64,000 bases of DNA from Dehalococcoidia bacterium. GTDB taxonomy: Bacteria > Chloroflexota > Dehalococcoidia > Lucifugimonadales > UBA2985. The notes beneath the pieces are model-generated. The model saw nothing but the letters and a program-made list of their open reading frames with translations, ran no database searches and was not told the origin of the DNA. The stretch covers positions 41,352-105,351 of the forward strand of contig DAOUJW010000020.1 in assembly GCA_034422115.1 (NCBI GenBank). Reading direction: 5' to 3'. Shown here one piece after another: positions 1 to 64,000 of this stretch (within the stretch, counting starts at the first letter, position 1; the number at the start of each line of letters is the position of its first letter). The translations under genes were made by a program, and so were the position numbers.

Positions 1-37
1 CTGCTTATGCTTTTAGCATTTGGAAAGGAGACGACAG

Positions 38-1225
38 ATGAGTACTGGAGACATAGCCTGGCTTCTGGTCTGTTCCGCCCTGGTACTTCTTATGACGCCG
101 GGGTTGGGGCTGTTCTACGGTGGACTGGCCCGCGCCAAGAACGCGGCAGCCACCGTAATGCACAGCTTCATGACCATCGGGATTGTGGGAGTGGTGTGGG
201 TGCTGTGGGGCTACAGCCTTGCCTTTGGGCCTGACGTGGGCGGATTTATCGGCGACCTTTCCCTGTTTGGACTGGCCGGCGTAGACTCGCCCGACGATCA
301 GGTCTTCATGGTGTTCCAGGGGATGTTCGCAATCATCACCCCGGCCCTTGTGACCGGGGCCTTTGCGGAGCGGATGAAGTTCAGCGCCTTTGTGGTCTTC
401 ATTGTTCTGTGGGTGACCATTGTGTACACGCCGGTGGCCCACTGGGTGTGGGCAGAGGGCGGCTGGCTGTTTGACCTGGGCGCGCTGGACTTCGCCGGCG
501 GGACGGTTGTCCACATCAACTCTGGCGTTGCGGCTCTTGCGGCGGCCATCATATTCGGCAGGCGGCTGGGCTACGACCGCGAGCCGATGGAGCCTCACAA
601 CGTGCCAATGGTTGTCCTTGGAGCGGCGCTGCTCTGGTTCGGGTGGTTCGGGTTCAACGCCGGGAGCGCGCTGGCGGCGGATGCCACGGCCGTCAACGCC
701 TTTGTGGTTACGAACACCGCCGCTTGCGCCGGTGTCCTTGGCTGGGTGGCAATGTCCTGGATATTCGGAAAGCCGAGCGTCATAGGCGCGGCCTCTGGCG
801 CAGTTGCAGGCCTGGTGGCGATTACCCCGGCTGCCGGGTTCGTCGGGGCCATGCCCGCCATCGTAATTGGACTTGTCGCAGGCATCCTCTGCTTCAGCGC
901 ACCCCTGCTGTTGGGCAAGCTGAAGGTTGACGACTCCCTGGCGGTCTGGGGAGTCCACGGCGTGGGCGGCACCTGGGGCGCGCTGGCCACCGGCCTCTTT
1001 GTGGGCGTGGGTTACGGAGCGCTCGCAGAGGGCGTGGACCGCATGACGCAGGTGTGGTACCAGCTGATCGGAATCGGCGTAACGTGGGTGTGGGCCTTCG
1101 TAATGACGGCGATCATCCTGTTCGCCATAAAGTTCACCATCGGCCTGCGCGTGTCCGACGCTGAGGAGGAGACGGGCCTGGACATGAGCCAGCACGACGA
1201 ACCGGCCTACAGGTTTACTCAGTAA
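38..1225 (+). CDS. amtB: Ammonium transporter AmtB
   Basis: Amt motifs (DFAGGTVVH, PHN, GWFGFNAGS, HGVGG); ATG at 38 preceded by AAGGAG (25-30); followed by a P-II gene. Confidence 0.97.
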   Translation: MSTGDIAWLLVCSALVLLMTPGLGLFYGGLARAKNAAATVMHSFMTIGIVGVVWVLWGYSLAFGPDVGGFIGDLSLFGLAGVDSPDDQVFMVFQGMFAIITPALVTGAFAERMKFSAFVVFIVLWVTIVYTPVAHWVWAEGGWLFDLGALDFAGGTVVHINSGVAALAAAIIFGRRLGYDREPMEPHNVPMVVLGAALLWFGWFGFNAGSALAADATAVNAFVVTNTAACAGVLGWVAMSWIFGKPSVIGAASGAVAGLVAITPAAGFVGAMPAIVIGLVAGILCFSAPLLLGKLKVDDSLAVWGVHGVGGTWGALATGLFVGVGYGALAEGVDRMTQVWYQLIGIGVTWVWAFVMTAIILFAIKFTIGLRVSDAEEETGLDMSQHDEPAYRFTQ

Positions 1226-1335
1226 CGGACGCAATCGTTTTTGCCTGCCAATGGCCCTGGGCTTGTGGTAAACTTAGATGAGGAGACGCAGGACCGGGAG
1301 AGTCTGGCGCGCCACATATTAGGAGGAACTGACGT

Positions 1336-1677
1336 ATGAAAAGAGTAGAGGCTATTATCCGCCCGGAGAAGGTCACAGTGGTCAAGGACGCTCTGGCGGA
1401 CGCGGGCTTCGTCGGGATGAACGTAGTCTCGGTGACGGGCCGCGGCGCTCAGAAGGGCGTCGTTCACACTGGTCGAAGCGGGCAGCACGTGGTCATTGAC
1501 ATGCTGGCCAAGGCCAAGGTGGAGCTGGTGGTCAGGGACGAAGATACCGAGCAGGTGTGCCAGGTGATTATCGATACCGCCCGCACTGGGGAGATTGGCG
1601 ACGGCAAGATATTCATCAGCACCGTGGACGACGTGATACGGGTGCGCACGGGCGAGCGAGGCGAATCGGCGATTTAG
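1336..1677 (+). CDS. glnK: Nitrogen regulatory protein P-II (GlnK/GlnB)
   Basis: MKRVEAIIRPEK...GRGAQKG...TGEIGDGKIF...IRVRTGE; AGGAGG RBS; amtB-linked. The T-loop Tyr appears absent (VVHTGRSGQHVVIDML). Confidence 0.93.
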   Translation: MKRVEAIIRPEKVTVVKDALADAGFVGMNVVSVTGRGAQKGVVHTGRSGQHVVIDMLAKAKVELVVRDEDTEQVCQVIIDTARTGEIGDGKIFISTVDDVIRVRTGERGESAI

Positions 1678-1709
1678 CACCCCGCTCTGCAAACGATTCT
1701 ATGACGAAG

Positions 1710-1743
1710 ACGCCCCGGCCTGCGTGGTCGGGGCGTTCTGTTT
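1710..1743 (+). terminator. Probable intrinsic terminator after glnK
   Basis: Stem ACGCCCCGGCC / GGTCGGGGCGT (one G-U pair), 5-nt loop, followed by TCTGTTT. Confidence 0.7.
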
Positions 1744-1778
1744 AAGATACGGAAATGCTTAAGGCGTAGATGCGCCGA

Positions 1779-2063
1779 TCATATCCTGAATGCTATGGCA
1801 ATGAGCGCGCCAGTGACTCCAACGGCGCCAGTAGCCATGACGATGATCAGCGTGTTGAACTTGGCGTTCATCTCGCTGCGGAAGGCGTCTAGCTTGGCGT
1901 CTACATCGGTGCGGAAGGCGTCAAACTTGGCGTCCACGTCGGTGCGGAGGGCGTCAAACTTGGCGTCCAGGCGGGTAACGACCTCCGTCAAATCTCCAAG
2001 GCGGCTGTCCACCTGCTCGTATGCCCCTTCCAGTCTGCTAACTCGCTCTTCCATGGTCGTCAT
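1779..2063 (-). CDS. Small coiled-coil protein with 11-aa repeats and C-terminal TM anchor (DUF1640/CCDC90-like)
   Basis: Repeats DAKFDALRTDV / DAKFDAFRTDV / DAKLDAFRSEM (33-bp period), hydrophobic C-terminus, TAGACT-6nt-ATG leaderless context. Confidence 0.8.
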   Translation of the reverse strand: MTTMEERVSRLEGAYEQVDSRLGDLTEVVTRLDAKFDALRTDVDAKFDAFRTDVDAKLDAFRSEMNAKFNTLIIVMATGAVGVTGALIAIAFRI

Positions 2064-2151
2064 GAGAATAGTCTAGCATCAATGCCAATAGGCTTTCAAC
2101 ACCTTGCCTTTGGTCTAAGGCCAGTATAGGCAATGTTTCTTCAGATCCCTC

Positions 2152-3285
2152 TCAAATGAGAGTCCAAGTACCGCACCCACTCGTCTCAAACCCTGCATCT
2201 CCTGCTTCAATGGTGACTATCTGTCTGCCGCTGCCTATTTCGTTGGCAATGATTTCATCCAGACTCCCGCCAAAGCCGCTCAGGCGAGCCCAATAGCACA
2301 AGTCGCTTCCTGGCGCTGCGTAAGTCCCGGCTGTGATCTCCTCACCTACCACCCATTTACCGTCGGTAATTGCGTCTAAAGGCGTAAGTGCATCCTCTAA
2401 CGGTAGCCACCGGCCGCAACCACTTGTCTCAAACCCCGAATCTCCTGGGCCAATGGTGACTATTTGCCTGCCGCTGCTTAATTCGTTGGCAATGATTTCG
2501 TCCAGATTCCCGCCAAAGCCGCTCAGACGAGCCCAATAGCACAAATCGCTTCCTGGCGCCGCGTAAGTCCCTGGTGTTATTTCGGTACCCACAATCCAGG
2601 TTCCATCACCATAGCCTGGCTCCGGTGTAGGGATAGGGGTAGGAACAGAGGTAGGCGTGTCCGTCGGCACAGGAGTCGCAGTGGGCGTGTCCGTCGGCAT
2701 GGGGGGGTCGGTGGGTGTAGCCACTGGCGCTAGTGTATCATCGGGTGTAGCCATCGGCATTGGTGTGTCAACTGGTGCGGTCGTCGGCGAGATCGTTGCA
2801 ACCGACTTTTGACACTCTCGGAGGTTTATAGTACCCAAGATATAATTGCCCACCCTGCAAGTTGCAGTAAACTCTTGGTCCTTCTCCGCTCTTGCCTGTT
2901 CTTCCACAGGCAGGTCATGTAGAGCAATGTATTCAAGGAATAACCCTCCCAAAGTGCGATAGGAATCTAAATCAACAACGAGCCTCACTTCTCCCCCGTC
3001 TATCTCCCCAACAAGGCCCGTTATTGTTATCAATTTCCCCTGGTAATTCAGGTCATAGCGCGACGCGTTAGCTTCCCGTTCCTGATATAGCCTCTCAGCG
3101 CTTATAGATGGAGGAAGGTCAGGAGTTGGGGCAGCAACATCTGTCGCCGTAGGTGCTAGAGTTTCAGTAGGCGAGGCTGGCTGTACCGCGGTATCTGCGC
3201 TGGAGCACGCTGCAATGAGCAACATTAGTCCAAGCAGCGTGGAAATCAAAAACCAAGTTCCGACCGTTGACTTTGTCAACTGCAT
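2152..3285 (-). CDS. Accessory lipoprotein: OB-fold-like domain, Pro/Thr linker, two tandem ~81-aa Cys-containing domains
   Basis: Lipobox LIAAC; AAGGAGG RBS; PT-rich linker; two copies of GxWxVGxEITxGTYAAPGSDLCYWARLSGFGG...FETSGCG (243-bp period); AT-richer than the flanks. Confidence 0.85.
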   Translation of the reverse strand: MQLTKSTVGTWFLISTLLGLMLLIAACSSADTAVQPASPTETLAPTATDVAAPTPDLPPSISAERLYQEREANASRYDLNYQGKLITITGLVGEIDGGEVRLVVDLDSYRTLGGLFLEYIALHDLPVEEQARAEKDQEFTATCRVGNYILGTINLRECQKSVATISPTTAPVDTPMPMATPDDTLAPVATPTDPPMPTDTPTATPVPTDTPTSVPTPIPTPEPGYGDGTWIVGTEITPGTYAAPGSDLCYWARLSGFGGNLDEIIANELSSGRQIVTIGPGDSGFETSGCGRWLPLEDALTPLDAITDGKWVVGEEITAGTYAAPGSDLCYWARLSGFGGSLDEIIANEIGSGRQIVTIEAGDAGFETSGCGTWTLI

Positions 3286-3425
3286 GGGCGCCTCCTTGTG
3301 GCAAGGACTTTGGGCGCTTAGCAGTCATCCGCAATCCGGCGTGAGCCGCAAGGAGGCACAGGAATGCCCTGTCCTCGTCAATACTCACGCCTTTAGTGCT
3401 GAGTAGCGGTGACTGCTAAGTCACC
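3286..3425 (-). promoter_or_regulatory. Candidate structured 5' leader with anti-SD
   Basis: Nested inverted repeats 3317-3327/3410-3420 and 3338-3345/3384-3391, and a competing pair 3290-3302/3345-3357 covering the SD; TTGACA (3453-3458) with TAGGTT 18 bp downstream on the minus strand. Confidence 0.5.
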
Positions 3426-3561
3426 GATAACCTACCATCGAATTGGAGTTGGTGTCAATGAAATTCCCCTGCCACTTGCTGTCGGGGCGTTCTGTATCAA
3501 GAACGCGCCAGCGTCCTGTATAATGGGCGCAAGACACAACTCTGGATCAGGAGAACCCCCT

Positions 3562-3903
3562 ATGCGCTGGGTAATTAGGTCGAAGATACACAAGGCCACG
3601 GTCACCGAGGCCAACCTGGACTACGTGGGCAGCATCACCATCGACGAGGACCTGATTGACCTGACCGGCCTGTGGCCCGGGGAGAAGGTGTTGATAGCGG
3701 ACAACACCAACGGCGCAAGGCTGGAGACCTACGTGATTGTGGGCGATAGGGGTTCAGGCATCATCAGGATGAACGGGGCCTCCGCGCACCTTGTGAACGT
3801 TGGGGACGAGCTCATAATTATGGGCTATGAGCTGACGGACGTTCCCATTGAGGCGAAGAAGATCCTGGTGGACAAGCAGAACAGGTTTGTGCAGTACCTG
3901 TAG
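3562..3903 (+). CDS. panD: Aspartate 1-decarboxylase
   Basis: [22 protein letters not shown] with the G-S autocleavage site; NGARLETY; ATG at 3562 after GGAG. Confidence 0.95.
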
Positions 3904-3912
3904 TCGCTAACC

Positions 3913-4204
3913 ACTCCCGCGCAGGCGGGAGTCCACAATCCGCCCCCTGGATTCCTGCCTGCGGAGACCTTTGAACAATCCTAAATCCCTTCCCCAGCTT
4001 GCGGGGGAAGGTCAGGATGGGGGCAAAAAAGAGGCGTGTTCCCGCACGGCTCACCCCCATCTCAATCTTCCCCCTTCAAGGGGGAAGAGGTTTAGCTAAG
4101 GTCTCCCTGCGCATGAATGGTGCGGAAGCAGGGCCAGCCCCTGCGAGGGCATGTGTCTACTGCTGGAGTAATTGGGGTACTGGATTCCTGCCTGTGCAGG
4201 AATG
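3913..4204. repeat. REP cluster (ATTCCTGC..GCAGGAAT family) with a nested MITE
   Basis: Palindromes at 3913-3932, 3948-3962 (interrupted, resumes at 4111) and 4182-4204 between the convergent panD and pntB. Confidence 0.8.
3963..4106. mobile_element. 144-bp MITE with 9-bp TIR GGAGACCTT and 4-bp TSD CTGC
   Basis: GGAGACCTT (3963-3971) / AAGGTCTCC (4098-4106); CTGC at 3959-3962 and 4107-4110; removing the element restores a REP nearly identical to 34710-34735. Confidence 0.75.
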
Positions 4205-4220
4205 GGGGAAGGGGAGGGCC

Positions 4221-5636
4221 TTACGCCTCTTTGACGGCGTTGACCAGGTTGACCAGAGCGCGCCGTGCGTCGTCGAAGAGCATGCGGGTCTTGGGGTTGT
4301 AGAAGAGCGGGTTGTCTATGCCCGCGAACCCGGGACTGAGGCTCCGCTTGATGAATATCACGTTCCTGGCCCTGTCCACGTTGAGAATGGGCATTCCGTA
4401 GATGGGGCTGTCCGGCACGTCCCGGGCCACCGGATTCGTCACGTCGTTGGCGCCCACCACCACGGCCACATCCGTCCTCTCGAACTCGTCGTTGATGTCC
4501 TCCATAGGGAAGAGCTGGTCGTATGGCACATCGGCCTCGGCCAGGAGCACGTTCATGTGCCCCGGCATCCTTCCGGCTACGGGGTGTATGGCGTGCTTGG
4601 TCTCGACGCCCCGGGCCTGGAGCAGGTCTGCCAGCTCTCGCACGTGGTGCTGAGCCTGGGCCGCGGCCAGCCCGTAGCCGGGCACGAAGATGACGGACTT
4701 GGCGTAGGCCAGTACGATAGCTGCGTCCTCCGCGGAGGTGGACTGGGCCTGCCGCCCGTCGGCAGCATCGCCGCCGACCGCCGCCACCTCTGCGCCGAAG
4801 GCACCGAAGATCACGTTCCATATCGAGCGGTTCATGGCCTGGCACATTATCGTTGTCAGAATGAGGCCGGAGGCCCCCACCAGTGAGCCGCTGACTATCA
4901 GGATGAGGTTGTCCAGCACAAAGCCCGCGGCCGCGGCCGCAAGGCCGGAGTAGGAGTTGAGCAGGGCGATGACAACCGGCATGTCCGCCCCGCCGATGGG
5001 CATTACCAGGAGCACGCCCAGCAGCAGGGAGACGACTATCATCGCTATGAAGATGGGCGAGACCTCCGCGAGGGTTGCGGACCCTCCGCCGAGCATCACC
5101 ACCATGTAGCCCCCCATGCCCAGGATGGACAGGAACAGGATGGGGTTGAGCGCCTTGATGATGATGGAGTTCACCGCACGGGAAGTGACCAGGTCCTGGA
5201 GCTTGCCAAAGGCTATGAGGCTGCCGGAGAAGGTGAGCGCGCCTATGAAGCTGCCCAGCATTATAGTTACGGAGACCTCGGTGTCGACGGCGCCGGATTC
5301 GGCGTCCAGCAGGGTGAAGAGCTCGCCGGAGGCCACAAGCGCGGACGCGCCGCCGCCCAGGCCGTTGAATATCGCCACCATCTGGGGCATGGCCGTCATC
5401 TGGATGGTCCTGGCCATGACCGCGCCAATGGCCGCGCCCACGACCATCCCGCCCGCAATGTGGACGTAGTTCAACACGTCCTGGTCGAGGAGGGTTACGA
5501 CCACGGCAATCAGCATCCCGGTCGCGCCCAGCATGTTGCCGGACCTGGCCGTGGCCGGGGAGCTAAGCCGCTTCAGCCCAAAAATGAACAGGACTGCGGC
5601 CAGCAGGTATGCAACGTAGATGGCGTTCTGGTCCAT
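4221..5636 (-). CDS. pntB: NAD(P) transhydrogenase subunit beta
   Basis: GGADMPVVIALLNSYSG, HPVAGRMPGHMNVLLAEA, GANDVTNP motifs. Confidence 0.97.
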   Translation of the reverse strand: MDQNAIYVAYLLAAVLFIFGLKRLSSPATARSGNMLGATGMLIAVVVTLLDQDVLNYVHIAGGMVVGAAIGAVMARTIQMTAMPQMVAIFNGLGGGASALVASGELFTLLDAESGAVDTEVSVTIMLGSFIGALTFSGSLIAFGKLQDLVTSRAVNSIIIKALNPILFLSILGMGGYMVVMLGGGSATLAEVSPIFIAMIVVSLLLGVLLVMPIGGADMPVVIALLNSYSGLAAAAAGFVLDNLILIVSGSLVGASGLILTTIMCQAMNRSIWNVIFGAFGAEVAAVGGDAADGRQAQSTSAEDAAIVLAYAKSVIFVPGYGLAAAQAQHHVRELADLLQARGVETKHAIHPVAGRMPGHMNVLLAEADVPYDQLFPMEDINDEFERTDVAVVVGANDVTNPVARDVPDSPIYGMPILNVDRARNVIFIKRSLSPGFAGIDNPLFYNPKTRMLFDDARRALVNLVNAVKEA

Positions 5637-5938
5637 CAGCTAGGCTCGTCCCTTCGGCGTCTGAACATCTGGAGCATCCGGTCTGTGACCATGAAGCCGC
5701 CCACGACGTTAATGGTTGCCAGGGCGACCGCGACTATTCCTAGAATCGTGCTAACCAGCGGCGCGCCGTCGTTGCCTGCAACCAGCAGAGCGCCAATGAG
5801 CACAATGCCGGATATGGCGTTGGAGCCGGACATCAGGGGCGTGTGGAGAATGGGCGGGACCTTGGTGATGACCTCGAATCCCACCAGCACGGCCAGCACG
5901 AACACGTATAGGGAGAACAGCAGTGTAATTTCGGTCAT
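5636..5938 (-). CDS. pntAB: NAD(P) transhydrogenase subunit alpha part 2
   Basis: KVPPILHTPLMSGSNAISG, INVVGGFMVTDRMLQMF. Confidence 0.96.
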   Translation of the reverse strand: MTEITLLFSLYVFVLAVLVGFEVITKVPPILHTPLMSGSNAISGIVLIGALLVAGNDGAPLVSTILGIVAVALATINVVGGFMVTDRMLQMFRRRRDEPS

Positions 5939-5968
5939 GCCTGTTACCTCACTCCCGTTTCTTCGTTG

Positions 5969-6109
5969 GAAACCTCTGAAGTACTGTCGTTCCTGCGAAA
6001 GCAGGAACCTCTACCATTTGCCTTTAGATTCCTGCTTCCGCAGGAATGACGGGAGGGAGAGTAGGAATGGCGGGTTCGCGGAAAGGCGTATAGGTCATTT
6101 AGAGGTTTC
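5969..6109. mobile_element. MITE-like element enclosing a REP doublet
   Basis: Ends GAAACCTCTGAA / TTTAGAGGTTTC (11/12 inverted); internal inverted REP pair 5986-6051; flanks GTTG/ATTG (imperfect). Confidence 0.6.
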
Positions 6110-6133
6110 ATTGATTTCAACTTTCGCGGTCGG

Positions 6134-7255
6134 TCAGGACGACCTGGCTGGGCCGTAGACTATCTCTCCGTTGTTGGTTATGCAGCAGCCCTGGACTATC
6201 GAGTCTTCAAAGTCCAGGTTCAACTCCCCGTCCTTCACCAGGTGCGTGAGCAGGTTGTAGATGTTCCGGGAGTACATCTGGCTGGCGTGGACGGGCATGG
6301 TGCTTGGCAGATTCAGGGGCCCGTGGATAGTGACGCCGTGCTTGACGACCTCCGCGCCGGGCTCCGTCAGCTCACAGTTGCCGCCGGTCTCGGCAGCCAG
6401 GTCCATAATGATCGCGCCCGCCTTCATGTCCTTCACCATGTCCTCGGTTATCAGCAGGGGAGCAGGCCTCCCTGGAATCAGGGCCGTGGTGATGATGAAG
6501 TCTGCGTCCCTGGCGTGGGTGTGGATAAGCTCACGCTCCTTGCGCTGGGTCTCCTCAGCAAGCTCTGTGGCGTAGCCCCCGGCGTCCTCCACGTGGGCCT
6601 CCTCCGCCATGCCGACAAAGGTCGCCCCCAGGCTCTCCACCTGCTCCTTGACCACCGGCCGCACGTCGAAGGCCTGCATAACCGCGCCAAGACGACGCGC
6701 AGTCGCAATCGCCTGTAACCCGGCGACACCGGCGCCCAGCACCAGGCCCTTGGCCGGCGCGTATGTCCCGGCGGCGGTAATCATCATCGGAAAGTATTTG
6801 CCCATCGAGTTGGCGGCGATGAGCACGGCCTTGTAGCCGGCGAGGGAACTCATTGAGGAGAGGGCATCCATGCTCTGCGCCCTGGCGATGCGGGGAACGG
6901 TGTCCATGCTGAAGCCGGTTATCCTTCTCTCCGCCAGCTCATTCACGAGATCCGTGTTGGTGAGCGGCTGGAGAAAGGCGATGATGGCCGATCCCTCCCG
7001 CATCATGCCCACTTCATCCAGGGAAGGGCCTTGCACCTTCAGTACCATGTCCGCGCCGCCCAGGAGCGAGGCCGCGTCCGGCGCAATGGTGGCCCCTGCG
7101 CCCGTGTAAGTCTCGTCTGTGTAGAACGATTCCTCTCCCGCCCCGGCCTGCACCGCCACTTCCATCCCCGCACCCACCAGCCTGCCGACCATGTCGGGGG
7201 TCAAAGCCACACGCCGCTCGCCGGCTGTGGTCTCTTTGGGAATGCCTACTTTCAT
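6134..7255 (-). CDS. pntAA: NAD(P) transhydrogenase subunit alpha part 1
   Basis: MKVGIPKET..GERRVALTP, AQSMDALSSMS, GAGVAGLQAIATARRLGA, DLAAETGGNCE. Confidence 0.97.
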   Translation of the reverse strand: MKVGIPKETTAGERRVALTPDMVGRLVGAGMEVAVQAGAGEESFYTDETYTGAGATIAPDAASLLGGADMVLKVQGPSLDEVGMMREGSAIIAFLQPLTNTDLVNELAERRITGFSMDTVPRIARAQSMDALSSMSSLAGYKAVLIAANSMGKYFPMMITAAGTYAPAKGLVLGAGVAGLQAIATARRLGAVMQAFDVRPVVKEQVESLGATFVGMAEEAHVEDAGGYATELAEETQRKERELIHTHARDADFIITTALIPGRPAPLLITEDMVKDMKAGAIIMDLAAETGGNCELTEPGAEVVKHGVTIHGPLNLPSTMPVHASQMYSRNIYNLLTHLVKDGELNLDFEDSIVQGCCITNNGEIVYGPARSS

Positions 7256-7371
7256 CTGTTCTTCAGTCCTGGTATTTGCTCACCGTCGAGAGCGCCAAAG
7301 GCTTTTCTTGTCAGTGCAATCGCCGTGAAATCTGTTGTGGTTTGATTTGCTACTTACGAATCGCCTATGCA

Positions 7372-7400
7372 AGTATATCCAGACGCTATTGTTCCGTCAA
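7372..7400 (-). promoter_or_regulatory. sigma70 promoter of the pnt operon
   Basis: TTGACG-17-TATACT on the minus strand. Confidence 0.65.
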
Positions 7401-7520
7401 CAAGGATGTGTGGAGGCTGCAAGGTGGGTCCCAATTATGGGTTGATACCGCTCGCCCGAGCCTGTCGAGCGGTCAACCCGAGCGGATTGGGGTACGCCCA
7501 TAGACTTACTCAGACATCCC

Positions 7521-8135
7521 TCAGTACGCCAGCTTCAGGTTTCCAACAAACAATAGCATAATGAGTATTGATATTGGAGCAAGAACAAAGGGCATCAAGA
7601 ATGCCAAACCGTGAACTATTCTCCTCATTGGTTCATCATTCCGCCCCCAGGATCTTTTGAGAATTCGGGCTCCAGATAGAAAGCAAGCCATCCACATCAT
7701 CAGGGAAACAACCAATGGCGCTAAGTACTCAAACAGCACGCGATTCCAATCGCCACGATTCATAAAGAATTCACGGCTCTCCGGCTCGCCGATGCCGTAA
7801 ATTGTGATAAGTATCCAGGTTGAAATTGGGGCGAAGAACCAGGCAAACATTACTGTTATGTAGGCGATAGTCGTATAACCAGGTGAGTAGGAACCTGAAC
7901 GCAACCTGTTCTAAAGACATATGCTCGGCATGAAGAATGCAAGAGAGGCCGCGAATCCGAGCAACCCATAACCTATGGGCTCTAGTCCCCTTTTGTTGGC
8001 GGCTACGCCACAGGCAATGGCTGAGAATGGCGACCACAGGACACCTATTACGAAAATAAACCACGCGATGATGGAAAACGGGACTGCCAAGTTCCATATC
8101 TCAAGGTAAAGCGGCAAATCCGAAGGAGCATCCAT
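7521..8135 (-). pseudogene. Membrane protein gene split by one in-frame TAG (7911-7913)
   Basis: ORFs 7911-8135 and 7521-7904 are in the same frame (...FFMPSICL*NRLRSG...); both are hydrophobic and AT-richer. Confidence 0.6.
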
Positions 8136-8190
8136 CTATTGATGTCCTGCTTTCCGATTGGGCGATGGTCTCCCGGAATGAGGTCTTCGC

Positions 8191-9681
8191 CTACAGCCCC
8201 GTCAACTCCAGCGTGGTCACCTGCTCCGTCTCCAGGTCCAGGACGCGAATGGCGTGGTTGTTGGTGTCGGCTATGTACAGCCTGCCGCCGGCCGCAGAAA
8301 CACCGGAAGGCTCGTCAAAGCAGGCGTCTCCTGCCCAGCCGTCCCGGAACCCGACCTCGCCCTTGCCTGCAATGGCCTCGGCGCTCCGCTCCTCCGGCAC
8401 AACCCGCTTTATCTTGTGGTTGTAGGTGTCGGCCACGTACAGGAAGCCGTCAACCAGCGCTACGCCAATGGGGTGCTGCAGGCGCACGTCGTCTCCTACG
8501 CCGTCCACGTCTCCAAACTCGAACAGGTCACGGCCTACTATCGTGTCGAGGCGTGAATTCTCTCCCAACTGCATCGTCCTGACGGCGCTGGACTCGCTGT
8601 CGGCAAAATACAGCCTCTCGCCGTCGGTGGCGATGCCGCTGGGCTGAGCCAGCCAGACGTACTCAACCGGGCCGTCCAGCAGCCCCTCGCGGCCCGTCCC
8701 GAGGATTGGGTAGAGCTGCCCGCCAGCCAGGTCCATCTCCCAAAGCTGGTGGAAGCCGGCCATTGCGATGAACAGCAGCCCGTTGTTATAAACCAGGTCC
8801 CAGGGCGAGTTCAGCTCTATGCTCTTTCCCTCTCCGCCCATGTGTACCTCCCGCGCCTGCTGCCCGCTGCCGGCAATGGTCTCCACTGAGCCGCCCGCCA
8901 GGTCTATCCTGCGGATGGCGTGGTTGTCCGTGTCCGCAACGTAGAGCGTCTCGCCTGCGAGGGCCATCCCTTGGGGGTGGTGAAACTGCGCCGACGACAA
9001 ATCGCCGTCCTGGAGGCCTGGCTCACCGCTGCCTATGACTGCCAGCGCCTCGCCGTCAAGGGAGGCGACGATTATGCGGTTGTGGTTGGTGTCCGCGATG
9101 AACAGTCGGCCGGAAGCCTCGTCCGCCAGCGCCTTGCCGGGGAATGAAAGGGTGGTCCGGCCGCCGTCTTCTACGCCGTCCGAAAGATGAAGGGGAGCGC
9201 GGTCCAGCATACCGTTGTCGTCGAACTCCTTGATCATCTCCTGGAGCACGCCGTCCAGCCTCTCAAAGGATGCCTCTCCGGTGATGCCGCCGATGATTTT
9301 GCCCTGGGGGTCGATGAAGATTATGGTGGGCCACGCCCTCACGCGGTACTGCTGCCAGACTTGGGACTCGCTGTCGTTGACCACGGGGTGCCTGATTCCG
9401 TAGCGCCTGATGGCCTGGCGGATGCCGTCGGTGTTCCTCTCAGACGTGAACTTGCCGCTGTGCACGCCGATGACGGCCAGCTCTTCCGGGTACTTCTGCT
9501 CCAGCTTCCGCAACTGCGGAAGTACGTGCATGCAGCCAATTCAGCAGTATGTCCAGAAATCCAGCAGCACCACCTTGCCCAGAAGATCGCCCAGGCTGAC
9601 CGGCTCCCGGCTGTTGAGCCACTCCAACCCGGACGGGAAGTCAGGCGCATCGGCCGTTCCGACGTATGATCTGGGCTGCAT
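8191..9681 (-). CDS. Thioredoxin-like + NHL-repeat protein (NHLRC2-like), probable selenoprotein with TGA at 9541-9543
   Basis: Open frame from ATG 9681 (AAGGAG RBS): [59 protein letters not shown], continuing into the 8191-9531 ORF with NHL repeats (FHHPQG, LNSPWD, LAQPSG, LQHPIG, FDEPSG). Confidence 0.88.
9505..9522 (-). promoter_or_regulatory. Candidate bacterial SECIS hairpin
   Basis: mRNA CUUCCGC-AGUU-GCGGAAG; the loop starts 26 nt after the UGA and has G at loop position 2. Confidence 0.6.
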
Positions 9682-9766
9682 GACGCTTGCTCCTTACGCG
9701 GGTGTGCCGCGTGACCGTTTGGTGTCACTATAGCACAAAGGAATGCTTCCGCTCATAGCGGCCGTT

Positions 9767-9794
9767 GTAAGGGCGGTTCGCAAACCGCCCCTAC
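9767..9794. repeat. GTAG-type REP palindrome
   Basis: GTAAGGGCGGTTCGCAAACCGCCCCTAC; relatives at 23971-23998 and 34449-34473. Confidence 0.7.
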
Positions 9795-9810
9795 GGGGTT
9801 GAAACTCTGC

Positions 9811-10686
9811 CTAGTGAAATGTGCCGGACTCCATGTCCAGGAGGGAGGCCCGGCCGGCGGCTTTGCCCTTGGCGGTTGCAAGCCGCGCCCGGAGCCCCGT
9901 GTACGCAAGCACCAGCATGAACAGCGTCGCCGAGAACAGCACCACCGTCGCTCCGGATGACACGTCCACGTAGTAGCTCAGGTATATGCCGCCCGTCCCG
10001 CAGAAAGCGCCCACCCCCGCCGACAGCATCATCATTGTGCCAAAGCTGTTGGTCAACAGCCTGGCGACTATGGGCGGTATGACGATGGCCGCCGCTATCA
10101 TCGTCACTCCCAGCACCTGGATTGACACCACTATCGTGGCCGCCAGCACCAGCGCGAGCATGGAGTCCGCCCAGCCTGTTGGCACTCCGTAGTACCTGGC
10201 AACCTCCGGGTCAAAGGTGGTGAACAGGAAGAACTTGTAGCCCACCAGGACGATGAGAAGGGAGGCGGCCACGACTGCCACGATAGCGATGAGGTCGCCG
10301 TCGGTGACGCCCAGGATGTTGCCGAAGAGGGCGGCGTCGAAGCTGCGGGTGAAGCTCTTGTAACGGCTTATCAGGGCAATGCCCAGGGCGAAGCTGGCGG
10401 TGGTCACGATGCCGATGGCGGCGTCGGCGCCAATCTTGCGCTTGCTGGTGGTCAGGTTGATGAGCAGCGCCGACACCAGGCCCCAGACGCTGGCCCCGGC
10501 GTAGAAGTTGATGGACATGATGTAGCTGACCACGGCGCCGCCGAAGATGGCGTGGGCCAGCCCGTGGCCTATGTAGGACATCCGCCTGAGGACTACGTAC
10601 ACCCCGATGAAGCCGCACAGCCCGCCCACCAGAGCGGCGGAGATAAGCCCTCTCACAAAGAACTCGTACTGAAGTGGCTCAAGCAC
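9811..10686 (-). CDS. znuB: Zn/Mn ABC transporter permease
   Basis: GVYVVLRRMSYIGHGLAHAIFGG, LFGNIL, PPIVARLLT, SSGATVVL. Confidence 0.93.
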   Translation of the reverse strand: MLEPLQYEFFVRGLISAALVGGLCGFIGVYVVLRRMSYIGHGLAHAIFGGAVVSYIMSINFYAGASVWGLVSALLINLTTSKRKIGADAAIGIVTTASFALGIALISRYKSFTRSFDAALFGNILGVTDGDLIAIVAVVAASLLIVLVGYKFFLFTTFDPEVARYYGVPTGWADSMLALVLAATIVVSIQVLGVTMIAAAIVIPPIVARLLTNSFGTMMMLSAGVGAFCGTGGIYLSYYVDVSSGATVVLFSATLFMLVLAYTGLRARLATAKGKAAGRASLLDMESGTFH

Positions 10687-10761
10687 TCTTATTTCCTCTC
10701 CAGGCTACCTGGCGATATGCGTTGACACCTATTGCGCAATCTTGCCAACCCGACGCAATTA

Positions 10762-11126
10762 ACCTCGTCATTCCTGCGAAAGCAGGAATCTAGCTCATAC
10801 TATCTGGTCATACAGGTCTGACCATACGGGATTGCCGTTCTCTATTAGCTCAATCTTCCACGCCCGTTTCCACTTCTTGATGGCCTTTTCCCTGCTGATG
10901 GCCGCCTCTATAGTTACGTGAGTTTCATACCATACTAGCTTGTGTACTCGATAACGCTTGGTAAAGCCACCGATAAAGTCATTCTTGTGCTCCCAGACCC
11001 GTCGGATCAAGTCCGAGGTGACGCCGATGTACAGGGCGCCATTTGGCCTGCTTGCAAGAATATAAACGCAAGGGGCAGCCATGGTTGGAGGCCTTTAGAT
11101 TCCTGCGAAAGCAGGAATGACGAGGT
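10762..11126. mobile_element. REP-bounded GIY-YIG unit inside the znu operon
   Basis: 31-bp inverted REPs (10762-10792 and 11096-11126) enclosing the nuclease gene. Confidence 0.65.
10795..11082 (-). CDS. Stand-alone GIY-YIG nuclease (UPF0213/SLX1-like)
   Basis: CVYILAS...LYIGVTSDLIRRVWEHK...AISREKAIKKWKRAWKIELIE. Confidence 0.93.
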   Translation of the reverse strand: MAAPCVYILASRPNGALYIGVTSDLIRRVWEHKNDFIGGFTKRYRVHKLVWYETHVTIEAAISREKAIKKWKRAWKIELIENGNPVWSDLYDQIV

Positions 11127-11185
11127 GGGTAACGTGGCTTGGTTTTCTCTCATATTCCAACGTATTACTCAAGTCTGATCAACCT

Positions 11186-12031
11186 CTAATTCGACGCCTC
11201 TCTGCCGGCGGGGGTCCGGTGGCTGTCTCTGCCGAAGAAGTGCGGGGTCTCAGCGACCAGGGTTATCCCCTGGTACTGCGTGACGGGCATATCCGCGCCG
11301 TAGGTGTGGCTGAGTATCTCGCTGGTGAAGACCTCACTTGGAGGGCCGTCGGCCACAAGGCGGCCGTTCAGGCACACGACGCGGGGGAGGTGAGCGGCCA
11401 CAGAGTTTATCTCGTGGGTGCTCATTATCACTGTTATGTCCTCGTGGTTGAGCTCGTCCAGGAGGTGCATCACGTCGTCGCGGGTCTTGATGTCCACGCC
11501 GGTGGTCGGCTCATCCAGGAGCAGCAGGCGGGGGTTGCTGACCAGGGCGCGGGCCAGGAAGGTGCGCTGCTGCTCGCCGCCGGACAGCTCGCGGATGTGC
11601 CTGCGGGCCAGCTTGGATATGCCCAGGCGGTCCATGATGCGCGCCGCCCGCTCCCTGTCCCCACGGCGGTGCCAGGGGAAGATTGCGCCGTCCATAGTGC
11701 ACCCCATCATCACCACCTCCTGCACCGTCACCGGAAAGTTCCAGTCGATGGTCTCAAGCTGGGGCACGTACCCGGCCCGGGGCCTCCTGTGGGCCACCGA
11801 CTGCCCCTCAACAACCACGTCACCGTGATAGATGTCCACGGCGCCCAGGATGCTGCGAAGAAGGGTGCTCTTGCCGGAGCCGCTTGGCCCAAGCAGGCCG
11901 ACGAAGTCGCCGGGCATGATGCTCAGGCTGACCTCCCTGAGCACGTGCCTGCCCTCGTAGCCGGAGGTTACGTCTCTCAGCTCCACGATGGGAGGCTCAT
12001 GGCCGTATTCGTGCGGGACGGGATGAAGCAT
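11186..12031 (-). CDS. znuC: Zn/Mn ABC transporter ATP-binding protein
   Basis: GPSGSGKST, GYVPQ, LSGGEQQR, LLLLDEP. Confidence 0.94.
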   Translation of the reverse strand: MLHPVPHEYGHEPPIVELRDVTSGYEGRHVLREVSLSIMPGDFVGLLGPSGSGKSTLLRSILGAVDIYHGDVVVEGQSVAHRRPRAGYVPQLETIDWNFPVTVQEVVMMGCTMDGAIFPWHRRGDRERAARIMDRLGISKLARRHIRELSGGEQQRTFLARALVSNPRLLLLDEPTTGVDIKTRDDVMHLLDELNHEDITVIMSTHEINSVAAHLPRVVCLNGRLVADGPPSEVFTSEILSHTYGADMPVTQYQGITLVAETPHFFGRDSHRTPAGREASN

Positions 12032-12038
12032 GTTGCGC

Positions 12039-13061
12039 CTACTGCGGGTAGATGGCCCCGCTGTCTCCTTCGAATACCAGGCCGGGGTCGAATCCCTCCA
12101 GGGGTTCGATGCTGCCGCCCAGCGCGGTGACGATTATCTCTACGTCGGCCAGAATAAGTCCCAGGTAGGTGTGACGAGGATCGCCGGGCGCGCCGGGCAG
12201 GTCGTCGTCCCTCAGCTGGTCGACGAACTCGGCTCCGCCCTCCTTCGCTATCTGCGCCATGACGGGGCTGGGGAACACCTCCGAACCGAATATGGCAGGC
12301 ACCTGAGACTCGCGGATCTGTTCAATGAGCTGCGCCACATCCCTCGCCGATGGCTCAGTGAAGTCTGAGGGCTGGACTGCTCCGATGATCTCAAAGCCGT
12401 ACCTCGGCCCGAAGTATGGGAAGGAGTCGTGGTAGGTCAGCAGCTTGCGGTTCTGGGGCGGGATGGTGGCGACGGCCTCGATTATGCGCTCGTCCAGGTC
12501 GGTAATGCGCACTGTGAGGGCGGCCAGGTTGTCGTTGTAGTAGTCGGCGTTGTCCGGGTCGGCGGCCGCCAGCGCGTCCCGGATAAGCTCGGCGTATCTC
12601 AGCGCCAGGGGAGGAGATGTCCAGAGATGCGGGTTGGGGTGCCCGTCCGCCTCCGGGAATGAGAAGTCAAAGACCCACTCCTCGCGGCTGACCGCCTTGT
12701 CCCCCAGGGTGACGATAACCGCGCCGGCCTTCTTGTTGGCCCTGGCCATCTCAATGGAAGGCTCCTCCAGGAAGAGGCCGTTGGCGATGAACAGGTCTGC
12801 GTCCGACAGGATGGCCGCGACCGACGGCGAAGGCTCAAAGGTGTGGGAGTTGACGCCCTCCGGCACAATCCCCTCAAGGTCGATGCGCGTGCCTCCGATG
12901 TTCTCCACAAGGCTGGTGATGGGAGAAACCGTAGTGACCACTCTGATCTTTCCTCCGGCGTCCCGGGTCTCATCCTGTGTGCAGGCCACAGCCAGAAGTA
13001 GCAGCGCCGCGGCCAGCGCCATGACATATAGAGATGCTTTGTTGACTATTTGGGTACGCAT
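12039..13061 (-). CDS. znuA: Metal ABC transporter substrate-binding lipoprotein (ZnuA/TroA family)
   Basis: Lipobox LAVAC; NSHTFEP, NPHLW, TYHDSFPY. Confidence 0.92.
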   Translation of the reverse strand: MRTQIVNKASLYVMALAAALLLLAVACTQDETRDAGGKIRVVTTVSPITSLVENIGGTRIDLEGIVPEGVNSHTFEPSPSVAAILSDADLFIANGLFLEEPSIEMARANKKAGAVIVTLGDKAVSREEWVFDFSFPEADGHPNPHLWTSPPLALRYAELIRDALAAADPDNADYYNDNLAALTVRITDLDERIIEAVATIPPQNRKLLTYHDSFPYFGPRYGFEIIGAVQPSDFTEPSARDVAQLIEQIRESQVPAIFGSEVFPSPVMAQIAKEGGAEFVDQLRDDDLPGAPGDPRHTYLGLILADVEIIVTALGGSIEPLEGFDPGLVFEGDSGAIYPQ

Positions 13062-13471
13062 TCGGCGCAGGCCCCCCCGACGGCAAAGTGTTCAAGGTCC
13101 GGCTCAAAGCCGAACTCCTTTATCAGACGCTCGCGGAACTCCTCCAGGTAGGAGGGGCTAAGGTCGAAGGTGCGACCGCAGCCCCGGCACACCATGTGAT
13201 GGTGCTTGTTGGGTTCCGCAACCTCGTACTGCGCCGAGCCGTCGCCCAGGGCGATCTCCGTGACCAGGTGCAGCCGCTTGAGAAGCTGGAGGATGCGGTA
13301 CACGGTGGCTATGTCCAGGTAGGGGTAAAGCTGGGTCACGCGCCGGTGGATGGCCTCCGCCGTCAGGTGGCCGTCGCTCTCGGCAATGGCCTGGAGCACC
13401 ATCACGCGCTGGGGGGTCAGGCGGTATCCCGCCTCCCGGAGTGTTTCCAAAACGGCATTGTGTCTGGTCAT
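13046..13471 (-). CDS. zur: Fur-family regulator, probably Zur
   Basis: RLTPQR, ATVYRILQLL, HHHMVCRGC, CAEC; heads the znu operon; ATG 13471 preferred over TTG 13486. Confidence 0.85.
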   Translation of the reverse strand: MTRHNAVLETLREAGYRLTPQRVMVLQAIAESDGHLTAEAIHRRVTQLYPYLDIATVYRILQLLKRLHLVTEIALGDGSAQYEVAEPNKHHHMVCRGCGRTFDLSPSYLEEFRERLIKEFGFEPDLEHFAVGGACAECVPK

Positions 13472-13481
13472 TGGTTTCTTA

Positions 13482-13529
13482 TGCAACTGGTTGCAACAGC
13501 ATTTTACTGCTATACGACAAAATGGTCAA
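13482..13529 (-). promoter_or_regulatory. zur-znu promoter with a palindromic operator
   Basis: TTGACC (13524-13529)-17-TAAAAT (13501-13506); perfect palindrome TGCAAC-TG-GTTGCA at 13482-13495 over the predicted TSS. Confidence 0.65.
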
Positions 13530-13635
13530 TAGTGTTTAATATGGAATAACGAAACTACAGAGCCGTGGGAAACGGCTTAAACAAGGTAATATGTCAGGGC
13601 TTGCCACCCACGAGTTGCGCTGGTACATTGCCTGT

Positions 13636-13926
13636 ATGAAACTTCCCGACCGGCTTACAGTTGGCGGAGTCAAGGCGGTGGACCTAATTGCTATCGGTGG
13701 TGTCAACTCAATTGGCGTCGTGGCTATTGGCGGGGTCAACTCGATAGGTGTGATCGCCATTGGCGGAGCAAGCGCTACTGGCCTAATCGCTATTGGCGGC
13801 GCGAACGCAATGGGCCTCATTGCCTTCGGCGGCGCGTTTGCCCGCGGGATAATCTCCCACACGTTGCGGGAGCGGCGGAAACTCAGGAGTGGTCTGAACA
13901 AATCTAACGTCATTCCCGAGAAGTAA
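13636..13926 (+). CDS. Small Gly-rich 11-aa-repeat hydrophobic protein
   Basis: About 5 repeats like IAIGGVNSIGV; TTGCCA-17-TACATT-6nt-ATG leaderless promoter supports the start at 13636. Confidence 0.75.
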   Translation: MKLPDRLTVGGVKAVDLIAIGGVNSIGVVAIGGVNSIGVIAIGGASATGLIAIGGANAMGLIAFGGAFARGIISHTLRERRKLRSGLNKSNVIPEK

Positions 13927-14026
13927 GGAGTTTGCGCCCCGTTCCCTGGATTCCGGCGAAAGCCGGAATGACGGTGAGGGTGTCCTTGAACTAGAAGGTC
14001 GTGTTTGCTACTTGTTCAGAGGATTC
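13887..14026. mobile_element. MITE-like element (relative of 21209-21322, inverted)
   Basis: 13997-14026 is the reverse complement of 21209-21238 at 28/30; left end GAGTGGTCTGAACA; internal REP pair 13907-13972. Confidence 0.65.
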
Positions 14027-14159
14027 TTGGCGTTTCCTTCTGATGTTGCCCCAGGTAAGGCTCGCAAGCTGCCATCTCTGCATAGGCGTTGTGCTACAAT
14101 ATCCAGGATATGCCTGCGATTCTCAATATCCGCGAGTACGCCTTGCTGGAGATCGTCCC

Positions 14160-14717
14160 GTGAGCCTACGACTAATAGAAGACACGGCAGCAAGGAGACT
14201 CGGTCTGCTGGCGCTCCTCTCTGTAGCGGGTCTGGCAGCTCTAGTCGTGGGCTGCGCATCCCAGCCAGATACGCTGTCGGCTGAGGAGATGGAGGAGGAG
14301 GCCCAGGGCATAGACAAGAGCCTCATGTGTCCCGTATGCCCCAGCGAGACCATCGACCAGTCCCAGACGCAGCTTGCCAAGCAGATGCGGGACATTGTGC
14401 GCGAGAAGCTGGCCGCGGGCGAAAGCCGTGAAGAGATACTCCGCTTCTTCGAGGACAGATACGGCACGTCGGTGCTGGCTGAGCCGCCCAGAAGCGGGTT
14501 CAACCTGCTGGTGTGGGTAGCGCCTCCCGTTGCGCTGGCGGCCGGGGGCCTTGTGCTCGCGGTCGCGCTGCGGGCCATGCGCAGGTCCCACGACTCCGAC
14601 TCCGCCGGGGACGTGCGTGAGGATGAGCCGGGACTGGAGCCGTACCTCTCCGCAGTGGACAGGGAGATACAGGGCATAACCCCAATTACCGATGACACCT
14701 CGGAAGGGAGGGGCTAG
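14160..14717 (+). CDS. ccmH: Cytochrome c biogenesis protein CcmH
   Basis: LMCPVC..ETIDQS, RYG..VLAEPP; GTG start with GGAG upstream. Confidence 0.9.
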   Translation: MSLRLIEDTAARRLGLLALLSVAGLAALVVGCASQPDTLSAEEMEEEAQGIDKSLMCPVCPSETIDQSQTQLAKQMRDIVREKLAAGESREEILRFFEDRYGTSVLAEPPRSGFNLLVWVAPPVALAAGGLVLAVALRAMRRSHDSDSAGDVREDEPGLEPYLSAVDREIQGITPITDDTSEGRG

Positions 14718-14719
14718 CC

Positions 14720-16717
14720 TTGGCCGACCTGGGATACGTAACGCTGCTTCTGGCCCTGGTGCTGGCTTGCTACTCGGTGGTGGCGTCTTTTGTGGGGGCG
14801 GGCAGGGGTGCGCCGCACCTTGTCAGGAGCGCGCTGAACGCTACGTACCTGTCTCCCGTCGCGCTGGGCCTGTCCACGGCCGGGCTTGTGGGCGCGTTTG
14901 TGTCCAGGGATTTCAGCGTGGAGTACGTGTGGGCCAACAGCAGCCGGGCCATGGACATCCAGTACATCTGGGTCGCCTTCTACGCCGGCAATGAAGGCTC
15001 GATTCTGTTCATCGCATTTGCGCTGGCGGTGCTCGCGGCCGCGGCGGTGTACTTCAGCCCTAAGGCCTTGCAGCCCAGCCTGCCATACGTCAACGCGGTC
15101 ATCATGCTGGTGCTTGTCTTCTTCGTGGGCGTGATGGTGTTTCTGGCCAACCCCTTCGCACGCCTCGATATTGTGCCTACGGACGGCCGCGGCATAAACC
15201 CGCTGCTGACCCATCCCGGCATGTTTGTGCATCCTCCAATGCTTATGACGGGGCTTATCTCCTTCACCATCCCCTTCGCCATTGCGATGGGCGCGATTCT
15301 GTCCGGCAAGACCGGCGATGAGTGGGTGGACGCGGGCCGCACTTGGGGCATACTGTCCTGGGCGCTGCTGGGCATAGGGCTGCTGCTGGGCGCGTGGTGG
15401 GCCTACACCATCTTGGGCTGGGGTGGGTACTGGGCGTGGGACCCCGTGGAGAACGCCGGATTCATGCCCTGGCTTGTGATCACGGCCTTCATCCACTCCA
15501 TCATGGTGCAGAAGCGACGCGGCATGTTCCGTATGTGGAACCTCGCCCTCCTCATAATCGCCTTTGGCTTTGCCCAGTTCGGGATGTTCATCAACCGGGG
15601 CGGCCCCGTGCCGTCGGTGCACTCCTTCGGACAGTCGACCCTGGGCTGGATATTTCTCCTGTTCATGGGCGTTACGATGGTCATCTCCTTTGCCGTCTTC
15701 TTCTGGAGGTACAACAGCCTCAAGAGCGCCCAGACCCTTGAGTCTGCCCTGTCCAGAGAGGGCGCTTTCCTGGTGAACAACCTCCTGTTCCTGGGCGTGG
15801 CCTCCGTCACGCTGTGGGGGGTTGTCTACCCGCTCATCTCCGACCTGTTCCAGGGGGAAGTCATCACGGTGGGGCAGCCCTTCTACAACCAGGTGAACGG
15901 GCCGATGTTTCTGGCCCTCATCTTCCTGATGGGCGTGGCCCCCTTCCTGCCGTGGCGACGGGCCTCCTGGCGAACTGTGCGACAGGCGTTGATCGCGCCC
16001 GTCGCCGTCGCACTTGTGGTCGTGGCTGTCCTGCTGGCGATAGGTGTGCGTAACCCCTTCGCCGTGACCGCCTTCGGCCTGTGCGCCTTCGTCACCGCGG
16101 GCATCGTGCGGGAGTGGGCCAGGGGCACGATTTCGAGACGCGGCAGGGGAGAGAGCTACCCCGTCGCCTTTGTCAGGCTAATCGCCGGAAATCGTCCCCG
16201 GTACGGCGGGTATGTGGTACACCTGGCGGTGGTGCTGCTGGCCCTGGGCGTGGCGGGGTCATCCTTCTACGGAATCCAGCGAGACGTGGCGCTGGCCCCC
16301 GGTGAGGCCACCGAGATTGGCGGGTACTTCGTGAAGTACATCGGCTCCTCGGCGGTCGAGAGGGCGGACCGAGTGGAGGCGAGGACGGAGGTGCATGTGT
16401 TCAGGGGCGACGACTTCCTGGGCGTCTACCGGCCCAAGCGTGACTTCTATCCCAGCTTCAACCTGGCGTCGACCCAGGCGGCGATTCGCTCCACGCCCAT
16501 CGAGGACCTGTACATCATTCCGGGCGAGATCCTGGACGACGGGCGCGTGGTGTTCAGGATATTCGTCAATCCCCTGGTGATGTGGATGTGGGTGGCCGGC
16601 CCGATGCTGGTGGTGGGCGTGATGGTGGCCCTCTGGCCCCAGAGGGAACCGGCGACGGTGTACGCACGCTCGCCCTTGGACGACGCCGCGGTGCGGTCGG
16701 GCGCAGTCACCGGCTGA
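14720..16717 (+). CDS. ccmF: Cytochrome c heme lyase CcmF
   Basis: NPLLTHPGMFVHPP, WGGYWAWDPVEN, SVHSF. Confidence 0.96.
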   Translation: MADLGYVTLLLALVLACYSVVASFVGAGRGAPHLVRSALNATYLSPVALGLSTAGLVGAFVSRDFSVEYVWANSSRAMDIQYIWVAFYAGNEGSILFIAFALAVLAAAAVYFSPKALQPSLPYVNAVIMLVLVFFVGVMVFLANPFARLDIVPTDGRGINPLLTHPGMFVHPPMLMTGLISFTIPFAIAMGAILSGKTGDEWVDAGRTWGILSWALLGIGLLLGAWWAYTILGWGGYWAWDPVENAGFMPWLVITAFIHSIMVQKRRGMFRMWNLALLIIAFGFAQFGMFINRGGPVPSVHSFGQSTLGWIFLLFMGVTMVISFAVFFWRYNSLKSAQTLESALSREGAFLVNNLLFLGVASVTLWGVVYPLISDLFQGEVITVGQPFYNQVNGPMFLALIFLMGVAPFLPWRRASWRTVRQALIAPVAVALVVVAVLLAIGVRNPFAVTAFGLCAFVTAGIVREWARGTISRRGRGESYPVAFVRLIAGNRPRYGGYVVHLAVVLLALGVAGSSFYGIQRDVALAPGEATEIGGYFVKYIGSSAVERADRVEARTEVHVFRGDDFLGVYRPKRDFYPSFNLASTQAAIRSTPIEDLYIIPGEILDDGRVVFRIFVNPLVMWMWVAGPMLVVGVMVALWPQREPATVYARSPLDDAAVRSGAVTG

Positions 16718-16721
16718 GCCT

Positions 16722-17213
16722 ATGCCCTTCTTCTTGGGTCTGGTCTTTGCTTTCTTCGCCATTCTTGTCCTGGCGTGGCCCATCCTCAGACGCAGCCGCT
16801 CCGCGCCCAACCCTGCGCCACCGCCCGACGCCCTGAGTGAAGTCGCGCAACGCCGCGCCCGGATATACGACGACATCAAGACCCTGGCCTTGGACTACGA
16901 GCTTGGCAACGTGCCCTCCGAGGAGTACAGCGCCAAGCTGGCGGCCTTCCGCCTTGAGGCCGCCCGCGCCCTTCGCGACCAGGAGCAGCTACATCAGGCC
17001 CAGGCCGGCCTGGAGGACGACCTTGAGAGGGATGTGCTGGAACTGCGCAGGTCGTGGGGCAGCGTGACCAAGACGGTTCTTTGCGAGGTGTGCGGCAAAG
17101 ATGTGGATGCTGCCGCCGCGCTGTGCCCAAGGTGCGAGCTTCCACTGAGTCAAGAAACTCCAGGCCAGGAAAACCCTTCATCGGAGGGAAAGGCGTCGTG
17201 GGCAGAGCAGTAG
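16722..17213 (+). CDS. CcmI-like membrane protein with C-terminal zinc ribbon
   Basis: N-terminal TM, LALDYELGNVPSEEY motif, CEVC...CPRC; in the ccm operon. Confidence 0.7.
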   Translation: MPFFLGLVFAFFAILVLAWPILRRSRSAPNPAPPPDALSEVAQRRARIYDDIKTLALDYELGNVPSEEYSAKLAAFRLEAARALRDQEQLHQAQAGLEDDLERDVLELRRSWGSVTKTVLCEVCGKDVDAAAALCPRCELPLSQETPGQENPSSEGKASWAEQ

Positions 17214-18427
17214 CGGTCGTCTTGCTGCTTGGCGCGCTCCTTCTGGCGCCGGGTGTGGCCCGGCCGGCAGTCTATGCACAGGAGACAACGTCCATCGAGG
17301 GCAGGATCAGCAACGGGACTCCCGGCGCGGATATACCCGTCGCTCTGCCGGTGGTCCTGGAGGTGTACAGGTTCGGAGAGCGCATTGAGATTCTGGATAC
17401 CGTGAGTGATGCCGACGGAGGGTTCAGCTTCGAGAACGTTCCGGGTGAATTCGGCACCGGCTACATCGTCAGTACGCAGTACGCCGGGGGCTTCTACTCC
17501 TACGAGAGGGACTTTCCGTTGCCGGAGCCTGTGGAGCTGCCGGTGTACGAGAGCACCGGCGACGGCGAGGCCGTGAGAGTGACGGTGCACAGCCTGGTCA
17601 TCAACGGCGCAGACGCCGATACCGGCCTTATGAACGTCCTTGCGCTGGTGGGATTGGAGAACTCCGGGGACCGCACCTTTGTGCCGGAGCTGCCCCAGGC
17701 CGGGGCCATGATGAGCTTTCTCAGGTTCTCTCTTCCACTGACCGCCAGCGAGGTGGACGTCCAGAGCAACCTGCGGGGAGGCAGCATACTCCAGATAGAC
17801 CGCGGGTTTGCCATGACCTCGCCGGTCCCGCCGGGCTCCTACGAGATAGCCTACACGTACCAGGCGGCCTACGAGGGCGGCAAGCTTTCCTACACCCAGT
17901 CCTTTCCATTTGGCGCAGAGACTTTTCGCGTTCTGATTCTGTCGGGGCTGGGCAGCGTCACCGGCGAGGGGCTGGAGGAGGCGGAGCCCGCAACGCTGGG
18001 CGACCAGGAGTACGTCCAGATGGAGGCCCGCGACCTGGACGTGGGCGCGAGGGTGGACCTTACGTTTTCCGGCCTGCCGCAGCCGCCGCTCTGGAAGAGG
18101 TGGCAGCAGGCCGCGACCCGCGAGGGCTTTGCCAGCATCCTGATCCCCTCGGTCTTTGGCGTGGCGCTGCTCTCACTGATAGGGTACGTGCTGCTCACCA
18201 GGCGGGAGCCGGCTGAGACTGATGCCCCTGGAGACGCGGCCCAGCGTGCTGCACTGGTAGAGACGATAGCGCGCCTTGATGACCGCTTCCAGCAAAGAGA
18301 GCTTGAGGAGGGGGACTACCTGCAACAGAGGCGGTCGCTGAAGGCCCTGGCGCTGCACGGGGCAGTCAACCCTGAACATGCCGAGCAATCAGATCTGCCC
18401 GAAGAGGGCAGAGAGGACACCCCATGA
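17198..18427 (+). CDS. Exported membrane-anchored protein of the ccm cluster
   Basis: Signal peptide, beta-rich periplasmic domain, C-terminal TM followed by a CcmI-like helix (LDDRFQQRELEEGDY). Confidence 0.75.
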   Translation: MGRAVAVVLLLGALLLAPGVARPAVYAQETTSIEGRISNGTPGADIPVALPVVLEVYRFGERIEILDTVSDADGGFSFENVPGEFGTGYIVSTQYAGGFYSYERDFPLPEPVELPVYESTGDGEAVRVTVHSLVINGADADTGLMNVLALVGLENSGDRTFVPELPQAGAMMSFLRFSLPLTASEVDVQSNLRGGSILQIDRGFAMTSPVPPGSYEIAYTYQAAYEGGKLSYTQSFPFGAETFRVLILSGLGSVTGEGLEEAEPATLGDQEYVQMEARDLDVGARVDLTFSGLPQPPLWKRWQQAATREGFASILIPSVFGVALLSLIGYVLLTRREPAETDAPGDAAQRAALVETIARLDDRFQQRELEEGDYLQQRRSLKALALHGAVNPEHAEQSDLPEEGREDTP

Positions 18428-18460
18428 GCAACCGCGCTGTCATGCAAGCCTCCCCATATC

Positions 18461-18608
18461 CGTCATTCCGGCGGAAGCCGGAATCCAGAGGATTTCATCA
18501 GAAACACAGCGCATTTATAGACAGGGACTTTGGATTCCTCACTGCGCTGCGCTCCGTTCGGAATGACAGTGGGCGCGCGCCGTCGTCATTCCGGCGGAAG
18601 CCGGAGTC
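18461..18608. repeat. Three CGTC-tagged REPs
   Basis: CGTCATTCCGGCGGAAGCCGGAATCC (18461), a longer inverted variant (18531-18567), and a third copy at 18584. Confidence 0.8.
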
Positions 18609-18626
18609 TGTATCGGAGGCCGGGCA

Positions 18627-19193
18627 TTGAGCGGACGCACCGTCATACTCCTGTCTGCGGCGGCCATCTTCGCAGCCTTCCTCGCGCTGCTGAGCCTTGC
18701 GCTGCTCCGCACCGGCGGAGCGCCCGCGTCCGGCGGCGTCAACCAGGACTTCGGAGAGGTGAGCGTCGAAGAGAAGCCTGCGCCGGGCTTCACCCTGGAG
18801 CTTTTCGAAGGCGGTTCCGTCAGCCTCGCCGACCTGCAGGGCCAGGTGGTTCTCCTGGACTTCTGGGCCTCCTGGTGTCCGCCGTGCATTGAGGAGGCGC
18901 CCACCCTCAACCGGGTCTACGAGGAGTACCGCGAGAGGGGCGTTGAGTTCCTGGGCGTCTGCATCTGGGACACGACCAGCACCTGCGAGCAGTTTCTGGA
19001 GGAGTACGAAGTTGCATATCCCACGGGCCGGGACTCAGAGGGCGCGATCCTGGTGGAGTACGGCGTCAAGGGCATCCCGGAGAAGTTCTTCATCGACGCG
19101 CAGGGCAGGGTGGCGCGCAAGTTCGCCGGCCCCGTTCGGGACGAGGACGCGCTTCGTGACATCCTGGACGATATGCTGTCTGCCTCAGGCTGA
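18627..19193 (+). CDS. TlpA/CcmG-family thiol-disulfide oxidoreductase
   Basis: N-terminal TM; DFWASWCPPC; YGVKGIPEKFFID. Confidence 0.92.
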   Translation: MSGRTVILLSAAAIFAAFLALLSLALLRTGGAPASGGVNQDFGEVSVEEKPAPGFTLELFEGGSVSLADLQGQVVLLDFWASWCPPCIEEAPTLNRVYEEYRERGVEFLGVCIWDTTSTCEQFLEEYEVAYPTGRDSEGAILVEYGVKGIPEKFFIDAQGRVARKFAGPVRDEDALRDILDDMLSASG

Positions 19194-20261
19194 GGGCGCG
19201 GGCTCTTTGCAGAAGGGCAGGCCGCCCAGGGCTGAGGAGTGCGTTCTCAGAATCTGCCTCAAATCGGTCGGGACGCACCCACTCAGCCGGTTTCCGAACA
19301 GGTACAGATAGCCCAGGTTGGGCAGGTCGCCAAGCTCCTTCGGCACCTCACCGCTCAACACGTTGCCATTGAGGGACAGGTGCTCCAGGTTGGAGAGCTG
19401 GCCAAGCTCCTCCGGTATCTCTCCGCTCAGGTGATTTCCATCGAGATGCAGCTCGACGAGGTTGGAGAGGCTGCCAAGCTCCTCCGGTATCTCGCCACTC
19501 AAGCGGTTCCCGAAAAGGTACAGGACTTCCAGCTCTGAAAGGCTGCCAAGCTCCCTCGGCGTCTCGCCGGTCAACCTGTTCTGGCTGAGAAAGAGCTGCT
19601 CCAGGTTGGAAAGCCGGCCCAACTCCGTCGGAATCTCTCCGAACAGCTCATTGTCGTACAGATAAAGGATTCTGAGTTCGGCCAGGTCACCGAGCTCCCG
19701 CGGCAACTCTCCGCTCAGCCGGTTCCCGTACAGATACAGGTACTCAAGATTGTCCAGGTCTCCCATCTCGCTTGGGATCGACCCGACCAACCGGTTTCCG
19801 TTCAGATAAAGCTCCTGGAGTCTGGATAGCTGGCCCAGTTCGGGAGGCAGCTCGCCGCTCAACCAGTTGTTTCGGAGCATCAGGGAAGTTACCCGGTCGT
19901 TGCCGTCACAGGTAACGCCAAACCACTCGCCGATGGGCTTGTCGCTCAGCCAGTTGTCGCTGTGCGTCCAGTTGGGGCCGTCGGTGGCATGGTACAGAGC
20001 GACCAGGGCTTCTCTGTCGGTCTCGGCAGACCGCGGCTCCGGGGTGGGTTCAGGGGTAGCCGTAGGCGTGGGCACAGGCGTTGCCGTAGGCGTGGGCGTT
20101 GGCGCGGGGGTAGCCGTCGGCCTTGGGGTAGGGTGGGGCGATGGCGTGGGTTGCAGAGTTGCCGTTGGCGTGGGCTCCTCCGAGCCGCAGGCGGGAAGGG
20201 TCATCGCTACGGCGATACCCAGCAGGACCAGCCATCCTATGGCTCTTTGCTTCTTATTCAT
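19185..20261 (-). CDS. Plant-type leucine-rich-repeat lipoprotein
   Basis: Lipobox LPAC, PT linker, LRR N-cap (DREALVALY...NWLSD...WFGVTC), about 9 repeats of 24 aa LxxLxLxxNxLxGxIPxELGxL. Confidence 0.92.
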   Translation of the reverse strand: MNKKQRAIGWLVLLGIAVAMTLPACGSEEPTPTATLQPTPSPHPTPRPTATPAPTPTPTATPVPTPTATPEPTPEPRSAETDREALVALYHATDGPNWTHSDNWLSDKPIGEWFGVTCDGNDRVTSLMLRNNWLSGELPPELGQLSRLQELYLNGNRLVGSIPSEMGDLDNLEYLYLYGNRLSGELPRELGDLAELRILYLYDNELFGEIPTELGRLSNLEQLFLSQNRLTGETPRELGSLSELEVLYLFGNRLSGEIPEELGSLSNLVELHLDGNHLSGEIPEELGQLSNLEHLSLNGNVLSGEVPKELGDLPNLGYLYLFGNRLSGCVPTDLRQILRTHSSALGGLPFCKEPAPSA

Positions 20262-20386
20262 CTGTCAGCTCCGGCCTTGGCGGAAGCGGGGAAATGGGCG
20301 GCGCTCAGTAGTCTGGCGCTGCGCTCTTACGGCCTCAAGGGGCCGCTTGAGAATAACTCTAGTTCATAGGTCAGCCTCGGAGCAAG

Positions 20387-20416
20387 ATTGTAGCTGATGT
20401 GCCTGCAAAAAGTCAA
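20387..20416 (-). promoter_or_regulatory. Putative promoter of the LRR gene
   Basis: TTGACT-18-TACAAT on the minus strand. Confidence 0.5.
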
Positions 20417-20598
20417 ACGCGCTTCGAAAAGGCTATTTATTGGCGAACTGGCGGCGCAGCGCGGAAGTGGGCCAGCCCTGTCCGTCGACGCCAGTGCCAG
20501 ATATGGGTGACAGCAACCGACCTCGTCAGCCAAGAATTCCCTGTCGTATGTCACCTATCCGGGCTCCCCAGGGTAGCGCCGGTTCTCATGCATATGGT

Positions 20599-21183
20599 TC
20601 AACCTCGCTGAACCCCGCAGCCTGCTGTTTCAAATTCTGTTCTGGTCTCTTGGTCCAGATTCCCGTAGGCGTCGAATATCGCTACAAATAATTCCGCTAC
20701 GGCGGGATCTGTGACGTTTTCCTCTACTACATACGGTCTGTTCTCATCCTCGCTCCGGAAGAAATCATGTGTGTGCTTGTAAAAGGCAATAACAGCGTTG
20801 TGATACTCTCTCATCTCGTCCGGCGGAGTCATGTCCTCCAACCAGTTTAGAACTCTGCCCGTTTCCCGCGCCCCCTCGCCCCACGTCTCCGGCGGTTCAA
20901 TTACTGCGTCAATGTCGCCTGAGCCGTCGACGCAGTAGGCTGCTACATCGGAGTCTGATGGGCCGGAGCCGGCGGAGGTTGGCGCGTCTCTTTCCGCCTT
21001 AGTCGCAGTGGGGTCTGCGCCAGCGGATGTTGGGGTTGCCCGGTCTGTGGCAGCAGATGCCTGCTCCGGCGTGGAGGCTGCGCCGTCGGACGGCTCATCC
21101 GAGCCGCAGGCAGTGAGGACTGTGGGAAGAACCAACACGAGCATAATGCCCAGTATCCTCAACCGACTTGCCATTCGCGTCAT
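20599..21183 (-). CDS. Uncharacterized lipoprotein
   Basis: Lipobox VLTAC, Ala/Ser/Thr linker, helical C-domain with two Cys; GGAGG RBS. Confidence 0.8.
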   Translation of the reverse strand: MTRMASRLRILGIMLVLVLPTVLTACGSDEPSDGAASTPEQASAATDRATPTSAGADPTATKAERDAPTSAGSGPSDSDVAAYCVDGSGDIDAVIEPPETWGEGARETGRVLNWLEDMTPPDEMREYHNAVIAFYKHTHDFFRSEDENRPYVVEENVTDPAVAELFVAIFDAYGNLDQETRTEFETAGCGVQRG

Positions 21184-21208
21184 CCTCTTGACCTCCCTCT
21201 TTACTTAG

Positions 21209-21322
21209 GAAACCTCTGAACAAGTAGCAAACATGACCATTCCTGCGTAGGCAGGAATCCAGGAGGGACGGGGCGTGGACTCCCGCCTTCGCGGGAGTGG
21301 ATTGGACCTGTTCAGACCTTTC
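21209..21322. mobile_element. 114-bp MITE with IS5-like ends and TTAG target duplication
   Basis: TTAG|GAAACCTCTGAACA ... TGTTCAGACCTTTC|TTAG; contains an inverted REP pair (21237-21298). Confidence 0.75.
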
Positions 21323-21329
21323 TTAGCCC

Positions 21330-23789
21330 CTAGTGCCCCGCCTCCCCCCACACCGTCGGCTCTTCAGAGTCAACGATGTTGTTGCTGTACAGGGTCTCTA
21401 TCTCCTCCTCGGAGTAGCCAAGCTCCTCAAGGATGCTGCGGGTGTGCTGGCCCCGCAGAGGGCCGGACCCCACGCGTGTCGGCGTTCTGGACAGCTCCAC
21501 CACGGGGCTGTACCGCCAGTAGTCGCCTATGCGGGGGTTGTGGGCCGGCTGTATGAAGCCGTTCTCCTCCACGTGGGGGTCCTGGGAGTAGAAGTTGAAC
21601 ATGCCGCTGTCCTCCACCTCCACGCAGGCCACGCCCGCGGCTATCAGTGACTCCTCCCACTCCCTGGGCAGCCGCGCCTTGAAGGACTTCTGAAGCTCCT
21701 CCGCGAGGGCGTCGTCGTTTTCCATGCGACTTGCGCGTGTCTTGAACCGGGCGTCCTCCGGCAGGTCGCCGCGGCCCAGGGCGTTGCACAGGGCCTGCCA
21801 CTCCTCCTCGAAGGGGCAGGAGACGAAGACGTGGCCCCGCTGCGCCTCGTACAGGCGGTGCAGGGCGTGCAGCCCGTAGCCGTCGGCATCCGGCGATATC
21901 CTGTCTGGCTTGCCATCGTAGGAGAAGAAGTCGTCCGCGTTGGCGTAGGCGTTTGCGCCTATCATGGTGGACAGGATGTACTGGGAGCCGCCAAACCGCT
22001 CCCGGGCATAGAGGCCAAGGAGCACGCCGGTGGAGATGACCATCGATGAGTTGGGGTCCGGGTTGGTCTCGTTGGCGCGTCCCAGCCTGCGGGCCACCTC
22101 CTGTATCTCCTCCAAGGTCATCTCCTGGTCAGCCGGGGGCAGGACGCCGCGGCCAAGCTGGTTCATGGCCCCGCCGATAACCGCGCCGCCGATGGGGTGC
22201 ATCGCCGGTCGATGGGAGTGCGGCCCGGAGTCGCCGTAGCCGCCCGCGTACAGGTACACGATGTTGGGGTTGATCTGCCTCACCTGCTCGTAGCCGGCGC
22301 CCAGCCGCTCAGGAGCGCCGGGTCGCATATTGTGGACAATCACGTCCGCCTTGGCCGCAAGTCGCTGGAAGACCTCCTTCCCCTCCGGGGTCTGCAGGTT
22401 GATGGAGAGGTTCTCCGCGCCCGCCTGAGTGCGGTTGCCACCCAGGCCGTCAAAGTTGCGGCGCATGGTGTCGCCCTCCAGGGTCTCCAGATGAATGACG
22501 CGCACGCCAAGCTCATAGGTGAGGGAGCAGGCGAGAGGCCCGGCGATGACGGTTGAGAGGTCAAGGAGGGTGATGCCCTCAAGGGGGTGCTTGGGCAGGG
22601 CAGCCGAGGACGATGCGCCGTTGCCGTTGCGAGCGGGCGCGCTCTCCAGCCTGGCAAGCACCTCCTCCGTGTGCTGCCCCAGGTCCGGGGCGGGCCCCTT
22701 GATGCTGCCGGGGGTGTCGCTCATCCTGACCAGCACGCCAAGCTGCTTCATCCTGCCCACCCGGGGGTCGTCAACCTCCACCACGTGCCGGTTGTGGACA
22801 ACCTGCGGGTGGTTCAGGCCCTGCTGGGTGGTGTGGAAAGGCTCGGCGGCGACGTTGGAGGTCTGGTTGACAAAGACGTCCATCCACTCGTCCCTGGTCT
22901 TCTCAAGGCCGCGCTGGAGCACCATCATTCGCAGCTCCTCGCGCTCCTCCGGCATCAGGGTAGGGGCCTTCTCGAAGCGCGGGTCCTTCAGCACGTCGCC
23001 CAGGCCCATGCTCTCGATGGCGGCGCGGAAGAGGCGGACGATTACGTTGGCCATCTGAATCCACTCGCCGTCCTTGGTGCGGATGGGCTGGTAGCCGACG
23101 CCGGGCTGCCTGTTGGGGTCGGACTGGGGGTCGTCCTGGAACCTGTCCGGGAACTTGATCATCATCTGCCAAATCAGCCAGTTGCTGATGTCGAAGGGCG
23201 TGATGCCCTGCATGAGGCTGGTCTCCACCTTCTGCCCCAAGCCGGTGCGGTCCCGGACGATTAGGGCCGACAGGATGCCTCGCAGCGCGGCCATGGTCGT
23301 GCCGTGACTGGCGATGTTGACGGCGGCGTAGTGGGGGCCGGGCCGACCGGCCTGACCCGTGAAGACGGAGTACCGGCCCACCTTGGCGGCGACGATGCTG
23401 TCGTAGGGCTTGTAGTCGGCGTAAGGCCCCTTCTGGCCAAAGGCGGAGATTGAGCAGTAGACCAGGTCCGGGCGCTGGGCGCTGAGGGCATCGTAGCCGA
23501 TGCCAAGGGCGTCTGCCTCTCCCGGCGCAAAGCTCTCGATTACGACGTCGGCCTGGGCGGCGAGCTGCCGGGCCTTCGCACGGCCCTCCTCCGTCTCCAG
23601 GTCAAGGACAACGCTCTTCTTGCCCCGGTTCCACAGGAGGTACTGGGGGAACTCCCTGTACGGGTCTCCGGTGGGCGGCTCAACCTTGATGACCTCCGCT
23701 CCAAAGTCCGAAAGCACCATTGTGGCGACGGAGCCGGGCCAGCCGGACGTGAAGTCCAGGACAACTCTGTCTTCCATCACTTGCGCCAT
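21330..23789 (-). CDS. Family III CoA-transferase (CaiB/BaiF), two fused domains
   Basis: Two CoA_transf_3 halves (DFGAEVIKVEPP.GD...WNRGKKS; ELGVRVIHLE...ADVIVHNMRPG). Confidence 0.93.
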   Translation of the reverse strand: MAQVMEDRVVLDFTSGWPGSVATMVLSDFGAEVIKVEPPTGDPYREFPQYLLWNRGKKSVVLDLETEEGRAKARQLAAQADVVIESFAPGEADALGIGYDALSAQRPDLVYCSISAFGQKGPYADYKPYDSIVAAKVGRYSVFTGQAGRPGPHYAAVNIASHGTTMAALRGILSALIVRDRTGLGQKVETSLMQGITPFDISNWLIWQMMIKFPDRFQDDPQSDPNRQPGVGYQPIRTKDGEWIQMANVIVRLFRAAIESMGLGDVLKDPRFEKAPTLMPEEREELRMMVLQRGLEKTRDEWMDVFVNQTSNVAAEPFHTTQQGLNHPQVVHNRHVVEVDDPRVGRMKQLGVLVRMSDTPGSIKGPAPDLGQHTEEVLARLESAPARNGNGASSSAALPKHPLEGITLLDLSTVIAGPLACSLTYELGVRVIHLETLEGDTMRRNFDGLGGNRTQAGAENLSINLQTPEGKEVFQRLAAKADVIVHNMRPGAPERLGAGYEQVRQINPNIVYLYAGGYGDSGPHSHRPAMHPIGGAVIGGAMNQLGRGVLPPADQEMTLEEIQEVARRLGRANETNPDPNSSMVISTGVLLGLYARERFGGSQYILSTMIGANAYANADDFFSYDGKPDRISPDADGYGLHALHRLYEAQRGHVFVSCPFEEEWQALCNALGRGDLPEDARFKTRASRMENDDALAEELQKSFKARLPREWEESLIAAGVACVEVEDSGMFNFYSQDPHVEENGFIQPAHNPRIGDYWRYSPVVELSRTPTRVGSGPLRGQHTRSILEELGYSEEEIETLYSNNIVDSEEPTVWGEAGH

Positions 23790-23970
23790 ACTATCACCTC
23801 TCAGCAGCTTATCTTTGGAACCCGCGCCTTATTTTACCCTACTGGAGAGATTACGCAAATCCGCCCCGATGATAGTAGCTCAAATTCACCTTGCACTCCT
23901 GCGAAAGCAGGAATCTGAACGACTCTCAATGGCGCAGTTGTTCAGATCGTTGCTAGAGATGACAACAACT

Positions 23971-23998
23971 GTAGGGGCGGTTCGCGAACAGCCCCTAC
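23971..23998. repeat. GTAG-type REP
   Basis: GTAGGGGCGGTTCGCGAACAGCCCCTAC. Confidence 0.75.
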
Positions 23999-24051
23999 GT
24001 GCTTGATTCGCTTGGAAGCAAGAATGTGTTTGTTTATAGTATGACTCCGCT

Positions 24052-24080
24052 TTGACCCGCGCGCCCTGCGGGAATATGAT
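24052..24080 (+). promoter_or_regulatory. sigma70 promoter of the MFS gene
   Basis: TTGACC-17-TATGAT. Confidence 0.6.
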
Positions 24081-24134
24081 GTTCTGACGCGCGGGCACTG
24101 TTTTCGGTAAGAGAAGCGACAAAAATGAGGGCAT

Positions 24135-25466
24135 GTGAAATCTGACAAAGAAACCCGCAAGAAGCCCCGCTACTTCTACGGCTGGAACATAGTCGGGGCC
24201 TCCTTCCTTGCGCACCTCTCCTATGCCGAGCACCACTCCTCGGTGCTTGGCTTTTTCATGCGACCCCTCAACCAGGAGTTCGGCTGGAGCCGCACGCAGA
24301 TCGCCCTCGTCCAGACCATCGCCCGCTTCGTGGAGGCTGGGGTCACTATATTCGTTGGCCCGCTCGTAGACAGGTACGGCCCCAGGGGACTGATGCCAAT
24401 AGGCGCGGTCATAGTGGGGCTGGCGATGATAGCTACCACCCAGATCGACTCCATCTGGCACTTCTGGCTGCTCAGGGGCGTGGTGGTGGCCGTGGGCTTC
24501 ACGCTCATGGGCAACATGGTGACCAACGTGGCGGTGAACAAGTGGTTTGTGCGCAAGCGGGGCCGGGCCATTGCCTTTTCCGGCATGGGCAGCAACATAG
24601 GCAACGTGATAATGACTCCGGCCACCGTGTGGATACTGGCCATGTACGGATGGCGCACCAGCTTTGTGGTCTTCGCGGTGGTCACGTGGCTGGTTGTGCT
24701 CATCCCCTCTGCGATTCTCATGCGCCGCCAGCCGGAGGACATGGGCCTGCGCCCCGACGGCGACGCCCCGGAAGCCTATGGAGCCGACGAGCAGGAGAGC
24801 GAAAGGCATGCCCTGCAGACGGAGGCGATCCCTTCCCTGGAGCCGGTGTGGACCCGCCGGGAGGTGATGGCAACGGCCGCCTTCTGGCTGCTCATCGCCA
24901 GCATATCCGTGGCAAACCTGGCCTTCCAGGGGATCAACATCAGCCTTGCGCCATACATGCAGGACCTGCGCTACGGCGACGCCCTGATAGCGACCATCGT
25001 GACCTTCAGGGCTGTGGTCATGGCGGCGGCCCTGCCGGTGTGGGGGTTCGTAGGGGAGCGCGCCCACCTCACCTGGGTGCGTGTAGCGCCATTTATCTTC
25101 CAGGGCGTTGGCTCGTTCCTTTTTCTCCTGGCCGACAACCAGGTGTTCCTCTGGCTGGCGGTCGTCACCTACGGAGGCGGTTTCGGCGGGGTGATGGTGG
25201 TGCAGGAGGTGCTTTGGGCCAACTACTACGGTCGGTTCAGCCTTGGCCTGGTGCGCGGCACTGGCTTTCCAATAGTTTTTGCGTTCAGCGCCGCGGGCCC
25301 CATCTTTATGAACGGCATCTTCGACGTCCTGGGTTCCTACAGACCGGCGTACCTGACTTTCATTGGCTTCTACGTCGTGGCGGCGTTGCTGCTTTGGGTT
25401 GTGCGCCCGCCCCAAGTGAAGCGCTACGCTACGCCGGAGGAATTGGGGATTGAGCGTCCCGACTGA
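24135..25466 (+). CDS. MFS transporter (OFA/MCT-like)
   Basis: YFYGWNIV, GPLVDRYGPR, KWFVRKRGRA, ANYYGR; about 12 TM. Confidence 0.92.
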   Translation: MKSDKETRKKPRYFYGWNIVGASFLAHLSYAEHHSSVLGFFMRPLNQEFGWSRTQIALVQTIARFVEAGVTIFVGPLVDRYGPRGLMPIGAVIVGLAMIATTQIDSIWHFWLLRGVVVAVGFTLMGNMVTNVAVNKWFVRKRGRAIAFSGMGSNIGNVIMTPATVWILAMYGWRTSFVVFAVVTWLVVLIPSAILMRRQPEDMGLRPDGDAPEAYGADEQESERHALQTEAIPSLEPVWTRREVMATAAFWLLIASISVANLAFQGINISLAPYMQDLRYGDALIATIVTFRAVVMAAALPVWGFVGERAHLTWVRVAPFIFQGVGSFLFLLADNQVFLWLAVVTYGGGFGGVMVVQEVLWANYYGRFSLGLVRGTGFPIVFAFSAAGPIFMNGIFDVLGSYRPAYLTFIGFYVVAALLLWVVRPPQVKRYATPEELGIERPD

Positions 25467-25544
25467 TTTCGGAGTGATTTACCTTAGGTATTGATCTGCT
25501 GTATACTAAGTTCCGTACAAAGATATCCGCACAGAGAGGAGAGT

Positions 25545-25793
25545 ATGGCGCGGCTGGATGTTCGACTGGACGCCGAACGCCGACGGCGACTGGAGGAGCT
25601 TGTTGAGGAGAGGGGAGAACCCATCTCAGAAATAGTGCGCGGCTTGATTGACGAGGCGTATGAAGCCGTAGCTCAGAAACGTCGCCGGCAGGCGGTCGAG
25701 AGGTTGATCAGGCTGGAGGTGGAGGACCCACCGGACCCGGAGACCCTTTCTCGCGAGCTGGAGGCTGCTCATGAACCCGGCGGCCTTCATTGA
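25545..25793 (+). CDS. Antitoxin (RHH/CopG-like, VapB)
   Basis: MARLDVRLD...ISEIVRGLIDEAY; overlaps a PIN gene; GGAG RBS. Confidence 0.8.
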   Translation: MARLDVRLDAERRRRLEELVEERGEPISEIVRGLIDEAYEAVAQKRRRQAVERLIRLEVEDPPDPETLSRELEAAHEPGGLH

Positions 25794-26226
25794 CGCCAAC
25801 GTCCCTATCTACGCCTCTGGCAGGGAAAACCCAAACAAGCAGCCGTGCGCTCAGGTCCTGATGCTGGCCGCGGAACACCCGATGTCATTTGTCACAGACG
25901 CGGAGGTGCTTCAGGAGCTTCTACATCGCTATCTCGCCTCGGAGCGGTGGGCCTTGGGCAGAGAAGTTCTCAACAGTTTCGCCGAGGTAATGCGTGAGCG
26001 GATCGAACCCGTATATGCGGAGGACATAGACCTGGCGGCGAAGCTGGCGGACAGTCATCGGGGGATTAGCGCCCGCGATCTCGTCCACGCGGCGGTGATG
26101 CTCCGGTTGGGAGTATACCAAATCATCTCCTCCGACGCTGACTTCGACCGCCTGCCGGGCATAACCCGCCTGAACCCTGCCCGCGTTGGAGAGTGGGGCA
26201 ATTCGGTACTGGTTGGCGAGGGCTGA
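25771..26226 (+). CDS. vapC: PIN-domain toxin VapC
   Basis: FIDANVPIY, VLQE, RDLVHAA, IISSDADFD. Confidence 0.9.
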   Translation: MNPAAFIDANVPIYASGRENPNKQPCAQVLMLAAEHPMSFVTDAEVLQELLHRYLASERWALGREVLNSFAEVMRERIEPVYAEDIDLAAKLADSHRGISARDLVHAAVMLRLGVYQIISSDADFDRLPGITRLNPARVGEWGNSVLVGEG

Positions 26227-26327
26227 TTTCAGCCACCAACCCCGGGCGCCCTTTGAAGGAGCGACGCCTTATACACGTCCCAAGCCATTGGGTTGCAGCA
26301 TACAGCCCTCCGCTATATCCTATAGTC

Positions 26328-27560
26328 ATGCCTGAGCTTTTTACCGTGGTAACCCCCGACGAGGCCCTGGAGAAGCTGCGCGCCCACGTCAGCCACAGGA
26401 CCGAGAGCGAGGACGTCAAGGCCAACCTGGCCTACGGCCGCGTGACGGCTGCGGACATCCACGTGCCCTCTGCGCTGCCCGCATTCCCACGCTCCACCAT
26501 GGACGGGTACGCCGTCATTGCCGCCGACACCTACGGCGCAACCGAGGGCATCCCGGCCTACCTGAACGTGGTCGGGGAGATTCCAATGGGCAGACCCGCG
26601 GGCCTGTCGCTGAGCCGAGGCGACGTGGCAAAGGTGCACACCGGCGGGATGCTGGCCGACGGCGCAGACGCAGTGGTCATGGTCGAGAACACCCAGCCGG
26701 TCGATGACAACACCATCGAGGTTGTGCGGCCCGTGGCCCCCGGCGAGAACGTGCTCCAGGTCGGAGACGACGTGAAGACGGGCCAGCTGCTGCTTCCGTC
26801 GGGCCACCTGCTCAGGCCCCAGGACATCGGCGGGCTGATGGGCCTGGGCGTCAACCGCATCACCGTCTCGCGGCGGCCCCGGGTGTCCATCCTCTCCACG
26901 GGCGACGAGCTTGTCTCCCCGGAGCAGGAGGTGACGCCCGGCAAGATACGGGACATCAACACCTACAGCCTCTCCTCAATTGCCCTGCAGACCGGCGCAG
27001 TGCCCATGACTATGGACATTGTGGGGGACAGCTTTGAGGACCTGAAGGCGGCGGCAGAGAAGGCCATAGAGAACTCCGACATGCTGGTCATCTCCGCCGG
27101 AAGCTCCGTCAGCACCCGGGACATGACCGCGGACGTGATAGCCTCTCTTGGCGAGCCGGGGTTGCTGGTGCACGGCGTCTCCATCAAGCCCGGCAAACCC
27201 ACCATCCTGGCGTCCGTTGAGGGCAAGCCCGCCATCGGTCTGCCGGGCAACCCGGTGTCGGCGCTGGTCATCTTCGAGCTTTTCGCCGTTCCCGCAATGT
27301 ACTGGCTTGCGGGGTGCGACGCGCCCCCGGCCCGCTTCACAGTGACCGCGCCGCTTACCCACAACGTCGCTTCGATACCGGGCCGCGAGGACTACGTGCC
27401 GGTGAAGCTGGAGGCCACCGACGACGGAGTCGCGGCCGTGCCCGTGTTCGGGGAGTCCAACCTCATCTCCACCATGATCAACGCCGACGGCATGGCCAAG
27501 GTGCCCCTGGACAAGGCCGGCCTGTACAAGGGCGAGATGGTCTCCGTGAGGCTCTTCTAG
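26328..27560 (+). CDS. moeA: Molybdopterin molybdotransferase MoeA
   Basis: RSTMDGYAV, STGDEL, RDINTY, IKPGKP, LPGNPVS; leaderless TTGCAG-17-TATCCT-6nt-ATG. Confidence 0.95.
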   Translation: MPELFTVVTPDEALEKLRAHVSHRTESEDVKANLAYGRVTAADIHVPSALPAFPRSTMDGYAVIAADTYGATEGIPAYLNVVGEIPMGRPAGLSLSRGDVAKVHTGGMLADGADAVVMVENTQPVDDNTIEVVRPVAPGENVLQVGDDVKTGQLLLPSGHLLRPQDIGGLMGLGVNRITVSRRPRVSILSTGDELVSPEQEVTPGKIRDINTYSLSSIALQTGAVPMTMDIVGDSFEDLKAAAEKAIENSDMLVISAGSSVSTRDMTADVIASLGEPGLLVHGVSIKPGKPTILASVEGKPAIGLPGNPVSALVIFELFAVPAMYWLAGCDAPPARFTVTAPLTHNVASIPGREDYVPVKLEATDDGVAAVPVFGESNLISTMINADGMAKVPLDKAGLYKGEMVSVRLF

Positions 27561-27567
27561 GGGCGCA

Positions 27568-29496
27568 ATGCAGCGGAAGTTCTACCTGGAGGACATCCCC
27601 CTGGATGAGGCCATCGCCAGGTTCTACGGCGCGCTGGAGGAGAACGGCGGCCTGAAACCCCTGTCCGGAGAGACCGTGCCCCTTGACCGGGCACTTGGCC
27701 GCGTGACCTCCCAGCCGGTGTGGGCCAGGATGTCGTCGCCCCACTACCACTCGGCGGCCATGGACGGCGTGGCGGTGCGCGCCCAGGACACCCACGGCGC
27801 CAGCAAGACCTCTCCGCTGACCCTCAAGCTGGGTGAGCAGGCCGTGTGGATTGACACCGGCGACCCCGTGCCGCCCGGCTACAACGCCGTCATAATGGCC
27901 GAGGACCTGCAGCCGGTGGGCGACGACGCTGTGCAGATTATGGCCGCGGTCGCCGACTGGCAGCACGTGCGTCTACTGGGCGAGGACATGGTTGCCACGG
28001 AGCTTGTGCTTCCCGAAAACCACCGCATCGGGCCGTCCGACCTGGGGGCGATGGCCGCCGCCGGCCTGACGGAGGTTGAGGTGCGCCGGAAGCCGGTGGT
28101 GTGCATCATTCCAACGGGCACGGAGCTGATTGCGCCCGGAGAGCCGATGGAGGTGGGCAAGATAATCGAGTTCAACTCCCTCATGATGGCCGCGCAGGTG
28201 GAGGAGTGGGGCGGCAGCCCCGTGCGCCATCCCATAGTCCCGGACGACTTTACCCAAATCAAAGAAGCGGTGCAACGGGCGCTGGAGACCTCTGACGTGG
28301 TCATCATGAACGCTGGCTCCTCGGCAGGCTCCGAGGACTACACCGCCCAGGTGGTGTCGGAGGTGGGGGAGCTTCTGGTGCACGGCATAGCCGTAAGACC
28401 CGGGCATCCGGTGGTGTTGGGCGCGGCCGGGGCAACGCCCATGATTGGCGCGCCGGGCTACCCGGTGTCCTGTGTGCTCACAATGGACATAATCGCCAAG
28501 CCACTAATCAGCCGCCTTCTCGGAACACTCTCTCCCGCGAGACCCAGGCTGGAGGCCACCATGAGCCGCAAGGTGCTATCGCCTATGGGCGAGGACGAGT
28601 TCATGCGGGTGAAGGTGGGCAGGGTGGGGGAGCGGGTCATCGCCACGCCGCTCACTAGGGGCGCGGGCGTCATCATGTCGCTGGTAAGGGCCGACGGCCT
28701 TGTGCGCATCCCGCGCTTCTCCGAGGGTCTGGAGGCCGGTTCCGCGGTGGAGGTGGAGCTGCTCCGGCCAAGGGAAGAGGTGGAGAACACCATCGTCGCA
28801 ATTGGCAGCCACGACATGACGCTCGACCTGTTGGGCAGCCTGCTGCATCGGGAGAACGCTGCCCTGAGCCTGGCGTCGTCCAACGTGGGCAGCCTCGGCG
28901 GCTTGCAGGCGTTGCGACGGGAGGAGGCGCACCTGGCGGGCAGCCACCTGCTGGACGAGGAGACGGGTGAGTACAACATCCCGTACATCCGCCGTGTGCT
29001 TGGAGAGCGGGAGGTGGTGGTTGTCAACCTGGCCTACCGAGACCAAGGGCTGATTGTGCCCAGGGACAACCCGGACGGCGTCACGACCCTGTCTGACCTG
29101 ACCAGGGAGGGCGTGTCCTTTGTGAACCGCCAGAGGGGCTCCGGCACGCGGTTGCTGCTGGACTACGAGCTTAAGCAGGCCGGCATCTCCCCGGAAAGCA
29201 TCAAGGGCTACGACCGCGACGAGTATACCCACACGGGCGTGGCCGCGGCCGTGGCCAGCGGCACGGCGTCGGTCGGGCTGGGCATACTCGCCGCCGCCCG
29301 GGCGCTTGACCTGGACTTTGTACCCCTGCTCAAGGAGCGGTACGACCTGGTGATACCCAGGCGCTACTACGAGAGCGAGCTGCTGGCGCCGTTGCTGGAA
29401 ATCATTCGCGGGTCTGAGTTCCAGGAGCAGGTCACGGCCCTGGGCGGGTACGACACCTCACAGACGGGGCAGGTAATAGCGGAGCTTCCGGGGTAG
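27568..29496 (+). CDS. MoeA fused to a PBP-superfamily (molybdate/tungstate-binding) domain
   Basis: MoeA N-part (SAAMDG, TGTEL, RPGHP) plus C-terminal GSHD, VGSLGGL, NRQRGSGTR, THTGVAAAV. Confidence 0.93.
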   Translation: MQRKFYLEDIPLDEAIARFYGALEENGGLKPLSGETVPLDRALGRVTSQPVWARMSSPHYHSAAMDGVAVRAQDTHGASKTSPLTLKLGEQAVWIDTGDPVPPGYNAVIMAEDLQPVGDDAVQIMAAVADWQHVRLLGEDMVATELVLPENHRIGPSDLGAMAAAGLTEVEVRRKPVVCIIPTGTELIAPGEPMEVGKIIEFNSLMMAAQVEEWGGSPVRHPIVPDDFTQIKEAVQRALETSDVVIMNAGSSAGSEDYTAQVVSEVGELLVHGIAVRPGHPVVLGAAGATPMIGAPGYPVSCVLTMDIIAKPLISRLLGTLSPARPRLEATMSRKVLSPMGEDEFMRVKVGRVGERVIATPLTRGAGVIMSLVRADGLVRIPRFSEGLEAGSAVEVELLRPREEVENTIVAIGSHDMTLDLLGSLLHRENAALSLASSNVGSLGGLQALRREEAHLAGSHLLDEETGEYNIPYIRRVLGEREVVVVNLAYRDQGLIVPRDNPDGVTTLSDLTREGVSFVNRQRGSGTRLLLDYELKQAGISPESIKGYDRDEYTHTGVAAAVASGTASVGLGILAAARALDLDFVPLLKERYDLVIPRRYYESELLAPLLEIIRGSEFQEQVTALGGYDTSQTGQVIAELPG

Positions 29497-29511
29497 TTTA
29501 TCCCGACCGTA

Positions 29512-29603
29512 CCGCTCATGGTGAGCCTGTCGAACCATTTGAGCGGATAGACTTTGGGGATAGTTGTCCCGCTCATTTCCTTCGACATGCTCAGGATGAG
29601 CGG
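29512..29603. repeat. TCGA-core REP doublet (family B)
   Basis: CCGCTCATGGTGAGCCTGTCGAACCA ... CCTTCGACATGCTCAGGATGAGCGG; homologs at 34802-34887, 36161-36251, 40376-40468, 45669-45755, 47281-47368, 62932-63047. Confidence 0.85.
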
Positions 29604-29729
29604 GATCAACCCTTCCTCTGCCATTCCTGCGCAGGCAGGAATCCAGGGGGCGTGGGAAGGCCCCTCGCCTTGACACCCCTATACAAAGATGGCAACATTG
29701 GGGCGCTTTTCAAGGAGTCCATTAGCTCA

Positions 29730-30515
29730 ATGCGCGAGAAGGCCGTTCTGTACGACAAGAGGGACCGCGTTGCGTGGGTGACCCTGAACAGGCCCCAGGC
29801 GCAGAACAGGCTAGACCTGCGCACGTGCAACGAGCTACGCGCCATCTGCGATACAATTGCCCAGGACGACGACGTGCGGTTGGCGGTGCTCACCGGGGCA
29901 GGGGAGACATTCTGCGCCGGCGATGAGGGGGAGCCGCCGGAGTTTGCCAACAGCGCTTCCGTTGAGGAGATCAGGTCCTACATTGAGCCCCGCCGCCCGG
30001 CGTCGTTCCTCGGCGGCGTGGAGAAGCCGGTGATAGCGGCCATCAACGGCGACGCCCTGGGCCACGGGCTGGAGCTGGCCCTGGCCTGCGACATCCGGAT
30101 CGCAGCCGAGGGCGCAAGGCTGGGCATGACGCAGATCAGTCAGGGCGGCATCCCCTGGGACGGCGGCACCCAGCGCCTGCCTCGCATTGTGGGACGGGCC
30201 TGGGCAACGGACATGCTCCTGAACGGCAGAGTCCTGGACACTGAGGAAGCGCTGAGGATTGGCCTGGTCCACCAGGTAGTGTCCGCCCAGGAGTTTACGG
30301 ACCGCGTGGAGCAGATGGCCTCGACTATGGCGGCGCTGGCTCCGATAGCCACGCGCTACGCCAAGGAGGTGGTGCTCAAGGGGATGGACATGACCCTGGA
30401 GCAGGGCCTCCGGCTGGAGACTGACCTGAACGTTCTGCTGCAGACAACCCGCGATAGGGCGGAGGGCGTGGCCTCCTTCCTGGAGCGGAGAGATCCGACC
30501 TATACGGGGGAGTGA
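29730..30515 (+). CDS. Enoyl-CoA hydratase/isomerase family
   Basis: TLNRPQAQN, FCAGD, AINGDALGHGLELALACDIR, GGTQRLPR. Confidence 0.93.
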   Translation: MREKAVLYDKRDRVAWVTLNRPQAQNRLDLRTCNELRAICDTIAQDDDVRLAVLTGAGETFCAGDEGEPPEFANSASVEEIRSYIEPRRPASFLGGVEKPVIAAINGDALGHGLELALACDIRIAAEGARLGMTQISQGGIPWDGGTQRLPRIVGRAWATDMLLNGRVLDTEEALRIGLVHQVVSAQEFTDRVEQMASTMAALAPIATRYAKEVVLKGMDMTLEQGLRLETDLNVLLQTTRDRAEGVASFLERRDPTYTGE

Positions 30516-30550
30516 ACCGGGAATCCAGCCACTAGACCGGAGGAAGCGTT

Positions 30551-31291
30551 TTGGAAGTTCCCAGTGCGAACTACTGCACACAGTGCGGCGCCGAGGCGGA
30601 GGGAGGCTCGCTCTTCTGTGCCACCTGCGGCCGTCCCATGGTCGGCGGCGAGGAATCGTCCGCGCCTGTTCTTTACTTGATTTCCCCCAATCGTATTCTG
30701 TTTATGAGTTTTCTGTCTTTTGGCCTGTATCTCCTCTACTGGCATTACAAAACGTGGAGTCATTTCCGCGACTACACAGGAGCTGTGGCGTTCCCGATTG
30801 CGCATGGATTGACCGCTTTTGTACCAATATACGGATCGTTCAGGGCCCATGCCCACCTGCGCACGTTTGGAGAGTTGGCCGGCCGGGCTGGACTGAACCT
30901 CCGTTTTAATCCTGGACTTGCTTTCTCACTGGTGCTTGTGTTCTGGGTCCTCTCATTTACGGCGGGTGGTGTGAGCAGCGTTGAGGTTGTGGAAGTGATA
31001 GATCCCGTCACGGGGCAACAAGCGATAGACCCCGATACAGGAGTGGGGGTTACGGAGGTAATTAACCCGACAAGGTCTGAGCAGATGATTTCGCTGCTGT
31101 TGCGCATAGGCGCCATAGTGGCAGGAGTCTGGTTGATACTTCACGCTCAACCCAGGATAAACTACTATTGGGATCACGTATATGGCAGCAGGCTGCGAGG
31201 TGTGGCGGTAGGGAAAGGGGAGATTATTGTGGGGTTCCTTGGCGGTTTCTTCTGGGCTGCCACTCTCGTCAGCATTCTTTTTGCACAGTGA
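30551..31291 (+). CDS. Zinc-ribbon membrane protein (DUF4234-like), paralog 1
   Basis: CTQC...CATC, LSFGLYLLYWHYKTW, several TMs; AT-richer. Confidence 0.8.
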   Translation: MEVPSANYCTQCGAEAEGGSLFCATCGRPMVGGEESSAPVLYLISPNRILFMSFLSFGLYLLYWHYKTWSHFRDYTGAVAFPIAHGLTAFVPIYGSFRAHAHLRTFGELAGRAGLNLRFNPGLAFSLVLVFWVLSFTAGGVSSVEVVEVIDPVTGQQAIDPDTGVGVTEVINPTRSEQMISLLLRIGAIVAGVWLILHAQPRINYYWDHVYGSRLRGVAVGKGEIIVGFLGGFFWAATLVSILFAQ

Positions 31292-31426
31292 AGGGATTAG
31301 TGAGACTATAGGCTCTTGGACGATCATCTTCAGGAGAGAAAGCGATTTACCATCGTTCCTTGAGCGGAGAGAGCCAACCTAAACGAGTGAACCCGGAAAC
31401 TAATCTACTACATCGGAGGAGCGAAT

Positions 31427-32080
31427 ATGGAAATGTCGAGCAGGAACTACTGTCCACACTGCGGAGTGGAGGTGCAGGGGGATTCGCTCTTCTGCGCCAC
31501 CTGCGGCCGGCCTATGGTCGGCGGAGGGGACGCTGGCGCTCCGGCGCCACTCCTGATTTCCCCCGCCCGCATAGTGTTCCTGACAGTCCTCTCCTTGGGG
31601 CTTTACACCGTCTACTGGCTCTACAAGACCTGGAAGCACTACCGCGACCATACGGGAGCGGAGGCGTACCCAGTCTGGCACGGGCTGACCGCCTTTGTGC
31701 CAATTTACGGCTCCTTCAGGGCTCATGCCCATCTGCGCACTTTTGGTGAGCTTGCCACAGCCGTCGGGCTGTCGATCCCCTTTGTTCCGGGCCTGGCCTT
31801 TGGCGCAATGCTCATTGGATGGCTGCGATTGTTCGTTGCGGAAGGCTCGCCAATCGCACTTGTGTTGCTGGTGGTGTCTATTGCCGCACAGCTCTGGATG
31901 ATGCTGCACGCTCAGCCCAGGATAAACTACTACTGGGACCACGCGTATGGCGCCAGGCTGCGCGGAATGGGCATTGGCAAGGGTGAGATAATCGTGGCCG
32001 TTATCGGGGTGTTTGCATGGATGGGCACTCTTGCCACCATTTTTGTTGATCCGACAACGATGCAGAACGGAGGCGCGTGA
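31427..32080 (+). CDS. Zinc-ribbon membrane protein (DUF4234-like), paralog 2
   Basis: CPHC...CATC, LSLGLYTVYWLYKTW; clearly homologous to 30551-31291. Confidence 0.82.
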   Translation: MEMSSRNYCPHCGVEVQGDSLFCATCGRPMVGGGDAGAPAPLLISPARIVFLTVLSLGLYTVYWLYKTWKHYRDHTGAEAYPVWHGLTAFVPIYGSFRAHAHLRTFGELATAVGLSIPFVPGLAFGAMLIGWLRLFVAEGSPIALVLLVVSIAAQLWMMLHAQPRINYYWDHAYGARLRGMGIGKGEIIVAVIGVFAWMGTLATIFVDPTTMQNGGA

Positions 32081-32805
32081 CCTCGGCATTTGAGACCATC
32101 ATACTCAGCAAGGACGGTGACGTGGCGGAGATCGCGCTGAACCGCCCAAGGGTGCTCAACGCCTACAACATCCAGATGCGGGACGACATGAGCCAGGCGC
32201 TGGAGGCGGTGCGCCTTGACCCGGACGTGCGCTGCGTTCTGCTGCGGGGAGAGGGTGACAGGGCCTTCTGCACCGGCGCGGACCTGACGGAGTTCGGCAC
32301 TGCGCCCTCAAGGGTCATCGCCAGGCAGGTGCGCTGGGAGCGTGACGTCTGGGGGCAATTCCTGTCTCTGGACAAGCCAATCGTTGCGGCATTGCACGGA
32401 TTTGTGATAGGCTCAGGTATTGAAATGGCGATGCTCTGTGACATACGTATCGCCTCTGACGACGCGGTGTTCGGACTGCCGGAGGCTGCCCTGGGAATGC
32501 TGCCGGCGGCCGGCGGCACCCAGACAATACCGCGCATGATTGGCAGGTCGAGGGCGCTGGAGGCGCTGCTGAGCAACGAGCGCATGGACGCGAGTCGAGC
32601 GCTGGACATCGGCCTTGTGCACAGGGTCGTGCCCAGGGAGACGCTGCTTGAGGAGGCAAGGGCGCAGGCCGGAGAGCTGGCGGCCCGGCCTGCAGGTCTG
32701 GTGAAATCGATTAAGGAGTCGTTACGCAGAGGCTTGGATTTGCCGTTGGAGAGGGCGCTGGAGTTGGAGATGAGCCAGGCGGCTACGGCCATGGCGACCA
32801 GGTAG
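32077..32805 (+). CDS. Enoyl-CoA hydratase/isomerase family
   Basis: LNRPRVLNA, AFCTGADL, GSGIEMAMLCDIR, PEAALGMLPAAGGTQ. Confidence 0.93.
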   Translation: MTSAFETIILSKDGDVAEIALNRPRVLNAYNIQMRDDMSQALEAVRLDPDVRCVLLRGEGDRAFCTGADLTEFGTAPSRVIARQVRWERDVWGQFLSLDKPIVAALHGFVIGSGIEMAMLCDIRIASDDAVFGLPEAALGMLPAAGGTQTIPRMIGRSRALEALLSNERMDASRALDIGLVHRVVPRETLLEEARAQAGELAARPAGLVKSIKESLRRGLDLPLERALELEMSQAATAMATR

Positions 32806-32860
32806 CCCCCCACGACAGCAGGATGGTCATTCCAAGACGACAATTTTTTGGAGGTAACGG

Positions 32861-34423
32861 ATGAACACCACGGAGTTTCTGACCATATCTTCGGCAATTG
32901 TGCCCGACCGCGACGCCATTATCTTTGATGACAAGCACATCACCTTTGGAGAGCTGGCGGAGCGGGTGAACCGGCTGGCCAACGCCATGGGTGACCTGGG
33001 CGTGGAGGCGGGAGACCGCGTCGGCGTTATGCAGGTCAACTGCAATGAGCACATTGAGACCTACTTCGCCACCGCCAAGCTGGACGCCATTCTCGTGCCC
33101 ATCAACTTCCGGGCGCGCTCGGAGGAGCTTGAGTTCATGCTCAACGACTCCGGCGTGAAGCTCATCGTGCTGGGCGCGCGATACCAGGACATGCTCAAGT
33201 CCATCGAGGGCAACCTGACGACTTTGGAGCATCGCATCACCCTGGAGTCCCCGGGCGAAGGGTTCCTTCTCTACGACGACCTGCTGGCCAACGCCTCCGA
33301 CGAGGAGCGGTTCCCCACGGCGGACGGCGACGACGTGTCGATCATCATGTTCACCGCCGGCACCACCGGCACTCCCAAGGGCGTTATGCTGAGTCACGAC
33401 AGCTTCAGCTCCTACATCCTGTCCAACGTGGAGCCGGTTGACCTGGATAGCGACGAAAAGAACATCCTCACGGTGCCTCTGCACCACATCGCGGGCGTGC
33501 AGGCAGTCATGGCGGCCGTCTACGGAGGCCGCACCCTCGTGCTTCAACGCCAGTTCGACGAAGAGGGCTGGATGAAGCTGGTGCAGGACGAGAAGGTCAA
33601 CCGGGCAATGATGGTGCCCACCATGCTGAAGCGCCTCATGGACCAGCCCACCTTCAAGGACTATGACCTCTCCAGCCTCCAGGTCATCACCTACGGCGCG
33701 GCGCCCATGCCCCTGGAGGTCATCAAGAAGGCCATCGTGGAGTTCCCCGGCACTCGCTTCATCAACGCCTTCGGCCAGACGGAGACGGCATCAACGATCA
33801 CGATGCTGCCCCCGGACGACCACAACATCAGCGAAGACGACCCTGACTTCGAGAAGAAGCTCAACCGCCTGGCGTCCATCGGCAAGCCGCTGCCCGACGT
33901 GGAGGTGCGGATTGTCGACGAGGACGGCGGTGACGTGCCCCAGGGCGAGACGGGCGAGATTGTGGCCCGAGGCTCGCGCCTGATGAAGGGCTACTGGAAC
34001 CGGGAGGAGGCCACGAAGGAGACGCTGCGGGGCGGCTGGCTCTACACCGGCGACCTTGGCTACTGGGACGAGGACGGGTATATCTTCCTGTCCGGGCGCG
34101 CCAAGGACTTCATCAAGCGCGGCGGCGAGATGATTGCCCCCGAAGAGGTGGAGCAGATCATCATGTCCCACCCGGGCGTTGACGAGGCCGCGATCATCGG
34201 CATCCCGGACATTGAGTGGGGTGAGCGTGTGCGCGCCGTGGTTGTGAAGAAGCCCGGCGCTGAGCTTTCTATGGAGGACGTGGTGGAGCACTGCCGGCCG
34301 CGCATGGCGGGGTTCAAGCGGCCGGAGCACGTGGTTTTTGTGGATGAGCTTCCCAGGAACCCCATGGGCAAGGTGCTCAAGAGGGTGCTCCGGGAGGAGC
34401 ATCCTGAGCCCATAGTGGACTAG
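32861..34423 (+). CDS. Long-chain acyl-CoA synthetase (AMP-binding)
   Basis: FTAGTTGTPKG, FGQTE, YTGDLG, PRNPMGKVLK. Confidence 0.95.
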   Translation: MNTTEFLTISSAIVPDRDAIIFDDKHITFGELAERVNRLANAMGDLGVEAGDRVGVMQVNCNEHIETYFATAKLDAILVPINFRARSEELEFMLNDSGVKLIVLGARYQDMLKSIEGNLTTLEHRITLESPGEGFLLYDDLLANASDEERFPTADGDDVSIIMFTAGTTGTPKGVMLSHDSFSSYILSNVEPVDLDSDEKNILTVPLHHIAGVQAVMAAVYGGRTLVLQRQFDEEGWMKLVQDEKVNRAMMVPTMLKRLMDQPTFKDYDLSSLQVITYGAAPMPLEVIKKAIVEFPGTRFINAFGQTETASTITMLPPDDHNISEDDPDFEKKLNRLASIGKPLPDVEVRIVDEDGGDVPQGETGEIVARGSRLMKGYWNREEATKETLRGGWLYTGDLGYWDEDGYIFLSGRAKDFIKRGGEMIAPEEVEQIIMSHPGVDEAAIIGIPDIEWGERVRAVVVKKPGAELSMEDVVEHCRPRMAGFKRPEHVVFVDELPRNPMGKVLKRVLREEHPEPIVD

Positions 34424-34499
34424 GGGAATCTATACGGAACAACAAGCAAGGGGCGGGTCTGAGACCCGCCCCTCTGCGTCGATATGCGCGGAGCGTGTT

Positions 34500-34643
34500 A
34501 TGGCGGAAGAGAGGGAGAACACAAGGGGCGAACGGCGGGACGAGCAACGCCGCAAGAGGCGCTACGGCCCGCGGATACACGGGAAGCGTCTGGCGGAGCT
34601 GGTGCGTAACGCTTTGCGCAAGCGGCAGGGGAAGAAAGAGTAG
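34500..34643 (+). CDS. Small basic protein, 47 aa (not in the ORF track)
   Basis: GGAG RBS; MAEERENTRGERRDEQRRKRRYGPRIHGKRLAELVRNALRKRQGKKE. Confidence 0.5.
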   Translation: MAEERENTRGERRDEQRRKRRYGPRIHGKRLAELVRNALRKRQGKKE

Positions 34644-34950
34644 ACCCCGTCATACCCGTGCAGCCTGCCCCGCACTTGATGAGGGGACGGGCTCCACGCT
34701 GCCCCACCCCTGGATTCCTGCCTGCGCAGGAATGGTCTTAGGGCAAGTTGGTCAGTCGCGTTGAAACCACCCCTACTATGGCAGTGGTCTACCTCTTCGT
34801 TCCGCTCACCCTGAGCTTGTCGAAGGGTATGAGCGGAACGACCAAATTGGCCCCGCTCATATGGTTCGACAAGCTCACCATGAGCGGGAAGGGGCTGTAC
34901 GTCCCCATGCCTCAGTTCCAAGAGGAATGGCCCAATCCAACTACTTTGTC

Positions 34951-36048
34951 CTATTGAGTCGTGCCGTCCGCGTCCGTCTCCAGCGCGCCCTCCCGCATGA
35001 AGACGTTCCTGGCAGGGAAGGAGATCTCGATGCCCTCATCCTCGTACCGGGCGTAGAGCGCCTTGACAAAGTTGTGCTTCACCAGCCAGGAGTCCAGGTA
35101 GTTCACGGAGCGCAGCACCACCCAGAAGTTGATGTTGGAGTCGCCGAAGTCCGTGTACCAGATGGAGGGCTCGTAGTCGCTCACGGCCCCGGGCGTCTCC
35201 GCCAGCACCTGCCTGCCCACCTCCACGGTCACCCGCTCAACGTGCGCCAGGTCGCTGAAGTAGCTCACGCCCACCTGCACGTACACGGACATCTCCTCAA
35301 AGGGGTGGTTGTAGTTGGTGGCAACGCTATCGGCCAGCCTGGAGTTTGGAACGATGACGGTGTTGTCCGACAGCAGGCGAATCCGCGTTGTCCGCCAGCC
35401 GATGGTCTCTATCATGCCTATCATCCCGCTATCCAGCTCCACGTAGTCGCCAACGCGGATTGAGCCGTCGGTCATCACGCTGAGCCCGGCAAAGACGTTT
35501 GTGAGGGTGCCCTGGAGGGCCAGGGCCACGGCCAGGCCGCCAATTCCAAGACCGGCCAGCAGGGGCGCGATGGATATGCCAAGCTGGTCCAGGATGATCA
35601 GCGCGCCCATCGCTATGGTGACTATGGCCGCCACCTGGGTCGCCATCGGGGCCATTGACTCCATCATCCTTGCCTGCCCCGTGCGGACGCCCACGCGCCC
35701 AAGCCCCCATCGTATGGCGTCGTCCTGCACCCTTATGCCCCCGAACACGACCACTATGATGCTGATTATGGCATATATGCTGGTGATGATGGACTGGTAG
35801 TTGCTCAGCGCGGGCTGCCACCTGAGTCCTACGAATAGGCCCACCAGGATGATCTGGAGGGAGACTGCCCCGTCCAGGTCGTCGATGATGTTGGCCCGGA
35901 TGCTGTCCGGGTTCCTCCGGCGCAGCCTGCCCTTGATCACCCCGGAGATCAGCCGCACGATGAAGGAGACAACCAGGCCCGTGAGAATCGCCGACCCCAG
36001 GAAGGTCAGGTCTCCAAGGGTCACCTCTCCGATTACTTCTCTGTTCAC
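34951..36048 (-). CDS. mscS: Small-conductance mechanosensitive channel
   Basis: GLGIGGLAVALALQGTLTNVFAG, GDYVE, IGWRTTRIR, GIEISFP. Confidence 0.93.
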   Translation of the reverse strand: MNREVIGEVTLGDLTFLGSAILTGLVVSFIVRLISGVIKGRLRRRNPDSIRANIIDDLDGAVSLQIILVGLFVGLRWQPALSNYQSIITSIYAIISIIVVVFGGIRVQDDAIRWGLGRVGVRTGQARMMESMAPMATQVAAIVTIAMGALIILDQLGISIAPLLAGLGIGGLAVALALQGTLTNVFAGLSVMTDGSIRVGDYVELDSGMIGMIETIGWRTTRIRLLSDNTVIVPNSRLADSVATNYNHPFEEMSVYVQVGVSYFSDLAHVERVTVEVGRQVLAETPGAVSDYEPSIWYTDFGDSNINFWVVLRSVNYLDSWLVKHNFVKALYARYEDEGIEISFPARNVFMREGALETDADGTTQ

Positions 36049-36405
36049 TGGCAGGCTCTCCGGAAGGGTATATTGGCAGACATTGAAGCAATGGTAGCTT
36101 TCAGACTACGGCTGGTCAACAGCCCGCCTTCTCTGTAGATCCTGGAATTGGCGAATGACACCGCTCATCCTGAGCTTGTCGAAGGAAATGAGCGGTGTCA
36201 CCAAGGCCAAAAGCGCCCGCTCAAATGGTTCGACAGGCTCACCATGAGCGGGCAAAAAGTGTAGTTGCAACCAGCGTTGACATGACCAGCGCGTGTTGAG
36301 ATACCCAACAGCCCGCCGCGTTGGTCTGGGCTATAATGTCGTCAGCAGCCAGCGACAATCCCCCTAAAGGAGACCGCCACGAGACCCACATCCCTACAAG
36401 CGGCC

Positions 36406-37092
36406 ATGATTGCAGCGCTGACCGTAATGGCAGTATCCACATACATCGCGCTGACGGTCGACTACTACGGCTGGGAGCTTGAGTTCAGCCTTTGGCTGCA
36501 GACGTTCAGCCTCGGCCCGCTGGACCTTCTCCGCAATGGGATGTCCTTTGTGGGCGCAAGGGTGGTCGCGGGCGCGACGCTGCTGGCAGTGTGCGCCGTT
36601 CTCTGGGCCCGGGGCTGGCGGCTGGAGGCCGTGTTCGTGGCGCTGGTCGCTGTGCCGGACGCGGTGAACGTACTGCTCAAGGAGCTGATCGCTCGCCCCC
36701 GGCCCACGGCTGACCTGGTGGAGGTGGCCGTTGGCTTTGGCGGCATACAGGGGTACGGCTTTCCCAGCGGCCACGCGCTCCACGCCGTCCTGTTCTACGG
36801 GTTCCTTCTGTACCTGGCGCGCCTGCACGTCTCCAACCCGACCCTCTTGAGGACCGCCTTTGCGCTGGGACTAGCGTACATCCTGGTCACCGGCTCGTGG
36901 CTCATCTACGACGGCCGCCACTGGCTGGTGGACGTGATAGGAGGCAACGCTTACGGCGCGTTCTACCTGACGGCGCTAGTGGCTGTGTACAAACAAGCGC
37001 TGACGCGAGCGCGTCAGCGCAAGTGGTCGCGGCTGGCGGGATTGGTGCATCCTTCATTGAAGGGCGAAGAAGAGGAATCTCAAGCAACCTAG
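36406..37092 (+). CDS. PAP2-family phosphatase
   Basis: KELIARPRP, FPSGHA, IYDGRHW. Confidence 0.88.
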   Translation: MIAALTVMAVSTYIALTVDYYGWELEFSLWLQTFSLGPLDLLRNGMSFVGARVVAGATLLAVCAVLWARGWRLEAVFVALVAVPDAVNVLLKELIARPRPTADLVEVAVGFGGIQGYGFPSGHALHAVLFYGFLLYLARLHVSNPTLLRTAFALGLAYILVTGSWLIYDGRHWLVDVIGGNAYGAFYLTALVAVYKQALTRARQRKWSRLAGLVHPSLKGEEEESQAT

Positions 37093-38510
37093 CTGCTTTG
37101 AAGCTTCCGGCTACGCGATGACTTGCGATTGTAAGCTTCCAAGAGGACGTCGTAACATGGCTTTAGCTTGTCTGCCACTTCCTTAACCCGCTCGGAAATG
37201 TTTGTCCCCTCTTTCTCCAGTTCGAGCCAATTCCACTCATAGGCAAGTCCTAAGACACCCCAGGCACTCTTCACATCCTTGTTGACTACTTTAGCAGTTG
37301 CCACTTTCTCTTTTGTAGCTTCTGAGTTGAGTAGATGTCCCAGAGAATCAAACACCTGACTAACCGAATGTCGTAAGTGTTCTTTGCTCTTGCATAGCTC
37401 CAGAGGAAGAACGGTGAACCCCTTCCAAACTGCTGCGTTTTTGCCTCTCCCACCAGAGACGATGTGGAGCTTCTCACTAACACCGAGCGTCAATCCCGGA
37501 AGACTATACGCCTGAGACTCCCACAAAGTATCCGTCAAATTGCATTCCAGCCACTCCCGTTGTTTTGTCAATTTCTCAGCCAGTCTCTTGCTCTCGCACT
37601 GAATGTAAAGCCTCAAGGACTTACCATCTTGGAATAGGCCACAAGACCAGTGGGGCATCTGATCTGCGTTGCTATTTTTAACACTATCCAGTAAGACATT
37701 GCCCCCTAGATATCCACGAGAGCGTCTTATCTGAGCCCATTGGTGGCCTTCCAAACTTTCTGCCAACTCTTCTCCAAGTCGTTTGACTCGTTCGTTCAGA
37801 ATTCCTATTTCATCCATATCGGTATATCGTTCCCAAGTCAAGAAATCATCCTGCGTGAACTTCACTTCGCCCATGCCGTTGACCTCTAAATAATCCAAGA
37901 ATTGGTAGACTACGAATCGCGACTCGGAGCTTAGGACGGGTTGTTCATCAACAAAACGACTCAACCAATTGAACACATCGTGCCACGACAGCAACACTAC
38001 AGGGATTTGTCTACGCTTTGCTGTAGCTTGCTTTTGCTGTGATGGGTAGACGGGCTCATATTCTGTTCCAAGATTCACCCTAATGTGCCGTCGGATTTGA
38101 GCGTCATCCAATCTGCCATCTAGTTTGTTCTCAAACAATACGACAGCGTTGTCAGACGTTATCCAGGCATCCGGCTTGCTACCTCCAGAATTCTCAGCGT
38201 TGGGGCTCTGGCTACCTTCGGGCTCTTGGGGACGCCTTGCAACGGCAATTAGCCGTTTGTCTCGCGGTAATCTGCGACCCCCATCGACTTCTTCGTCTGG
38301 GTCAAGTCGACTTTGAAGGTCATGCTTATATGGTCCTTGGGTATCGATCCCTGTGAACTCCTTAATGAACTTCCGAGTCAGAGAGTCACAAGAGCGCAGG
38401 GTAATGAGCAAGGCCCTCGTAAGATTGTCCTCCAAGACCTGTTCATGCTCCGCGTCCGCCGTACTTCCGTGACGGTAGGCGTGGAAGATGTTGAGGTGTT
38501 TATCCGCCAC
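37089..38510 (-). CDS. PD-(D/E)XK-superfamily nuclease-like protein, AT-rich
   Basis: KPDAWI...VLFENKL...QIRRH motif in the N-terminal half; markedly AT-richer than its neighbours. Confidence 0.75.
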   Translation of the reverse strand: MADKHLNIFHAYRHGSTADAEHEQVLEDNLTRALLITLRSCDSLTRKFIKEFTGIDTQGPYKHDLQSRLDPDEEVDGGRRLPRDKRLIAVARRPQEPEGSQSPNAENSGGSKPDAWITSDNAVVLFENKLDGRLDDAQIRRHIRVNLGTEYEPVYPSQQKQATAKRRQIPVVLLSWHDVFNWLSRFVDEQPVLSSESRFVVYQFLDYLEVNGMGEVKFTQDDFLTWERYTDMDEIGILNERVKRLGEELAESLEGHQWAQIRRSRGYLGGNVLLDSVKNSNADQMPHWSCGLFQDGKSLRLYIQCESKRLAEKLTKQREWLECNLTDTLWESQAYSLPGLTLGVSEKLHIVSGGRGKNAAVWKGFTVLPLELCKSKEHLRHSVSQVFDSLGHLLNSEATKEKVATAKVVNKDVKSAWGVLGLAYEWNWLELEKEGTNISERVKEVADKLKPCYDVLLEAYNRKSSRSRKLQSS

Positions 38511-38522
38511 GTCTCCTAAGCC

Positions 38523-39020
38523 TCAGAAAGCCGCGCGCTCCGTGGCTCCGCCTCCGCCCTCGGCGGCGCTCTTCCTGTGCCGCTTGATGCCCTCCTCCAG
38601 GGCCGCCCAGGACAGCATTGCGCACTTGATGCGTATGGGGAACTTCTTGACGCCCGCCAGGGACTCCACCTCGCCCATCGCTTCAAGCTCCTCGTCGGAG
38701 GGGTCTTTGCCCTGCATCATATCGCGGAAGAGCAGGTATATGCCCTCCGCCTCGTCCAGGCTCTTGCCCTTGATGGCCTCCGTGAGCATGGAGGCGGACG
38801 CCTGGCTGATTGAGCACCCAACTCCCCGGAAGCTGACGCCGTTCACCAGGCCATCGGCGAGCTTCATCTTGAGGTAGACCTCATCTCCGCAGAAGGGGTT
38901 GATGCCCTCCGTCTCGATGTCAACCTCTTCAAGCTCCTGCTGGTTCCTGGGGCTGCGGTAGTGGTCAAGGATGATCTCGCGGTAGAGATCGTCCATGTCT
39001 GAGAAGTCAAAGTTCTGCAT
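38523..39020 (-). CDS. sufU: SUF system Fe-S assembly protein SufU
   Basis: IILDHYRSPRN, NPFCGD, GCSISQAS, RIKCAML. Confidence 0.95.
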   Translation of the reverse strand: MQNFDFSDMDDLYREIILDHYRSPRNQQELEEVDIETEGINPFCGDEVYLKMKLADGLVNGVSFRGVGCSISQASASMLTEAIKGKSLDEAEGIYLLFRDMMQGKDPSDEELEAMGEVESLAGVKKFPIRIKCAMLSWAALEEGIKRHRKSAAEGGGGATERAAF

Positions 39021-39023
39021 GGG

Positions 39024-40268
39024 CTAGGTCCTGGTCGGCGTCTTGGAGAAGAACCGCAGGGTCGCTTTGACGGCGGACACCAGCAGGTCCACCTCCTCCT
39101 CGGTGTTGTAGACGTAGAAGCTGGCCCTGGCCGTCGCCGGCACGGCAAGCTTGCCCATCAAGGGCATGGCGCAGTGATGTCCCGTCCTGATGGCAATGCC
39201 CTCCTGGTCAAGCATGGTGCCTATGTCGTGGGGGTGCACGTAGTCGCAGTGGAAGGAGACAATCCCGCCCCTCTGGGCCATGTCCCTGGGGCCGAAGACC
39301 TTGATCTCCTCCTCAAGCTCCTTGAAGGCGTTGAGGGCGTACTCCGTAATGGCAATCTCGTGCTCCCGCACGTTGTCCATGCCAAGGGCGTTCAGGTAGT
39401 CGATGGCCGCGCCCATAGCAATGGTGTCCGCGATGTTGGGCGTGCCTGCTTCGAAGCGAAGTGGCAGGTCGTTCCAGGTGGCGCGGTCGTCCCACACCTG
39501 GCGCACCATCTCGCCGCCCCGGAGGAACGGCTCCATGTCCTCGATGACCTCCTCCTTGACGTACAGCACGCCGATGCCCGTAGGCCCCAGCATCTTGTGG
39601 CCGGAGAAGGCCAGGAAGTCGCAGTCCAGGTCTTTCACGTCCACCTTCAGGTGCGGCACGCTTTGAGCGCCGTCTATCAGGACCTTGGCCCCCACGCGGT
39701 GGGCCGCCTCCGTCAGCTCCTTGACCGGGTTAATGGTTCCCAGGACGTTGGACATGTGGTTCAGCGTCAGCAGCCTGGTGCGCTCCGTCAGCAGGCTGTC
39801 CAGGTTTGAGAGGTCGGTGGTCTGCTCCGAGGTCAGGGGCATGAACCGCAGCGTTGCGCCCTGCTCCTGGGCCACCTTCTGCCAGGGCACAAGGTTGCTG
39901 TGATGCTCCATCTCCGAGATTAGAATCTCGTCCCCGGGGCCGATGTTGCTGCGCGCCCAGGTCTGGGCCACCAGGTTGATGGCCTCCGTGGTGTTCCTCA
40001 CCAGCACAACGCCCGTTGTAGAGGGGCTGCCGATGAAGTCGGCGCACTTCTGGCGCGCCTCCTCGTACTTGTCGGTGGCCTCCATGCTCAGGGCGTGGAC
40101 GCCCCGGTGGATGTTGGAGTTGTACCGCTCGTAGAACTCAACCAGCGCCTGGATGACCTGCGCCGGCTTCTGGGAGGTGGCGGCGTTGTCCAGGTACACC
40201 AGGGGCTTGCCGTACACCTCTCTGGAGAGTATCGGGAAGTCCTTGCGGATTGCTGTCGTGTCTAGCAT
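39024..40268 (-). CDS. sufS: Cysteine desulfurase SufS
   Basis: YLDNAATSQKP, FSGHKMLGPTG, RTGHHCA. Confidence 0.97.
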   Translation of the reverse strand: MLDTTAIRKDFPILSREVYGKPLVYLDNAATSQKPAQVIQALVEFYERYNSNIHRGVHALSMEATDKYEEARQKCADFIGSPSTTGVVLVRNTTEAINLVAQTWARSNIGPGDEILISEMEHHSNLVPWQKVAQEQGATLRFMPLTSEQTTDLSNLDSLLTERTRLLTLNHMSNVLGTINPVKELTEAAHRVGAKVLIDGAQSVPHLKVDVKDLDCDFLAFSGHKMLGPTGIGVLYVKEEVIEDMEPFLRGGEMVRQVWDDRATWNDLPLRFEAGTPNIADTIAMGAAIDYLNALGMDNVREHEIAITEYALNAFKELEEEIKVFGPRDMAQRGGIVSFHCDYVHPHDIGTMLDQEGIAIRTGHHCAMPLMGKLAVPATARASFYVYNTEEEVDLLVSAVKATLRFFSKTPTRT

Positions 40269-40573
40269 GGTGTCCTCACCGTTTAAGCGCCTTCTCCGTC
40301 ATTCCTGCGGAAGCAGGAATCTAGAGATCCTTGTGGAGGCCGTACGGGATCGATGGAAGCGCGAGAGCTTCGGCCCCGCTCATCCTGAGCTTGTCGAAGG
40401 AAATGAGCGGGGGTGAATTTGCTCATGGTCTTCCCGCTCATATGGTTCGACAGGCTCACCATGAGCGGGAAAGCGGCGGCCAATCCTGTGTCCTCTAGTT
40501 TCATGGTTATGACAAGAGTATAGAGCTACTTGGCTGGTTATGTAAGAGCCTCCTTGCAGAATGCGACGTGTGG

Positions 40574-41911
40574 CTACTCTCCCAGCCATTCGCGGAGGGT
40601 GTCCTGCACCAGGGTGTCGATTTGCGACCGGAAGACGTCGTTGCCTATGCTCTCGATGACCTCGCTGAGGAAGGCCCTGGTCAGCAGGCTTTTGGCGGCC
40701 TGCTCGTCGATGCCCCGGCTCCTGAGGTAGAACAGGGCGATCGGGTCCATCTGGCCGCAGGCCGCGCCGTGGCCGCACTTCACGTCGTCGCAGTATATCC
40801 AGAAGGCGGGCTTGGTGTCGGCCTCCGCCTGGTCGGAGAGAATGAGGTTCTTGTCCACCTGGTTGGCATTGACCTTCACAGCGCCCTCTCGCACGATGAT
40901 GCTGCCGTGAAACACCGACCTCGACCTGCCGTCAAGGATGCCCTTGTACAGCTCGCGGCTGGTCGTATAGGGCTTGGCGTGGTCAATGATGACCTGGTTG
41001 TCCACGTGCTGGGAGCCGGTGACCATGTAGAAGCCGTCCAGCGTGCAGGAGCAGTCCTGGTCCAGGGTGAGCAGGTTCAGGTTGTTGCGGGTGAGCCTGC
41101 CGCCCATGTCAATGTTCACGGAGGCAAAATGGCTGTCCCGCTCCAGGGCCGCGTGGGTGTTGGTGACGTGGTACGCTTGCTCGCTCTGCCTCTGCACCTT
41201 GTAGTAGTCCACCTTTGCGCCCGCGCCCACCAGAATCTCGCTCACCGCGTTGGTGAAGTGCTGGCCTTCGGCGAGGCTCTTGTACGACTCGATGAAGGTG
41301 GCCTTGCTGTCCTGGCCGGTGACAATTAACACGCGCGGGTGGGCAACGGTCTCCTGGTTCTCCGACGTGGACAGGAAGAGCAGCCGTATGGGGTCATCGA
41401 CCTCGACGCCTTTTGGGACGAGCACGAACGCGCCCTCGTGGACGAAGGCCGTGTTGAGGGCGGTGAAGGCGTTGTCCTCGTAGTCTGCGTAGCGCGCCAG
41501 GTGCTGTTGCACGATGTCCGGCGCCGACTGCATGGCCTCAGCGAGGTTTGTCGCGGTCACGCCGTCAGGAAGAGAGGACAGGGAGGACAGCCCACCGTCG
41601 TACCTTCCGTTGACAAAGACCAGCAGCGGCCAGCCAGTCTCACCGAAGGCCGCCTCCTCAACGTCTGCCGTGCTAAGCTGAGGAGTAGAGGTCGCGGACT
41701 GGACGGGGACTCTGGCCACGGGGCCAATGTCGGTGTACTTCCACTCCTCGTTGCCGCGGCGGGCGGTGGGGAAGCCAAGCTCCTTGAACCTGGACAGGGC
41801 CGCCTTGCGCAGCTCCCGCGCCCATGACGGGTCGCGGCCCGCGCCGTTCCGCTCGAAGGACTCGGAGGCTGCCAGGTACGCTTCTTCTTGGGTTGCCAGG
41901 CGCTGGGTCAT
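40574..41911 (-). CDS. sufD: Fe-S cluster assembly protein SufD
   Basis: EEWKYTDI, ALNTAF, DDVKCGHGA, FYLRSRGI. Confidence 0.95.
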   Translation of the reverse strand: MTQRLATQEEAYLAASESFERNGAGRDPSWARELRKAALSRFKELGFPTARRGNEEWKYTDIGPVARVPVQSATSTPQLSTADVEEAAFGETGWPLLVFVNGRYDGGLSSLSSLPDGVTATNLAEAMQSAPDIVQQHLARYADYEDNAFTALNTAFVHEGAFVLVPKGVEVDDPIRLLFLSTSENQETVAHPRVLIVTGQDSKATFIESYKSLAEGQHFTNAVSEILVGAGAKVDYYKVQRQSEQAYHVTNTHAALERDSHFASVNIDMGGRLTRNNLNLLTLDQDCSCTLDGFYMVTGSQHVDNQVIIDHAKPYTTSRELYKGILDGRSRSVFHGSIIVREGAVKVNANQVDKNLILSDQAEADTKPAFWIYCDDVKCGHGAACGQMDPIALFYLRSRGIDEQAAKSLLTRAFLSEVIESIGNDVFRSQIDTLVQDTLREWLGE

Positions 41912-41915
41912 GGGT

Positions 41916-42683
41916 CTAGTTCGAGGACTGGAGGGCCTCTGCGGCCTTCTCGAGTTGGTCGTAGCCTTGGGACTCTACCTCCAGGGCAAGCTCCTTGCCG
42001 CCGGACTTCACAATCCGGCCGTTGATCAGCACGTGCACCTGGTCGGGGATAACGTAGTTGAGGATTCGCTGGTAGTGGGTCACCAGGATGAGGGCGTTGT
42101 CCGGCGTCCTGAGCTGGTTGATGCCGTCTGCGACGATTCGCAGGGCGTCCACGTCCAGCCCGGAGTCGGGTTCGTCAAGGATGGAGAGCTTGGGCTCGAA
42201 CACGGCCATCTGAAGCACCTCGTTGCGCTTCTTCTCGCCGCCGGAGAAGCCCTCGTTGACGGAGCGCTTGGTGAGGTTTCGGTCCATCTCCACAATGTCA
42301 ACCTTGCCGTTGAGCATCCTGTCGAACTTGAGGACGTCCATCTCCTCAAGCCCCTTGCTCTTCTGAATGGCGTTGTATCCGGCCCGCATGAAGTGGTCCA
42401 GGCGCACGCCGGGCACCTCAATGGGGTGCTGGAAGCAGAGGAAGAGGCCCGCCCTTGCCCGGTTCTCCGGCAGCATACCCAGGAGGTCTTCCCCCTCAAA
42501 GGTTGCCTCGCCGGAGGTGACGGCGTAGGACGGGTGACCGGCCAGCACATTCGCGAGGGTGCTCTTACCGGAGCCGTTGGGGCCCATGATGGCGTGAACC
42601 TCTCCCGCCTTTACGTGGAGGTTTACGCCCTTCAGAATATCGGCATCGCCTATGGAGGCGTGCAGGTCTCTAATCTCAAGCAT
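41916..42683 (-). CDS. sufC: Fe-S cluster assembly ATPase SufC
   Basis: GPNGSGKSTL, GFSGGEKKRNE, LDEPDSGLD. Confidence 0.97.
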   Translation of the reverse strand: MLEIRDLHASIGDADILKGVNLHVKAGEVHAIMGPNGSGKSTLANVLAGHPSYAVTSGEATFEGEDLLGMLPENRARAGLFLCFQHPIEVPGVRLDHFMRAGYNAIQKSKGLEEMDVLKFDRMLNGKVDIVEMDRNLTKRSVNEGFSGGEKKRNEVLQMAVFEPKLSILDEPDSGLDVDALRIVADGINQLRTPDNALILVTHYQRILNYVIPDQVHVLINGRIVKSGGKELALEVESQGYDQLEKAAEALQSSN

Positions 42684-42701
42684 CGATCATCCCTTTCTCG
42701 A

Positions 42702-44159
<1,458 letters not shown>

Positions 44160-44240
44160 AGGTACTCTCTCCTTGCTCTCCGGGTATCTGTCCCAGAGAC
44201 GACAAATATGGCAGCCGCTCGCCGCCGACACCTATTGTTA

Positions 44241-44278
44241 ATTATAGCACAATATTGTTGACCAACTAGGTCAACAAT
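44241..44278 (-). promoter_or_regulatory. suf promoter (extended -10) and 25-bp palindromic operator
   Basis: TGCTATAAT on the minus strand (44241-44249); ATTGTTGACC-AACTA-GGTCAACAAT perfect 10-5-10 inverted repeat (44254-44278). Confidence 0.7.
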
Positions 44279-44469
44279 TAGCGTAGCACCCTACATTTTG
44301 GTCGTCAAGGGGGTTTTGCGGTGGGGCTGTCTCAGTCTCAGCGGGAAGCACCAGTCTCGGCAGTCCGGGATGGGCCTGGAATTACGTCGAAATCCGAAAA
44401 GATTTACATTGACTTGCCGGACGGCCCGGTGCTATATTCACTCAAACGCAATGGCCGAGGTGATTATTC

Positions 44470-45612
44470 GTGGAAGTGCCTCGCTTTAAGGAGCTCAGGA
44501 GAGCTTACGGATTCGACGAAGTGGCCATTGTCCCCGGGGACGTGACCGTCAACCCGGACCAGACCAACATCGACTTCACCATCGCCAACTACACCTTCCC
44601 GATCCCCTTCCTGGCCTCATCCCTGGACGCAGTTGTCTCGCCCCAGTTCGCCGTATGCCTTGGGCAGATGGGCGGCCTTGGCGTCCTGAACCTGGAGGGC
44701 ATATACACCCGCTACGACGACCCCGCTGCCGTCATCCAGCACATCATAGAAGCGCCTCAGGAGGAGTCCACGCCCCTGCTCCAGAAGATATACTCCGCCC
44801 CGATACGGGAGGACCTGGTAGGGCAGAGGATACAGGAGGTCAAGGAGGGCGGCGTGACCTGCGCCGTATCCCTCACACCGGCCAACACCAAGCGCCTTGC
44901 GCCCGTCGTCGTCGACGCCGGCGCGGACATCCTGTTCATCCAGTCCACGGTCACCACGGCCCGTCACATCTCCAAGAGCGAACAGGGCCTCATCCTGTCC
45001 GACGTTTGCCAGCAAGTCCGCATCCCGGTTGTGGTGGGGAACTGCGTCAGCTACGGAGCGACCCTGGAGCTTATGGAGACGGGAGTCGATGCCGTCCTGG
45101 TGGGCGTTGGGCCCGGGGCCATCTGCACCACGCGGGAGGTGGAGGGCATCGGCGTGCCGCAGGTCACGGCCACCATGGACTGCGCCGCGGCCCGCGAGGA
45201 GTACTTCAGGCGGGAGGGGCGTTACGTTTCGCTGATTACCGACGGCGGTATGCGCACCGGCGGCGACATATGCAAGGCCTTCGCCAGCGGCGCGGACGCC
45301 GTGATGCTGGGCACCACCTTCGCCCAGGCGGAGGAGGCTCCGGGCATGGGCTACAACTGGGGCATGGCCAGCTTCCACCCCGCCCTCCCCAGGGGCACGC
45401 GGATAAACGTTGGCAACAAGGGGCCGCTCCACCAGATACTATTCGGCCCAACCTCCGTGACCGACGGCACCCAGAACCTGGAGGGCGCGCTGAGGGCGGC
45501 TATGGGTATGTGCGGCGCATTCAGCATACCGGACATGCAGCAGGTGGAGATGGTTGTGGCTCCGGCAATCAAGACGGAAGGCAAGTACTTCCAGCTGGCC
45601 GGTCGTTGGTAG
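44470..45612 (+). CDS. IMP dehydrogenase family protein (GuaB3-type, no CBS domains)
   Basis: [35 protein letters not shown]. Confidence 0.92.
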
Positions 45613-45790
45613 GCTGTCCTCCGCACCTCCTGATCAGTCAATCTGTCTCATCGAGGTACTCTCTCTCCCCGCTCATGGTGAGCCTGTCGAACCATTTGAG
45701 CGGGGGTGACTCTAAAGGCTCCGCTCATGCCCTTCGACAAGCTCAGGATGAGCGGAATTCAACTCCCCACTCTGACAGGCCGATACCTGA

Positions 45791-47062
45791 ATGAACAGGA
45801 TATTCTACGGCTGGTGGATTGTATTTGCGTGCTGGGCCGTTACCCTCTACGGCGGCGGGGCCTTCTTCTTCGGGTTCAGCGCATTCTTCAAACCCATAAG
45901 CGAGGAGTTCGGCTGGTCGCGCGCCCTCACCGCCGGGGCCATATCCCTGTCACAGGCCGAGGGCTTTATAGAGGGGCCGATCGTCGGGCCGCTGGTCGAC
46001 AGGTTCGGTCCCAGGAAGCTGATGCTTTTCGGCGTGACCCTTGCCAGCATAGGCTTCCTGGCCCTGAGCATCACCAACGGCCTGCTGATGTTCTACCTGG
46101 TGTACGTGCTGCTACTGGCCATCGGCTTCAACACAGGGTTCTTCGTGGCCGCGCAGGCTGCCGTAGCCAACTGGTTCATACGAAAGAGGTCCAGGGCGCT
46201 GGGGCTGCTCAGCACGGCCAACGGCTTTGGGGGAGCGATAATGGCCCCGCTCATAGCCGCGCTGATTCTGGCCTTCGGCTGGAGGGTGGCGGCGCTGTAC
46301 CTGGGAATTGGCCTGTTCGCCATCGGCATTCCCTTGGCCATGATTGTACGGCACCGACCGGAGAACTACGGCTATCTGCCCGACAACGCCAAGTCCCAGG
46401 ACGAGCTTATCGTGACGCGCGTTGAGGGGTCGAGCGCGCCGGCAGGGGAGCTGGACTTCACCATCTGGGAGGCCCTGCGGACGCCGGTGTTCTGGATGCT
46501 GGCCGTGGCCTTTGGCCTGCGTACAATGGCGATATCCGCCACGGTGGTCCACCAGATACCCTTTCTCACGGACGCCGGAATATCTGAGCAGGCGGCCGCG
46601 GGCGTCCTGGCGTTGATGGGGCTGATGAGCATACCGGGGAGAATTGGCTTCGGCGTTCTGGGCGACTACTTCAACAAGCGGTACCTGCTGGCCATTGCCT
46701 ACGCGTTCCAGGCGGCGGGCATACTGATCCTGCTCACAGCGGACAGCCTTTCGCAGGTGTTCCTCTTCACCGTGGTCTTCGGGCTGGGCTGGGGCGCGCC
46801 CAATCTCCTCTTTGCCATGAGGGCGGACTACTTTGGCCGCAAGTACTTTGCCACCATCGCAGGCGTGGAGCAGTCGATTGTGGCCATAGGCACGGTCATA
46901 GGGCCGGTGTACGCCGGCATTGTGTACGACATGAATCAGAGCTACCAGATTGCCTTTGTCACCTTTGTCCTCACCATCGCGCTGGGCGCGGTGATATGCT
47001 TCTTCTCGTATCCGCCGAAGCCCCCGGAGCGGTTGCGCCACCTCCAGCAGCAGGGGGCGTAG
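45791..47062 (+). CDS. MFS transporter
   Basis: IFYGWWIV, DRFGPR, NWFIRKRSRA, DYFGRK. Confidence 0.92.
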   Translation: MNRIFYGWWIVFACWAVTLYGGGAFFFGFSAFFKPISEEFGWSRALTAGAISLSQAEGFIEGPIVGPLVDRFGPRKLMLFGVTLASIGFLALSITNGLLMFYLVYVLLLAIGFNTGFFVAAQAAVANWFIRKRSRALGLLSTANGFGGAIMAPLIAALILAFGWRVAALYLGIGLFAIGIPLAMIVRHRPENYGYLPDNAKSQDELIVTRVEGSSAPAGELDFTIWEALRTPVFWMLAVAFGLRTMAISATVVHQIPFLTDAGISEQAAAGVLALMGLMSIPGRIGFGVLGDYFNKRYLLAIAYAFQAAGILILLTADSLSQVFLFTVVFGLGWGAPNLLFAMRADYFGRKYFATIAGVEQSIVAIGTVIGPVYAGIVYDMNQSYQIAFVTFVLTIALGAVICFFSYPPKPPERLRHLQQQGA

Positions 47063-47416
47063 TCTACGTAGGAGCAGAAACGGACGCCCCGCCCCTGGAT
47101 GCCTGCCTACGCAGGCATGGTCAGGATGCTCGTCGCTCATGGGCCCTGACCATTCCTGCGAAACCTGCCCCGCACTTGATGCGGGGTCAGGAATCCAGGG
47201 ACGCCGACAAAAACACAGCGATGTGGGTATTTTCGGGGCGTGTTGGTATTACCAACGCTGGTCGTAATACCACACCTTTCCCGCTCATGGTGAGCTTGTC
47301 GAACCAGAGCGGGAAGTTGGCGGGCGTAGTATCACCCGCTCACCCTTCGACATGCTCAGGATGAGCGGGTGTGTCCGCTAACGCTAGCACGCACCTGAAA
47401 ACCCCGATTCCCCCTG

Positions 47417-47445
47417 TTGACAGCAATATCCTCCTCGTTTAGAAT
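47417..47445 (+). promoter_or_regulatory. sigma70 promoter of argF-der-plsY-gpsA
   Basis: TTGACA-17-TAGAAT. Confidence 0.7.
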
Positions 47446-47495
47446 CCCTCTTTCTTCTGATATACTAATCCCACGAAGAGCGAGGACTGAACCCA

Positions 47496-48419
47496 ATGAC
47501 AACCGTGACCAAGGGCAAACACCTTCTATCCATAGCCGACCTCTCTATTGAAGAGGTAGAGGCGCTCATCTACAGGGCCGCAGACATGAAGAACAGCCAC
47601 GCGCCGCAGGTGATGGCCGGGAAGTCGGCGGCGCTGCTCTTCGAGAAGCCCTCCCTGAGAACAAAGGTCAGCTTCGACGTGGCCGTGCACCAGCTTGGCG
47701 GCCACCCCATCTACCTCAGCCGGGATGAGGTGGGGATGGGCGTTCGCGAGCCGGTCTCGGACACGGCACGCATACTCTCCCGCTACGTGAGCGTGATCAT
47801 AGTACGCACCTTCGCCCAGAGCACCCTGGAGACCCTGGCCCAATACTCCTCCGTGCCTGTGATCAACGCCCTTTCCGACGACGAGCACCCCTGCCAGGCG
47901 CTTGCTGACCTCCTCACCGTCTACGAGAAGAAGGGCAGCCTGAAGGGAATCACCATCGCCTACGTAGGCGACGGCAACAACTGCGCCGTCAGCCTGGCCC
48001 TGGCCGCCGTGTCCGTGGGAGCCAACTTCACCATAGCCGCACCGCCCGGCTACCACATGCCGGACGCCGCCATGCACGAGGTCATCGAAAGGGGGAGGGC
48101 TACTGGGGTCAGGATCACCCTTACGGAGAGCCCCCAGGACGCCGTCAGAGGCGCGGACGTGGTGTACACGGACGTGTGGACAAGCATGGGGCAGGAGGAG
48201 GAGACGGAGATCAGGCGTCTGGCCTTCAGGGACTTCCGCGTGGACCCGGAGCTTATGGCCCTGGCCGCCGATGGCGCTCTCTTCATGCACCCGCTTCCGG
48301 CCCACCCAGGCGAGGAGATTTCAGAGGGCCTTCTTGAACACCCACAGTCGGTGGTCTACGACCAGGCGGAGAACCGGCTGCACGCGCAGAAAGCCGTACT
48401 TGCGGAGATACTGGCCTAG
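47496..48419 (+). CDS. argF: Ornithine carbamoyltransferase
   Basis: FEKPSLRT, HPCQALAD, YTDVWTSMG, HPLPA, QAENRLH. Confidence 0.95.
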   Translation: MTTVTKGKHLLSIADLSIEEVEALIYRAADMKNSHAPQVMAGKSAALLFEKPSLRTKVSFDVAVHQLGGHPIYLSRDEVGMGVREPVSDTARILSRYVSVIIVRTFAQSTLETLAQYSSVPVINALSDDEHPCQALADLLTVYEKKGSLKGITIAYVGDGNNCAVSLALAAVSVGANFTIAAPPGYHMPDAAMHEVIERGRATGVRITLTESPQDAVRGADVVYTDVWTSMGQEEETEIRRLAFRDFRVDPELMALAADGALFMHPLPAHPGEEISEGLLEHPQSVVYDQAENRLHAQKAVLAEILA

Positions 48420-48431
48420 AGGCGGAACCGT

Positions 48432-49754
48432 ATGACGGGACCCCTGGTAGCCATAGTCGGACGGCCCAACGTGGGCAAGTCCACCCTTTTCAATCGGCTG
48501 GTGGGCCAGTCGCTGGCCATTGTCTCGGACACGCCCGGCACCACCAGGGATCGCGTCACCGCCAGCGTGTCGTGGGGAGACCGCGTCTTCACCCTGGTCG
48601 ACACGGGCGGACTGGAGACGGCGCCGGTGTCGTCGGACATGTGGGATCTGGTCAGGGAGCAGGTGGAGGTTGCGATGGAGGAGGCCGACGCCATCGTCTT
48701 TCTGGTGGACGTGATGTCCGGCATAACCCCCGCCGACCGCGAGATTGCGCAGTCGCTTCGACAGATGGAGAAACCCCTGCTCCTGGTGGTGAACAAGGTG
48801 GACAACGCCAGGCGTGAGCAGGACGCGGTGGAGTTTCACGGGCTGGGCCTGGGCAACCCCGTTTTCATGAGCGCCTATCACAACCTGGGCATTGATGAGT
48901 TCTTCAGGGAGCTTGAGGCCATTCTGCCCTTTGCGCCTGAGGAGGAGACGGAGGAGATGCCCCGGCTGGCGATTGTGGGGCGACCCAACGTCGGCAAGTC
49001 CCAGCTGTTGAACGCAATCCTGGGTCACCAGCGGTCGATAGTCTCCGAGACGCCCGGCACGACCCGGGACGCCATCGACACGACCCTCACCTTCAACGAC
49101 AGGCCTATAACGCTGATCGACACGGCGGGAGTGCGGCGTCGCGGTCGCATAGAGAGGGGGATTGAGAAGTACAGCGTGCTCAGGGCCGTGCGGGCCATCG
49201 AGCGCTCCAACGTGTGCATCCTTGTCACCGACGCCACAGAGTCCATCACCGGCCAGGACACCCACGTCGCGGGGCAGGTGCTGGACACCTACAAGGGCGT
49301 GGTGATTGTGGTAAACAAGTGGGACATGGTTGAGGGAGAGGCGCAGAAGGCGGAGGCGCTGCGAGAGGTGCGCCGCAAGCTCAAGTTCATTCCCTACGCC
49401 CCCGTCTGCTTCACATCTGCGCTGAACGGGGACGGCGTCCGGGGGGTTGTTGAGACCGCCATCAGGGTGTACCGGGAAGGGGCAAAGATCGCACCGAGGG
49501 GCGCGCTGGAGAGGGCGTTGATGGAGGCCCTGGCGGCCCACCCGCCACCCACCAAGGGCAGCCGCTCCCTCAAGGTGTACCGCATCTATCAGAAGGGCAC
49601 CCACCCGCCCACCTTTATCCTGCCGGTCAACAACCCTGAGCTTGTCCACTTCTCCTACCAGAGATACCTGGAGAACCGCCTCCGCGACACCTTCGGCTTT
49701 GCGGGCAATCCGCTCCACCTGGTTTTCCCATCCTCAAGAGGCGGAAGGCTGTGA
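48432..49754 (+). CDS. der: Ribosome biogenesis GTPase Der
   Basis: Two GRPNVGKS domains, DTGG/DTAG, KH-like C-terminus. Confidence 0.97.
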   Translation: MTGPLVAIVGRPNVGKSTLFNRLVGQSLAIVSDTPGTTRDRVTASVSWGDRVFTLVDTGGLETAPVSSDMWDLVREQVEVAMEEADAIVFLVDVMSGITPADREIAQSLRQMEKPLLLVVNKVDNARREQDAVEFHGLGLGNPVFMSAYHNLGIDEFFRELEAILPFAPEEETEEMPRLAIVGRPNVGKSQLLNAILGHQRSIVSETPGTTRDAIDTTLTFNDRPITLIDTAGVRRRGRIERGIEKYSVLRAVRAIERSNVCILVTDATESITGQDTHVAGQVLDTYKGVVIVVNKWDMVEGEAQKAEALREVRRKLKFIPYAPVCFTSALNGDGVRGVVETAIRVYREGAKIAPRGALERALMEALAAHPPPTKGSRSLKVYRIYQKGTHPPTFILPVNNPELVHFSYQRYLENRLRDTFGFAGNPLHLVFPSSRGGRL

Positions 49755-50410
49755 CCTACGCCTGGCTCGTGCCCCTGTGCTACCTGCTGGGCAGCGTGCC
49801 CTTTGGCCTGCTGGTGGCGAAGTTCACCAAGGGCATTGACGTGCGTAGCTATGGCAGCGGCAACACGGGTATGACTAACGTGCTGCGAACGGCGGGCGTG
49901 GCCCCGGGCCTGCTGGTGCTTGCCCTCGACCTGGGCAAAGGCATAGCGCCCATCCTGATTGTCAGGGCGATAGAGCCTTCGCCCGGCCTGGAGGTCGCCA
50001 CCGCGCTTGCTGCGCTGTTGGGCCACAACTGGTCGGTGTTCATCCGGTTCAAGGGCGGGAAGGGTACCGCAACTGGACTGGGAACAGTATGCGCTATTTC
50101 CCCCGTGGCAGGACTTATCGTAATGGCGCTGTCAATCCCGCCGCTGGCGGCAACCCGATACGTCTCCCTGGGTTCCATAATGGGCGCGACCTCGGCCCTG
50201 GCCTCGTTGTTCGCGCTGGCAGTGCTGGCGCCGAACCTGGCCCTGGGCGTGTCGTCCCCAATCTACATCCTGTACACCGCCGTAGGCACTCCCATAGTGC
50301 TGTTCAAGCACCGGGAGAACATAGTCCGCATACTCAGAGGACAGGAGCGGAGGCTCGGCGAGAAGGTTGACCTGGGCGAACCCGTGCCGGGTCCCGCGGA
50401 CGGGGCGTGA
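49751..50410 (+). CDS. plsY: Glycerol-3-phosphate acyltransferase PlsY
   Basis: GSGNTGMTN, DLGKG, GHNWS, FKGGKG, HRENI. Confidence 0.95.
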   Translation: MTYAWLVPLCYLLGSVPFGLLVAKFTKGIDVRSYGSGNTGMTNVLRTAGVAPGLLVLALDLGKGIAPILIVRAIEPSPGLEVATALAALLGHNWSVFIRFKGGKGTATGLGTVCAISPVAGLIVMALSIPPLAATRYVSLGSIMGATSALASLFALAVLAPNLALGVSSPIYILYTAVGTPIVLFKHRENIVRILRGQERRLGEKVDLGEPVPGPADGA

Positions 50411-50414
50411 GCGC

Positions 50415-51434
50415 ATGGCGGCCAGGGCGTCCGTAATCGGAACGACGAGCTGGGGCACGACCCTGGCCACCATCCTTGCCGGTAACGGCGCCGACGTGCT
50501 GCTGTGGGCGCGCACCCCTGAAGAGGCTCAGGAGTTAGAGAGCGCCAGGGAGAACAAACGGCGCTTTCCCGGATACCCTTTCCCGTCGAACCTGCGCGTC
50601 ACCGCGTCCAGGGAGGAGGCGGCCGCGGTGGACATGGTTGTCATCGCCGTGCCGTCCCAAAGCCTGCGGGAGAACGTGCGCGGCCTTGCGCCTTTCTTGA
50701 CCCAGCCCTGCCTGGCGCTAAGCGCGACCAAGGGCCTGGAGAAGGAGTCGGCCAAGCGCATGAGCGAGATCCTGGCTGAGGAGCTGCCGGAGTCGTTTCA
50801 CGACGGCATATGCGTCCTCTCTGGCCCCAACCTGGCAAGGGAGATTATCGAGGGCAAACCGGCGTCCACGGTGGTTGCCTGCCGTGAGGAGAGCAACGCG
50901 GTCATGGCCCAGGGGATGTTCATGTCCCCCATGTTCAGGGTGTACACCAACACGGACGTGGTGGGCGTGGAGCTGGCCGGCAGCCTCAAGAACATCATCG
51001 CCCTTGGCGCGGGTGTGTGCGACGGCTTCGGGTACGGCGACAACGGGAAAGCGGCGTTCATCACCCGCGGGCTGGTGGAGATAACGCGCCTGGGCGTGGC
51101 GGCCGGCGCGAACCCCCTGACCTTCGCCGGGCTGGCCGGGCTGGGCGACCTTACCGCCACCTGCGCCAGCCCCCTCAGCAGGAACAGGCACGTGGGCGAG
51201 CAGCTGGCGTCTGGCAAAGGGCTGCCGGAGATACTAGCCTCAATGGGCAACGTCGCAGAGGGCGTGGACACTACGCTGGGCGCGCTCGTGCTGGCCTCCC
51301 GCTTGGGGGTGGACATGCCCATAACCCAGGCCATAAGCGAGGTGCTGTTCAACGGCCTGGACCCTCGGGAGGCGGTGGCGGGTCTCATGGGCCGCGCGCC
51401 GCAGCCGGAGTGGGCGGGCATCCAGCCCAATTGA
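50415..51434 (+). CDS. gpsA: NAD(P)H-dependent glycerol-3-phosphate dehydrogenase
   Basis: GTTSWG, TKGLE, SGPNLA, LKNIIAL, GDLTATC..SRN; ATG at 50415. Confidence 0.96.
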   Translation: MAARASVIGTTSWGTTLATILAGNGADVLLWARTPEEAQELESARENKRRFPGYPFPSNLRVTASREEAAAVDMVVIAVPSQSLRENVRGLAPFLTQPCLALSATKGLEKESAKRMSEILAEELPESFHDGICVLSGPNLAREIIEGKPASTVVACREESNAVMAQGMFMSPMFRVYTNTDVVGVELAGSLKNIIALGAGVCDGFGYGDNGKAAFITRGLVEITRLGVAAGANPLTFAGLAGLGDLTATCASPLSRNRHVGEQLASGKGLPEILASMGNVAEGVDTTLGALVLASRLGVDMPITQAISEVLFNGLDPREAVAGLMGRAPQPEWAGIQPN

Positions 51435-51510
51435 CTCCACTCAGGAATTGGCATACGCTAGGACACACTATAGGGAACATCTGGATAAGTAAAACGTCGC
51501 TCCTCCGTCC

Positions 51511-51577
51511 CGTCATTCCTGCGGAAGCAGGAATCTGAAAGTGTGGGGCAGAGGTTCCTGCTTTCGCAGGAACGACG
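51511..51577. repeat. CGTC-tagged REP doublet
   Basis: CGTCATTCCTGCGGAAGCAGGAATCT ... GAGGTTCCTGCTTTCGCAGGAACGACG; an inverse-orientation relative of 5986-6051. Confidence 0.85.
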
Positions 51578-51631
51578 TCCTTGAATGAGTTTCTAATTTA
51601 CCACGAAATACAGGACGGACATAACCTCAAT

Positions 51632-52900
51632 ATGTACAAAAAGACTGTAACAGACAACGGCCTTCGCATACTCACCAGCCAGATGCCCCACACCCAGTCC
51701 GTCAGCGTTGTGCTGTACGTGGGCGCGGGCTCCAGGTACGAGGTGGAAGAGGAGGCGGGCATATCGCACTTCGTGGAGCACATGTGCTTCAAGGGGACTC
51801 GTCGCCGTCCGACTTCCCAGGAGATCAGCGAGGCCATCGAGGGCGTGGGAGGCGTGTTCAACGCCGCCACAGATCGGGAGCTGACCACCTACTGGTGCAA
51901 GGTGCCCGTCGCCCACCTGCGGATGGCCCTGGACGTGATGACGGACATCGTCAAGGAGCCGCTAATCGATCCTGAGGAGGTCGAGAAGGAGCGTCTCGTT
52001 ATCCAGGAGGAGCTGTCCATGAGCAACGACGTGCCCAGCTACAGGGCGGACATGCTCATTGACGAGGTGATGTGGCCCAACCAGCCCCTTGGCAGAGACG
52101 TGGGCGGCGCCAAAGAGTCCGTGAACGCCATCTCCAGGGACGACCTGGTTGGCTACATGCAGCGACAGTACACCACGCCAAACCTGGTGGTCAGCGTGGC
52201 CGGCAACATCTCCGACGACGAGGTCACCGATGAAGTGGCCCGGCACTTTCGAGACTGGAACTCGCGCAAAGCCGAGACCTGGTTCCCCGCCGAGGACGAG
52301 CAGTCGGCTCCCAGGATGAAGCTGGAGCACCGCAAGACGGAGCAGGCCCACCTCTGCATCTCAGTCAAGGGGCTGTCGTCCGTTCACCCGGACAGGTACG
52401 CGCTGGACCTGCTGAACACGGTGATGGGGGAGGGGATGAGCAGCCGGCTGTTCCTGGAGCTGCGTGAGAAGCAGAGCCTGGTCTACGATGTCCACACAAC
52501 CTCCAGCCACCTGAAAGACTGCGGCTCCTTCACCACCTACGCCGGTGTGGACCCCAAGAACGCCAAGCGCGCCATAGACTCCGTGCTGCGGGAGATGGTC
52601 AGGGCCAAAGAGCCAATCCCGGAGGAGGAGCTTCGCAAGGCCAAGGAGTTTCTCAAGGGCCGCCTGGTGCTGCGCATGGAGGACAGCCGCAGCGTGGCCG
52701 CGTGGCTGGGGGCACAGGAGCTTCTGCTGAACAACATTTACACGGTGGAAGAGGTGCTGGGCCGCGTCGACGCAATCACGCCGGAGGACATCCAGCGTGT
52801 GGCCGAGAGCGTGCTGGTGGGCGAGAAGCTGAACTTGGCAGTGGTGGGGCCGTTCCGCAGCGACAGGTCATTCCAGTCCAGCCTCAAGGGGCTGGGGTAG
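51632..52900 (+). CDS. M16-family zinc peptidase (pitrilysin-like)
   Basis: GSRYE, HFVEHMCFKGT, MSSRLF..LREK. Confidence 0.94.
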   Translation: MYKKTVTDNGLRILTSQMPHTQSVSVVLYVGAGSRYEVEEEAGISHFVEHMCFKGTRRRPTSQEISEAIEGVGGVFNAATDRELTTYWCKVPVAHLRMALDVMTDIVKEPLIDPEEVEKERLVIQEELSMSNDVPSYRADMLIDEVMWPNQPLGRDVGGAKESVNAISRDDLVGYMQRQYTTPNLVVSVAGNISDDEVTDEVARHFRDWNSRKAETWFPAEDEQSAPRMKLEHRKTEQAHLCISVKGLSSVHPDRYALDLLNTVMGEGMSSRLFLELREKQSLVYDVHTTSSHLKDCGSFTTYAGVDPKNAKRAIDSVLREMVRAKEPIPEEELRKAKEFLKGRLVLRMEDSRSVAAWLGAQELLLNNIYTVEEVLGRVDAITPEDIQRVAESVLVGEKLNLAVVGPFRSDRSFQSSLKGLG

Positions 52901-53838
52901 AGCGGGACGGTCAATACACCAGTTCTCGCTTTTAAGTACGCAGCAGTGCTGAGCGAGATACCTGCGCTCCGATGCCATTACCGCCAAAACAAACGGTTTT
53001 AAGTGGAAGCAATAGGCAACCGGCATTCCCGTGAAAACTGGAATCTAGGGGGCAGAGTGTGGACTCCCGCCTACGCGGGAGTGACGGAAAGCCGTGTATT
53101 TTTATCTCCTTACGTGACCCTAGCAAGGCCATAGTGATTCGGTGATGACTAAGATGGCCGCAAGCAGCCTGCCTCCAGATTACACCGAGGTCGGCAGATG
53201 GAGCCTGACGCAGGCGTCGGTCAAGGAACGCTTGCTCGCGGGTGTGGCTATGCTAATCCTCTTCTTCATCTCGCTCGCGACCGTCAGCCTCATTGGGTCT
53301 GTCGTTACGGGTTCGGACCGGATAACGATGGAAGGGAGTACCCTTATCACTGGTTCGCTTATAGGGGTTGTGGTTGGAGTCACGCTCCACGAGTTGGTCC
53401 ATGGCGCTGTTTTCCTCGCGTTCCATGCCCGTCCCCGCTTTGGATTCAAGCCTTGGACGCGGTTTGGACCGGTTTTCTTTGCCACATCCCCCGGAAACTA
53501 CCTTCCGAGAACGCAGTACCTCGCTGTTGCCTTGTCAACGGCCTTGCTGCTAACGGCCGCATTGGCGGCGGCCATTGCAACTGCATTCGCTCTTGATTTG
53601 CAAGGAGGCTTACTCTCATCCGTCCTGCTGTGGGCTTTCTTGCTGAACGCGGTTGGCTCGGCGGGCGATCTATTCATCGCGTCAAAGGTCATGGGATATC
53701 CAGGCGCGACGTACTTTGAAGATACCAGTGAAGGCTTCGTTGCCTACGGCCCGGCGAGTGTAGACAGATCGAGGCAGTAGTTGGGCCGTACCGCAGAGCG
53801 CCAGGTCGTTCCAGTCAAGCCTCAAGGGGCTGGGGTAG
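52837..53838 (+). repeat. About 65-bp direct repeat of the M16 gene 3' end (52837-52900 and 53773-53838)
   Basis: Both copies end CAGCCTCAAGGGGCTGGGGTAG / AAGCCTCAAGGGGCTGGGGTAG and align over about 65 bp with a few substitutions and a 2-bp indel. Confidence 0.85.
53142..53780 (+). CDS. DUF3267-like membrane zincin
   Basis: HELVH motif, NAVGSAGD, several TMs; the exact start is uncertain. Confidence 0.82.
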   Translation: MMTKMAASSLPPDYTEVGRWSLTQASVKERLLAGVAMLILFFISLATVSLIGSVVTGSDRITMEGSTLITGSLIGVVVGVTLHELVHGAVFLAFHARPRFGFKPWTRFGPVFFATSPGNYLPRTQYLAVALSTALLLTAALAAAIATAFALDLQGGLLSSVLLWAFLLNAVGSAGDLFIASKVMGYPGATYFEDTSEGFVAYGPASVDRSRQ

Positions 53839-53966
53839 TGGTACAGCGTTTCCAGCATATCTAGCTGTCTTGCTTTCCACATCTCTCGGATCTTCTGATC
53901 AATCCTTTCATTGCCTCTATTCTGTTGCAGTAAAGGTATTGCATTGTCCATTTAATTGGTGTAAAC

Positions 53967-53985
53967 TAGTTTGTAACACAAACTA
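53967..53985. promoter_or_regulatory. Palindromic operator upstream of a membrane protein + wHTH regulator pair
   Basis: TAGTTTGT-AAC-ACAAACTA perfect 8-3-8 inverted repeat. Confidence 0.6.
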
Positions 53986-54011
53986 AACGGGCAATAACAA
54001 GGAGGCGAAAG

Positions 54012-54644
54012 ATGCAAGAAGCGGACGGCGGAACGAGACCCCTCTCGCCACAAGAGGGTTGGCAATCCATTCACTCCACAATGGAGACAGCCAGAAGCTC
54101 AATGTACCTGGCGGGAACCACTACGATAATCCTGCTCTGGGGCGTGATAGTGTCCCTGGGGCTGATCTCCCAGTACACGATTGAGGCGCTTGCGCCCGGC
54201 TTCGTGACCAGCGCTCCCTGGTTTCCAGGGCCGATGTGGGGCGTTCTGGCTACGGCGGGCACTATCGGCAGCGCGGTCATAGGGCATCGCGCCGGCAGGG
54301 AGAACGCGGCCGGGGACGCTATGCGCAGCGCCGGGATCAGGGTGTTCCTCTTCTGGCTTGCGGTCCTGGCAGCCGCGTTCTTCATTCCGGCGGCAGCGGG
54401 ACTCTGGAACGCGGACGGAGCGGAGAGGATACCCCACGTTGCCATCGGCGTAGTGGCGCTGGGCTTCGTGCTGTTCGGCATTATGGTACGCCCGGTGCTG
54501 GCGGCCGTGGGCGTCGGCATAGCGGCGGCGTTCTACATCCCCTGGTACCTGGCAGGCGACGCCGCGCCCCTGGTGACGGCGGCTGCAATACTGGTGCTGG
54601 TCGCGCTGAGCGCGTGGTGGATACGCAGGAGCGGCGTCCTGTGA
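54012..54644 (+). CDS. Integral membrane protein
   Basis: About 6 TM; AGGAGG RBS; GTGA overlap with the downstream regulator. Confidence 0.82.
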   Translation: MQEADGGTRPLSPQEGWQSIHSTMETARSSMYLAGTTTIILLWGVIVSLGLISQYTIEALAPGFVTSAPWFPGPMWGVLATAGTIGSAVIGHRAGRENAAGDAMRSAGIRVFLFWLAVLAAAFFIPAAAGLWNADGAERIPHVAIGVVALGFVLFGIMVRPVLAAVGVGIAAAFYIPWYLAGDAAPLVTAAAILVLVALSAWWIRRSGVL

Positions 54645-54952
54645 CGGACGACATTGTCTTGGACGAGACCATCCACCAATCCACCCGGCTGCGCATAATG
54701 ACCATGCTGGTCTCCATGCCGGAGTCCGACAGGCTGGCCTACGGCTTCATCCAGAAGACGCTGGACCTGACCGGCGGGAACCTGACAACCCACCTGCGTA
54801 AGCTGGAGGACGCCGACTTCCTGGCCATCACCAAGGAGTTCCAGGACTCCAAGCCGCAGACGTGGGTGCAGGCAACGCCGACGGGCCGACGCGCCTTCGC
54901 CGACTATCTGTCCAACCTGCATAAGGCGTTGAGCTGGGAGCCGCAGGCGTAG
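54641..54952 (+). CDS. Winged-helix transcriptional regulator (ArsR/MarR-like)
   Basis: IHQSTRLRIM, LTGGNLTTHLRKLE, TPTGRRAF. Confidence 0.88.
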   Translation: MTDDIVLDETIHQSTRLRIMTMLVSMPESDRLAYGFIQKTLDLTGGNLTTHLRKLEDADFLAITKEFQDSKPQTWVQATPTGRRAFADYLSNLHKALSWEPQA

Positions 54953-55037
54953 TTGACGCCGCTTATACTGAGCCTGTCGAAGTATGAGCGGTGTCGTTCA
55001 TCATAACCAACGCCTGTAGAGAATATCAGCAGGCATC

Positions 55038-55072
55038 TTGACATCAACTATATCGGCTGCTATGATGCTCAC
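55038..55072 (+). promoter_or_regulatory. Leaderless promoter of the vapBC module
   Basis: TTGACA-17-TATGAT-6nt-ATG. Confidence 0.75.
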
Positions 55073-55342
55073 ATGAGAACTACATTGACACTGGATGATG
55101 ACATAGCAGACGCCCTGCGGGAGCGGGCGCGGCTCACAGACACGCCGTTCAAACGGGTGGTGAATGACGCCCTGAGACAAGGTATGTCTCAGGGGACGGT
55201 GGAAGCCGCTCGCCCGGAGTATCGCGTTGTTCCCAAGCACGGCGGGTTCGCCCCTGGCGTAGATCCGCTCAGACTGAACCAGCTCAACGACCAGCTGATC
55301 GCTGAGGAGACTCTCGGGAAGGACAGGCCGGGCGCGAGTTGA
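55073..55342 (+). CDS. VapB-type antitoxin (RHH)
   Basis: MRTTLTLDDDIADALRERAR...KRVVNDALR; overlaps a PIN gene. Confidence 0.88.
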   Translation: MRTTLTLDDDIADALRERARLTDTPFKRVVNDALRQGMSQGTVEAARPEYRVVPKHGGFAPGVDPLRLNQLNDQLIAEETLGKDRPGAS

Positions 55343-55764
55343 TAATCCCGGACCTCAATCTGCTTGTCTACGCCCACTACGACGGAGCGCCTCACCACAA
55401 GGCCGCCAAGGGCTGGTGGGAGGGCTTGGTCAACGGCTCGGAGCGAGTGGGGGTCCCGTGGGCTGTGGCGACGGGCTTTGTCAGGCTGATGACCCATCCC
55501 AGGGTGGTCACCAATCCGGCAACCCCGGCGGAGGCGATTGACTATATTCAGGAGTGGTTCCGATTTCCCCACGTCATGCCCATCAACCCCGGGACGGACC
55601 ACCTTGCCCACCTCCGGCAGAGCCTTGTCGCGGCCGGCGTCGGCGCTGACCTGGTGACTGACGCACATCTGGCCTCCATAGCTATGGAGTACCAGGCGGA
55701 ACTCCACTCCAACGACGTCGACTTCAGCCGCTTCCCCGGCCTCCGCTGGCGCAATCCCCTCTGA
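55339..55764 (+). CDS. vapC: PIN-domain toxin VapC
   Basis: IPDLNLLVYA, FVRLMTHP, TDAHLA, SNDVDFSRFPGLRWRNPL. Confidence 0.92.
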   Translation: MIIPDLNLLVYAHYDGAPHHKAAKGWWEGLVNGSERVGVPWAVATGFVRLMTHPRVVTNPATPAEAIDYIQEWFRFPHVMPINPGTDHLAHLRQSLVAAGVGADLVTDAHLASIAMEYQAELHSNDVDFSRFPGLRWRNPL

Positions 55765-55808
55765 CCAGGACGCAGCAATGCTGGTGGGAGCCGCTTGACA
55801 TCGCCCTG

Positions 55809-57179
55809 TCAAGCCAGGTGCTGAATGAGCAGAGCGGCCATGCCCAGGAAGATCAGGAAGCCCAGCACGTCGGTAAAGGTGGTCACGAAAACGGCGGAGG
55901 ACACGGCGGGATCCATCCCGAACCGCTTGAGCAGCAGAGGCACGCTGCTTCCGGCAAGGCCCGCCACTATCATGTTGCCCAGCATCGCCGCGCCCACCAC
56001 CACGCCCAGCATGATTGACCCCTTCCAGAAGTAGGCAGCCACGCCCACCGCCGCCGCCAGCAGCATGCCGTGCACCAAGGCCAAGAGAAGCTCGCGGCCA
56101 ATGAGCCGTATGCCGCTGTGCCTGCTTATCTCGCCCAGGGCCATGCTGCGCACCACCAGCGTCAGGGTCTGTGTGCCCGCTATCCCGCCCTGACCGGCTA
56201 CCACGGGCAGGAACACCGCCAGCACCGCCACCTTGGCAATCGTCGACTCAAAGAGGTTGATGACCAGGGCCGCCAGGAACACGGTGCCCAGGTTGGTGGT
56301 CAGCCAGGGCAGCCGGCTGCGGACGGAGTTGCCCAGGGAGGACAGCACCCGCTCACCGGACAGTCCCGCTATTCTGAACATGTCCTCCGTAGCCTCCTCC
56401 TCCATCACGTGCACCACGGCCTCCACGTGGATGATGCCGATGAGCTTGTGCTCATGGTCCACAACGGGCAGATGCCGCAGGTCGTACCGCTCTATCAGGC
56501 GGGCGCACTCCTCCTGGTCGGTCTCCGGCGGCACGGACACTATTTCAGGGCGCATTATGTCCCTGACGATCTCTTCAGTAGGGGAGAGGGCAAGTCGAGT
56601 CACGGTGATGTAACCCAGCAGCCTGCCATCCGCATCGACCACGAAGATGGCGCTGAACTCCTCGGCCCTGCGTCCCAGGAGGCGCAGGACGTCCAGCGCA
56701 ATGCCGGCAGACATGTAGTCCGACACAACCGGGTAGTCTGCAACCATCAGCCCGCCGGCCGTGTCATCCGGGTAGCCCAGCAGAGGGGCTATCTCAGCGG
56801 CCTCCGTCATAACGGCCAGGGTTTCCCGTGACTGCTCGGCGGGAAGGTTTCTCAGGATGTCCGCGGCCACGTCCGGGCGGGTGCGGTCAAGGATCACCGA
56901 GAGCGCCCTTGAGTCGATTCCGGCGGCGATCTCAGAGGACTCTTCCGGGTCGACGCGCTCCAGGATCTGGACGATCTCCTCAACCGAAAGCTCGCTCAGC
57001 AGCGCCTCTTCAAGCTCCAGCAGCACCTCGCCCTGGTCGACGGGGTGCATCTCCTTGAGCAGGGCCACGGCCTCGGCCCTGTTGCCGTCCTCCAGAAGCC
57101 GCAGGACGCGGTCAACCTCCTCGCGCGCCCTCTCCTCTGCGGAAGGCGGCTCTGCGGCGACGTGCTGGTCTTCAGTCAT
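55809..57179 (-). CDS. mgtE: Magnesium transporter MgtE
   Basis: TAGGLM, CBS pair, EEATEDM, RLPWL, GQGGIAGTQ, DPAVSS...TDV. Confidence 0.95.
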   Translation of the reverse strand: MTEDQHVAAEPPSAEERAREEVDRVLRLLEDGNRAEAVALLKEMHPVDQGEVLLELEEALLSELSVEEIVQILERVDPEESSEIAAGIDSRALSVILDRTRPDVAADILRNLPAEQSRETLAVMTEAAEIAPLLGYPDDTAGGLMVADYPVVSDYMSAGIALDVLRLLGRRAEEFSAIFVVDADGRLLGYITVTRLALSPTEEIVRDIMRPEIVSVPPETDQEECARLIERYDLRHLPVVDHEHKLIGIIHVEAVVHVMEEEATEDMFRIAGLSGERVLSSLGNSVRSRLPWLTTNLGTVFLAALVINLFESTIAKVAVLAVFLPVVAGQGGIAGTQTLTLVVRSMALGEISRHSGIRLIGRELLLALVHGMLLAAAVGVAAYFWKGSIMLGVVVGAAMLGNMIVAGLAGSSVPLLLKRFGMDPAVSSAVFVTTFTDVLGFLIFLGMAALLIQHLA

Positions 57180-57934
57180 GGCAGGAACGCTCCGGGCGGA
57201 GGGCTGAGCAGAACAAAGAACTCCCGGTTTCCCTTGCTGCCGGTGATCGGCGAAGGGGTCAGGCCTCTGAAGCGATAGCCGTTGCTTACCGTCCAGGCTA
57301 TGACCCTGGCCAGAACGCGGGCGTGCACCCTTGGGTCTCTGACGACGCCTCCTTTACCGACTTCCTCGCGGCGCGCCTCGAACTGCGGCTTCACCATCGC
57401 GATGATACTCCCGTCATCCCTCAGATGCTCGGTCAAGGACGGCAGCACCCTGGTCACGGATATGAAGGACACGTCCACCGTGGCCAGGTCTACCTTCTCA
57501 GGCAAAGAAAAGGAATGGCGGGCGTTCACCCGCTCCATCACCGTCACCCTGGAGTCCTGCCGAAGGCTGTAGTCCAACTGCCCGTAGCCGACGTCCAGGG
57601 CGTAGACCCGCGCCGCGCCGCGCTTGAGGAGGCAGTCGGTAAAGCCGCCCGTGGACGCGCCCACGTCCAGGGCAACGGCCCCGTCTACGCCCAGGCCGAA
57701 CTGCTCCAGCGCCGCCACGAGCTTGACGCCGCCGCGCCCTATGTACTCAGGCCCCGTGTCCAGGCACACCACGCCCTCCGGCGGCACACGCTCCCCGGGC
57801 GCGGCGGCCGTCCGCCCGTCCACCGTGACCTGGCCCGCCATGATCAGGGCGCGCGCCCTCTCCAGGCTGTCGATAAGCCCCTGATCTATGAGTGTCTGGT
57901 CCAGGCGTCTTGTGTTGGGCCTTCTGTTCGTCAT
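57176..57934 (-). CDS. tlyA: TlyA-family rRNA methyltransferase
   Basis: RRLDQTL (S4 domain), GRGGVKL, DVGASTGGFTD, DVSFIS, KPQFE, GSKGNRE; ATG at 57934. Confidence 0.94.
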   Translation of the reverse strand: MTNRRPNTRRLDQTLIDQGLIDSLERARALIMAGQVTVDGRTAAAPGERVPPEGVVCLDTGPEYIGRGGVKLVAALEQFGLGVDGAVALDVGASTGGFTDCLLKRGAARVYALDVGYGQLDYSLRQDSRVTVMERVNARHSFSLPEKVDLATVDVSFISVTRVLPSLTEHLRDDGSIIAMVKPQFEARREEVGKGGVVRDPRVHARVLARVIAWTVSNGYRFRGLTPSPITGSKGNREFFVLLSPPPGAFLP

Positions 57935-58158
57935 CCTCGCTCTCGACGTGTGGCGCTCTCGCCTATTATGACCCTTCCGCATTGGACTTGTCACCAATGG
58001 CACGACCATAGAGGCGATATCAATGGCGCAGTGGATATTCCGGGGAGAGGCAACGCTTGCGCCAAGAGCCAGGTGCTGTACAATGGACGCGCGGCAGGAG
58101 CTGAATCCCTGACTACGAGGGCATAGCTCCCGCAACGCTATCTGTGGGTGTTAGTCCT

Positions 58159-58317
58159 TTGATAGACTTCCTCAAAAGAGTCCTGGGGTTCTTCAAGAAC
58201 ATGCGCTGGCGGGGTATGCCGTGGCATATAGCGGCTGCGCGCTGGGTTACCAATATGTCGATCAAAGCGAGAAGGCTCAGCATGTGCTGCGGAAATCACG
58301 GGGAGCCGGGCTGTTGA
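58159..58317 (+). CDS. Small Cys-rich protein ending CCGNHGEPGC (not in the ORF track)
   Basis: Open frame from GTG 58144 / TTG 58159 / ATG 58201 to TGA 58317; own promoter TTGCGC-16-TACAAT (58057-58084); downstream hairpins. Confidence 0.65.
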   Translation: MIDFLKRVLGFFKNMRWRGMPWHIAAARWVTNMSIKARRLSMCCGNHGEPGC

Positions 58318-58414
58318 AGGCCCGGACCTCCGCCGGCGTGACCGGCGCGGAACGGAGTACAGAGGGTTGAAGGTGGCCTCGGGAACGGGACGCCGTGGAG
58401 GCGGGGAAGGGAGT

Positions 58415-59680
58415 CTACATATCCTTGGTGAGGGTGGTGAGAAACTCCTTGTTGTTGTTGGTCCTCGCCAGGCGTTCCAGCACCTTCTCCGTCGCCTCCG
58501 TGGACTCCATTGAGCCGGAGGTTATCATTGCCACCATCCGGCGAAGCAGCCACACCTGCCGCAGGGTGTCCGGCTCCAGCATAAGCTCCTCGCGGCGCGT
58601 GCCGCTTCTCTGGATGTCTATGGCGGGGAAGACGCGGCGGTCCGCCAGCTTCCTCTCCAGGTGTATCTCCATGTTGCCGGTACCCTTGAACTCCTCGTAG
58701 ATGACCTCGTCCATGCGGCTGCCGGTGTCGATGAGACATGCGGCCATAATCGTCAGGCTGCCTCCCTCTTCCGTGTTGCGGGCGGCGCCGAAGAAACGCT
58801 TGGGCGGGTAGAGGGCCACGGGATCGATGCCACCGGAGAGAGTGCGGCCGCTGGTTGGCAGCGCAAGGTTGTAGGCCCTGGTGAGCCTTGTAATGCTGTC
58901 GAGCAGGATAGCCACGTGCTTGCCGGACTCCACCAGGCGCTTGGCGCGGTCCAGGGCCAGCTCCGCAACGCGGCAGTGGTCCTCGACCGGGTCGTCAAAG
59001 GTTGAGCTGAACACCTCGCCGTCGACGGAGCGCTTGACGTCCGTCACCTCCTCTGGGCGCTCACCGATCAGGGCGACCATCAGATTGATGTCAGGAGAGC
59101 TGGCAGTAATGCCCTGGGCAATGTGCTTGAGCAGGGTGGTCTTGCCCGCCTTGGGCGGGGAGACGATGAGGCCGCGCTGTCCGCGGCCAATGGGCGCCAG
59201 GAGGTCCATCAGGCGGGTGGAGAGGTTGTCCTTGCCGGTCTCCAGCTTGATCTGGTGGTCGGGGAAGATGGGCGTCAGGTTCTCGAAGTGCGGCCGGCTG
59301 CGGGCGGCGTCGGCATCCATCCCGTTGACGCCCTCGACTCGCACTAGGCCGTAGTACTTCTCGCTGTCCTTGGGGGGGCGCACCTGGCCCATCACCTGAT
59401 CGCCCGTTCTCAGGGCAAACCGCCGAATCTGGGACTGGGAGACGTACACGTCGTTGGGACTGGGCTTGAGGTTGAGCTGTCGGAGGAATCCGTAGCCGTC
59501 GTTGATTATCTCCAGGATGCCGGACGCGAGGATGTAGCCCTGCTGCTCGGCGTAGGTCTGCATCATTCGGAAAACGATCTCGCCCCTTGGCAGCGACGCG
59601 AGGCCGTTCTCCACGCCCATGTCCTTGGCCATGGTTAGAAGTTCCTGCTTGCTCTTTCCGTCCAGTTCAACTAGGTTCAT
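58415..59680 (-). CDS. rho: Transcription termination factor Rho
   Basis: [44 protein letters not shown]. Confidence 0.98.
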
Positions 59681-59832
59681 AACTCTCTCCCAACTGGTGT
59701 CTCCCCTATGAGGGACATCTCCTTAAATGCTCTGTTATCTGTATTGGCTTGAGTCTAAAGGGGCAGCCCCGAATCACTCATGGAGTTGACGATGCTTGCA
59801 GGGGAAACGCCTTTGCCAACGAAAGCCCGGAT

Positions 59833-60492
59833 CTATACTTTGACCGCTCTCTGCCAGTCCTGGATGAACCGCTCCACGCCAACGTCCGTCAGCGGGTGGT
59901 GCATCATCTGCAGCAGTACCTTGTAGGGTATCGTAGCTATGTCCGCCCCCGCCTCGGCTGCCATTACGCAGTGCAGGGGGTGTCGGATGCTGGCGGCCAG
60001 CACCTGGGTGTCCATATCGTAGTTACCGAACATCTCCACAATGTCCCGCACCAGCTGCATCCCGTCGTGGCCTTCGTCGTCCAGCCTTCCCACGAAGGGG
60101 CTAACGAAGCTGGCCCCGGCCAGCGCGCCCAGGAGCGCCTGGTTCACCGAGAAGCACAGCGTCTGGTTAATCCTGATGTCCTCACTTGAGAGTATGCTGA
60201 TGGCCTCCAGACCCTCCAGGGTGCTGGGAATCTTGACCACCACGTTGGGCGCCCAGGTTGCTATGTCCCTGCCCTCGGCGACCATGCCGTCCACGGTGGT
60301 GCTGATGACCTCTGCCGAAATGGGCCCGTCCACAATCCCCGCAATCTCCTGTACAACTGCCCGGTAGTTGGACGCGTCGTCAATGCCCTCCTTGGCCGCC
60401 AGGGACGGGTTGGTGGTTACGCCGCGCAAGACTCCCAGTCGGTGGGCGTGGTCGATCTCTTCCAGGTTGGCCGTGTCGAGGAAAATAAGCAT
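59833..60492 (-). CDS. fsa: Transaldolase / fructose-6-phosphate aldolase
   Basis: IFLDTAN, GVTTNPSL, VVVKIP, SPFVGRLDD, ASIRHP. Confidence 0.93.
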   Translation of the reverse strand: MLIFLDTANLEEIDHAHRLGVLRGVTTNPSLAAKEGIDDASNYRAVVQEIAGIVDGPISAEVISTTVDGMVAEGRDIATWAPNVVVKIPSTLEGLEAISILSSEDIRINQTLCFSVNQALLGALAGASFVSPFVGRLDDEGHDGMQLVRDIVEMFGNYDMDTQVLAASIRHPLHCVMAAEAGADIATIPYKVLLQMMHHPLTDVGVERFIQDWQRAVKV

Positions 60493-60598
60493 GAGCGGAG
60501 CCTCCTTACTTTAGCATACAATTGGCGTATTCGTCCATACCCACGAGAGGAGAATTGCAGTATCTTTCAACCTTCAGGCTCAGCCAGGACGATACCGT

Positions 60599-62242
60599 TC
60601 ATTGCTCTCTGGTGTAGAGGGGTAGCGGATGCTGTCCGCCCTCTCTGATCACGCCCTTGGCCGTGCCCACGAACTCCCTGAAGAGGGGGTGCGCCCGGTT
60701 TGGCCTGGACAGAAACTCCGGGTGGAACTGGACGCCCACCATGAAGGGGTGCCCAACGATCTCGGATATCTCCACAAGGCTGCCGTCCGGCGACAGGCCG
60801 CTGGCTATAAGGCCGCCCTCCTGGAGCCGCTCGCGGTAGGCGTTGTTGAACTCAAACCGGTGTCTATGGCGCTCTTCAATCTCCAGCTTGCCGTAGGCCC
60901 TGGCCGCCTTGGTGCCGTCCACCAGGTTGCAGGGGTACACGCCCAGCCGCATGGTGCCTCCCATGCCTCGCACCGAAACCTGGTCAGGCATGAGGTCAAT
61001 GACGGGATGGGGAGTGTCCGGGTTGAACTCCGTTGAGTTGGCGTCGGGGGAGTTGAGGACGTGGCGGGCCATCTCCACCACCATCATCTGCATTCCCAGG
61101 CAGAGCCCCAGGTACGGGACTTTACGCTCCCGGGCGTACTGAGCCGCCTGGATCATGCCCTCCGTCCCGCGCGTGCCGAAGCCGCCGGGCACCACTATGC
61201 CGCTGGCCGAGTTCAAATACGGCTCCGCTCCGTCCCGCTCAATGTCCTCCGAGTGAACCCATGATATCTGCACGTTCCGGTTGTGGTGAAGCCCCGCGTG
61301 GCGCAGGGCCTCCCTCACCGATATGTAGGCGTCCGGGAGGTCTACGTATTTGCCCACCAGAGCTATGCTCAGGGGGTTGTCCAGCGCCTGCATGTGTTCA
61401 ACCATGTCTCGCCAGTCGGAGATGTCCATCTTTTGAGAAGTGAGCCCCAGGGAGTCGACTATCAGGTCACCCATGCCTGTGGCCTCCAGTATCAGGGGCA
61501 CTTCGTAGACGTTGGACACCGTGGGCAGCGGAATCACTCCGTGGTCCTTAACGTCGCAGAAGAGGGCTATCTTGCTCTTTATGTCCTCCGACACGGGGTG
61601 GTCGCTGCGGCAGATGATGGCGTCCGGCTGCACGCCTATGCCTCGCAGCTCTTTCACGCTGTGCTGGGTTGGCTTGGTCTTCAGCTCCCCGGTGGAGGAG
61701 ATGTAGGGGAGGAAGGTCACGTGGATGTAGAAGACGTTGTCCCGCCCCACCTCGTTGCGCATCTGGCGTATGGTCTCAAGGAAGGGGAGACCCTCGATGT
61801 CTCCAACGGTGCCGCCGACCTCCACCACAATCACGTCGGGGTCTCCGTCCGCGGCCAGGTTCTTGATTCGCTCCTTTATCTCGTTGGTGACGTGGGGCAC
61901 AGCCTGGATGGTGCCGCCGAGGAAGTCTCCGCGCCGCTCCTTGGATATGACGGAGCTGTATATCTGGCCCGCCGTGATGTTGGACAGGTAGCTTAGCTCC
62001 ACGTCTATGAACCGCTCGTAGTGGCCCAGGTCCAGGTCCGTCTCCGTTCCGTCCTCGGTAACGAACACCTCGCCGTGCTGGTAGGGGGACATGGTGCCCG
62101 GGTCCACGTTCAGGTAGGGGTCCAGCTTCTGGATGGAGACGGATATCCCTCTGCTCTTGAGAATCCGCCCAATGGAGGCGACGCTTATCCCCTTCCCCAC
62201 GGAGCTGACCACGCCGCCCGTTACGAATATGTACTTGGTCAT
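60599..62242 (-). CDS. pyrG: CTP synthase
   Basis: KYIFVTGGVVSSVGKG, DPGTMSPYQHGE, GLCLGMQ, QFHPE. Confidence 0.98.
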   Translation of the reverse strand: MTKYIFVTGGVVSSVGKGISVASIGRILKSRGISVSIQKLDPYLNVDPGTMSPYQHGEVFVTEDGTETDLDLGHYERFIDVELSYLSNITAGQIYSSVISKERRGDFLGGTIQAVPHVTNEIKERIKNLAADGDPDVIVVEVGGTVGDIEGLPFLETIRQMRNEVGRDNVFYIHVTFLPYISSTGELKTKPTQHSVKELRGIGVQPDAIICRSDHPVSEDIKSKIALFCDVKDHGVIPLPTVSNVYEVPLILEATGMGDLIVDSLGLTSQKMDISDWRDMVEHMQALDNPLSIALVGKYVDLPDAYISVREALRHAGLHHNRNVQISWVHSEDIERDGAEPYLNSASGIVVPGGFGTRGTEGMIQAAQYARERKVPYLGLCLGMQMMVVEMARHVLNSPDANSTEFNPDTPHPVIDLMPDQVSVRGMGGTMRLGVYPCNLVDGTKAARAYGKLEIEERHRHRFEFNNAYRERLQEGGLIASGLSPDGSLVEISEIVGHPFMVGVQFHPEFLSRPNRAHPLFREFVGTAKGVIREGGQHPLPLYTREQ

Positions 62243-62393
62243 CTGTGCAAACCCGGTCTTCGTTCAGGGACAGCTTCCGGCGTAGACTGATACAAGGAAG
62301 TCAGTTTTGAGGGAGTAGAGTGGGCAGCCACTTCAGTGGCTATTCTGCCGACATGCCTGCGGGAGTACTCCCGCCTATAATAATCCATCACAG

Positions 62394-62654
62394 CTAGGTG
62401 GATGCTGATTGCGTCACTTCTACAAAGAACAGGAATGTCACTGTGTAATAGACAATGAAGCTGAGCGCCAGGAGGTGCAATATCAGTCCTGTAACAGCCA
62501 TTCCGACGCCGCTTCTGTTTTTTCGGCTCCTGCGTAGTCCAAAAAATGCGAGGGGTAGTCCTACCAAGATTAGGGGTATTGAGATGTATCCGATGACGGG
62601 TATCCAGGCAAACATCATAGCTATGATGCCAAGTATCATACCCGCAATGTTCAT
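62394..62654 (-). CDS. Small membrane protein (DUF4190-like)
   Basis: AGMILGII, two/three TMs, GMAVTGLIL; AT-richer. Confidence 0.75.
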   Translation of the reverse strand: MNIAGMILGIIAMMFAWIPVIGYISIPLILVGLPLAFFGLRRSRKNRSGVGMAVTGLILHLLALSFIVYYTVTFLFFVEVTQSAST

Positions 62655-63124
62655 ATACTACGCCTCAGATTGGTTGGAATCGGGAGTATTGCCTGTACAG
62701 GCCCCCGGTGTGACTTTAGTGGCGGAAAAGCCAACTGCCCCTCACGTCCCATCAATCAAGATGATATTGGGCATAAAATGCACTTGTCAAGCGTTTTTTG
62801 ACCTGTAATGAGCCAACTCGTACACAGCCGGGCGATTTGCCGTATGCCTCTGCTTAATCGTAATACAAAAACACCGGTATTTCCTGGTTATGTTGGTAAT
62901 ACTAATGCTCCCAGGGAGCGCCATGTCATGCCCGCTCATGGTGAGCCTGTCGAACCATTTGAGCGGGCATACAAAAGCCTAGAGGCTTCCGCTCATACCC
63001 TTCGACAAGCTCAGAGCCTGCCCCGTACTTGATACGGGGGTGAGCGGGAAACAAGGTGTATCAGTAAATGTCTGTTATGTCAACAAGGAACACCAACACA
63101 TACAGAGACTAAGAAATGCGGTCT

Positions 63125-64000
63125 CTAAAGGTCTATGGCGTCAACTATGCGCTGCCCCATTTCGGTGGTTGAGAGCACGCCCCTCGCGCCCTCTTCGGCA
63201 ATGTCCGGTGTGCGATAGCCCTCGTCCAGCACCGTGTCCACCGCGGCCTCTATTGCCGAGGCTGCGTCGTGCATGCCCAGGGAGTATCGCAGCATGAGCG
63301 CGACGGTGAGGACGGTGGCAATGGGGTTGGCCTTGCCCTGGCCGGCTATGTCCGGCGCGCTGCCATGTATCGGCTCGTACAGCCCGATGGAGCGCCGCCG
63401 ACTGCTGCCCTCCTCCCTTGGCGACCCCGCGAGGCTCGCGGAGGGCAGCATGCCCAGGGAGCCGGACAGGACCGCCGCTTCGTCCGTGAGGATGTCCCCG
63501 AACATGTTCTCGGCCACCATCACGTCAAAGCGGGAGGGGTTCCGCACGAGGGCCATGGCGCAGGAGTCCACCAGCTGGTGCTCAAGCTCCACGTCCGGAT
63601 AGTTAGAGGCAAGCTCCGTTGCGATCTCCCTCCAAAGCCGGGAGCTCTCCAGGACGTTGGCCTTGTCAACGGACGTCAGTTTCTTCCGCCGCCTGCGGGC
63701 AAGCTCAAAGCTCACACGCAGCACCCGCTCTATCTCGTTCTCTGTGTAGCGGAGGGTGTCCACGCCGCGCCTGCCGCGGGCGGTCTGCCAACGCTTCTTA
63801 GGCTTGGCAAAGTAGAGGCCGCCCGTAAGCTCCCTGACCATCAGGATGTCCACGCCCTCTATGACAGACGGTTTTAGGGAGCTGGAGTTGAGCAGGGGAG
63901 GGAAGACCTTCACCGGGCGCAGGTTGGCGAAGAAACCCATAGCCTTGCGCAGGCCGAGGATAGCGTCCTCCGGGCGGTGGGGAGCCCGGGGGTCGTCCCA
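63125..64000 (-). CDS. leuB: 3-isopropylmalate dehydrogenase (5' end outside the window)
   Basis: WDDP...RPE, FANLRP, VRELTGGLYF, VDKANVL, NMFGDILTD, EPIHGSAPDIAG. Confidence 0.96.
   Translation of the reverse strand, partial: WDDPRAPHRPEDAILGLRKAMGFFANLRPVKVFPPLLNSSSLKPSVIEGVDILMVRELTGGLYFAKPKKRWQTARGRRGVDTLRYTENEIERVLRVSFELARRRRKKLTSVDKANVLESSRLWREIATELASNYPDVELEHQLVDSCAMALVRNPSRFDVMVAENMFGDILTDEAAVLSGSLGMLPSASLAGSPREEGSSRRRSIGLYEPIHGSAPDIAGQGKANPIATVLTVALMLRYSLGMHDAASAIEAAVDTVLDEGYRTPDIAEEGARGVLSTTEMGQRIVDAIDL

Follow-up and report, generated by a model that had tools for sequence, protein, structure and literature searches.

A new family of structured mRNA leaders in Dehalococcoidia and other Chloroflexota, with a conserved anti-SD segment complementary to a decoy and to the real Shine–Dalgarno sequence

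Introduction

In translational riboswitch platforms, such as those of the add adenine riboswitch and thiM, an anti-anti-SD, an anti-SD and the Shine–Dalgarno (SD) sequence itself compete for pairing. The Escherichia coli rpsO/S15 and rpmI-rplT/L20 leaders form SD-trapping pseudoknots that are stabilized by protein, that of L20 being long-range, and in the type I toxin mRNAs tisB, zorO, aapA1 and hok translation is activated by 5' or 3' processing. The STAB-SD of Bacillus thuringiensis cryIIIA is single-stranded, binds the 30S subunit and stabilizes the mRNA. We know of almost nothing that has been described on post-transcriptional gene regulation in the Dehalococcoidia, which are abundant and mostly uncultured. 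Control can also be exerted through cleavage: the hbs mRNA of Bacillus subtilis is governed by RNase Y cleavage together with 5'/3'-UTR pairing (Braun, Durand and Condon 2017, PMC5737220).

Here, we describe a leader that precedes a lipoprotein gene in a 64,000-nucleotide stretch of DNA from an uncultured Dehalococcoidia bacterium (the window, to which all coordinates refer unless a contig is named). An initial annotation of this DNA had proposed that the leader is a switch able to sequester the SD of the gene, and had suggested a novel riboswitch, a thermosensor or a leader under antisense control. It is strongly supported that the leader is a member of a new RNA family, absent from Rfam, which occurs in the Dehalococcoidia and in other Chloroflexota. 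As a cis-acting translational leader the family belongs to a general kind that is already known; its decoy design is unusual.

The leader and its promoter

The leader sits in the divergent spacer between the lipoprotein gene and panD (3562-3903). The transcription unit has the following parts.

2152-3285, minus strand: downstream gene for a 377-amino-acid lipoprotein with the lipobox LIAAC, a Pro/Thr-rich linker and a weak tRNA_anti-like OB domain
3283-3424, minus strand: whole leader through the ATG, corresponding to positions 1-145 of the family covariance model
3429-3434, minus strand: -10 hexamer TAGGTT after an 18-nt spacer, with a predicted transcription start at about 3422
3453-3458, minus strand: -35 hexamer TTGACA, at a position equivalent to that in 49 of 60 family members

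As read from the sequence, the two hexamers (3458-3453 and 3434-3429) form the promoter that the initial annotation had placed here, and a TTGACA-17/18-TAnnnT promoter occupies the same place in 49 of the 60 family members, with -35 base counts among those 49 of T46 T45 G46 A42 C45 A27. The TAnnnT element ends 0-7 nt before the start of the covariance model, and the leader RNA is therefore taken to begin at the base of the first helix, P1. For the present copy this would put the transcription start site (TSS) near 3422, about 2 nt ahead of P1, and the promoter position predicts a 5' end likewise in 49 of the 60 members; many members have two to three further pairs beyond an AG bulge, which leaves no free 5' nucleotides. 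A TSS downstream of the structure had been named beforehand as an outcome that would speak against a leader; the promoter, and with it the predicted TSS, lies upstream. A consensus promoter scanner lists nothing at the leader promoter, because TAGGTT fits TATAAT at only three of six positions. No antisense promoter is evident at the leader.

The panD promoter, TGTATAAT, is located at about 3516-3523, outside the structure, and the structure therefore belongs to the lipoprotein transcript. Upstream of panD there are a 10-bp inverted repeat (3484-3493 and 3500-3509) and a 20-nt direct repeat (3487-3506 and 3511-3530), the second copy of which holds the extended -10 element TGTATAAT. These repeats (3484-3530 of the window) may be an operator or the common boundary of the two divergent promoters. 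Rfam detects no pan RNA motif upstream of panD.

Detection and distribution of the family

Three successive covariance models were built from homologues in relatives with compensatory changes. Model R3 scores the leader at 121.7 bits (E = 1.5e-27) and finds it as the sole copy in the window. About 90 distinct copies were detected by the covariance models, and sets of 60 and 27 were aligned and analysed. Of 151 genomes sampled from the same order, 41 contain the element; it is also present in 22 of 151 genomes sampled from the class Dehalococcoidia (mostly from other orders) and in nine of 151 in a phylum-wide sample of the Chloroflexota, each count including the present genome. There are one to nine copies per genome, and eight in the present one.

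The annotation had noted no resemblance to riboswitch consensus sequences. A search of 3000-3900 of the window against Rfam 15 (cmscan, E <= 10) gave only a 13-bit chance match to P26; for 20 other members the sole hits that reached gathering scores were two tRNAs, and the leaders themselves matched no family. Literature searches did not find a description of the motif.

BLAST of the present genome (2.3 Mb) returned a single match and no second copy, and a pattern scan of the genome found no further copies. The eight copies detected with the models have diverged from one another, and all of them are placed between a promoter and a start codon; a repeat or MITE situated mostly away from 5' UTRs, which had been listed among the outcomes that would count against a leader, is not what is found. 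Viral contigs gave three pattern matches, none of which is a family member. In metagenomes the pattern gave at least 120 matches in all; only five of the 80 that were examined are true members, and the pattern is therefore unusable as a measure of abundance.

In the present genome, G000, locus L087 on contig C19 has two diverged copies in back-to-back arrangement with 55 bp between them, at 61214-61373 (minus strand) and 61429-61554 (plus strand); the divergent genes encode a 337-amino-acid Pro/Thr-rich membrane-anchored protein and a product that is short or unclear. Genome G162 has identical leader copies at three sites (loci L055/L076/L077) and G079 has two pairs of identical copies at a constant distance of 642.6 kb (loci L051/L073), which points to recent segmental duplications carrying leader-gene cassettes or to assembly duplication.

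Structure of the leader

The layout shared by the family consists of a sigma-70 promoter, a 5'-end hairpin of about 32 bp with a decoy:anti-SD tip, the real SD and the start codon. In the present copy the elements are as follows.

3410-3420, minus strand: 5' arm of P1, CUUAGCAGUCA; forms 11 bp with 3317-3327 (100% complementary)
3317-3327, minus strand: 3' arm of P1, UGACUGCUAAG; partner of 3410-3420
3406-3409, minus strand: 5' arm of P1b, CCGC; pairs with GCGG (3329-3332) across a bulged A in the minimum free-energy (MFE) and centroid folds
3383-3391, minus strand: 5' arm of P2, GGCGUGAGU; nine pairs, all with compensatory changes
3338-3346, minus strand: 3' arm of P2, GCUCACGCC; partner of 3383-3391
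3368-3376, minus strand: decoy SD, GAGGACAGG, the 5' arm of apical helix P3; pairs with the anti-SD core in 51 of 52 member MFE folds
3345-3362, minus strand: anti-SD segment, CCUGUGCCUCCUUGCGGC; the most conserved stretch of the family, complementary to 3290-3302
3333-3337, minus strand: GGAUU, a further SD-like segment, located in the internal loop on its 3' side; pairs with AGUCC (3305-3309) in a three-sequence RNAalifold prediction
3290-3302, minus strand: SD segment, GCCACAAGGAGGC, with the core AAGGAGG at 3291-3297; 5 nt before the ATG
3288-3317, minus strand: local hairpin of the MFE fold, partly masking the SD, GCGCC..UCCUUG / CAAGGA GGCGC

The three nested stems that had been described, P1, P2 and P3, are all found. 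P2 has 8-9 bp (the 8-bp form being GGCGUGAG with CUCACGCC), and P3 pairs GAGGACAGG (3376-3368) with CCUGUGCCUC (3362-3353). At the P1b position G003 has CCAC/GUGG. P1, P1b and P2 together give a clamp of about 32 bp around the tip in the family. The region has an MFE of -68.1 kcal/mol, compared with -50.0 +/- 4.0 kcal/mol for shuffled sequences (z = -4.5; none of 200 shuffles is as good). In a calculation that included one 5' flanking nucleotide and 40 nt of coding sequence, the P1 pair probability is 0.99 here with a family mean of 0.89.

The 5' arm of P1 is palindromic in the present copy (3404-3414 with 3419-3429, 11 nt, 91%, within 3404-3429 of the window). Addition of three 5' bases gives an MFE fold with a 5' mini-hairpin, in which the 3' arm of P1 pairs with codons 2-3. 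This self-hairpin was rejected as the main fold, as it depends on the extra bases and is gone when the RNA starts near the predicted TSS. GGAUU (3333-3337) can pair with AGUCC (3305-3309) once P1 is open, and this pairing is present in the three closest sequences. Most members have a GGA or GGG motif at the same position, with a few covarying cases and weak support; family-wide there is only a loosely kept GGA/UCC motif, and GGAUU:AGUCC was set aside as a second family helix and is regarded as a weak feature.

The anti-SD has the family consensus GUGCCCCCUUGCG and reads GUGCCUCCUUGCG in the present copy. The real SD lies about 55 nt downstream of it, is very strong (CGCAAGGGGG in the family and CACAAGGAGG here) and fits the anti-SD better than the decoy SD does. 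The alternative 13-nt helix of the initial annotation, 3345-3357 with 3290-3302, is where it was said to be; it is 92% complementary and covaries across the family. Conserved primary sequence is limited to GG..GG on the 5' side of the tip, GUGCCCCCUUGCG on its 3' side, GGA just 3' of P2, and AGCCAAAAUCCUUGCCGCAAGGGGGUUCC. The start codon follows AGCCAAAAUCCUUGCCGCAAGGGGGUUCC by 5-8 nt, with an SD-to-start spacing of 6.4 +/- 1.1 nt. Other CCCCCTTGCG sites in the genome, considered as possible anti-SD-like sRNA genes, are all in coding, tRNA or ordinary SD contexts.

Two further kinds of leader were considered and rejected. A uORF or leader peptide does not fit: no more than about two thirds of the members have a start codon as the triplet that precedes the anti-SD, and the frames end from three to more than 28 codons later, so that neither start nor frame nor length is conserved; a two-codon GUG-ACU-UAG at the predicted 5' end of the present copy is not conserved in G003 or G026. 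An intrinsic-terminator attenuator was discarded likewise, as there is no terminator-like site in 3100-3700 and no U run after P1.

Covariation

The annotation had asked for covariation in homologous leaders, and it is abundant both in the nested stems and in the anti-SD/SD helix. It was assessed in a 63-sequence alignment and in 27 members outside model building, which come from other orders and classes and are independent of model training. The hairpin is paired in 91.8% of cells in the former (491 double-change cells versus 140 in shuffles, with none of 500 as high) and in 90.8% in the latter (185 double-change cells versus 54), values to be read with the caveat that fitting an alignment to a covariance model favours the structure in that model. 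Slid controls for the hairpin are about 45% paired. In P1 all 11 pairs show compensatory changes and 96% of cells are paired.

The anti-SD/SD helix is paired in 90.4% of cells in the 63-sequence set and 94.3% in the 27-sequence set, with nine and five compensatory pairs, respectively, well above slid controls. One of these (CG 44, UA 14) is located where the SD is GGGGG or GGAGG. The covariation runs into the 5' flank of the SD (pairs 153-253 to 167-242). The decoy SD covaries with both the anti-SD and the real SD: the (anti-SD, decoy, SD) triplet is C,G,G in 35 cases and U,A,A in six, with three discordant cases. G.U pairs are far above A.C pairs (136:44 and 73:17), and the pairing is therefore in RNA, on the sense strand.

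Energetics of the SD

The MFE fold of every member comprises the long hairpin and a short local hairpin, in which an upstream UCCU(UG) segment pairs with part of the SD. The modelled probability that the SD is locally paired is 0.99 here, with a family mean of 0.65, and the probability that it is paired with the distal anti-SD is close to 0. When the nested anti-SD/SD helix is imposed on the fold, the penalty is +14.5 kcal/mol here (family median +17). The idea that the mutually exclusive helix works as a switch is thus upheld in part: the pairing is conserved, but a two-state equilibrium is not supported, as the alternative lies 14-17 kcal/mol uphill in the intact RNA. Opening of the SD costs 8.5 kcal/mol here and 5.6 kcal/mol in the family (median), compared with 3.4 kcal/mol for 250 ordinary genes of the genome. 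Of the 59 members modelled, 50 shift the SD to pairing with the anti-SD, with a probability near 1, once the RNA has been shortened from its 5' end by 35-50 nt (by 10-20 nt in some members); the other nine never shift.

Downstream genes and genomic context

A strict lipobox is found in 27 of the 55 downstream ORFs (>= 30 amino acids) and variant lipoboxes in about six more; another N-terminal hydrophobic segment is found in 19 of the 55. The background rates in the present genome, taken from a crude ORF set, are 2.8% for the lipobox and 14.5% for the hydrophobic segment. The lipoprotein odds ratio is 34, with a P value that overstates the association since related sequences are not independent. 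Pfam hits on 47 downstream proteins include collagen repeats, trypsin-like proteases, beta-propellers, a DNA methylase and zinc ribbons, and most proteins have no domain. Export is the only theme that the downstream genes have in common. Genes for N6/N4 DNA methyltransferases follow the leader in several other Dehalococcoidia (L075, L178, L183, L170, L179 and L196), sometimes with an intervening 22-codon upstream ORF; the family is therefore not confined to exported proteins. The leader may mark accessory or horizontally acquired genes generally.

In three of the eight copies of the present genome (C17:179130-179280, C9:105771-105926 and C21:136660-136793) the leader start opens a short ORF, of 14, 9 and 58 codons, respectively, and the real gene begins 45-75 nt downstream with an SD of its own. 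These short ORFs may reflect translational coupling or decay of the original start.

The 1.74-kb block 1745-3482 consists of a coiled-coil gene, the lipoprotein gene, the leader and its promoter. The nearest relative (L090, in which panD is 98% identical) lacks 1745-3482 and its flanks abut; L092 and L095 retain only the coiled-coil gene. In G004 (L006/L093) a deletion of about 2104-3366, with no microhomology seen at the junction, fuses the coiled-coil gene to the leader's promoter and 5' half. The leader-gene cassette is accessory. The genome encodes RNase J and RNase III; RNase E/G was not found in it. CsrA was considered as a GGA-binding regulator and rejected, as a CsrA gene was not found in this 95%-complete genome.

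Proposed mechanism

The leader probably controls translation. As the anti-SD/SD helix is conserved and covarying, it must matter in some state. On balance we favour the explanation that, in this promoter-proximal leader family, the anti-SD is toggled between the decoy and the real SD and translation is controlled in this way. The 5' end of the transcript would coincide with the base of a hairpin (P1, P1b and P2) that is long and rigid. In the ground state the intact hairpin would clamp the anti-SD onto the decoy SD, and the short local hairpin alone would mask the SD, so that translation would be permitted and damped. With the anti-SD neutralized and the SD lightly masked, we read the intact RNA as translation-permissive. 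The fully paired 5' end would also shield the mRNA in an RNase J organism, as paired 5' ends of this type are known to do. In the OFF state the anti-SD would capture the real SD in a helix of 13-15 bp and translation would be blocked. We infer that the ON state is the default and that the OFF helix acts in vivo.

Two routes to the OFF state can be envisaged. The larger share of the weight that we give to this explanation, if rather less than half of it, goes to a long-range pseudoknot, in which the tail of the SD would invade the intact tip, probably with a stabilizing factor. Modelled as a pseudoknot over the intact clamp, the anti-SD/SD helix has a mean energy of -0.7 kcal/mol relative to the ground state (median +0.7, standard deviation 5.8), calculated without a pseudoknot penalty. 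A linker of about 16 nt would then have to span the stack of about 32 bp, unless the internal loop is a hinge. The correlation of linker length with stack height was discarded as a test for the pseudoknot, being an artefact of where P1 ends in the MFE fold. A somewhat smaller share goes to the route in which the clamp loses its 5' strand or has it occupied, as might happen after the onset of 5'-to-3' decay. The freed anti-SD would then capture the SD, and with the ribosome roadblock gone the mRNA would be destined for decay. Such a roadblock is described for Bacillus subtilis, where RNase J1 is blocked by ribosomes that initiate at a strong SD (PMC5737220).

Several points count against the toggling of the anti-SD. 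According to nested-structure thermodynamics, the OFF helix is never populated in the intact leader at any temperature; the pseudoknot route has the span of the linker against it, unless there is a hinge; and it is not obvious what advantage coupling to decay would bring for secreted proteins.

A wider reading, which we put forward tentatively and think rather doubtful, makes the family a Chloroflexota-wide post-transcriptional regulon for surface and accessory genes and the leader a new class of riboregulator, in which the rigid hairpin would be a scaffold, the toggle between decoy and real SD would run through the pseudoknot and a global factor would set the balance; an RNA-binding protein, an ion or an envelope-stress signal would be the candidates for that factor.

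Alternative explanations

The default could be reversed, with the SD already held by the anti-SD in a compact pseudoknot and a signal returning the anti-SD to the decoy, which would be the activating arm, to switch translation ON. The large asymmetric internal loop present in all members would serve as the hinge, the linker is A-rich, as in many pseudoknot loops, and the pseudoknot energy equals that of the ground state on average. However, the usual pseudoknot penalty of several kcal/mol would make this form less stable than the nested ground state, and the linker is short for the stack that is to be spanned; a leader that is OFF by default therefore seems unlikely to us.

It is also improbable that the leader is purely an expression cassette of strong promoter, 5'-terminal stabilizer hairpin and strong SD, with the anti-SD/SD complementarity as a by-product. 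The stabilizing 5' hairpins of ompA and S-layer mRNAs are established and lend this explanation some weight, as do the fully paired, promoter-anchored predicted 5' end in an RNase J organism and the masking of the SD in the ground state, which is merely about 2 kcal/mol above that of ordinary genes. The complementarity nevertheless reaches 5-8 nt past the SD core and covaries there, in a flank that has no ribosome-binding role, and no segment of the RNA is better conserved than the anti-SD. A mere stem would have no need of SD-like sequence.

The layout of anti-anti-SD, anti-SD and SD resembles that of translational expression platforms, and mutually exclusive helices of this type are present, with decoy:anti-SD and anti-SD:SD both conserved and covarying; the strong covariation and the lack of protein-coding potential would likewise suit a metabolite or ion riboswitch with the long hairpin as its aptamer. 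The internal loops, however, are conserved neither in sequence nor in length (60- and 27-member consensus), the conserved unpaired nucleotides are all SD-like or anti-SD-like, and the downstream genes are diverse and share no pathway. The clamp, at about -45 kcal/mol, is far too stable for the binding of a ligand to shift the balance. With no conserved ligand core, the novel riboswitch that had been suggested is not borne out, and we regard it as very unlikely.

An RNA thermometer, in which pairing of the SD would melt or form with temperature, is suggested by the partial pairing of the SD with the UCCU segment, which is reminiscent of ROSE or fourU elements. In the modelling, however, the SD becomes only slightly more accessible with temperature (unpaired fraction 0.17 at 15 C, 0.19 at 37 C and 0.24 at 55 C), and nowhere from 15 to 75 C does it shift to the distal anti-SD; the elaborate conserved hairpin would, besides, be unneeded. 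The modelling thus speaks against the thermosensor, which has hardly any probability left.

An element acting at the level of DNA (a mobile repeat, a recombination site or a segment invertible between the inverted 13-mers) is largely refuted and the least probable of all: the element is multi-copy and precedes accessory genes, and the cassette is missing in the nearest relative and half-deleted in another, but the copies within the genome are highly diverged with no second BLAST match, every copy is oriented between promoter and start codon, G.U pairs greatly exceed A.C pairs, terminal repeats and target duplications are absent and the three viral pattern matches are non-members.

Significance

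The accessory genes marked by the leader family encode, for the most part, surface lipoproteins and small membrane proteins, and DNA methylases recur among them. What is unusual in the design of the leader is that a decoy ribosome-binding site would neutralize a latent blocker held in a 5'-end hairpin, and toggling of the anti-SD gives a testable model in which translation would be coupled to mRNA integrity or to a regulator. The covariance model could be used to annotate TSSs and the true start codons of envelope genes in metagenome-assembled genomes, and the leader could serve as a portable expression or control module.

Comparison with known systems

The leader and STAB-SD both have an SD-like sequence in the 5' UTR at which translation does not start; unlike STAB-SD, the decoy here is paired to the anti-SD inside a hairpin and covaries with both the anti-SD and the real SD. 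It shares with the translational riboswitch platforms a three-way competition around the SD. In contrast to these, it has no conserved ligand core, what would be the 'aptamer' is a plain and very stable helix, and the genes are unrelated.

The ribosomal-protein leaders are similar in that pairing from a loop to a downstream segment involves the ribosome-binding site, which would fit the pseudoknot route. They differ in the genes concerned, which here are envelope and accessory genes and not those of autoregulated RNA-binding proteins, and the pseudoknot of the present leader is a modelled one. As in the type I toxin mRNAs, translation competence would be set by the state of the 5' end through long-range pairing at the ribosome-binding region; here, however, loss of the 5' end is predicted to silence the mRNA, the genes encode exported proteins of an ordinary kind and there is no sign of an antisense RNA.

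The hbs leader has neither a decoy SD nor an anti-SD and shows no sequence or structural homology to the present leader. It is nevertheless like it in that a highly structured 5' UTR is followed by a very strong SD in an RNase J organism, and in that translation initiation and the fate of the mRNA are coupled at the SD (PMC5737220), as the decay-coupled route would have it for the family described here.

Follow-up and report, generated by a model that had tools for sequence, protein, structure and literature searches.

Among the described selenoproteins, the closest counterparts of the protein reported here are the bacterial thioredoxin-fold UxxC proteins. In these, selenocysteine (Sec) takes the place of the first Cys of a CxxC motif in a TlpA-, AhpC-TSA- or Redoxin-type fold, a small bSECIS hairpin lies within the coding region after the UGA, and Cys-containing homologs are widespread. 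The same features characterize a gene in the window, i.e. the whole 64-kb stretch of DNA that was analysed, and its predicted product belongs by kind among these known selenoproteins. The difference is one of architecture: the known proteins are catalogued under a single domain identifier, whereas the window protein has two domains in 496 aa and the motif CUxxC. Another selenoprotein with a ResA/TlpA-like thioredoxin fold is the ResA-like WAxxUGC protein (NF041054), which is included in NCBI's annotation pipeline. It differs in the motif (UGC versus CUxxC) and in its architecture, and membership of the window protein was rejected at 28.2 bits versus a cut-off of 300.

The second point of comparison is the family of NHLRC2 and SOQ1. 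Mammals cannot do without NHLRC2, which is found mutated in FINCA disease; when assayed by standard methods, its Trx-like domain shows no activity. The CCINC motif carried by NHLRC2 and SOQ1 is covered by PMC6107167 and by the SOQ1 preprint; the latter describes the Trx-like C431-C434 pair of SOQ1 as redox-active and its C-terminal domain (CTD) as the part that receives electrons and bears Msr activity. According to PMC6107167 the CTD is non-conserved, and the mammalian architecture occurs in only a few bacterial sequences. Neither an NHL propeller nor NHLRC2/SOQ1 is mentioned in the selenoprotein literature on thioredoxin-fold families that we examined, and we found no publication on a Sec-containing NHLRC2/SOQ1 protein.

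Anatomy of the gene and architecture of its product

The gene lies on the minus strand. Its full-length coding sequence (8191..9681) was translated as 496 codons followed by a TAG stop (8193-8191), and the frame is otherwise broken only by a TGA (9543-9541). This in-frame UGA (9541..9543, minus strand), which we read as Sec codon 47, stands in the context D-F-W-T-Y-C-TGA-I-G-C-M-H. The start codon, an ATG for Met1 (9679..9681, minus strand), is invariant in 8/8 members of the window clade. Direct reading of the sequence places a Shine-Dalgarno-like AAGGAG (9690..9695, minus strand) upstream of it with an 8-nt spacer, and in the alignment an AGGAG-like purine-rich box occurs at the equivalent place in most relatives. 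The initial annotation had already drawn this frame from ATG 9681 to TAG 8191, with the AAGGAG site and exactly one TGA, and all of its coordinates check out. A promoter scan found no sigma-70 promoter upstream of the gene, and no terminator-like site was found on its strand.

A PDB search with the translated protein returned the lumenal region of Arabidopsis SOQ1 (7DJJ, E=1.8e-128) and human NHLRC2 (6GC1, E=1.2e-114), both of which cover residues 11-495. As judged from these alignments, the window protein is composed of a Trx-like domain and an NHL propeller and is homologous to SOQ1 and NHLRC2. Pfam and an alignment with DipZ (2HYX) assign residues ~11-152 (9226..9651, minus strand) to a thioredoxin-like domain of the TlpA/DipZ type; the individual Pfam spans are AhpC-TSA 12-129, Thioredoxin_8 35-129 and Redoxin 23-144. 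The NHL-repeat beta-propeller occupies residues ~176-495 (8197..9156, minus strand; Pfam NHL, E=2.7e-31). These residues align end to end with the SOQ1 NHL construct 7DJM and with NHLRC2 6G7W, an alignment that suggests a six-bladed propeller. No signal peptide or membrane anchor was evident on reading the sequence.

The redox motif C46-U47-I48-G49-C50 (CUxxC; 9532..9546, minus strand) is the equivalent, by alignment, of CCINC in NHLRC2/SOQ1. As in those proteins, helix alpha1 has the motif DFWTYC-C/U-I-N/G-C at its N-terminal end, towards the cleft between the Trx domain and the propeller; NHLRC2 and SOQ1 both have Cys where the window protein would have Sec (C-U-I-G-C). A further difference concerns the C-terminus. 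Both NHLRC2 and SOQ1 have a C-terminal domain, to which SOQ1 adds a HAD domain and a membrane anchor, whereas the window protein stops at residue 496, immediately behind the propeller. The beta-stranded CTD with its second Cys pair is absent from the window protein; since the CTD is called non-conserved (PMC6107167), this propeller-terminated protein is best regarded as a core-only member of the family.

The mechanical ORF list contains one ORF from Met51 (ATG 9531), which is where the initial annotation had said that the gene was made to start, and a separate 46-aa ORF at 9541-9681. Translation could accordingly be imagined to stop at the UGA, so that the locus gives two products, a peptide of 46 aa and an NHL protein of 446 aa with its own initiation at Met51 (9529..9531, minus strand), with the downstream hairpin described below serving in re-initiation or mRNA stability. 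In the window clade an ATG does follow 7 nt past the TGA, and gene finders call both ORFs, but Met51 is not preceded by an SD-like sequence, and many TGA forms (e.g. L011, L014, L027) have Ala, Leu or Val in its place; it is therefore not a conserved start. The called products that lack Met51 begin 6-12 residues later and miss the CxxC entirely. If the TGA were not read through, the thioredoxin-like domain would be split through its active site, with the cut inside the active-site turn of the fold and no complete domain in either half, while the Cys-form homologs are single polypeptides. We regard two separate products, together with such a role of the hairpin, as highly improbable and Met51 as a false start of gene callers and ORF lists.

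Truncation at the TGA is widespread in the databases, as the initial annotation had predicted for automated annotation. All database relatives at 73-100% identity (9/9) are truncated at the same place, and the sampled loci of close relatives each have a 46-aa ORF and a 440-447-aa ORF. The same is true for the best matches to the form from Dehalococcoidia bacterium UBA1141, 120/120 of which are also truncated. The truncated products, annotated as 'alkyl hydroperoxide reductase', 'YncE', 'YvrE' or 'hypothetical', lack the active site. Because the database entries are cut at the TGA, hundreds of clusters (at 90% identity) from SAR202/Dehalococcoidia are mis-described. These are abundant bacteria of ocean and soil.

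TGA and Cys at the CxxC column of homologs

In alignments with the Cys homologs, SOQ1 and NHLRC2, the TGA coincides with the second Cys of DFWTYCCINC, the one that opens the CxxC; the earlier statement that Trx-NHL proteins carry DFWTYCCINC, with the TGA at this very position, holds in all of them. All 111 full-length database matches contain CC[IV]NC, and the tblastn matches to Cys forms start at query residues 1-12. The TGA itself is found in the window and in 30/89 genome or assembly loci, the remaining 59 loci having Cys in that column. The alternation of TGA and Cys, for which the initial annotation had proposed a tBLASTn search, is thus real and wide. A further 120 TGA-form loci were retrieved from metagenomes by a pattern that itself specified TGA. 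The carriers of the TGA form belong to Chloroflexota/Dehalococcoidia/SAR202, Fervidibacter and Rokubacteria, and in the window clade the TGA is invariant in 8/8 members. Among the genomes with the TGA form are OZ253476.1, OZ253548.1, OY282456.1 and NZ_CP130454.1, the last from Fervidibacter sacchari PD1, a cultured organism whose proteomes have been published (PMC11535203); the contig ERZ21830300:ctg717399l has a gene that is 88% identical to that of the window. Downstream of the site every TGA form reads ...PQLR, while the Cys forms read IPDLK.

A neighbour-joining tree places all of the TGA forms in a single clade. The proteins of this Sec clade are 491-510 aa long, and most Cys forms have ~630-690 aa. 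On the selenoprotein reading of the gene, we have high confidence in a single origin of the Sec form, within a subfamily of short proteins (~495 aa) that has its centre in Chloroflexota.

One in-frame stop in an intact gene resembles a fresh nonsense mutation or a base error, and gene callers handle TGA as a stop. The gene might on this account be dead, or it might be mis-sequenced with a miscalled TGC/TGT. The initial annotation had named a TGA unique to this assembly, with relaxed selection downstream, as the finding that would speak against Sec. The observations are of the opposite kind. The TGA is present in more than 130 distinct sequences, which come from independent short-read and long-read assemblies and from several phyla, and 28 pairwise comparisons gave dN/dS values of 0.07-0.25 for codons 2-46 and of 0.14-0.24 downstream, which indicates that purifying selection is equal on both sides of the TGA. 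Furthermore, the hairpin accompanies TGA but not TGY. A pseudogene or an assembly or sequencing error is vanishingly unlikely.

The hairpin downstream of the UGA

SECIS elements of the E. coli fdhF type are stem-loops inside the coding sequence, immediately 3' of the UGA, and the bSECIS consensus has a small apical loop with G then U on an upper stem. In the bSECIS model of Zhang and Gladyshev, as summarised in PMC13188914, the distance from UGA to loop is 16-37 nt and the energy is below -7.5 kcal/mol. A hairpin with these characteristics is present in the window at 9505..9522 (minus strand). Its 5' arm CUUCCGC (9522-9516) and its 3' arm GCGGAAG (9511-9505) enclose the loop AGUU (9515-9512). 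The distance from the UGA to the stem is 18 nt and the loop begins at the 26th nt after the UGA. For all four published bSECIS criteria the values fall within the model: the loop has 4 nt, the stem has 7 bp, the loop contains G then U with the G at loop position 2, and 25 nt lie between UGA and loop at an energy of -11.5 kcal/mol. A 7-bp hairpin with an AGUU loop 26 nt after the UGA and with SECIS geometry had been described in the initial annotation, and it is confirmed here at 9522-9505.

The energy is that of the 18-nt hairpin alone (z = -3.9), and 0/200 shuffled sequences were as stable. The 16-nt core of the hairpin occurs once in the window versus an expectation of 0.08. In two respects the hairpin differs from the described elements: it has no sequence similarity to the SECIS of E. 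coli fdhF, and, different from the bSECIS model, it showed neither a conserved lower stem nor a bulged U. Over the wider 67 nt that follow the UGA, folding is of ordinary stability (z = -1.2). An extra 4-bp helix over the UGA, which RNAalifold had proposed, has broken pairs in 5-6 sequences and was rejected for its poor support; a lower stem is therefore not claimed. Scanned against Rfam at gathering thresholds, the window gave no match.

Both the TGA and the hairpin are kept in every close relative. In an alignment of 29 distinct sequences the stem is paired in 100% of cells and has two compensatory pairs, UA/CG (16/11) and UA/GC; the resulting covariation score was reached by 0/500 shuffles. 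Among 97 distinct sequences pair 5 occurs as UA78/CG7/GC5 and pair 7 as UA36/CG28/UG22, and no pairing was found beyond pair 7. The hairpin region also codes for L-P-Q-L-R-K (residues 54-59), and the constraint on it is visible in the codons. Across 182 conserved degenerate codon columns from 28 Sec genes, zero codon diversity was found only at the TGA and at CCG-CAG-TTG-CGG; these synonymously frozen codons, 55-58, are all within the hairpin. In the 8/8 members of the window clade a 33-nt stretch that starts 10 nt after the TGA, ATGCACGTACTTCCGCAGTTGCGGAAGCTGGAG, is invariant, whereas the flanking third positions vary. A 12-nt core, CCGCAGUUGCGG, is unusually invariant even across phyla, and the sister clades have several alternative hairpin types. 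Together, the invariant core and these alternative types form an unusually clean SECIS data set.

A hairpin within the four criteria was present in 107/133 distinct TGA forms and in 1/59 Cys forms (Fisher p = 2e-27); the count comes from a metagenome scan that was blind to the sequence downstream of the TGA. The TGA/Cys alternation, the selection on both sides of the TGA and the covariation of the hairpin all support the earlier proposal that Sec is inserted. From this sequence evidence we infer Sec insertion, and the gene at 9681-8191 (minus strand) very probably encodes one 496-residue selenoprotein, with the UGA recoded via the downstream hairpin.

Sec pathway, proposed catalysis and relation to catalogued families

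Translation would begin at ATG 9681, and UGA codon 47 would not be taken as a stop. The hairpin 18 nt downstream would act as a bacterial SECIS and recruit SelB-GTP-Sec-tRNA(Sec), Sec would be put in at codon 47 and translation would carry on. A global reassignment of the codon is not indicated, because TGA is the ordinary stop of 14/37 domain-supported genes in the window. A scan for other window genes split by a single TGA gave only ordinary gene ends and antisense frames.

None of selA, selB, selC and selD is located within the 64-kb window: ARAGORN found 0 tRNAs in it and hence no selC, and neither tblastn with the E. coli queries nor domain scans of ~55 ORFs matched SelA, SelB or SelD there. 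Two ORFs that are selA/selB-like by size (26193-27560 and 27568-29496) turned out to be MoeA-type molybdopterin genes. When the window and 210 loci were searched with E. coli SelA, SelB and SelD by tblastn, the sole genuine match was a selD in locus L177; 'SelB' matches in L177 and L193 are EF-Tu. The selD gene of L177 is bona fide (TIGR00476, 394 bits), is located 4.6 kb from the TGA-form gene and itself has an in-frame TGA (SHCAG-U-AAK). Selenophosphate synthetase is needed only for the use of Se.

The sequence evidence covers readthrough and an RNA signal and leaves room for a residue other than Sec, so that a full-length protein without selenium could result from hairpin-stimulated or SECIS-dependent recoding, e.g. 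to Cys via a tRNA-Sec-like tRNA or by near-cognate Trp/Cys readthrough. Cys tRNAs resembling tRNA-Sec have been proposed in some bacteria. Recoding of UGA to Cys by such tRNAs is not a subject of PMC5424206. We consider recoding to a non-Sec residue quite improbable: the hairpin fits the SelB-type bSECIS model on all four criteria, a contig that carries the TGA form (L177) encodes selenophosphate synthetase, and the site, as the first Cys of a CxxC, is the classic position of Sec/Cys exchange. In addition, the genome of Dehalococcoidia bacterium UBA1141, which has the TGA form (locus L031), is listed in BSepDB with 49 selenoprotein genes, and BSepDB admits only genomes with a Sec pathway. The initial annotation had named a complete genome without Sec machinery as a finding against Sec insertion; for relatives of the window genome, L177 and UBA1141 answer this point.

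The selenoprotein would be cytoplasmic and, by homology, would have its Trx-like domain with the C-U-x-x-C centre packed against the six-bladed propeller. Sec47 would stand in for the nucleophilic Cys at the N-terminal position of the CxxC. Its expected target is a disulfide, or sulfur oxidised in another way, of a protein substrate in the Trx/propeller cleft; the attack would give a selenenylsulfide, to be resolved by Cys50. As a general rule, Sec/Cys pairs mark catalytic redox residues. Because of this rule, and because C431-C434 of SOQ1 is redox-active, a role as thiol/selenol oxidoreductase is suggested by analogy; as a point against it, the SOQ1 relay ends in the C-terminal domain, which the window protein does not have. 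The gene order znuABC-like / Trx-NHL / pntAA-AB-B is kept only in the window's own clade and synteny is not shared with the GTDB Dehalococcoidia loci; the neighbourhood therefore offers no clue to function, which agrees with PMC6107167.

That Sec and Cys naturally exchange at the first Cys of CCINC is independent evolutionary evidence of redox catalysis at this site. To our knowledge, Sec stands in only for Cys residues with a catalytic redox role; where human C90 and SOQ1 C431 are located, it would mark this residue as the attacking nucleophile. If our reading is true, a Sec clade devoid of the CTD would mean that the core of Trx domain and propeller works as a redox enzyme on its own, and it would offer a natural hyper-reactive variant for trapping what this essential human protein acts on. 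For finding NHLRC2/SOQ1 substrates, a trapping mutant of the Sec or Cys-to-Ser kind may be a reagent.

The family may already sit in BSepDB under a generic name. The catalogue representatives of these thioredoxin-fold entries are MGB1650493.1, HEU0032618.1 and WP_010940744.1, and it is by the descriptions of the entries that the family is set apart from them. It is conceivable, with the balance somewhat against it, that this is the first recognised Sec form of the NHLRC2/SOQ1 family; it would then be a large, ancient and monophyletic clade of Chloroflexota, with members in Fervidibacter and Rokubacteria, that is listed in no catalogue as such. On the Sec reading, the selenoproteome of Chloroflexota gains a widespread two-domain family.

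The thioredoxin-NHL reading frame and its TGA codon

The coding frame of the Trx-NHL gene, read directly from the sequence, extends on the minus strand from ATG 9681-9679 to TAG 8193-8191 (496 sense codons), with AAGGAG at 9695-9690, 8 nt 5' of the ATG. The only in-frame stop is TGA 9543-9541, codon 47, in the context D-F-W-T-Y-C-TGA-I-G-C-M-H. A mechanical ORF list splits the gene into a 46-aa ORF (9541-9681) and a 446-aa ORF starting at Met51 (ATG 9531). TGA also ends 14 of the 37 domain-supported genes in the window, so the codon is not globally reassigned.

When codon 47 was translated as Cys, the protein matched the Pfam families Thioredoxin_8 (residues 35-129), AhpC-TSA (12-129) and Redoxin (23-144), as well as NHL repeats (E = 2.7e-31). 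No NCBIfam model scored at or above its cut-off; the model for the ResA-like WAxxUGC selenoprotein was rejected with 28 bits against a cut-off of 300. In a search of solved structures the best match was the lumenal region of Arabidopsis SOQ1 (7DJJ, E = 1.8e-128, residues 11-495); human NHLRC2 (6GC1) aligned over the same residues, 11-495, with E = 1.2e-114. The SOQ1 alignment sets DFWTYC[47]IGC opposite DFWTYCCINC and so places the TGA at the second Cys of CCINC (the first of the two in CxxC). Hence the frame, the single TGA, the start with its AAGGAG and the position of the TGA in the redox motif are all as the initial annotation had read them. The Trx-NHL gene is very probably the Sec form of the NHLRC2/SOQ1 family. 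In NHLRC2 the CCINC motif is located at the N-terminal end of helix alpha1 and lies in the cleft that separates the Trx-like domain from the six-bladed propeller (PMC6107167). Unlike NHLRC2 and SOQ1, the window protein ends right after the propeller and lacks their C-terminal domain.

Conservation of the TGA among relatives

Of the database proteins, the nine nearest (73-100% identity) have lengths of 440-447 aa and align to no more than 89-90% of the query; protein matches with identities of 61% or lower are without exception full-length and have CC[IV]NC. DNA obtained for seven of the nine truncated clusters gave nine loci. In each of them a 46-aa ORF is called and the truncated gene begins 7-25 nt past its stop. 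The TGA is invariant in an alignment of eight DNA sequences, as is a 33-nt stretch, ATGCACGTACTTCCGCAGTTGCGGAAGCTGGAG, that begins 10 nt past the TGA, while adjacent third codon positions vary freely. A scan with one genome per GTDB species added 80 loci. Among the resulting 89 genome and assembly loci, the alternation of TGA and Cys that the initial annotation had named as a check was found at the codon-47 column: 30 loci have TGA (31 counting the window) and the other 59 have Cys. The frame is thus single and conserved, with the UGA conserved at a Cys position. TGA forms occur in MAGs of Dehalococcoidia and other Chloroflexota, a SAR202 single-cell genome, the cultured Fervidibacter sacchari PD1 and a Rokubacteria MAG; Cys forms occur in Acidobacteriota, Latescibacterota, Armatimonadota, Brocadiales, Binatia and others. 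The window itself comes from a member of the Chloroflexota, as the named best matches of its CTP synthase are all Chloroflexi, Dehalococcoidia or SAR202.

In a neighbor-joining tree all TGA forms fall in one clade of short (~495 aa) proteins, and the only Cys form nested in it, from Thermobaculum, retains LPHLR. This topology suggests a single origin of Sec with occasional reversion. Two short Cys-form proteins, P0014 and that of the L055:3124 region (a Thermobaculum MAG), keep the peptide imposed by the hairpin (CCINCMHVFPQLRK and CCINCMHILPHLR). Both appear to be Sec-to-Cys revertants that retain a relic of the SECIS, and L055 is the one nested in the Sec clade.

We also scanned metagenome contigs for DFWT[YF]C-TGA-[IV][NG]C, leaving the downstream sequence unspecified, and found at least 120 TGA-form loci; pooled with the earlier loci they gave 133 distinct TGA sequences among the matches listed. 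Within the window clade, pairwise Nei-Gojobori estimates of dN/dS were 0.07-0.25 for codons 2-46 and 0.14-0.24 for codons 60-496, i.e. the segment 5' of the TGA is constrained as strongly as the remaining protein. The initial annotation had raised sequencing error or relaxed selection as possible objections. Both are answered, and a sequencing error or pseudogene is excluded: the TGA recurs in over 130 distinct sequences, drawn from independent assemblies, and purifying selection acts both 5' and 3' of it. The idea that the gene is split, with separate products on either side of the TGA, is contradicted by Met51, which is unconserved and replaced by Ala, Leu or Val in many TGA forms; furthermore, the break would hit the active-site turn of the thioredoxin fold.

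The hairpin downstream of the UGA and probable Sec insertion

The hairpin CUUCCGC-AGUU-GCGGAAG (9522-9505, minus strand) starts 18 nt 3' of the UGA, and its loop begins at the 26th nt past it, where the initial annotation had placed it. The 20-nt hairpin has a folding energy of -11.5 kcal/mol (z = -3.9; none of 200 shuffles was as stable); the wider 67-nt region is unexceptional (z = -1.2). Its 16-nt core occurs once in the window, against 0.08 expected by chance. The published bSECIS consensus (PMC13188914) requires an apical loop of 3-9 nt (4 nt in the window hairpin), an upper stem of 4-16 bp (7 bp), a G at loop position 1 or 2, with G or U as the usual next base (position 2, then U), a UGA-to-loop distance of 16-37 nt (25 nt) and an MFE of at most -7.5 kcal/mol. 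The SECIS geometry proposed earlier therefore agrees with the published consensus on all these points.

A codon alignment covered 28 Sec genes; in 182 of its columns the amino acid is conserved and its codons are degenerate. Codon variation is absent from just five of these, namely the TGA and the consecutive CCG-CAG-TTG-CGG (residues 55-58), which encode the top of the stem and the loop. Across 29 distinct sequences the stem is paired in 203 of 203 cells, with compensatory double changes at two pairs (UA 16, CG 11, UG 2; UA 28, GC 1). The covariation score was reached in 0 of 500 shuffles, and all slid registers were much worse. In one covarying pair the first base of a Leu/Phe codon is matched with a Lys codon's third base at a distance of 17 nt, a pattern that selection on the protein cannot explain. 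Among the 89 loci and the window, the downstream peptide is [FL]PQLR in every TGA form versus IPDLK in Cys forms; [FL]PQLR is the hairpin read as protein.

Among the matches listed, an ungapped hairpin within the consensus limits was present in 107 of 133 distinct TGA sequences versus 1 of 59 Cys forms (Fisher p = 2e-27), and 102 of the 133 had an AGUU loop exactly 25 nt from the UGA. In 97 AGUU-type sequences from these matches, pair 5 was UA78/CG7/GC5/UG3, pair 7 UA36/CG28/UG22 and pair 2 GC92/CG2, and pairing ended abruptly past pair 7. About 24 distinct TGA sequences among the matches listed lack the PQLR/AGUU hairpin; at a comparable distance they have stable hairpins of other sequence, such as CCAGAGC-UGGAC-GCUCUGG, which encodes LPELEALE (metagenome loci L095, L099, L112, L122, L128, L152 and others). 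Sister subclades thus seem to use other SECIS types, and the data point to several such types, or to several Cys-to-Sec events, within the family.

The window contains no tRNA at all and no Rfam match; tblastn with E. coli SelA, SelB and SelD found no match in it, and domain scans of ~55 window ORFs found no Sec machinery. A 51-kb marine metagenome contig (L177) carries an intact TGA-form Trx-NHL gene (TGA at 11296) with selD 4.6 kb away (5622-6668, minus strand; TIGR00476, 394 bits against a cut-off of 125). This selD is itself a selenoprotein gene, with its own in-frame TGA in a classic SHCAG-U-AAK site. Another TGA-form source, Dehalococcoidia bacterium UBA1141 (locus L031), is among the ten most selenoprotein-rich bacteria in BSepDB, with 49 genes; this catalogue is restricted to genomes that have two or more Sec-pathway genes (PMC13326102). 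Recoding of the UGA to a residue other than Sec is unlikely in view of the SelB-type hairpin and the selD linked to a TGA-form gene. The Cys-column TGA, the conserved covarying hairpin and the two-sided selection strongly support the earlier proposal that the TGA encodes selenocysteine, and the Trx-NHL gene is very probably a genuine selenoprotein gene.

In the predicted mechanism, SelB-GTP-Sec-tRNA(Sec) would bind the hairpin and Sec would be inserted at codon 47. The C46-U47-x-x-C50 center would lie at the opening of the Trx/propeller cleft and act as a selenol/thiol redox pair, with U47 as the putative attacking nucleophile and C50 as the resolving residue. According to a preprint (10.1101/2024.11.01.621559), the homologous C431-C434 pair of SOQ1 has redox activity and donates electrons to the C-terminal domain, where methionine sulfoxide reductase activity on the lipocalin LCNP was seen. 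The analogy is only partial because the Sec clade lacks this electron-receiving domain.

Selenoproteins with a UxxC thioredoxin fold are well known, and the 2022 and 2026 catalogues list a 'Prx-like thiol:disulfide oxidoreductase' (PF00578) and a 'Redoxin family protein' (PF08534). In the searchable literature we found no mention of NHL, NHLRC2 or SOQ1, or of SAR202, alongside selenoproteins. Since the BSepDB search uses tblastn, starting with known families and requiring a Sec/TGA pair (PMC13326102), the catalogue may already include Trx-NHL Sec genes under a generic thioredoxin-fold name. The truncation by automated annotation that had been predicted is borne out: the best 120 protein matches of the UBA1141 form are all 430-454 aa long, none contains U, and they are named 'alkyl hydroperoxide reductase', 'YncE', 'YvrE' or 'hypothetical'. 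The interest of the case lies in the scale of this mis-annotation and in the very clean SECIS evidence; the natural Sec/Cys pair also bears on the chemistry of NHLRC2.

Neighboring genes in the window

Outside the window's own clade the order znuABC-like / Trx-NHL / pntAA-AB-B is not retained, so the neighborhood gives no functional hint. Between the ABC-3 permease gene and Trx-NHL lies a 129-nt gap with a perfect 8-bp GC-rich inverted repeat, GGGCGGTT-TGCG-AACCGCCC (9771-9790, minus strand), read by eye; no T-run follows it and a terminator scan did not pick it up. Two small ORFs (74 and 127 aa; 7521-8135, minus strand), hydrophobic by eye and with no Pfam match, lie between Trx-NHL and pntAA. 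This spot is variable: two related loci (L003, L007) continue straight to pntAA, and in a third (L001) a PaREP1-like gene and a DDE transposase occupy it.

In the Fur/ZnuA-type metal ABC transporter operon, the permease gene (9811-10686) and the ATPase gene (11186-12031) are separated by a 95-aa ORF with a GIY-YIG nuclease domain (10795-11082, minus strand; Pfam E = 1.3e-14). A 358-aa leucine-rich-repeat protein (19185-20261, minus strand; LRR_1 E = 1e-34), unusual for a Chloroflexota genome, adjoins a cytochrome c maturation cluster (ccmH 14001-14717, ccmF 14720-16717, ResA-like Redoxin 18627-19193). Two MoeA-type molybdopterin molybdotransferase genes stand in tandem at 26193-29496 (plus strand), and the second, of 642 aa, has its match in the long form PRK14498, 'molybdopterin biosynthesis protein'. 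An 844-aa ORF (41727-44261), antisense to the suf genes, matched no family and is probably spurious. The suf Fe-S assembly cluster (38523-44231, minus strand) is complete and comprises, all on the minus strand, SufB-like (42702-44231), a 255-aa ORF assigned to SufC by position alone (41916-42683), SufD-like (40574-41911), SufS (39024-40268) and NifU-like (38523-39020) genes.

Follow-up and report, generated by a model that had tools for sequence, protein, structure and literature searches.

The window, by which we mean the whole 64-kb stretch of DNA analysed, carries on its minus strand a small ssn-like gene (10795..11082) coding for a 95-aa single-domain GIY-YIG nuclease. The gene lies between two inverted arms of 31 nt each, one downstream (10762..10792, plus strand) and one upstream (11096..11126, minus strand). 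This arrangement, described in an earlier note on the same DNA, was borne out: the open reading frame matched Pfam PF01541 (GIY-YIG) in a profile search (E=1.3e-14, residues 4-77), and this was the only domain that Pfam recognized in the protein, without any extra DNA-binding domain. The downstream arm reads ACCT-CGTC-ATTCCTGC-GAAA-GCAGGAAT-CTA and lies 2 nt past the stop codon, with its CGTC tag on the plus strand and pointing away from the gene. The upstream arm, 13 nt ahead of the start codon, reads ACCT-CGTC-ATTCCTGC-TTTC-GCAGGAAT-CTA on the minus strand, and the tags of both arms face outward. With 303 nt between them, the arms bound a unit of 365 nt. They had been taken for exact mirrors of each other, which they are not: 27 of the 31 positions (87%) are complementary, and their 20-nt core of stem and loop, ATTCCTGCGAAAGCAGGAAT, is repeated directly, in both arms on the plus strand, so that in the CGTC orientation the upstream arm has a flipped TTTC loop. 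Such a loop is rare in this hairpin family; among 195 strict hairpins from the homolog loci described below, read in the CGTC orientation, 98% had a loop starting with G (GAAA, GAAG, GCAG). Folded as ssDNA, the arms gave stable hairpins (about -7.8 kcal/mol, z about -3.8 to -3.9). A scan of 10600-11300 detected neither a promoter-like site nor a terminator for the gene, and no terminator-like T-tract.

Alignments of the protein with 40-42 homologs contained 18-24 invariant positions, among them Y7, Y18, G20, R28, H32 and N84, and E65 was conserved in at least 90% of the homologs. An AF2 model, for which the alignment was built from database proteins only, showed one compact GIY-YIG fold (pLDDT 89.5), and its best fold matches in the PDB were all GIY-YIG structures, namely 1ZG2, Slx1 and the N-terminal domain of UvrC (Foldseek against 1ZG2: E=1.7e-3, probability 1.00). 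No Ssn structure was found by this fold search among the PDB entries released up to April 2026. The closest solved fold is that of a UPF0213 protein (B. halodurans BH0048, PDB 1ZG2), a group that also includes E. coli YhbQ and shares the similar size and the single domain; however, the identity is just 26% and there was no match at the sequence level, a PDB search with the 95-aa protein returning spurious WD40 matches only. The UPF0213 proteins (1ZG2, YhbQ) presumably belong to a CDD subfamily other than that of Ssn, and we know of no report of hairpin flanks for them. NCBIfam gave no usable family match (its group I intron endonuclease model scored 18.8 bits, where 56 would be needed to pass the cut-off), and neither the PADLOC defence-system models nor PHROGs matched the protein. 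A viral origin of the gene was considered and dropped, with only 2 weak homologs in 2.9 million viral contigs. These two viral homologs carry a different hairpin variant in their flanks.

The gene and its arms are located inside a metal-transporter operon. Downstream of the insertion lies a znuB-like ABC-3 permease gene (9811..10686; Pfam PF00950, E=6.8e-63) and upstream a znuC-like ABC ATPase gene (11186..12031; Pfam PF00005) and a znuA-like gene (12039..13061; Pfam search), all of them on the minus strand and thus in the same orientation as ssn. That the cassette interrupts the znuC-znuB junction, and that relatives might reveal an empty site, were suggestions of the earlier note that the comparison of relatives has confirmed. 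In the window, znuC and znuB are 499 nt apart with ssn inside, against 12 nt at the empty junction of L082, whose ZnuB is 99% identical, and 4 nt in L084 and L085 (two contigs, ZnuB 87% identical). A third situation is found in L083 (ZnuB 95% identical), where a 644-nt spacer is full of hairpins and contains a MITE, without ssn. Because the junction of such a close relative as L082 is empty, the cassette is a recent arrival. A unit composed of leader, hairpin, ssn and hairpin was inserted recently in the znuA-znuC-znuB operon, at a junction that is a hotspot for repeats.

The extra DNA relative to the empty site amounts to about 487 nt, and thus exceeds the 365 nt measured from the end of one arm to the end of the other. 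Two segments outside the arms, both on the minus strand, are missing from the empty site. One, a leader of 59 nt, separates the znuC stop codon from the upstream hairpin (11127..11185); the other, of 75 nt, separates the downstream hairpin from the znuB start codon (10687..10761). On the upstream side, the homology with the locus L086 (1713-1800) takes in the hairpin and ~59 nt more, as far as the point where the preceding gene stops; since the leader is absent at the empty site and conserved in L086, it is part of the transferred unit. The 75-nt segment by znuB had no match that could reveal its source, either in the window or in the 88 loci compared, and the downstream homology among the close copies ends a few nt past the tag (GACGAGGTTAA). 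The comparison with the empty site revealed no target-site duplication (TSD) at the ssn insertion, in agreement with what the earlier note had seen. The lack of a TSD, a unit larger than the arms and a conserved leader outside them argue against simple cut-and-paste. The closest Ssn genes (83-86% identical) are not syntenic with this one, being found at unrelated loci, between leuC and leuD (L081, L087) and between two genes for CoA-transferases (L086), and the genome whose znu junction is empty has at least two ssn paralogs elsewhere. The upstream hairpin is broken in 4 of the 5 closest copies; their ssn genes are intact.

The hairpins are not restricted to the cassette, whose arms are two copies of the commonest hairpin repeat of the genome. 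A search of the 64-kb window with the 20-mer core, allowing up to 3 mismatches, gave 15 matches (0.01 expected), and a looser stem pattern retrieved 19 hairpins, to which a twentieth, split by a MITE, can be added at 3951. Strict CGTC-1 copies numbered 11, compared to 0.65 in simulated sequence. The resulting frequency is ~0.3 hairpins per kb, and 18 of the 20 are intergenic, although coding sequence takes up ~87% of the window. The hairpins are of at least three stem types (ATTCCTGC, ATTCCGGC and ACTCCCGC). Most of the ~14 sites listed from inspection of the sequence fall within a few bases of the hairpins found here; at 13907 there is only half a hairpin, and the one at 47093 is a variant whose tag is degenerate. 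Four doublets with outward tags do mimic the unit without its gene, as had been pointed out. The one at 5985..6051 is gene-less, has its hairpin tails 13 nt apart and repeats the polarity found around ssn; another, retrieved by the hairpin pattern search, is at 51511..51577. The remaining two are mixed, pairing stem ATTCCTGC with stem ACTCCCGC at 21235..21302 (21239/21279) and including a ACTCCCGC member at 53021..53086 (53025/53063). The idea that the doublet 5985-6051 derives from the ssn cassette by deletion was not supported, as beyond the hairpins they have only ~8 nt in common (GCCTTTAG), and the doublet at 51511 has nothing in common with the cassette beyond the hairpins.

Other copies come in various arrangements. 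A cluster of three hairpins occupies 3909..4206 (stems starting at 3913, 3951 and 4184), the loop of the one at 3951 being split by a 144-bp MITE (3963-4106) with a 4-bp duplication, CTGC. Stem ATTCCGGC is present in a single hairpin at 13947..13973 (minus strand), the partner of the half-hairpin at 13907, and in two hairpins of the same orientation at 18461..18610 (plus strand; 18461-18487 and 18584-18610). The single hairpin at 40297..40323 (plus) differs from the gene-flanking hairpin solely by its loop, GGAA. Both the 20-mer and the stem-pattern searches detected three single hairpins with degenerate tags, at 23891..23917 (plus), 29619..29645 (plus; tag tgcc) and 34711..34737 (minus). The variant hairpin that corresponds to the listed site 47093 covers 47089..47120 (minus) and has stem ATGCCTGC and a degenerate tag.

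Both components of this locus have been described before. In the CGTC-1 REPs, the tag is CGTC or TGTC, the stem has 8 bp with A-T in front, the loop has 4 nt and the tail is short and CCA-like; they include the dRS3 repeats of Neisseria, are intergenic and often form inverted dimers (Di Nocera et al. 2013, PMC3733652). In that survey, CGTC REPs were found mostly in Alphaproteobacteria and seemed to lack a dedicated transposase, and no associated enzyme was reported (PMC3733652). The arms described here have this very layout (cgtc-ATTCCTGC-gaaa-GCAGGAAT-cta), and the window hairpins share with CGTC-1 the tag, the 8-bp stem, the loop, the short tail, the inverted dimers and the intergenic sites, but their tail is often CTA and not CCA. 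More recently, a family of ~94-aa GIY-YIG proteins, Ssn, was found to be flanked by hairpins named NTS or SRM (Chenal et al. 2025, Nat Commun 16:2388, PMC11893778); dRS3 and "CGTC REPs" are other names for these repeats (PMC11893778). The SsnA protein of N. meningitidis has 94 aa and a single GIY-YIG domain (CDD cd10448), and its gene is flanked by NTS hairpins fitting CGTCATTCCCGCGMAVGCGGGAATCYRG (PMC11893778). Four homologs have been purified (N. meningitidis, N. elongata, N. wadsworthii and Wolbachia); they bind the hairpin in ssDNA and cut ~3 nt 5' of CGTC; SsnA is inactive on dsDNA, RNA and the reverse strand, and its cutting requires Y6, Y17 and E64, whereas the identity of the loop is dispensable (PMC11893778). 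At least one motif was found near 71% of the Ssn homologs, and motifs on both sides in 42% (PMC11893778). Deletion of ssnA in N. meningitidis raised transformation ~5-fold, only for DNA bearing the hairpin, and mutation of the hairpin abolished the effect of ssnA (PMC11893778). In their Discussion, the authors noted that NTS-ssnA-NTS resembles an insertion sequence and likened it to IS200/IS605 and to RAYTs (PMC11893778).

In the published family and at the window locus alike, a single-domain GIY-YIG protein of 94-95 aa with equivalent catalytic Tyr, Tyr and Glu is encoded by a gene framed by inverted hairpins. These have CGTC at the 5' side, a stem of 8 bp that starts with AT, a loop of 4 nt and a tail with C, and the hairpin exists in many intergenic copies. 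Residues Y7, Y18 and E65 of the window protein are the counterparts of Y6, Y17 and E64 of N. meningitidis SsnA, and in homologs of 94 aa, e.g., P0017, the numbering is exactly Y6, Y17, E64. There are differences as well: a Dehalococcoidia-like (Chloroflexota) host such as that of the window goes unmentioned in the main text of PMC11893778, the combination of stem ATTCCTGC and tail CTA falls outside the published search string, and the cassette is here found inside a metal-transporter operon.

The gene is far from being an isolated case. It has thousands of close relatives (60-86% identity) in very distant phyla, the hosts comprising Dehalococcoidia, Proteobacteria, NC10, Planctomycetes, Cyanobacteria, Nitrospira, candidate-phylum bacteria and Rickettsiales; with the hairpin-flanked homologs of Betaproteobacteria and Rickettsiales the identity is 60-70%. 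We sampled 80 of these loci from species-representative genomes, 76 of them with both flanks available. Hairpins facing outward were present on both sides in 41 of the 76, on one side in 29 and on neither side in 6. Had the nuclease and the CGTC hairpins not belonged together, as the earlier note proposed they do, no enrichment over the intergenic background would be expected around the homologs; we found 6.45 hairpins per kb within 200 bp of them and 0.30 in the remainder of the +/-3 kb, that is, a ~22-fold enrichment, which together with the biochemistry of the homologs (PMC11893778) supports a single system. In 15 loci the tail of the downstream hairpin lies exactly 2 nt past the stop codon. 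The stems vary from host to host (ATTCCCGC, ATTCCGGC, ATACCGGC, ATTCTGGC and others), and in 22 of the 44 flanked pairs the same stem was found on both sides. The flanking stem was identical to that of another hairpin of the same locus in 32% of the cases, compared to 7% after permuting the loci (500 permutations, maximum 15%), so the covariation anticipated between flanking stems and other hairpins does exist at the scale of the locus.

We therefore consider it very probable that the open reading frame encodes an SsnA-like, ssDNA-specific Ssn nuclease, SsnA being compared by its published description, and that the arms and the ~20 hairpins of the window are its cognate motifs. In other words, the locus is a further member of the Ssn family and not a new kind of system. 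Because Chenal et al. (2025) had already described the system, the pairing of enzyme and hairpins proposed in the earlier note is a correct and independent rediscovery of it. By analogy with the characterized homologs, the mechanism would be as follows. The 8-bp stem would extrude once the DNA becomes single-stranded, be it during replication, at the fork, or when it enters the cell through transformation or conjugation. Ssn is predicted to recognize the stem along with CGTC on its 5' side and the C tail on its 3' side, and would then hydrolyse the strand ~3 nt 5' of the tag, probably sparing double-stranded DNA, RNA and the complementary strand. The predicted substrate of the window protein is single-stranded DNA carrying ACCTCGTCATTCCTGCGAAAGCAGGAATCTA. 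We infer that the protein would cleave hairpins with the ATTCCTGC stem variant, as its homologs cleave theirs, and the biological role of Ssn in the Dehalococcoidia-like host is likewise something we infer; the control of transformation known from Neisseria may not extend to it.

Among mobile systems, the REPtrons (REP/REPIN-RAYT), reportedly characterized by Nunvar in 2010, Bertels and Rainey in 2011 and Ton-Hoang in 2012, are the obvious term of comparison. In them too, a small gene is found between inverted copies of the dominant hairpin of the genome while gene-less doublets are scattered elsewhere, and the enzyme reads the hairpin in ssDNA and cuts beside an unpaired tag (on the Ssn side this applies to the homologs). 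However, RAYT is a transposase of the HUH/Y1 type whereas Ssn is a hydrolytic GIY-YIG enzyme, without a covalent 5'-phosphotyrosine or built-in rejoining; the REP-RAYT tag is GTAG and that of the window CGTC; and RAYTs are typically single-copy whereas several Ssn paralogs per genome are possible. With GIY-YIG as its only Pfam domain and CGTC as its tag, the window system cannot be classified as REP-RAYT. The GIY-YIG homing endonucleases (e.g., I-TevI) also combine a GIY-YIG domain with a mobile gene that spreads via host repair, but they have extra DNA-binding domains, cut dsDNA at a single long site and reside in introns, in inteins or in phage intergenic regions, whereas Ssn is a bare catalytic domain whose targets, hairpins in single-stranded DNA, number in the hundreds. 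The window protein, with its single domain and no PHROG match, does not fit among them. Neither is the cassette an autonomous insertion sequence, given that the inserted DNA includes 59 + 75 nt beyond the arms and there is no duplication.

There are two possible views of what such a system does. One would be that it behaves as a selfish, REPtron-like element, in which the nicks made by Ssn trigger the copying or movement of the cassette and the doublets. This is compatible with the Ssn identity of the locus, and we regard it as a genuine possibility, even if we lean against it. As GIY-YIG enzymes only hydrolyse DNA, movement would depend on the repair or replication machinery of the host, e.g., on homing-like gap repair or on a switch of template from one hairpin to another, and would involve no strand transfer of the transposase kind. 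To our knowledge, these nucleases are hydrolytic, with no known strand-transfer or joining step, and the absence of a covalent intermediate or a joining activity speaks against this view. On the other hand, several observations are what one would expect of such an element. A relative whose ZnuB is 99% identical lacks the cassette at the junction where the window has it, hairpins without ssn occupy the same place in one at 95%, the closest Ssn genes (83-86%) are at unrelated loci, and one relative genome has at least two paralogs. The doublets have the outward polarity of the cassette, and the flanking stems co-vary with other hairpins of the same locus. The arms reach 4 nt (ACCT) outside CGTC, and consequently the nick predicted on each strand would fall 1 nt or less from the arm ends if the cut follows the published position; this is suggestive of a role in movement, and not proof of it. 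Besides, the CGTC REPs surveyed in 2013 seemed to be without a dedicated transposase (PMC3733652), and on this view Ssn would be the mobilising enzyme that they lack.

Against these stand the absence of a TSD and the size of the inserted DNA, ~487 nt and not 365, with a 59-nt leader conserved outside the arm and 75 nt without a source. The upstream hairpin is broken in 4 of the 5 closest copies, next to intact genes, and the two predicted nicks are on opposite strands, unlike in IS200/IS605. The presence or absence of the cassette could equally be due to homologous recombination with DNA from a relative, and the sole in vivo phenotype published is reduced transformation, not mobility of the repeats (PMC11893778). 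That Ssn spreads the hairpin repeats is unproven, and we find it rather doubtful that Ssn and the hairpins function together as a mobile system, equivalent to REPIN-RAYT but with a GIY-YIG enzyme, which would spread cassette and doublets via nick-induced host repair.

The other view is that of a domesticated function, in which Ssn restricts incoming or exposed ssDNA at the hairpins and in this way tunes recombination and horizontal transfer in the surroundings of genes flanked by them, the hairpins being retained as address tags for the enzyme. It is the main reading in Chenal et al. (2025), and the hairpin-dependent ~5-fold rise in transformation on deletion of ssnA in N. meningitidis supports it (PMC11893778). 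The very high conservation of the protein across phyla (60-86% identity, 18-24 invariant positions) points in the same direction, since it indicates purifying selection on the enzyme. However, a gene that is patchy, non-syntenic, multi-copy and found inside operons looks more like a mobile one, and the PADLOC models of defence systems had no match. We would rate this function as somewhat unlikely. The two views are not exclusive. The notion that an unrelated GIY-YIG gene just happens to sit between two abundant intergenic terminators or stabilisers, for which one may invoke that the window hairpins are common (~0.3 per kb) and nearly all intergenic, is in our view extremely improbable and is refuted by the ~22-fold local enrichment around homologs from many phyla, the fixed polarity and the fixed 2-nt spacing past the stop codon in 15 loci, to which the hairpin specificity of the homologs (PMC11893778) and the absence of terminator-like T-tracts can be added.

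With the Ssn family, nucleases that are site-specific on single-stranded DNA became known for the first time, and among candidate partners of the widespread CGTC/dRS3 repeats this family is the best. The instance described here adds little that is new in principle to the family; its main value is as a comparative test bed, the lineage of the window being a natural test case for mobility. Among relatives with ZnuB 95-99% identical, a single operon junction is found empty, occupied by repeats only or filled with ssn, a natural series which shows that the turnover of cassette and repeats is rapid in evolutionary terms. If the mobile Ssn system turned out to be true, it would answer the question, dating from 2013, of what mobilises the CGTC REPs.

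A minor observation concerns the counting of the motif. The published SRM string (HGTCWYN(0-2)YYVSBRHN(0-5)WNVSBRGN(0-2)RNCYNB) is a hand-made search tool and no biological definition of the motif. In the window it matched only at 53059-53086, the ACTCCCGC member of the mixed doublet; the hairpins flanking ssn, which are of the main variant, miss it at one position, having T at stem position 6 of ATTCCTGC where the string has V. Because this variant escapes the search, the published motif counts are probably underestimates.

The hairpin loop is the target of a second mobile element, since an IS5-like element, like the 144-bp MITE derived from it, is found exactly within hairpin loops, where the 4-nt loop is the insertion point and is duplicated. 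In the window, a MITE (3963-4106, 144 bp) splits a hairpin whose surrounding site (3947-4122) reads ATTCCTGC-CTGC-(GGAGACCTTTG...CTAAGGTCTCC)-CTGC-GCATGAAT, the part in parentheses being the inserted element and CTGC the doubled loop. A full-length copy of the IS5-like element (1188 bp, 1795-2982), coding for a 322-aa DDE_Tnp_1/DUF772 transposase, lies within the GAAA loop of the upstream ssn hairpin at L086, a relative locus where the nuclease gene is located between two CoA-transferase genes. At two loci with ssn between leuC and leuD (L081 and L087), and at another homolog locus (L001), the same IS end adjoins a half-hairpin, in each case upstream of ssn.

Such an insertion is also present at the znuC-znuB junction of L083 (ca. 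3700-3930), a relative with a 95% identical ZnuB. This junction contains a 644-nt cluster (3357-4000) with at least four hairpins, a MITE and a longer-loop hairpin variant (cgtcATTCTGAGCcgaaggcGAAGAATcc), and ssn is absent from it. The znuC-znuB junction is a recurrent landing site. The gene order around it, i.e., a Fur-family regulator, znuA, znuC, znuB, a 46-aa ORF and a 446-aa thioredoxin-like/NHL-repeat protein, is kept in relatives (8191-13061 in the window, and L082, whose ZnuB is 99% identical). The operon, in which the ssn cassette is transcriptionally embedded, resembles a Zur-type regulated one, and hence expression of ssn may follow metal limitation.

Loop polarity is strongly conserved among the strict hairpins. 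In the CGTC orientation, the loop begins with G in 98% of the 195 found across the 80 homolog loci, and this is so despite published biochemistry on Ssn homologs indicating that cutting needs no particular loop identity (PMC11893778). The window hairpin upstream of ssn (11096-11126), with its flipped TTTC loop, is among the rare exceptions. Both arms have a 20-nt direct core in common, and gene conversion there may have produced the flip.

Doublets often combine two unlike stem types, ATTCCTGC and ACTCCCGC, as at 3913/3951, 21239/21279 and 53025/53063 of the window. In a close relative (L088, 3290-3590), four mixed doublets in tandem (ACTCCCGA + ATGCCCGT) come after a second Ssn paralog (P0048, 72% identical). 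This hints at BIME-like arrays and at a genome that may hold more than one enzyme-hairpin specificity.

Some database Ssn homologs, such as P0115 and P0118, have C-terminal extensions (e.g., ...SGFRRNDG...) that come simply from translation reading on into the downstream hairpin, and these are likely annotation artefacts or the product of recent stop-codon loss. Both homologs from "viral" IMG/VR contigs (L089 and L090) are flanked (+/-60 nt around 2001-2258) by a hairpin variant with a 9-bp stem and a 5-nt loop, tgtcATTGCCCGGcttgaCCGGGCAACcca, whose copies on the two sides of the gene share the same orientation and are not inverted.

Follow-up and report, generated by a model that had tools for sequence, protein, structure and literature searches.

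The window, a 64,000-nt stretch of contig C20 from the metagenome-assembled genome of a Dehalococcoidia bacterium (G000), carries on its forward strand a core gene for an M16 family peptidase (51581..52900; Pfam Peptidase_M16, 1e-37, and Peptidase_M16_C, 6e-41) that is kept in 37 of 41 relatives. The gene probably starts further inside than the open reading frame does; homologues are called at 422 aa. Upstream lie gpsA, plsY and der. Directly after the peptidase stop come 118 bp of unique DNA (52901..53018, 51% GC) that match nothing else in the genome or the fetched loci, and a REP doublet region (53019..53141) with hairpin arms at 53023-53052 and 53055-53086; its families D3, D7 and D16 are present in dozens of copies across many contigs. 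These are followed, on the same strand, by a gene with a DUF3267 domain (53142..53780; Pfam E = 1e-16), recorded in the database with an ATG start at 53145 and a length of 211 aa. The insert amounts to 872 bp and holds this one open reading frame, with DUF3267 as its only Pfam match.

The last eight bases of the DUF3267 gene, GGCAGTAG (53773..53780), are also the first bases of a second, non-coding copy of the peptidase 3' end (53773..53838, forward strand). Beyond it lie 89 bp of unique DNA (53839..53927, 44% GC) that reach to where conservation among congeners resumes, and then the conserved regulatory region of the next gene (53928..54011, forward strand), which contains a palindromic operator-like sequence (ACTAGTTTGT..ACAAACT) and a ribosome-binding site. 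We take this region as the right edge of a slot, as alignment with G003, G002, G001, G005 and L059 resumes at 53932-53937. Neighbour annotation and comparison place a 210-aa membrane protein and a winged-helix regulator (HTH_34) next (54012..54952, forward strand), a pair missing from G004 and G006, with a PIN module further downstream. Searches for known RNA families, and for consensus promoters and terminators in positions 52750-54050, returned nothing useful.

One copy of the repeat is the 64-bp end of the peptidase gene, in frame and through its TAG (52837..52900); the other is the 66 bp at 53773-53838. A gapped alignment of the two copies has 66 columns, with 58 identities, 6 substitutions and a 2-bp AG insertion in copy 2; the ungapped core (52859-52900 versus 53797-53838) is 93% identical over 42 nt, and the copies are 936/938 bp apart from start to start. 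When the whole 2.3-Mb genome was searched, exactly two places were hit, at 100% and 88% identity (E = 1.5e-13), so the repeat is neither a dispersed element nor a chance likeness. Within the locus, DNA similarity is confined to these 64 bp and nothing else is repeated. Alignment and whole-genome search thus agree with the sequence-only reading that the peptidase 3' end recurs 936 bp downstream with a few substitutions and a 2-bp indel, as do Pfam and repeat searches with its description of the interval as a REP doublet plus one DUF3267 gene and no integrase. On the outer side, both copies run precisely to the peptidase stop codon, which is also where alignability among congeners ends.

Copy 1 differs from the allele in the closest relative, G003, by synonymous changes only, two of the three being specific to copy 1 (GTA>GTG and TCG>TCA). 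Copy 2 has the frame-breaking AG insertion and four private substitutions, and keeps a peptidase-like GC content of 65%. Over its whole length the peptidase gene is 95.6% identical to that of G003, with three differences in the last 64 bp and no divergent recombination tract visible.

The DUF3267 product has a HELVH motif and is a putative membrane zincin peptidase. Of 301 genomes in the order, 33 carry its gene, which is absent from this locus in all six congeners and has a GC content of 57% against a genome average of 62%; a whole-genome search of G001-G004 found no copy. Synonymous divergence (dS) from the homologue that occupies this slot in a sister lineage, L059, is 0.33, compared with 0.65-0.77 for the flanking core genes, and dN/dS for the same pair is about 0.38. 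Given its scattered occurrence, absence from congeners, lower GC content and low dS relative to the flanks, DUF3267 is an accessory gene that moves.

Homologues in other settings show where the gene ends. Both L059, with its different version of the slot, and L067, in which the context is unrelated, end in ...GAATCGAGGCA(A/G)TAG, that is GAGGCA(A/G)TAG, and the C-terminus ...VD(E/R)SRQ* is common to all three proteins. Because homologues in other contexts end alike, the TAG within copy 2 is DUF3267's own native stop; the earlier suggestion that the second copy supplied the stop codon is right as to position and wrong as to origin. No second peptidase-like segment was present beside DUF3267 in L059, L067 or 19 other DUF3267 loci, and no M16 peptidase was found within 1.5 kb of DUF3267 in 19 genomes of the order or within about 5 kb of it in L067. 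We also considered paralogy between DUF3267 and the next gene, as a tandem duplication would leave, and discarded it, as BLASTP gave no match and the units are not homologous along their length.

DUF3267, at its native end, thus has GGCAGTAG in common with the peptidase sequence. At the corresponding position L067 reads GAGGCAGTAG, and the G003 peptidase allele reads CTGGCAGTAGTGGG. A random blunt joint would show 8 bp or more of overlap with a probability of about 2e-5, and the overlap marks an illegitimate join. A 4-bp overlap, GTAG, formed by the ends of both genes, is seen at the other edge of the extra 58 bp; it would arise by chance in 1 of 256 cases and is weak.

We compared the slot, from 52901 to about 53930, in six congeners, and its content differed in every one: a T5orf172 gene in four (broken in one of them), unrelated short DNA in one and almost nothing in one. 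All six have a single repeat copy, lack DUF3267 and carry no counterpart of the 89 bp. The sister lineage L059, whose flanks are 96% identical to those of G002, has DUF3267 in the same slot with no duplication. There, DUF3267 replaces 821 bp of T5orf172, beginning 2 nt past the peptidase stop, and the right joint shows an overlap of only 2-3 bp and no repeat. Because L059 replaced T5orf172 through such a repeat-less joint, recombinase-free joins operate at this slot.

Neither an exact empty allele (peptidase, one copy, 89 bp, promoter) nor a donor-type allele (peptidase, 118 bp, DUF3267, no copy 2) was found among the six congeners, in exact-protein look-ups or in JGI metagenome contigs; look-ups with the 210-aa protein, DUF3267 and the peptidase returned the window's own structure or nothing. 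The 89 bp had no homologue in the genome, the fetched loci or the JGI contigs, where a 20-mer from them gave two unrelated chance matches only. G003 and G004 share a REP-containing sequence right after the peptidase stop that G000 lacks after both copies, so the 89 bp cannot be just the flank that lay downstream ancestrally, and one or more extra events are required. A derivation of the 89 bp from T5orf172 was rejected: a 'QQNRGN' likeness to G005 reached a blastx E of 0.013, with only 10-bp coincidences at the nucleotide level.

Two further repeat-flanked inserts were found when the genome was scanned for other examples, as the sequence-only reading had proposed. One, behind nadE, is an 877-bp insert with a 40-bp repeat; the other, a 1076-bp insert, has a 79-bp repeat that spans a 5'-nucleotidase/cupin junction. 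In both, the repeats lie exactly at the two ends of the insert, and the arrangement in relatives is flank, repeat, flank, with a clean single-copy empty site in G003. Across the genus, alleles with the nadE cassette and alleles precisely without it have a scattered distribution. By eye, the three repeat-flanked inserts have no common end motifs, and their repeats are unrelated. At the 5'-nucleotidase/cupin junction, the ribosome-binding site of the downstream gene lies inside the last codons of the upstream gene, which suggests why, in compact genomes, only junction-duplicating insertions survive.

The recurring capture route proposed earlier gains from the nadE and cupin cassettes and loses the example on which it had leaned, 30477/31356 (window 30477-32080). 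That structure is a tandem duplication of two paralogues with 53% amino acid identity, whose units are homologous throughout; the duplication unit begins inside the upstream gene, and the duplicated upstream 3' end precedes the second unit. The empty allele, likewise, was recovered for the two sister cassettes and not for the peptidase locus in exact form. Two duplicated tRNA genes were also inspected. The tRNA-Leu duplicate on C17 is common to G003, G001 and G005 and is therefore old and uninformative about insertion; around the tRNA-Thr duplicate on C25, comparison with relatives shows too much rearrangement for an empty site to be defined.

Genome-wide Pfam searches identified two tyrosine and up to five serine recombinase domains, all of them on contigs other than C20, on which no recombinase gene was found. 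An integron gene cassette, which should show an attC-like imperfect palindrome behind the open reading frame and an integron integrase/attI context, was rejected on this ground (no tyrosine recombinase on the contig) and because the repeat search gave no inverted repeat from 53780 to 53930, where the peptidase copy follows the open reading frame directly. The genome encodes homologues of ComEC and DprA, which is compatible with DNA uptake but weak evidence. Both proteins also occur in many bacteria not known to be transformable.

We consider that there is an even chance that DUF3267 entered the slot behind the peptidase by recombination without a dedicated recombinase, through one homology-anchored side and one illegitimate join. 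The most likely route would be homology-facilitated illegitimate recombination, the process that yields an 'insertion with long target duplication'. A related genome would have supplied DNA that carried peptidase, spacer and DUF3267. On the left, this DNA would have paired with the resident peptidase gene; on the right, an illegitimate join would have placed the last eight DUF3267 bases, GGCAGTAG, on a chance peptidase match 56 bases before the stop. As this join would lie ahead of the peptidase stop, 58-66 bases at the end of the resident gene would remain as a useless second copy. The upstream copy, in frame, would stay under selection and the downstream copy would decay. We infer the homologous left anchor, the direction of the event (insertion, as opposed to some other succession of steps) and the lineage that underwent it. 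The left joint itself is uninformative: the 118 bp are without a homologue, and REP elements that inserted later may have overwritten it. Against this route also count the failure to find an exact empty or donor-type allele, the extra event that the 89 bp call for and the lack of a divergent tract in the peptidase gene relative to G003. The sequence alone does not separate this route from other recombinase-free routes.

Insertion with long target duplication was reportedly described by Nobusato, Uchiyama and Kobayashi in 2000. Furuta et al. (2010; PMC2853133) define it by a duplication of more than 30 bp and an insert of less than 20 kb with no mobility genes, and most of the published cases come from species with DNA uptake genes. 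Here, the direct repeat is 64/66 bp long with 88% identity and unique in the genome, and the insert is far below 20 kb and has no integrase, transposase or prophage genes; the empty-site arrangement (flank, one copy, flank) is seen for the nadE and cupin cassettes. The locus resembles these insertions in being small, in lacking mobility genes and in having unique direct repeats of the target, which range from tens to hundreds of base pairs and often overlap the 3' end of the flanking gene, as here. It differs in its cargo, a DUF3267 putative peptidase where published cases carry restriction-modification genes, in its host, an uncultured Dehalococcoidia, and in that an exact empty site is available only for the two sister cases. 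In addition, an 8-bp overlap can be read at one joint, which the published surveys have not reported.

Homology-facilitated illegitimate recombination is known from naturally competent bacteria and from E. coli conjugation (PMC3240628). The likeness lies in a single joint with an overlap of a few bases, the lack of a recombinase of its own and foreign DNA beside a conserved gene. In the known process the other end is anchored by homology, an anchor that we infer here. Experimental products usually delete recipient DNA; here, recipient DNA is duplicated, with the join lying upstream of the end of the anchor.

An alternative that we regard as unlikely assumes that DUF3267, with the 89 bp directly behind it, was already in the slot, and that template switching or short-patch double illegitimate recombination later placed a single-stranded 58-bp copy of the nearby peptidase 3' end next to the DUF3267 stop, with annealing through GGCAGTAG on one side and GTAG on the other. 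Both edges of the extra 58 bp do lie on overlaps, of 8 and 4 bp, and the 89 bp are AT-rich like other imported DNA, unlike the peptidase gene, and also unlike the sequence downstream of the peptidase in G003 and G004. [quoted passage not shown] It misfits the nadE and cupin cases with their clean empty sites, in which repeats that bracket the insert exactly would need two events with coinciding edges. Moreover, the GTAG overlap is of a length that chance yields once in 256 cases, and no known allele has DUF3267 followed directly by the 89 bp.

It is rather improbable that the cassette re-integrated by a Campbell-type event, in which GGCAGTAG 8-mers in a donor recombined to release a 936-bp circle of peptidase tail, spacer and DUF3267, and one RecA crossover in the 64-bp tail then brought this circle into a related chromosome. 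This would yield exactly the observed structure, account for the 8-bp joint and fit the presence of the same gene in the same slot of two lineages at an age younger than the hosts; the 64-bp homology exceeds the minimum usually needed for RecA crossovers. Two rare steps and the transfer of a non-replicating circle would be required, however, and the signal of circular permutation that we sought in the insert was not found: the AGCGGGAC that follows the peptidase stop is similar to the AGCGGAC behind the L059 DUF3267 stop, but 52901-53020 matched the L059 and L067 flanks no better than shuffled sequences did.

An internal rearrangement, with unequal sister-chromosome exchange at the GGCAGTAG 8-mers producing a tandem 936-bp unit and a later deletion of the second spacer and DUF3267 that left the peptidase tail, is consistent with the 8-bp overlap, and a tandem duplication that starts inside an upstream gene exists in this window (30477/31356). 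The two structures are alike in the duplicated 3' end of an upstream gene and unlike in that the units there are homologous throughout and only 64 bp are here. We hold this explanation to be very unlikely: the deletion that follows the duplication would have had to run precisely from one TAG stop to the other, nothing remains of a further spacer or DUF3267 copy, and the nadE and cupin cases, whose inserts are missing from the empty sites, would go unexplained.

Integrative elements such as e14 and phage 21 (both at icd), tRNA and tmRNA islands and, in Dehalococcoides, the ssrA islands leave the 3' end of the gene that they enter in two copies, as attL and attR. A remnant of such a site-specific element, with an attP that mimicked the peptidase 3' end and an integrase later lost or acting in trans, was the reading suggested by the sequence-only analysis. 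Like these elements, which carry a replacement 3' end and leave attL and attR ending at the stop, the locus has direct repeats that equal the target 3' end and stop at the gene end, and its upstream copy keeps the gene intact. Recombinase domains are also encoded elsewhere in the genome, as given above, and the L067 homologue of DUF3267 adjoins large serine recombinase genes. The locus departs from such elements in having no integrase in or beside an insert of 0.87 kb, which leaves no room for one, so that keeping both att sites would need a precise internal deletion; in having a repeat whose inner edge is the native stop of the cargo, on an 8-bp overlap; and in cargo that occurs at L067 and 19 other loci without an att-like, peptidase-derived segment and in the slot of L059 without a repeat. 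Three repeat-flanked cassettes with unrelated repeats and no common end motifs argue in the same direction. We therefore judge the att-like reading highly improbable; its other part, a single-gene cassette without an integrase bracketed by a duplication of the target 3' end, is supported.

Finally, although the genome was assembled from a metagenome and the slot is strain-variable in the genus, concatenation of two strain variants of the slot by the assembler is scarcely credible: Logan contig SRR13587046_20666 (4200 bp), from another assembler, is 100% identical to window positions 51549-55748 with both copies inside, no stretch of exact identity between the copies exceeds 21 bases, so that a k=31 graph would not be confused by them, and homology upstream of copy 2 ends abruptly at the gene end with no peptidase body.

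A more speculative idea, which we think unlikely to hold, is that the duplicated tail is more than a scar and forms a working 'homology handle': recombination between flanking repeats of 40-80 bp could loop out small accessory cassettes of these compact genomes, which could then move from cell to cell and re-enter beside the same core gene in relatives by means of host RecA alone. Such cassettes could include DUF3267, a DUF5678/retropepsin-like pair and toxin-antitoxin-like pairs between duplicated tRNA genes. If true, genes would be mobile without a recombinase and yet faithful to their locus, which would explain both why DUF3267 sits in the same slot of two lineages while being half as diverged as its hosts and why filled and empty nadE-cassette alleles are scattered in the genus.

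Under the preferred reading, insertion through a proposed homologous anchor and an illegitimate join, the locus looks like the scar of an already described, recombinase-free kind of recombination, not like a new mobile element or mechanism. It offers a readable example of how a single accessory gene settles between tightly packed core genes without an integrase or transposase, and its value lies in documenting such a case for an uncultured lineage of marine-type Dehalococcoidia, with cargo other than restriction-modification genes.

The last 64 bp of the M16 peptidase gene (51581..52900), whose 3' end reads ...GGCAGTGGTGGGGCCGTTCCGCAGCGACAGGTCATTCCAGTCCAGCCTCAAGGGGCTGGGGTAG, recur downstream as a 66-bp second copy at 53773-53838 (GGCAGTAGTTGGGCCGTACCGCAGAGCGCCAGGTCGTTCCAGTCAAGCCTCAAGGGGCTGGGGTAG). 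Copy 1 (52837-52900) and copy 2 are identical in 58 of 66 columns, with six substitutions and one AG insertion between them. The genome studied (2.31 Mb in 26 contigs, 95% complete; window on contig C20) has Dehalococcoidia MAGs as its nearest public relatives, and a whole-genome search placed the repeat at exactly two positions in it (E = 1.5e-13). Because a Logan contig from run SRR13587046 matches window positions 51549-55748 at 100% identity, spanning both copies, and the copies have at most 21 consecutive bases exactly in common, misassembly appears very unlikely; an assembly artefact is disfavoured as the origin of the repeat, and the duplication described in the sequence-only reading stands.

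Between the copies lie unique DNA (52901-53018), a REP hairpin doublet (53019-53141) whose hairpins are present on most contigs of the genome, and a DUF3267 gene (53142..53780, 211/212 aa) that matches the Pfam family 'putative zincin peptidase' (E = 1e-16) and has an HELVH motif. Copy 2 is followed directly by 89 bases of unique DNA, and the regulatory region and genes common to congeners restart at ~53930. GC content is 62% in both the genome and the peptidase gene, 65% in copy 2, 57% in DUF3267, 53% in the spacer and 44% in the 89 bp. No Rfam families or consensus promoters were found in the repeat/DUF3267 region, and its sole terminator-like match (53445-53468) falls within the DUF3267 ORF and is not above shuffled-sequence level.

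The stretch between the peptidase stop and ~53930 is a variable slot. In each of the six congeners compared, the peptidase gene could be aligned to its stop codon, and the alignment restarts at ~53932 or, in congeners G004 and G006, at ~55033-55055. The slot holds a minus-strand T5orf172/MUG113 gene in G003 (the closest relative), G006 and G002; the same gene, split by a ~580 bp insertion with two small ORFs, in G005 (locus L038); short unrelated DNA in G001; and 123 bp, nothing more, in G004. Neither DUF3267 nor a second peptidase-tail copy was found at the slot in any of the six congeners, and whole-genome searches found no DUF3267 anywhere in G001-G004. A short 'RGN'-coding stretch lies on either side of the G005 insertion and may be another target duplication. 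Beside the slot, a 210-aa membrane protein and an HTH_34 regulator (53932-55032) are missing in G004 and G006, so the flexible region is larger than the DUF3267 cassette.

The repeat had been read as att-like, with copy 2 supplying the DUF3267 stop codon. All three DUF3267 genes compared, from the window, L067 (a homologue locus elsewhere) and L059 (a sister-lineage locus), have the C-terminus ...VD(E/R)SRQ*, and their 3' ends read GATCGAGGCAGTAG, GAATCGAGGCAGTAG and GAATCGAGGCAATAG, respectively. Because the three homologues end alike, the TAG is DUF3267's own stop and not one given by copy 2. At the homologous position the G003 peptidase allele reads CTGGCAGTAGTGGG. Since GGCAGTAG is common to the DUF3267 end and the peptidase sequence, the two overlap by 8 bp at the joint; we calculated a chance of ~2e-5 for this at a sequence-blind joint. 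Such an overlap is the signature of illegitimate, microhomology-guided joining and not of a recombinase acting on an element-borne att core. In keeping with this, no peptidase-like segment was found at DUF3267 loci elsewhere. Neither the att-like reading nor a stop codon supplied by copy 2 is supported, and site-specific integration is disfavoured.

DUF3267 is patchily distributed (33 of 301 genomes of the order), and no M16 peptidase was found adjoining it at loci outside this slot. Its nearest homologue, P0004 (78% aa, 84% nt), occupies the same slot in a sister lineage, represented by eight contigs (L059-L066) from several samples and assemblers and ~96% identical to G002 in the slot flanks. 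There, 821 bp of T5orf172 are replaced by 874 bp with DUF3267, from 2 nt past the peptidase stop, and the right joint overlaps by 2-3 bp only, without duplication. Between the window and L059, dS was 0.33 for DUF3267 compared with 0.65-0.77 for flanking core genes, and the dN/dS of DUF3267 was 0.38; these values indicate that the gene is functional and that it came into one or both lineages after their split. The L067 homologue (74% aa) is on a separate contig, in a stretch (L067 1229-7487) where two genes for large serine recombinases, an intact one of 606 aa and a split one, lie to one side of it and a DDE transposase to the other, which suggests that DUF3267 is carried by a true mobile element in some organisms.

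At two sites copy 2 has the G003 state (GTA, TCG), and copy 1 is privately, synonymously changed there; four substitutions and the frameshifting insertion are private to copy 2. Peptidase dS between the genome studied and G003 is 0.17, or ~0.085 per branch, and drift in copy 2 is 0.06 (four changes in 64 neutral bases), which suggests that copy 2 has been drifting during much of the period since the two genomes split. This rough comparison of few events points to the repeat being an old scar, not a recently active element.

The best-supported explanation is an insertion with long target duplication via homology-anchored illegitimate recombination. Incoming peptidase-spacer-DUF3267 DNA would pair with the resident peptidase gene, and its far end would join at GGCAGTAG; because this join lies 56 bp before the resident stop, the resident peptidase tail and the DNA downstream of it would be kept behind the insert. 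Such a route would explain why a recombinase is lacking, why the joint has an overlap, why the outer edge of the repeat falls at the stop codon (where allele homology ends) and why copy 2 has decayed. Its illegitimate half is visible in the joint, and we infer its homologous half. The 118-bp and 89-bp unique segments are not accounted for by this route: G003 and G004 have a common, different sequence after the peptidase stop, so one has to suppose either a further event or that the block arrived complete from an unsampled relative. The same product, likewise free of a recombinase, may also have come from Campbell-type entry of a 936-bp circle made at the two GGCAGTAG 8-mers, from unequal exchange at these 8-mers followed by deletion, or from a 58-bp templated patch with overlaps of 8 bp and 4 bp.

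Self-comparison of the genome for two-copy direct repeats with a spacing of 0.3-5 kb yielded two clean parallels, as the proposed recurrence of this anatomy had anticipated. At nadE (contig C2:100486-101442; L069 1987-2943), the final 40 bp, up to the exact stop, are repeated 917 bp downstream and bracket a DUF5678-like gene and a retropepsin-like gene on the opposite strand. The site is precisely empty in G003, G001 and G005, with one copy of the 40-mer between the flanks, and the cassette is present with both repeats in G006 and G004 (shortened in G004). At a 5'-nucleotidase/cupin junction (contig C14:24739-25972; L070 2240-3473), a 79-bp direct repeat covering the 5'-nucleotidase stop and cupin start (TAAGTG) flanks 1076 bp of inserted DNA with an orphan ORF of 325 aa. 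In five congeners the site is empty and single-copy, and in G006 a different 1.7-kb insert lies at this point, with a degenerate version of the same tail behind it. The 5'-nucleotidase 3' end contains the cupin ribosome-binding site (GAGGAGG), which suggests that junction-duplicating insertions alone would keep both genes working.

Complete tRNA genes are duplicated as well, tRNA-Leu(CAG) 830 bp apart (contig C17:63532-64454) and tRNA-Thr(CGT) 1156 bp apart (contig C25:121782-123037), with small genes of toxin-antitoxin-like or DUF2442-like type in between. G003, G001 and G005 share the tRNA-Leu arrangement; filled and empty alleles are not separable for either tRNA. Contig C15 has two-copy direct repeats of promoter/5'-leader sequence, of 62 bp at 97% (986 bp apart; 114375-115422) and 48 bp at 94% (770 bp apart; 124615-125432), which may be further junction duplications. 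The 30477/31356 repeat, offered in the sequence-only reading as a second capture, proved to be a tandem duplication: at 30477-32080 a zinc-ribbon membrane protein is encoded twice in tandem, by paralogues with 53% aa identity, and the repeat unit starts ~40 bp within the enoyl-CoA hydratase gene upstream.

Insertions with long target duplication have been described as inserts of <20 kb without mobility genes, flanked by a repeat of >30 bp that is unique in the genome and single copy in the comparison genome; this literature covers restriction-modification genes in Helicobacter, Haemophilus, Neisseria and others, and leaves the mechanism open (PMC2853133). The nadE and 5'-nucleotidase/cupin cases have every one of these features, and the peptidase/DUF3267 locus has all except an exact empty site. 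The sequence-only reading is supported in part: the cassette has no integrase and carries a target duplication, and the same anatomy recurs in this genome. The peptidase/DUF3267 cassette is a new case of an already known kind of insertion.
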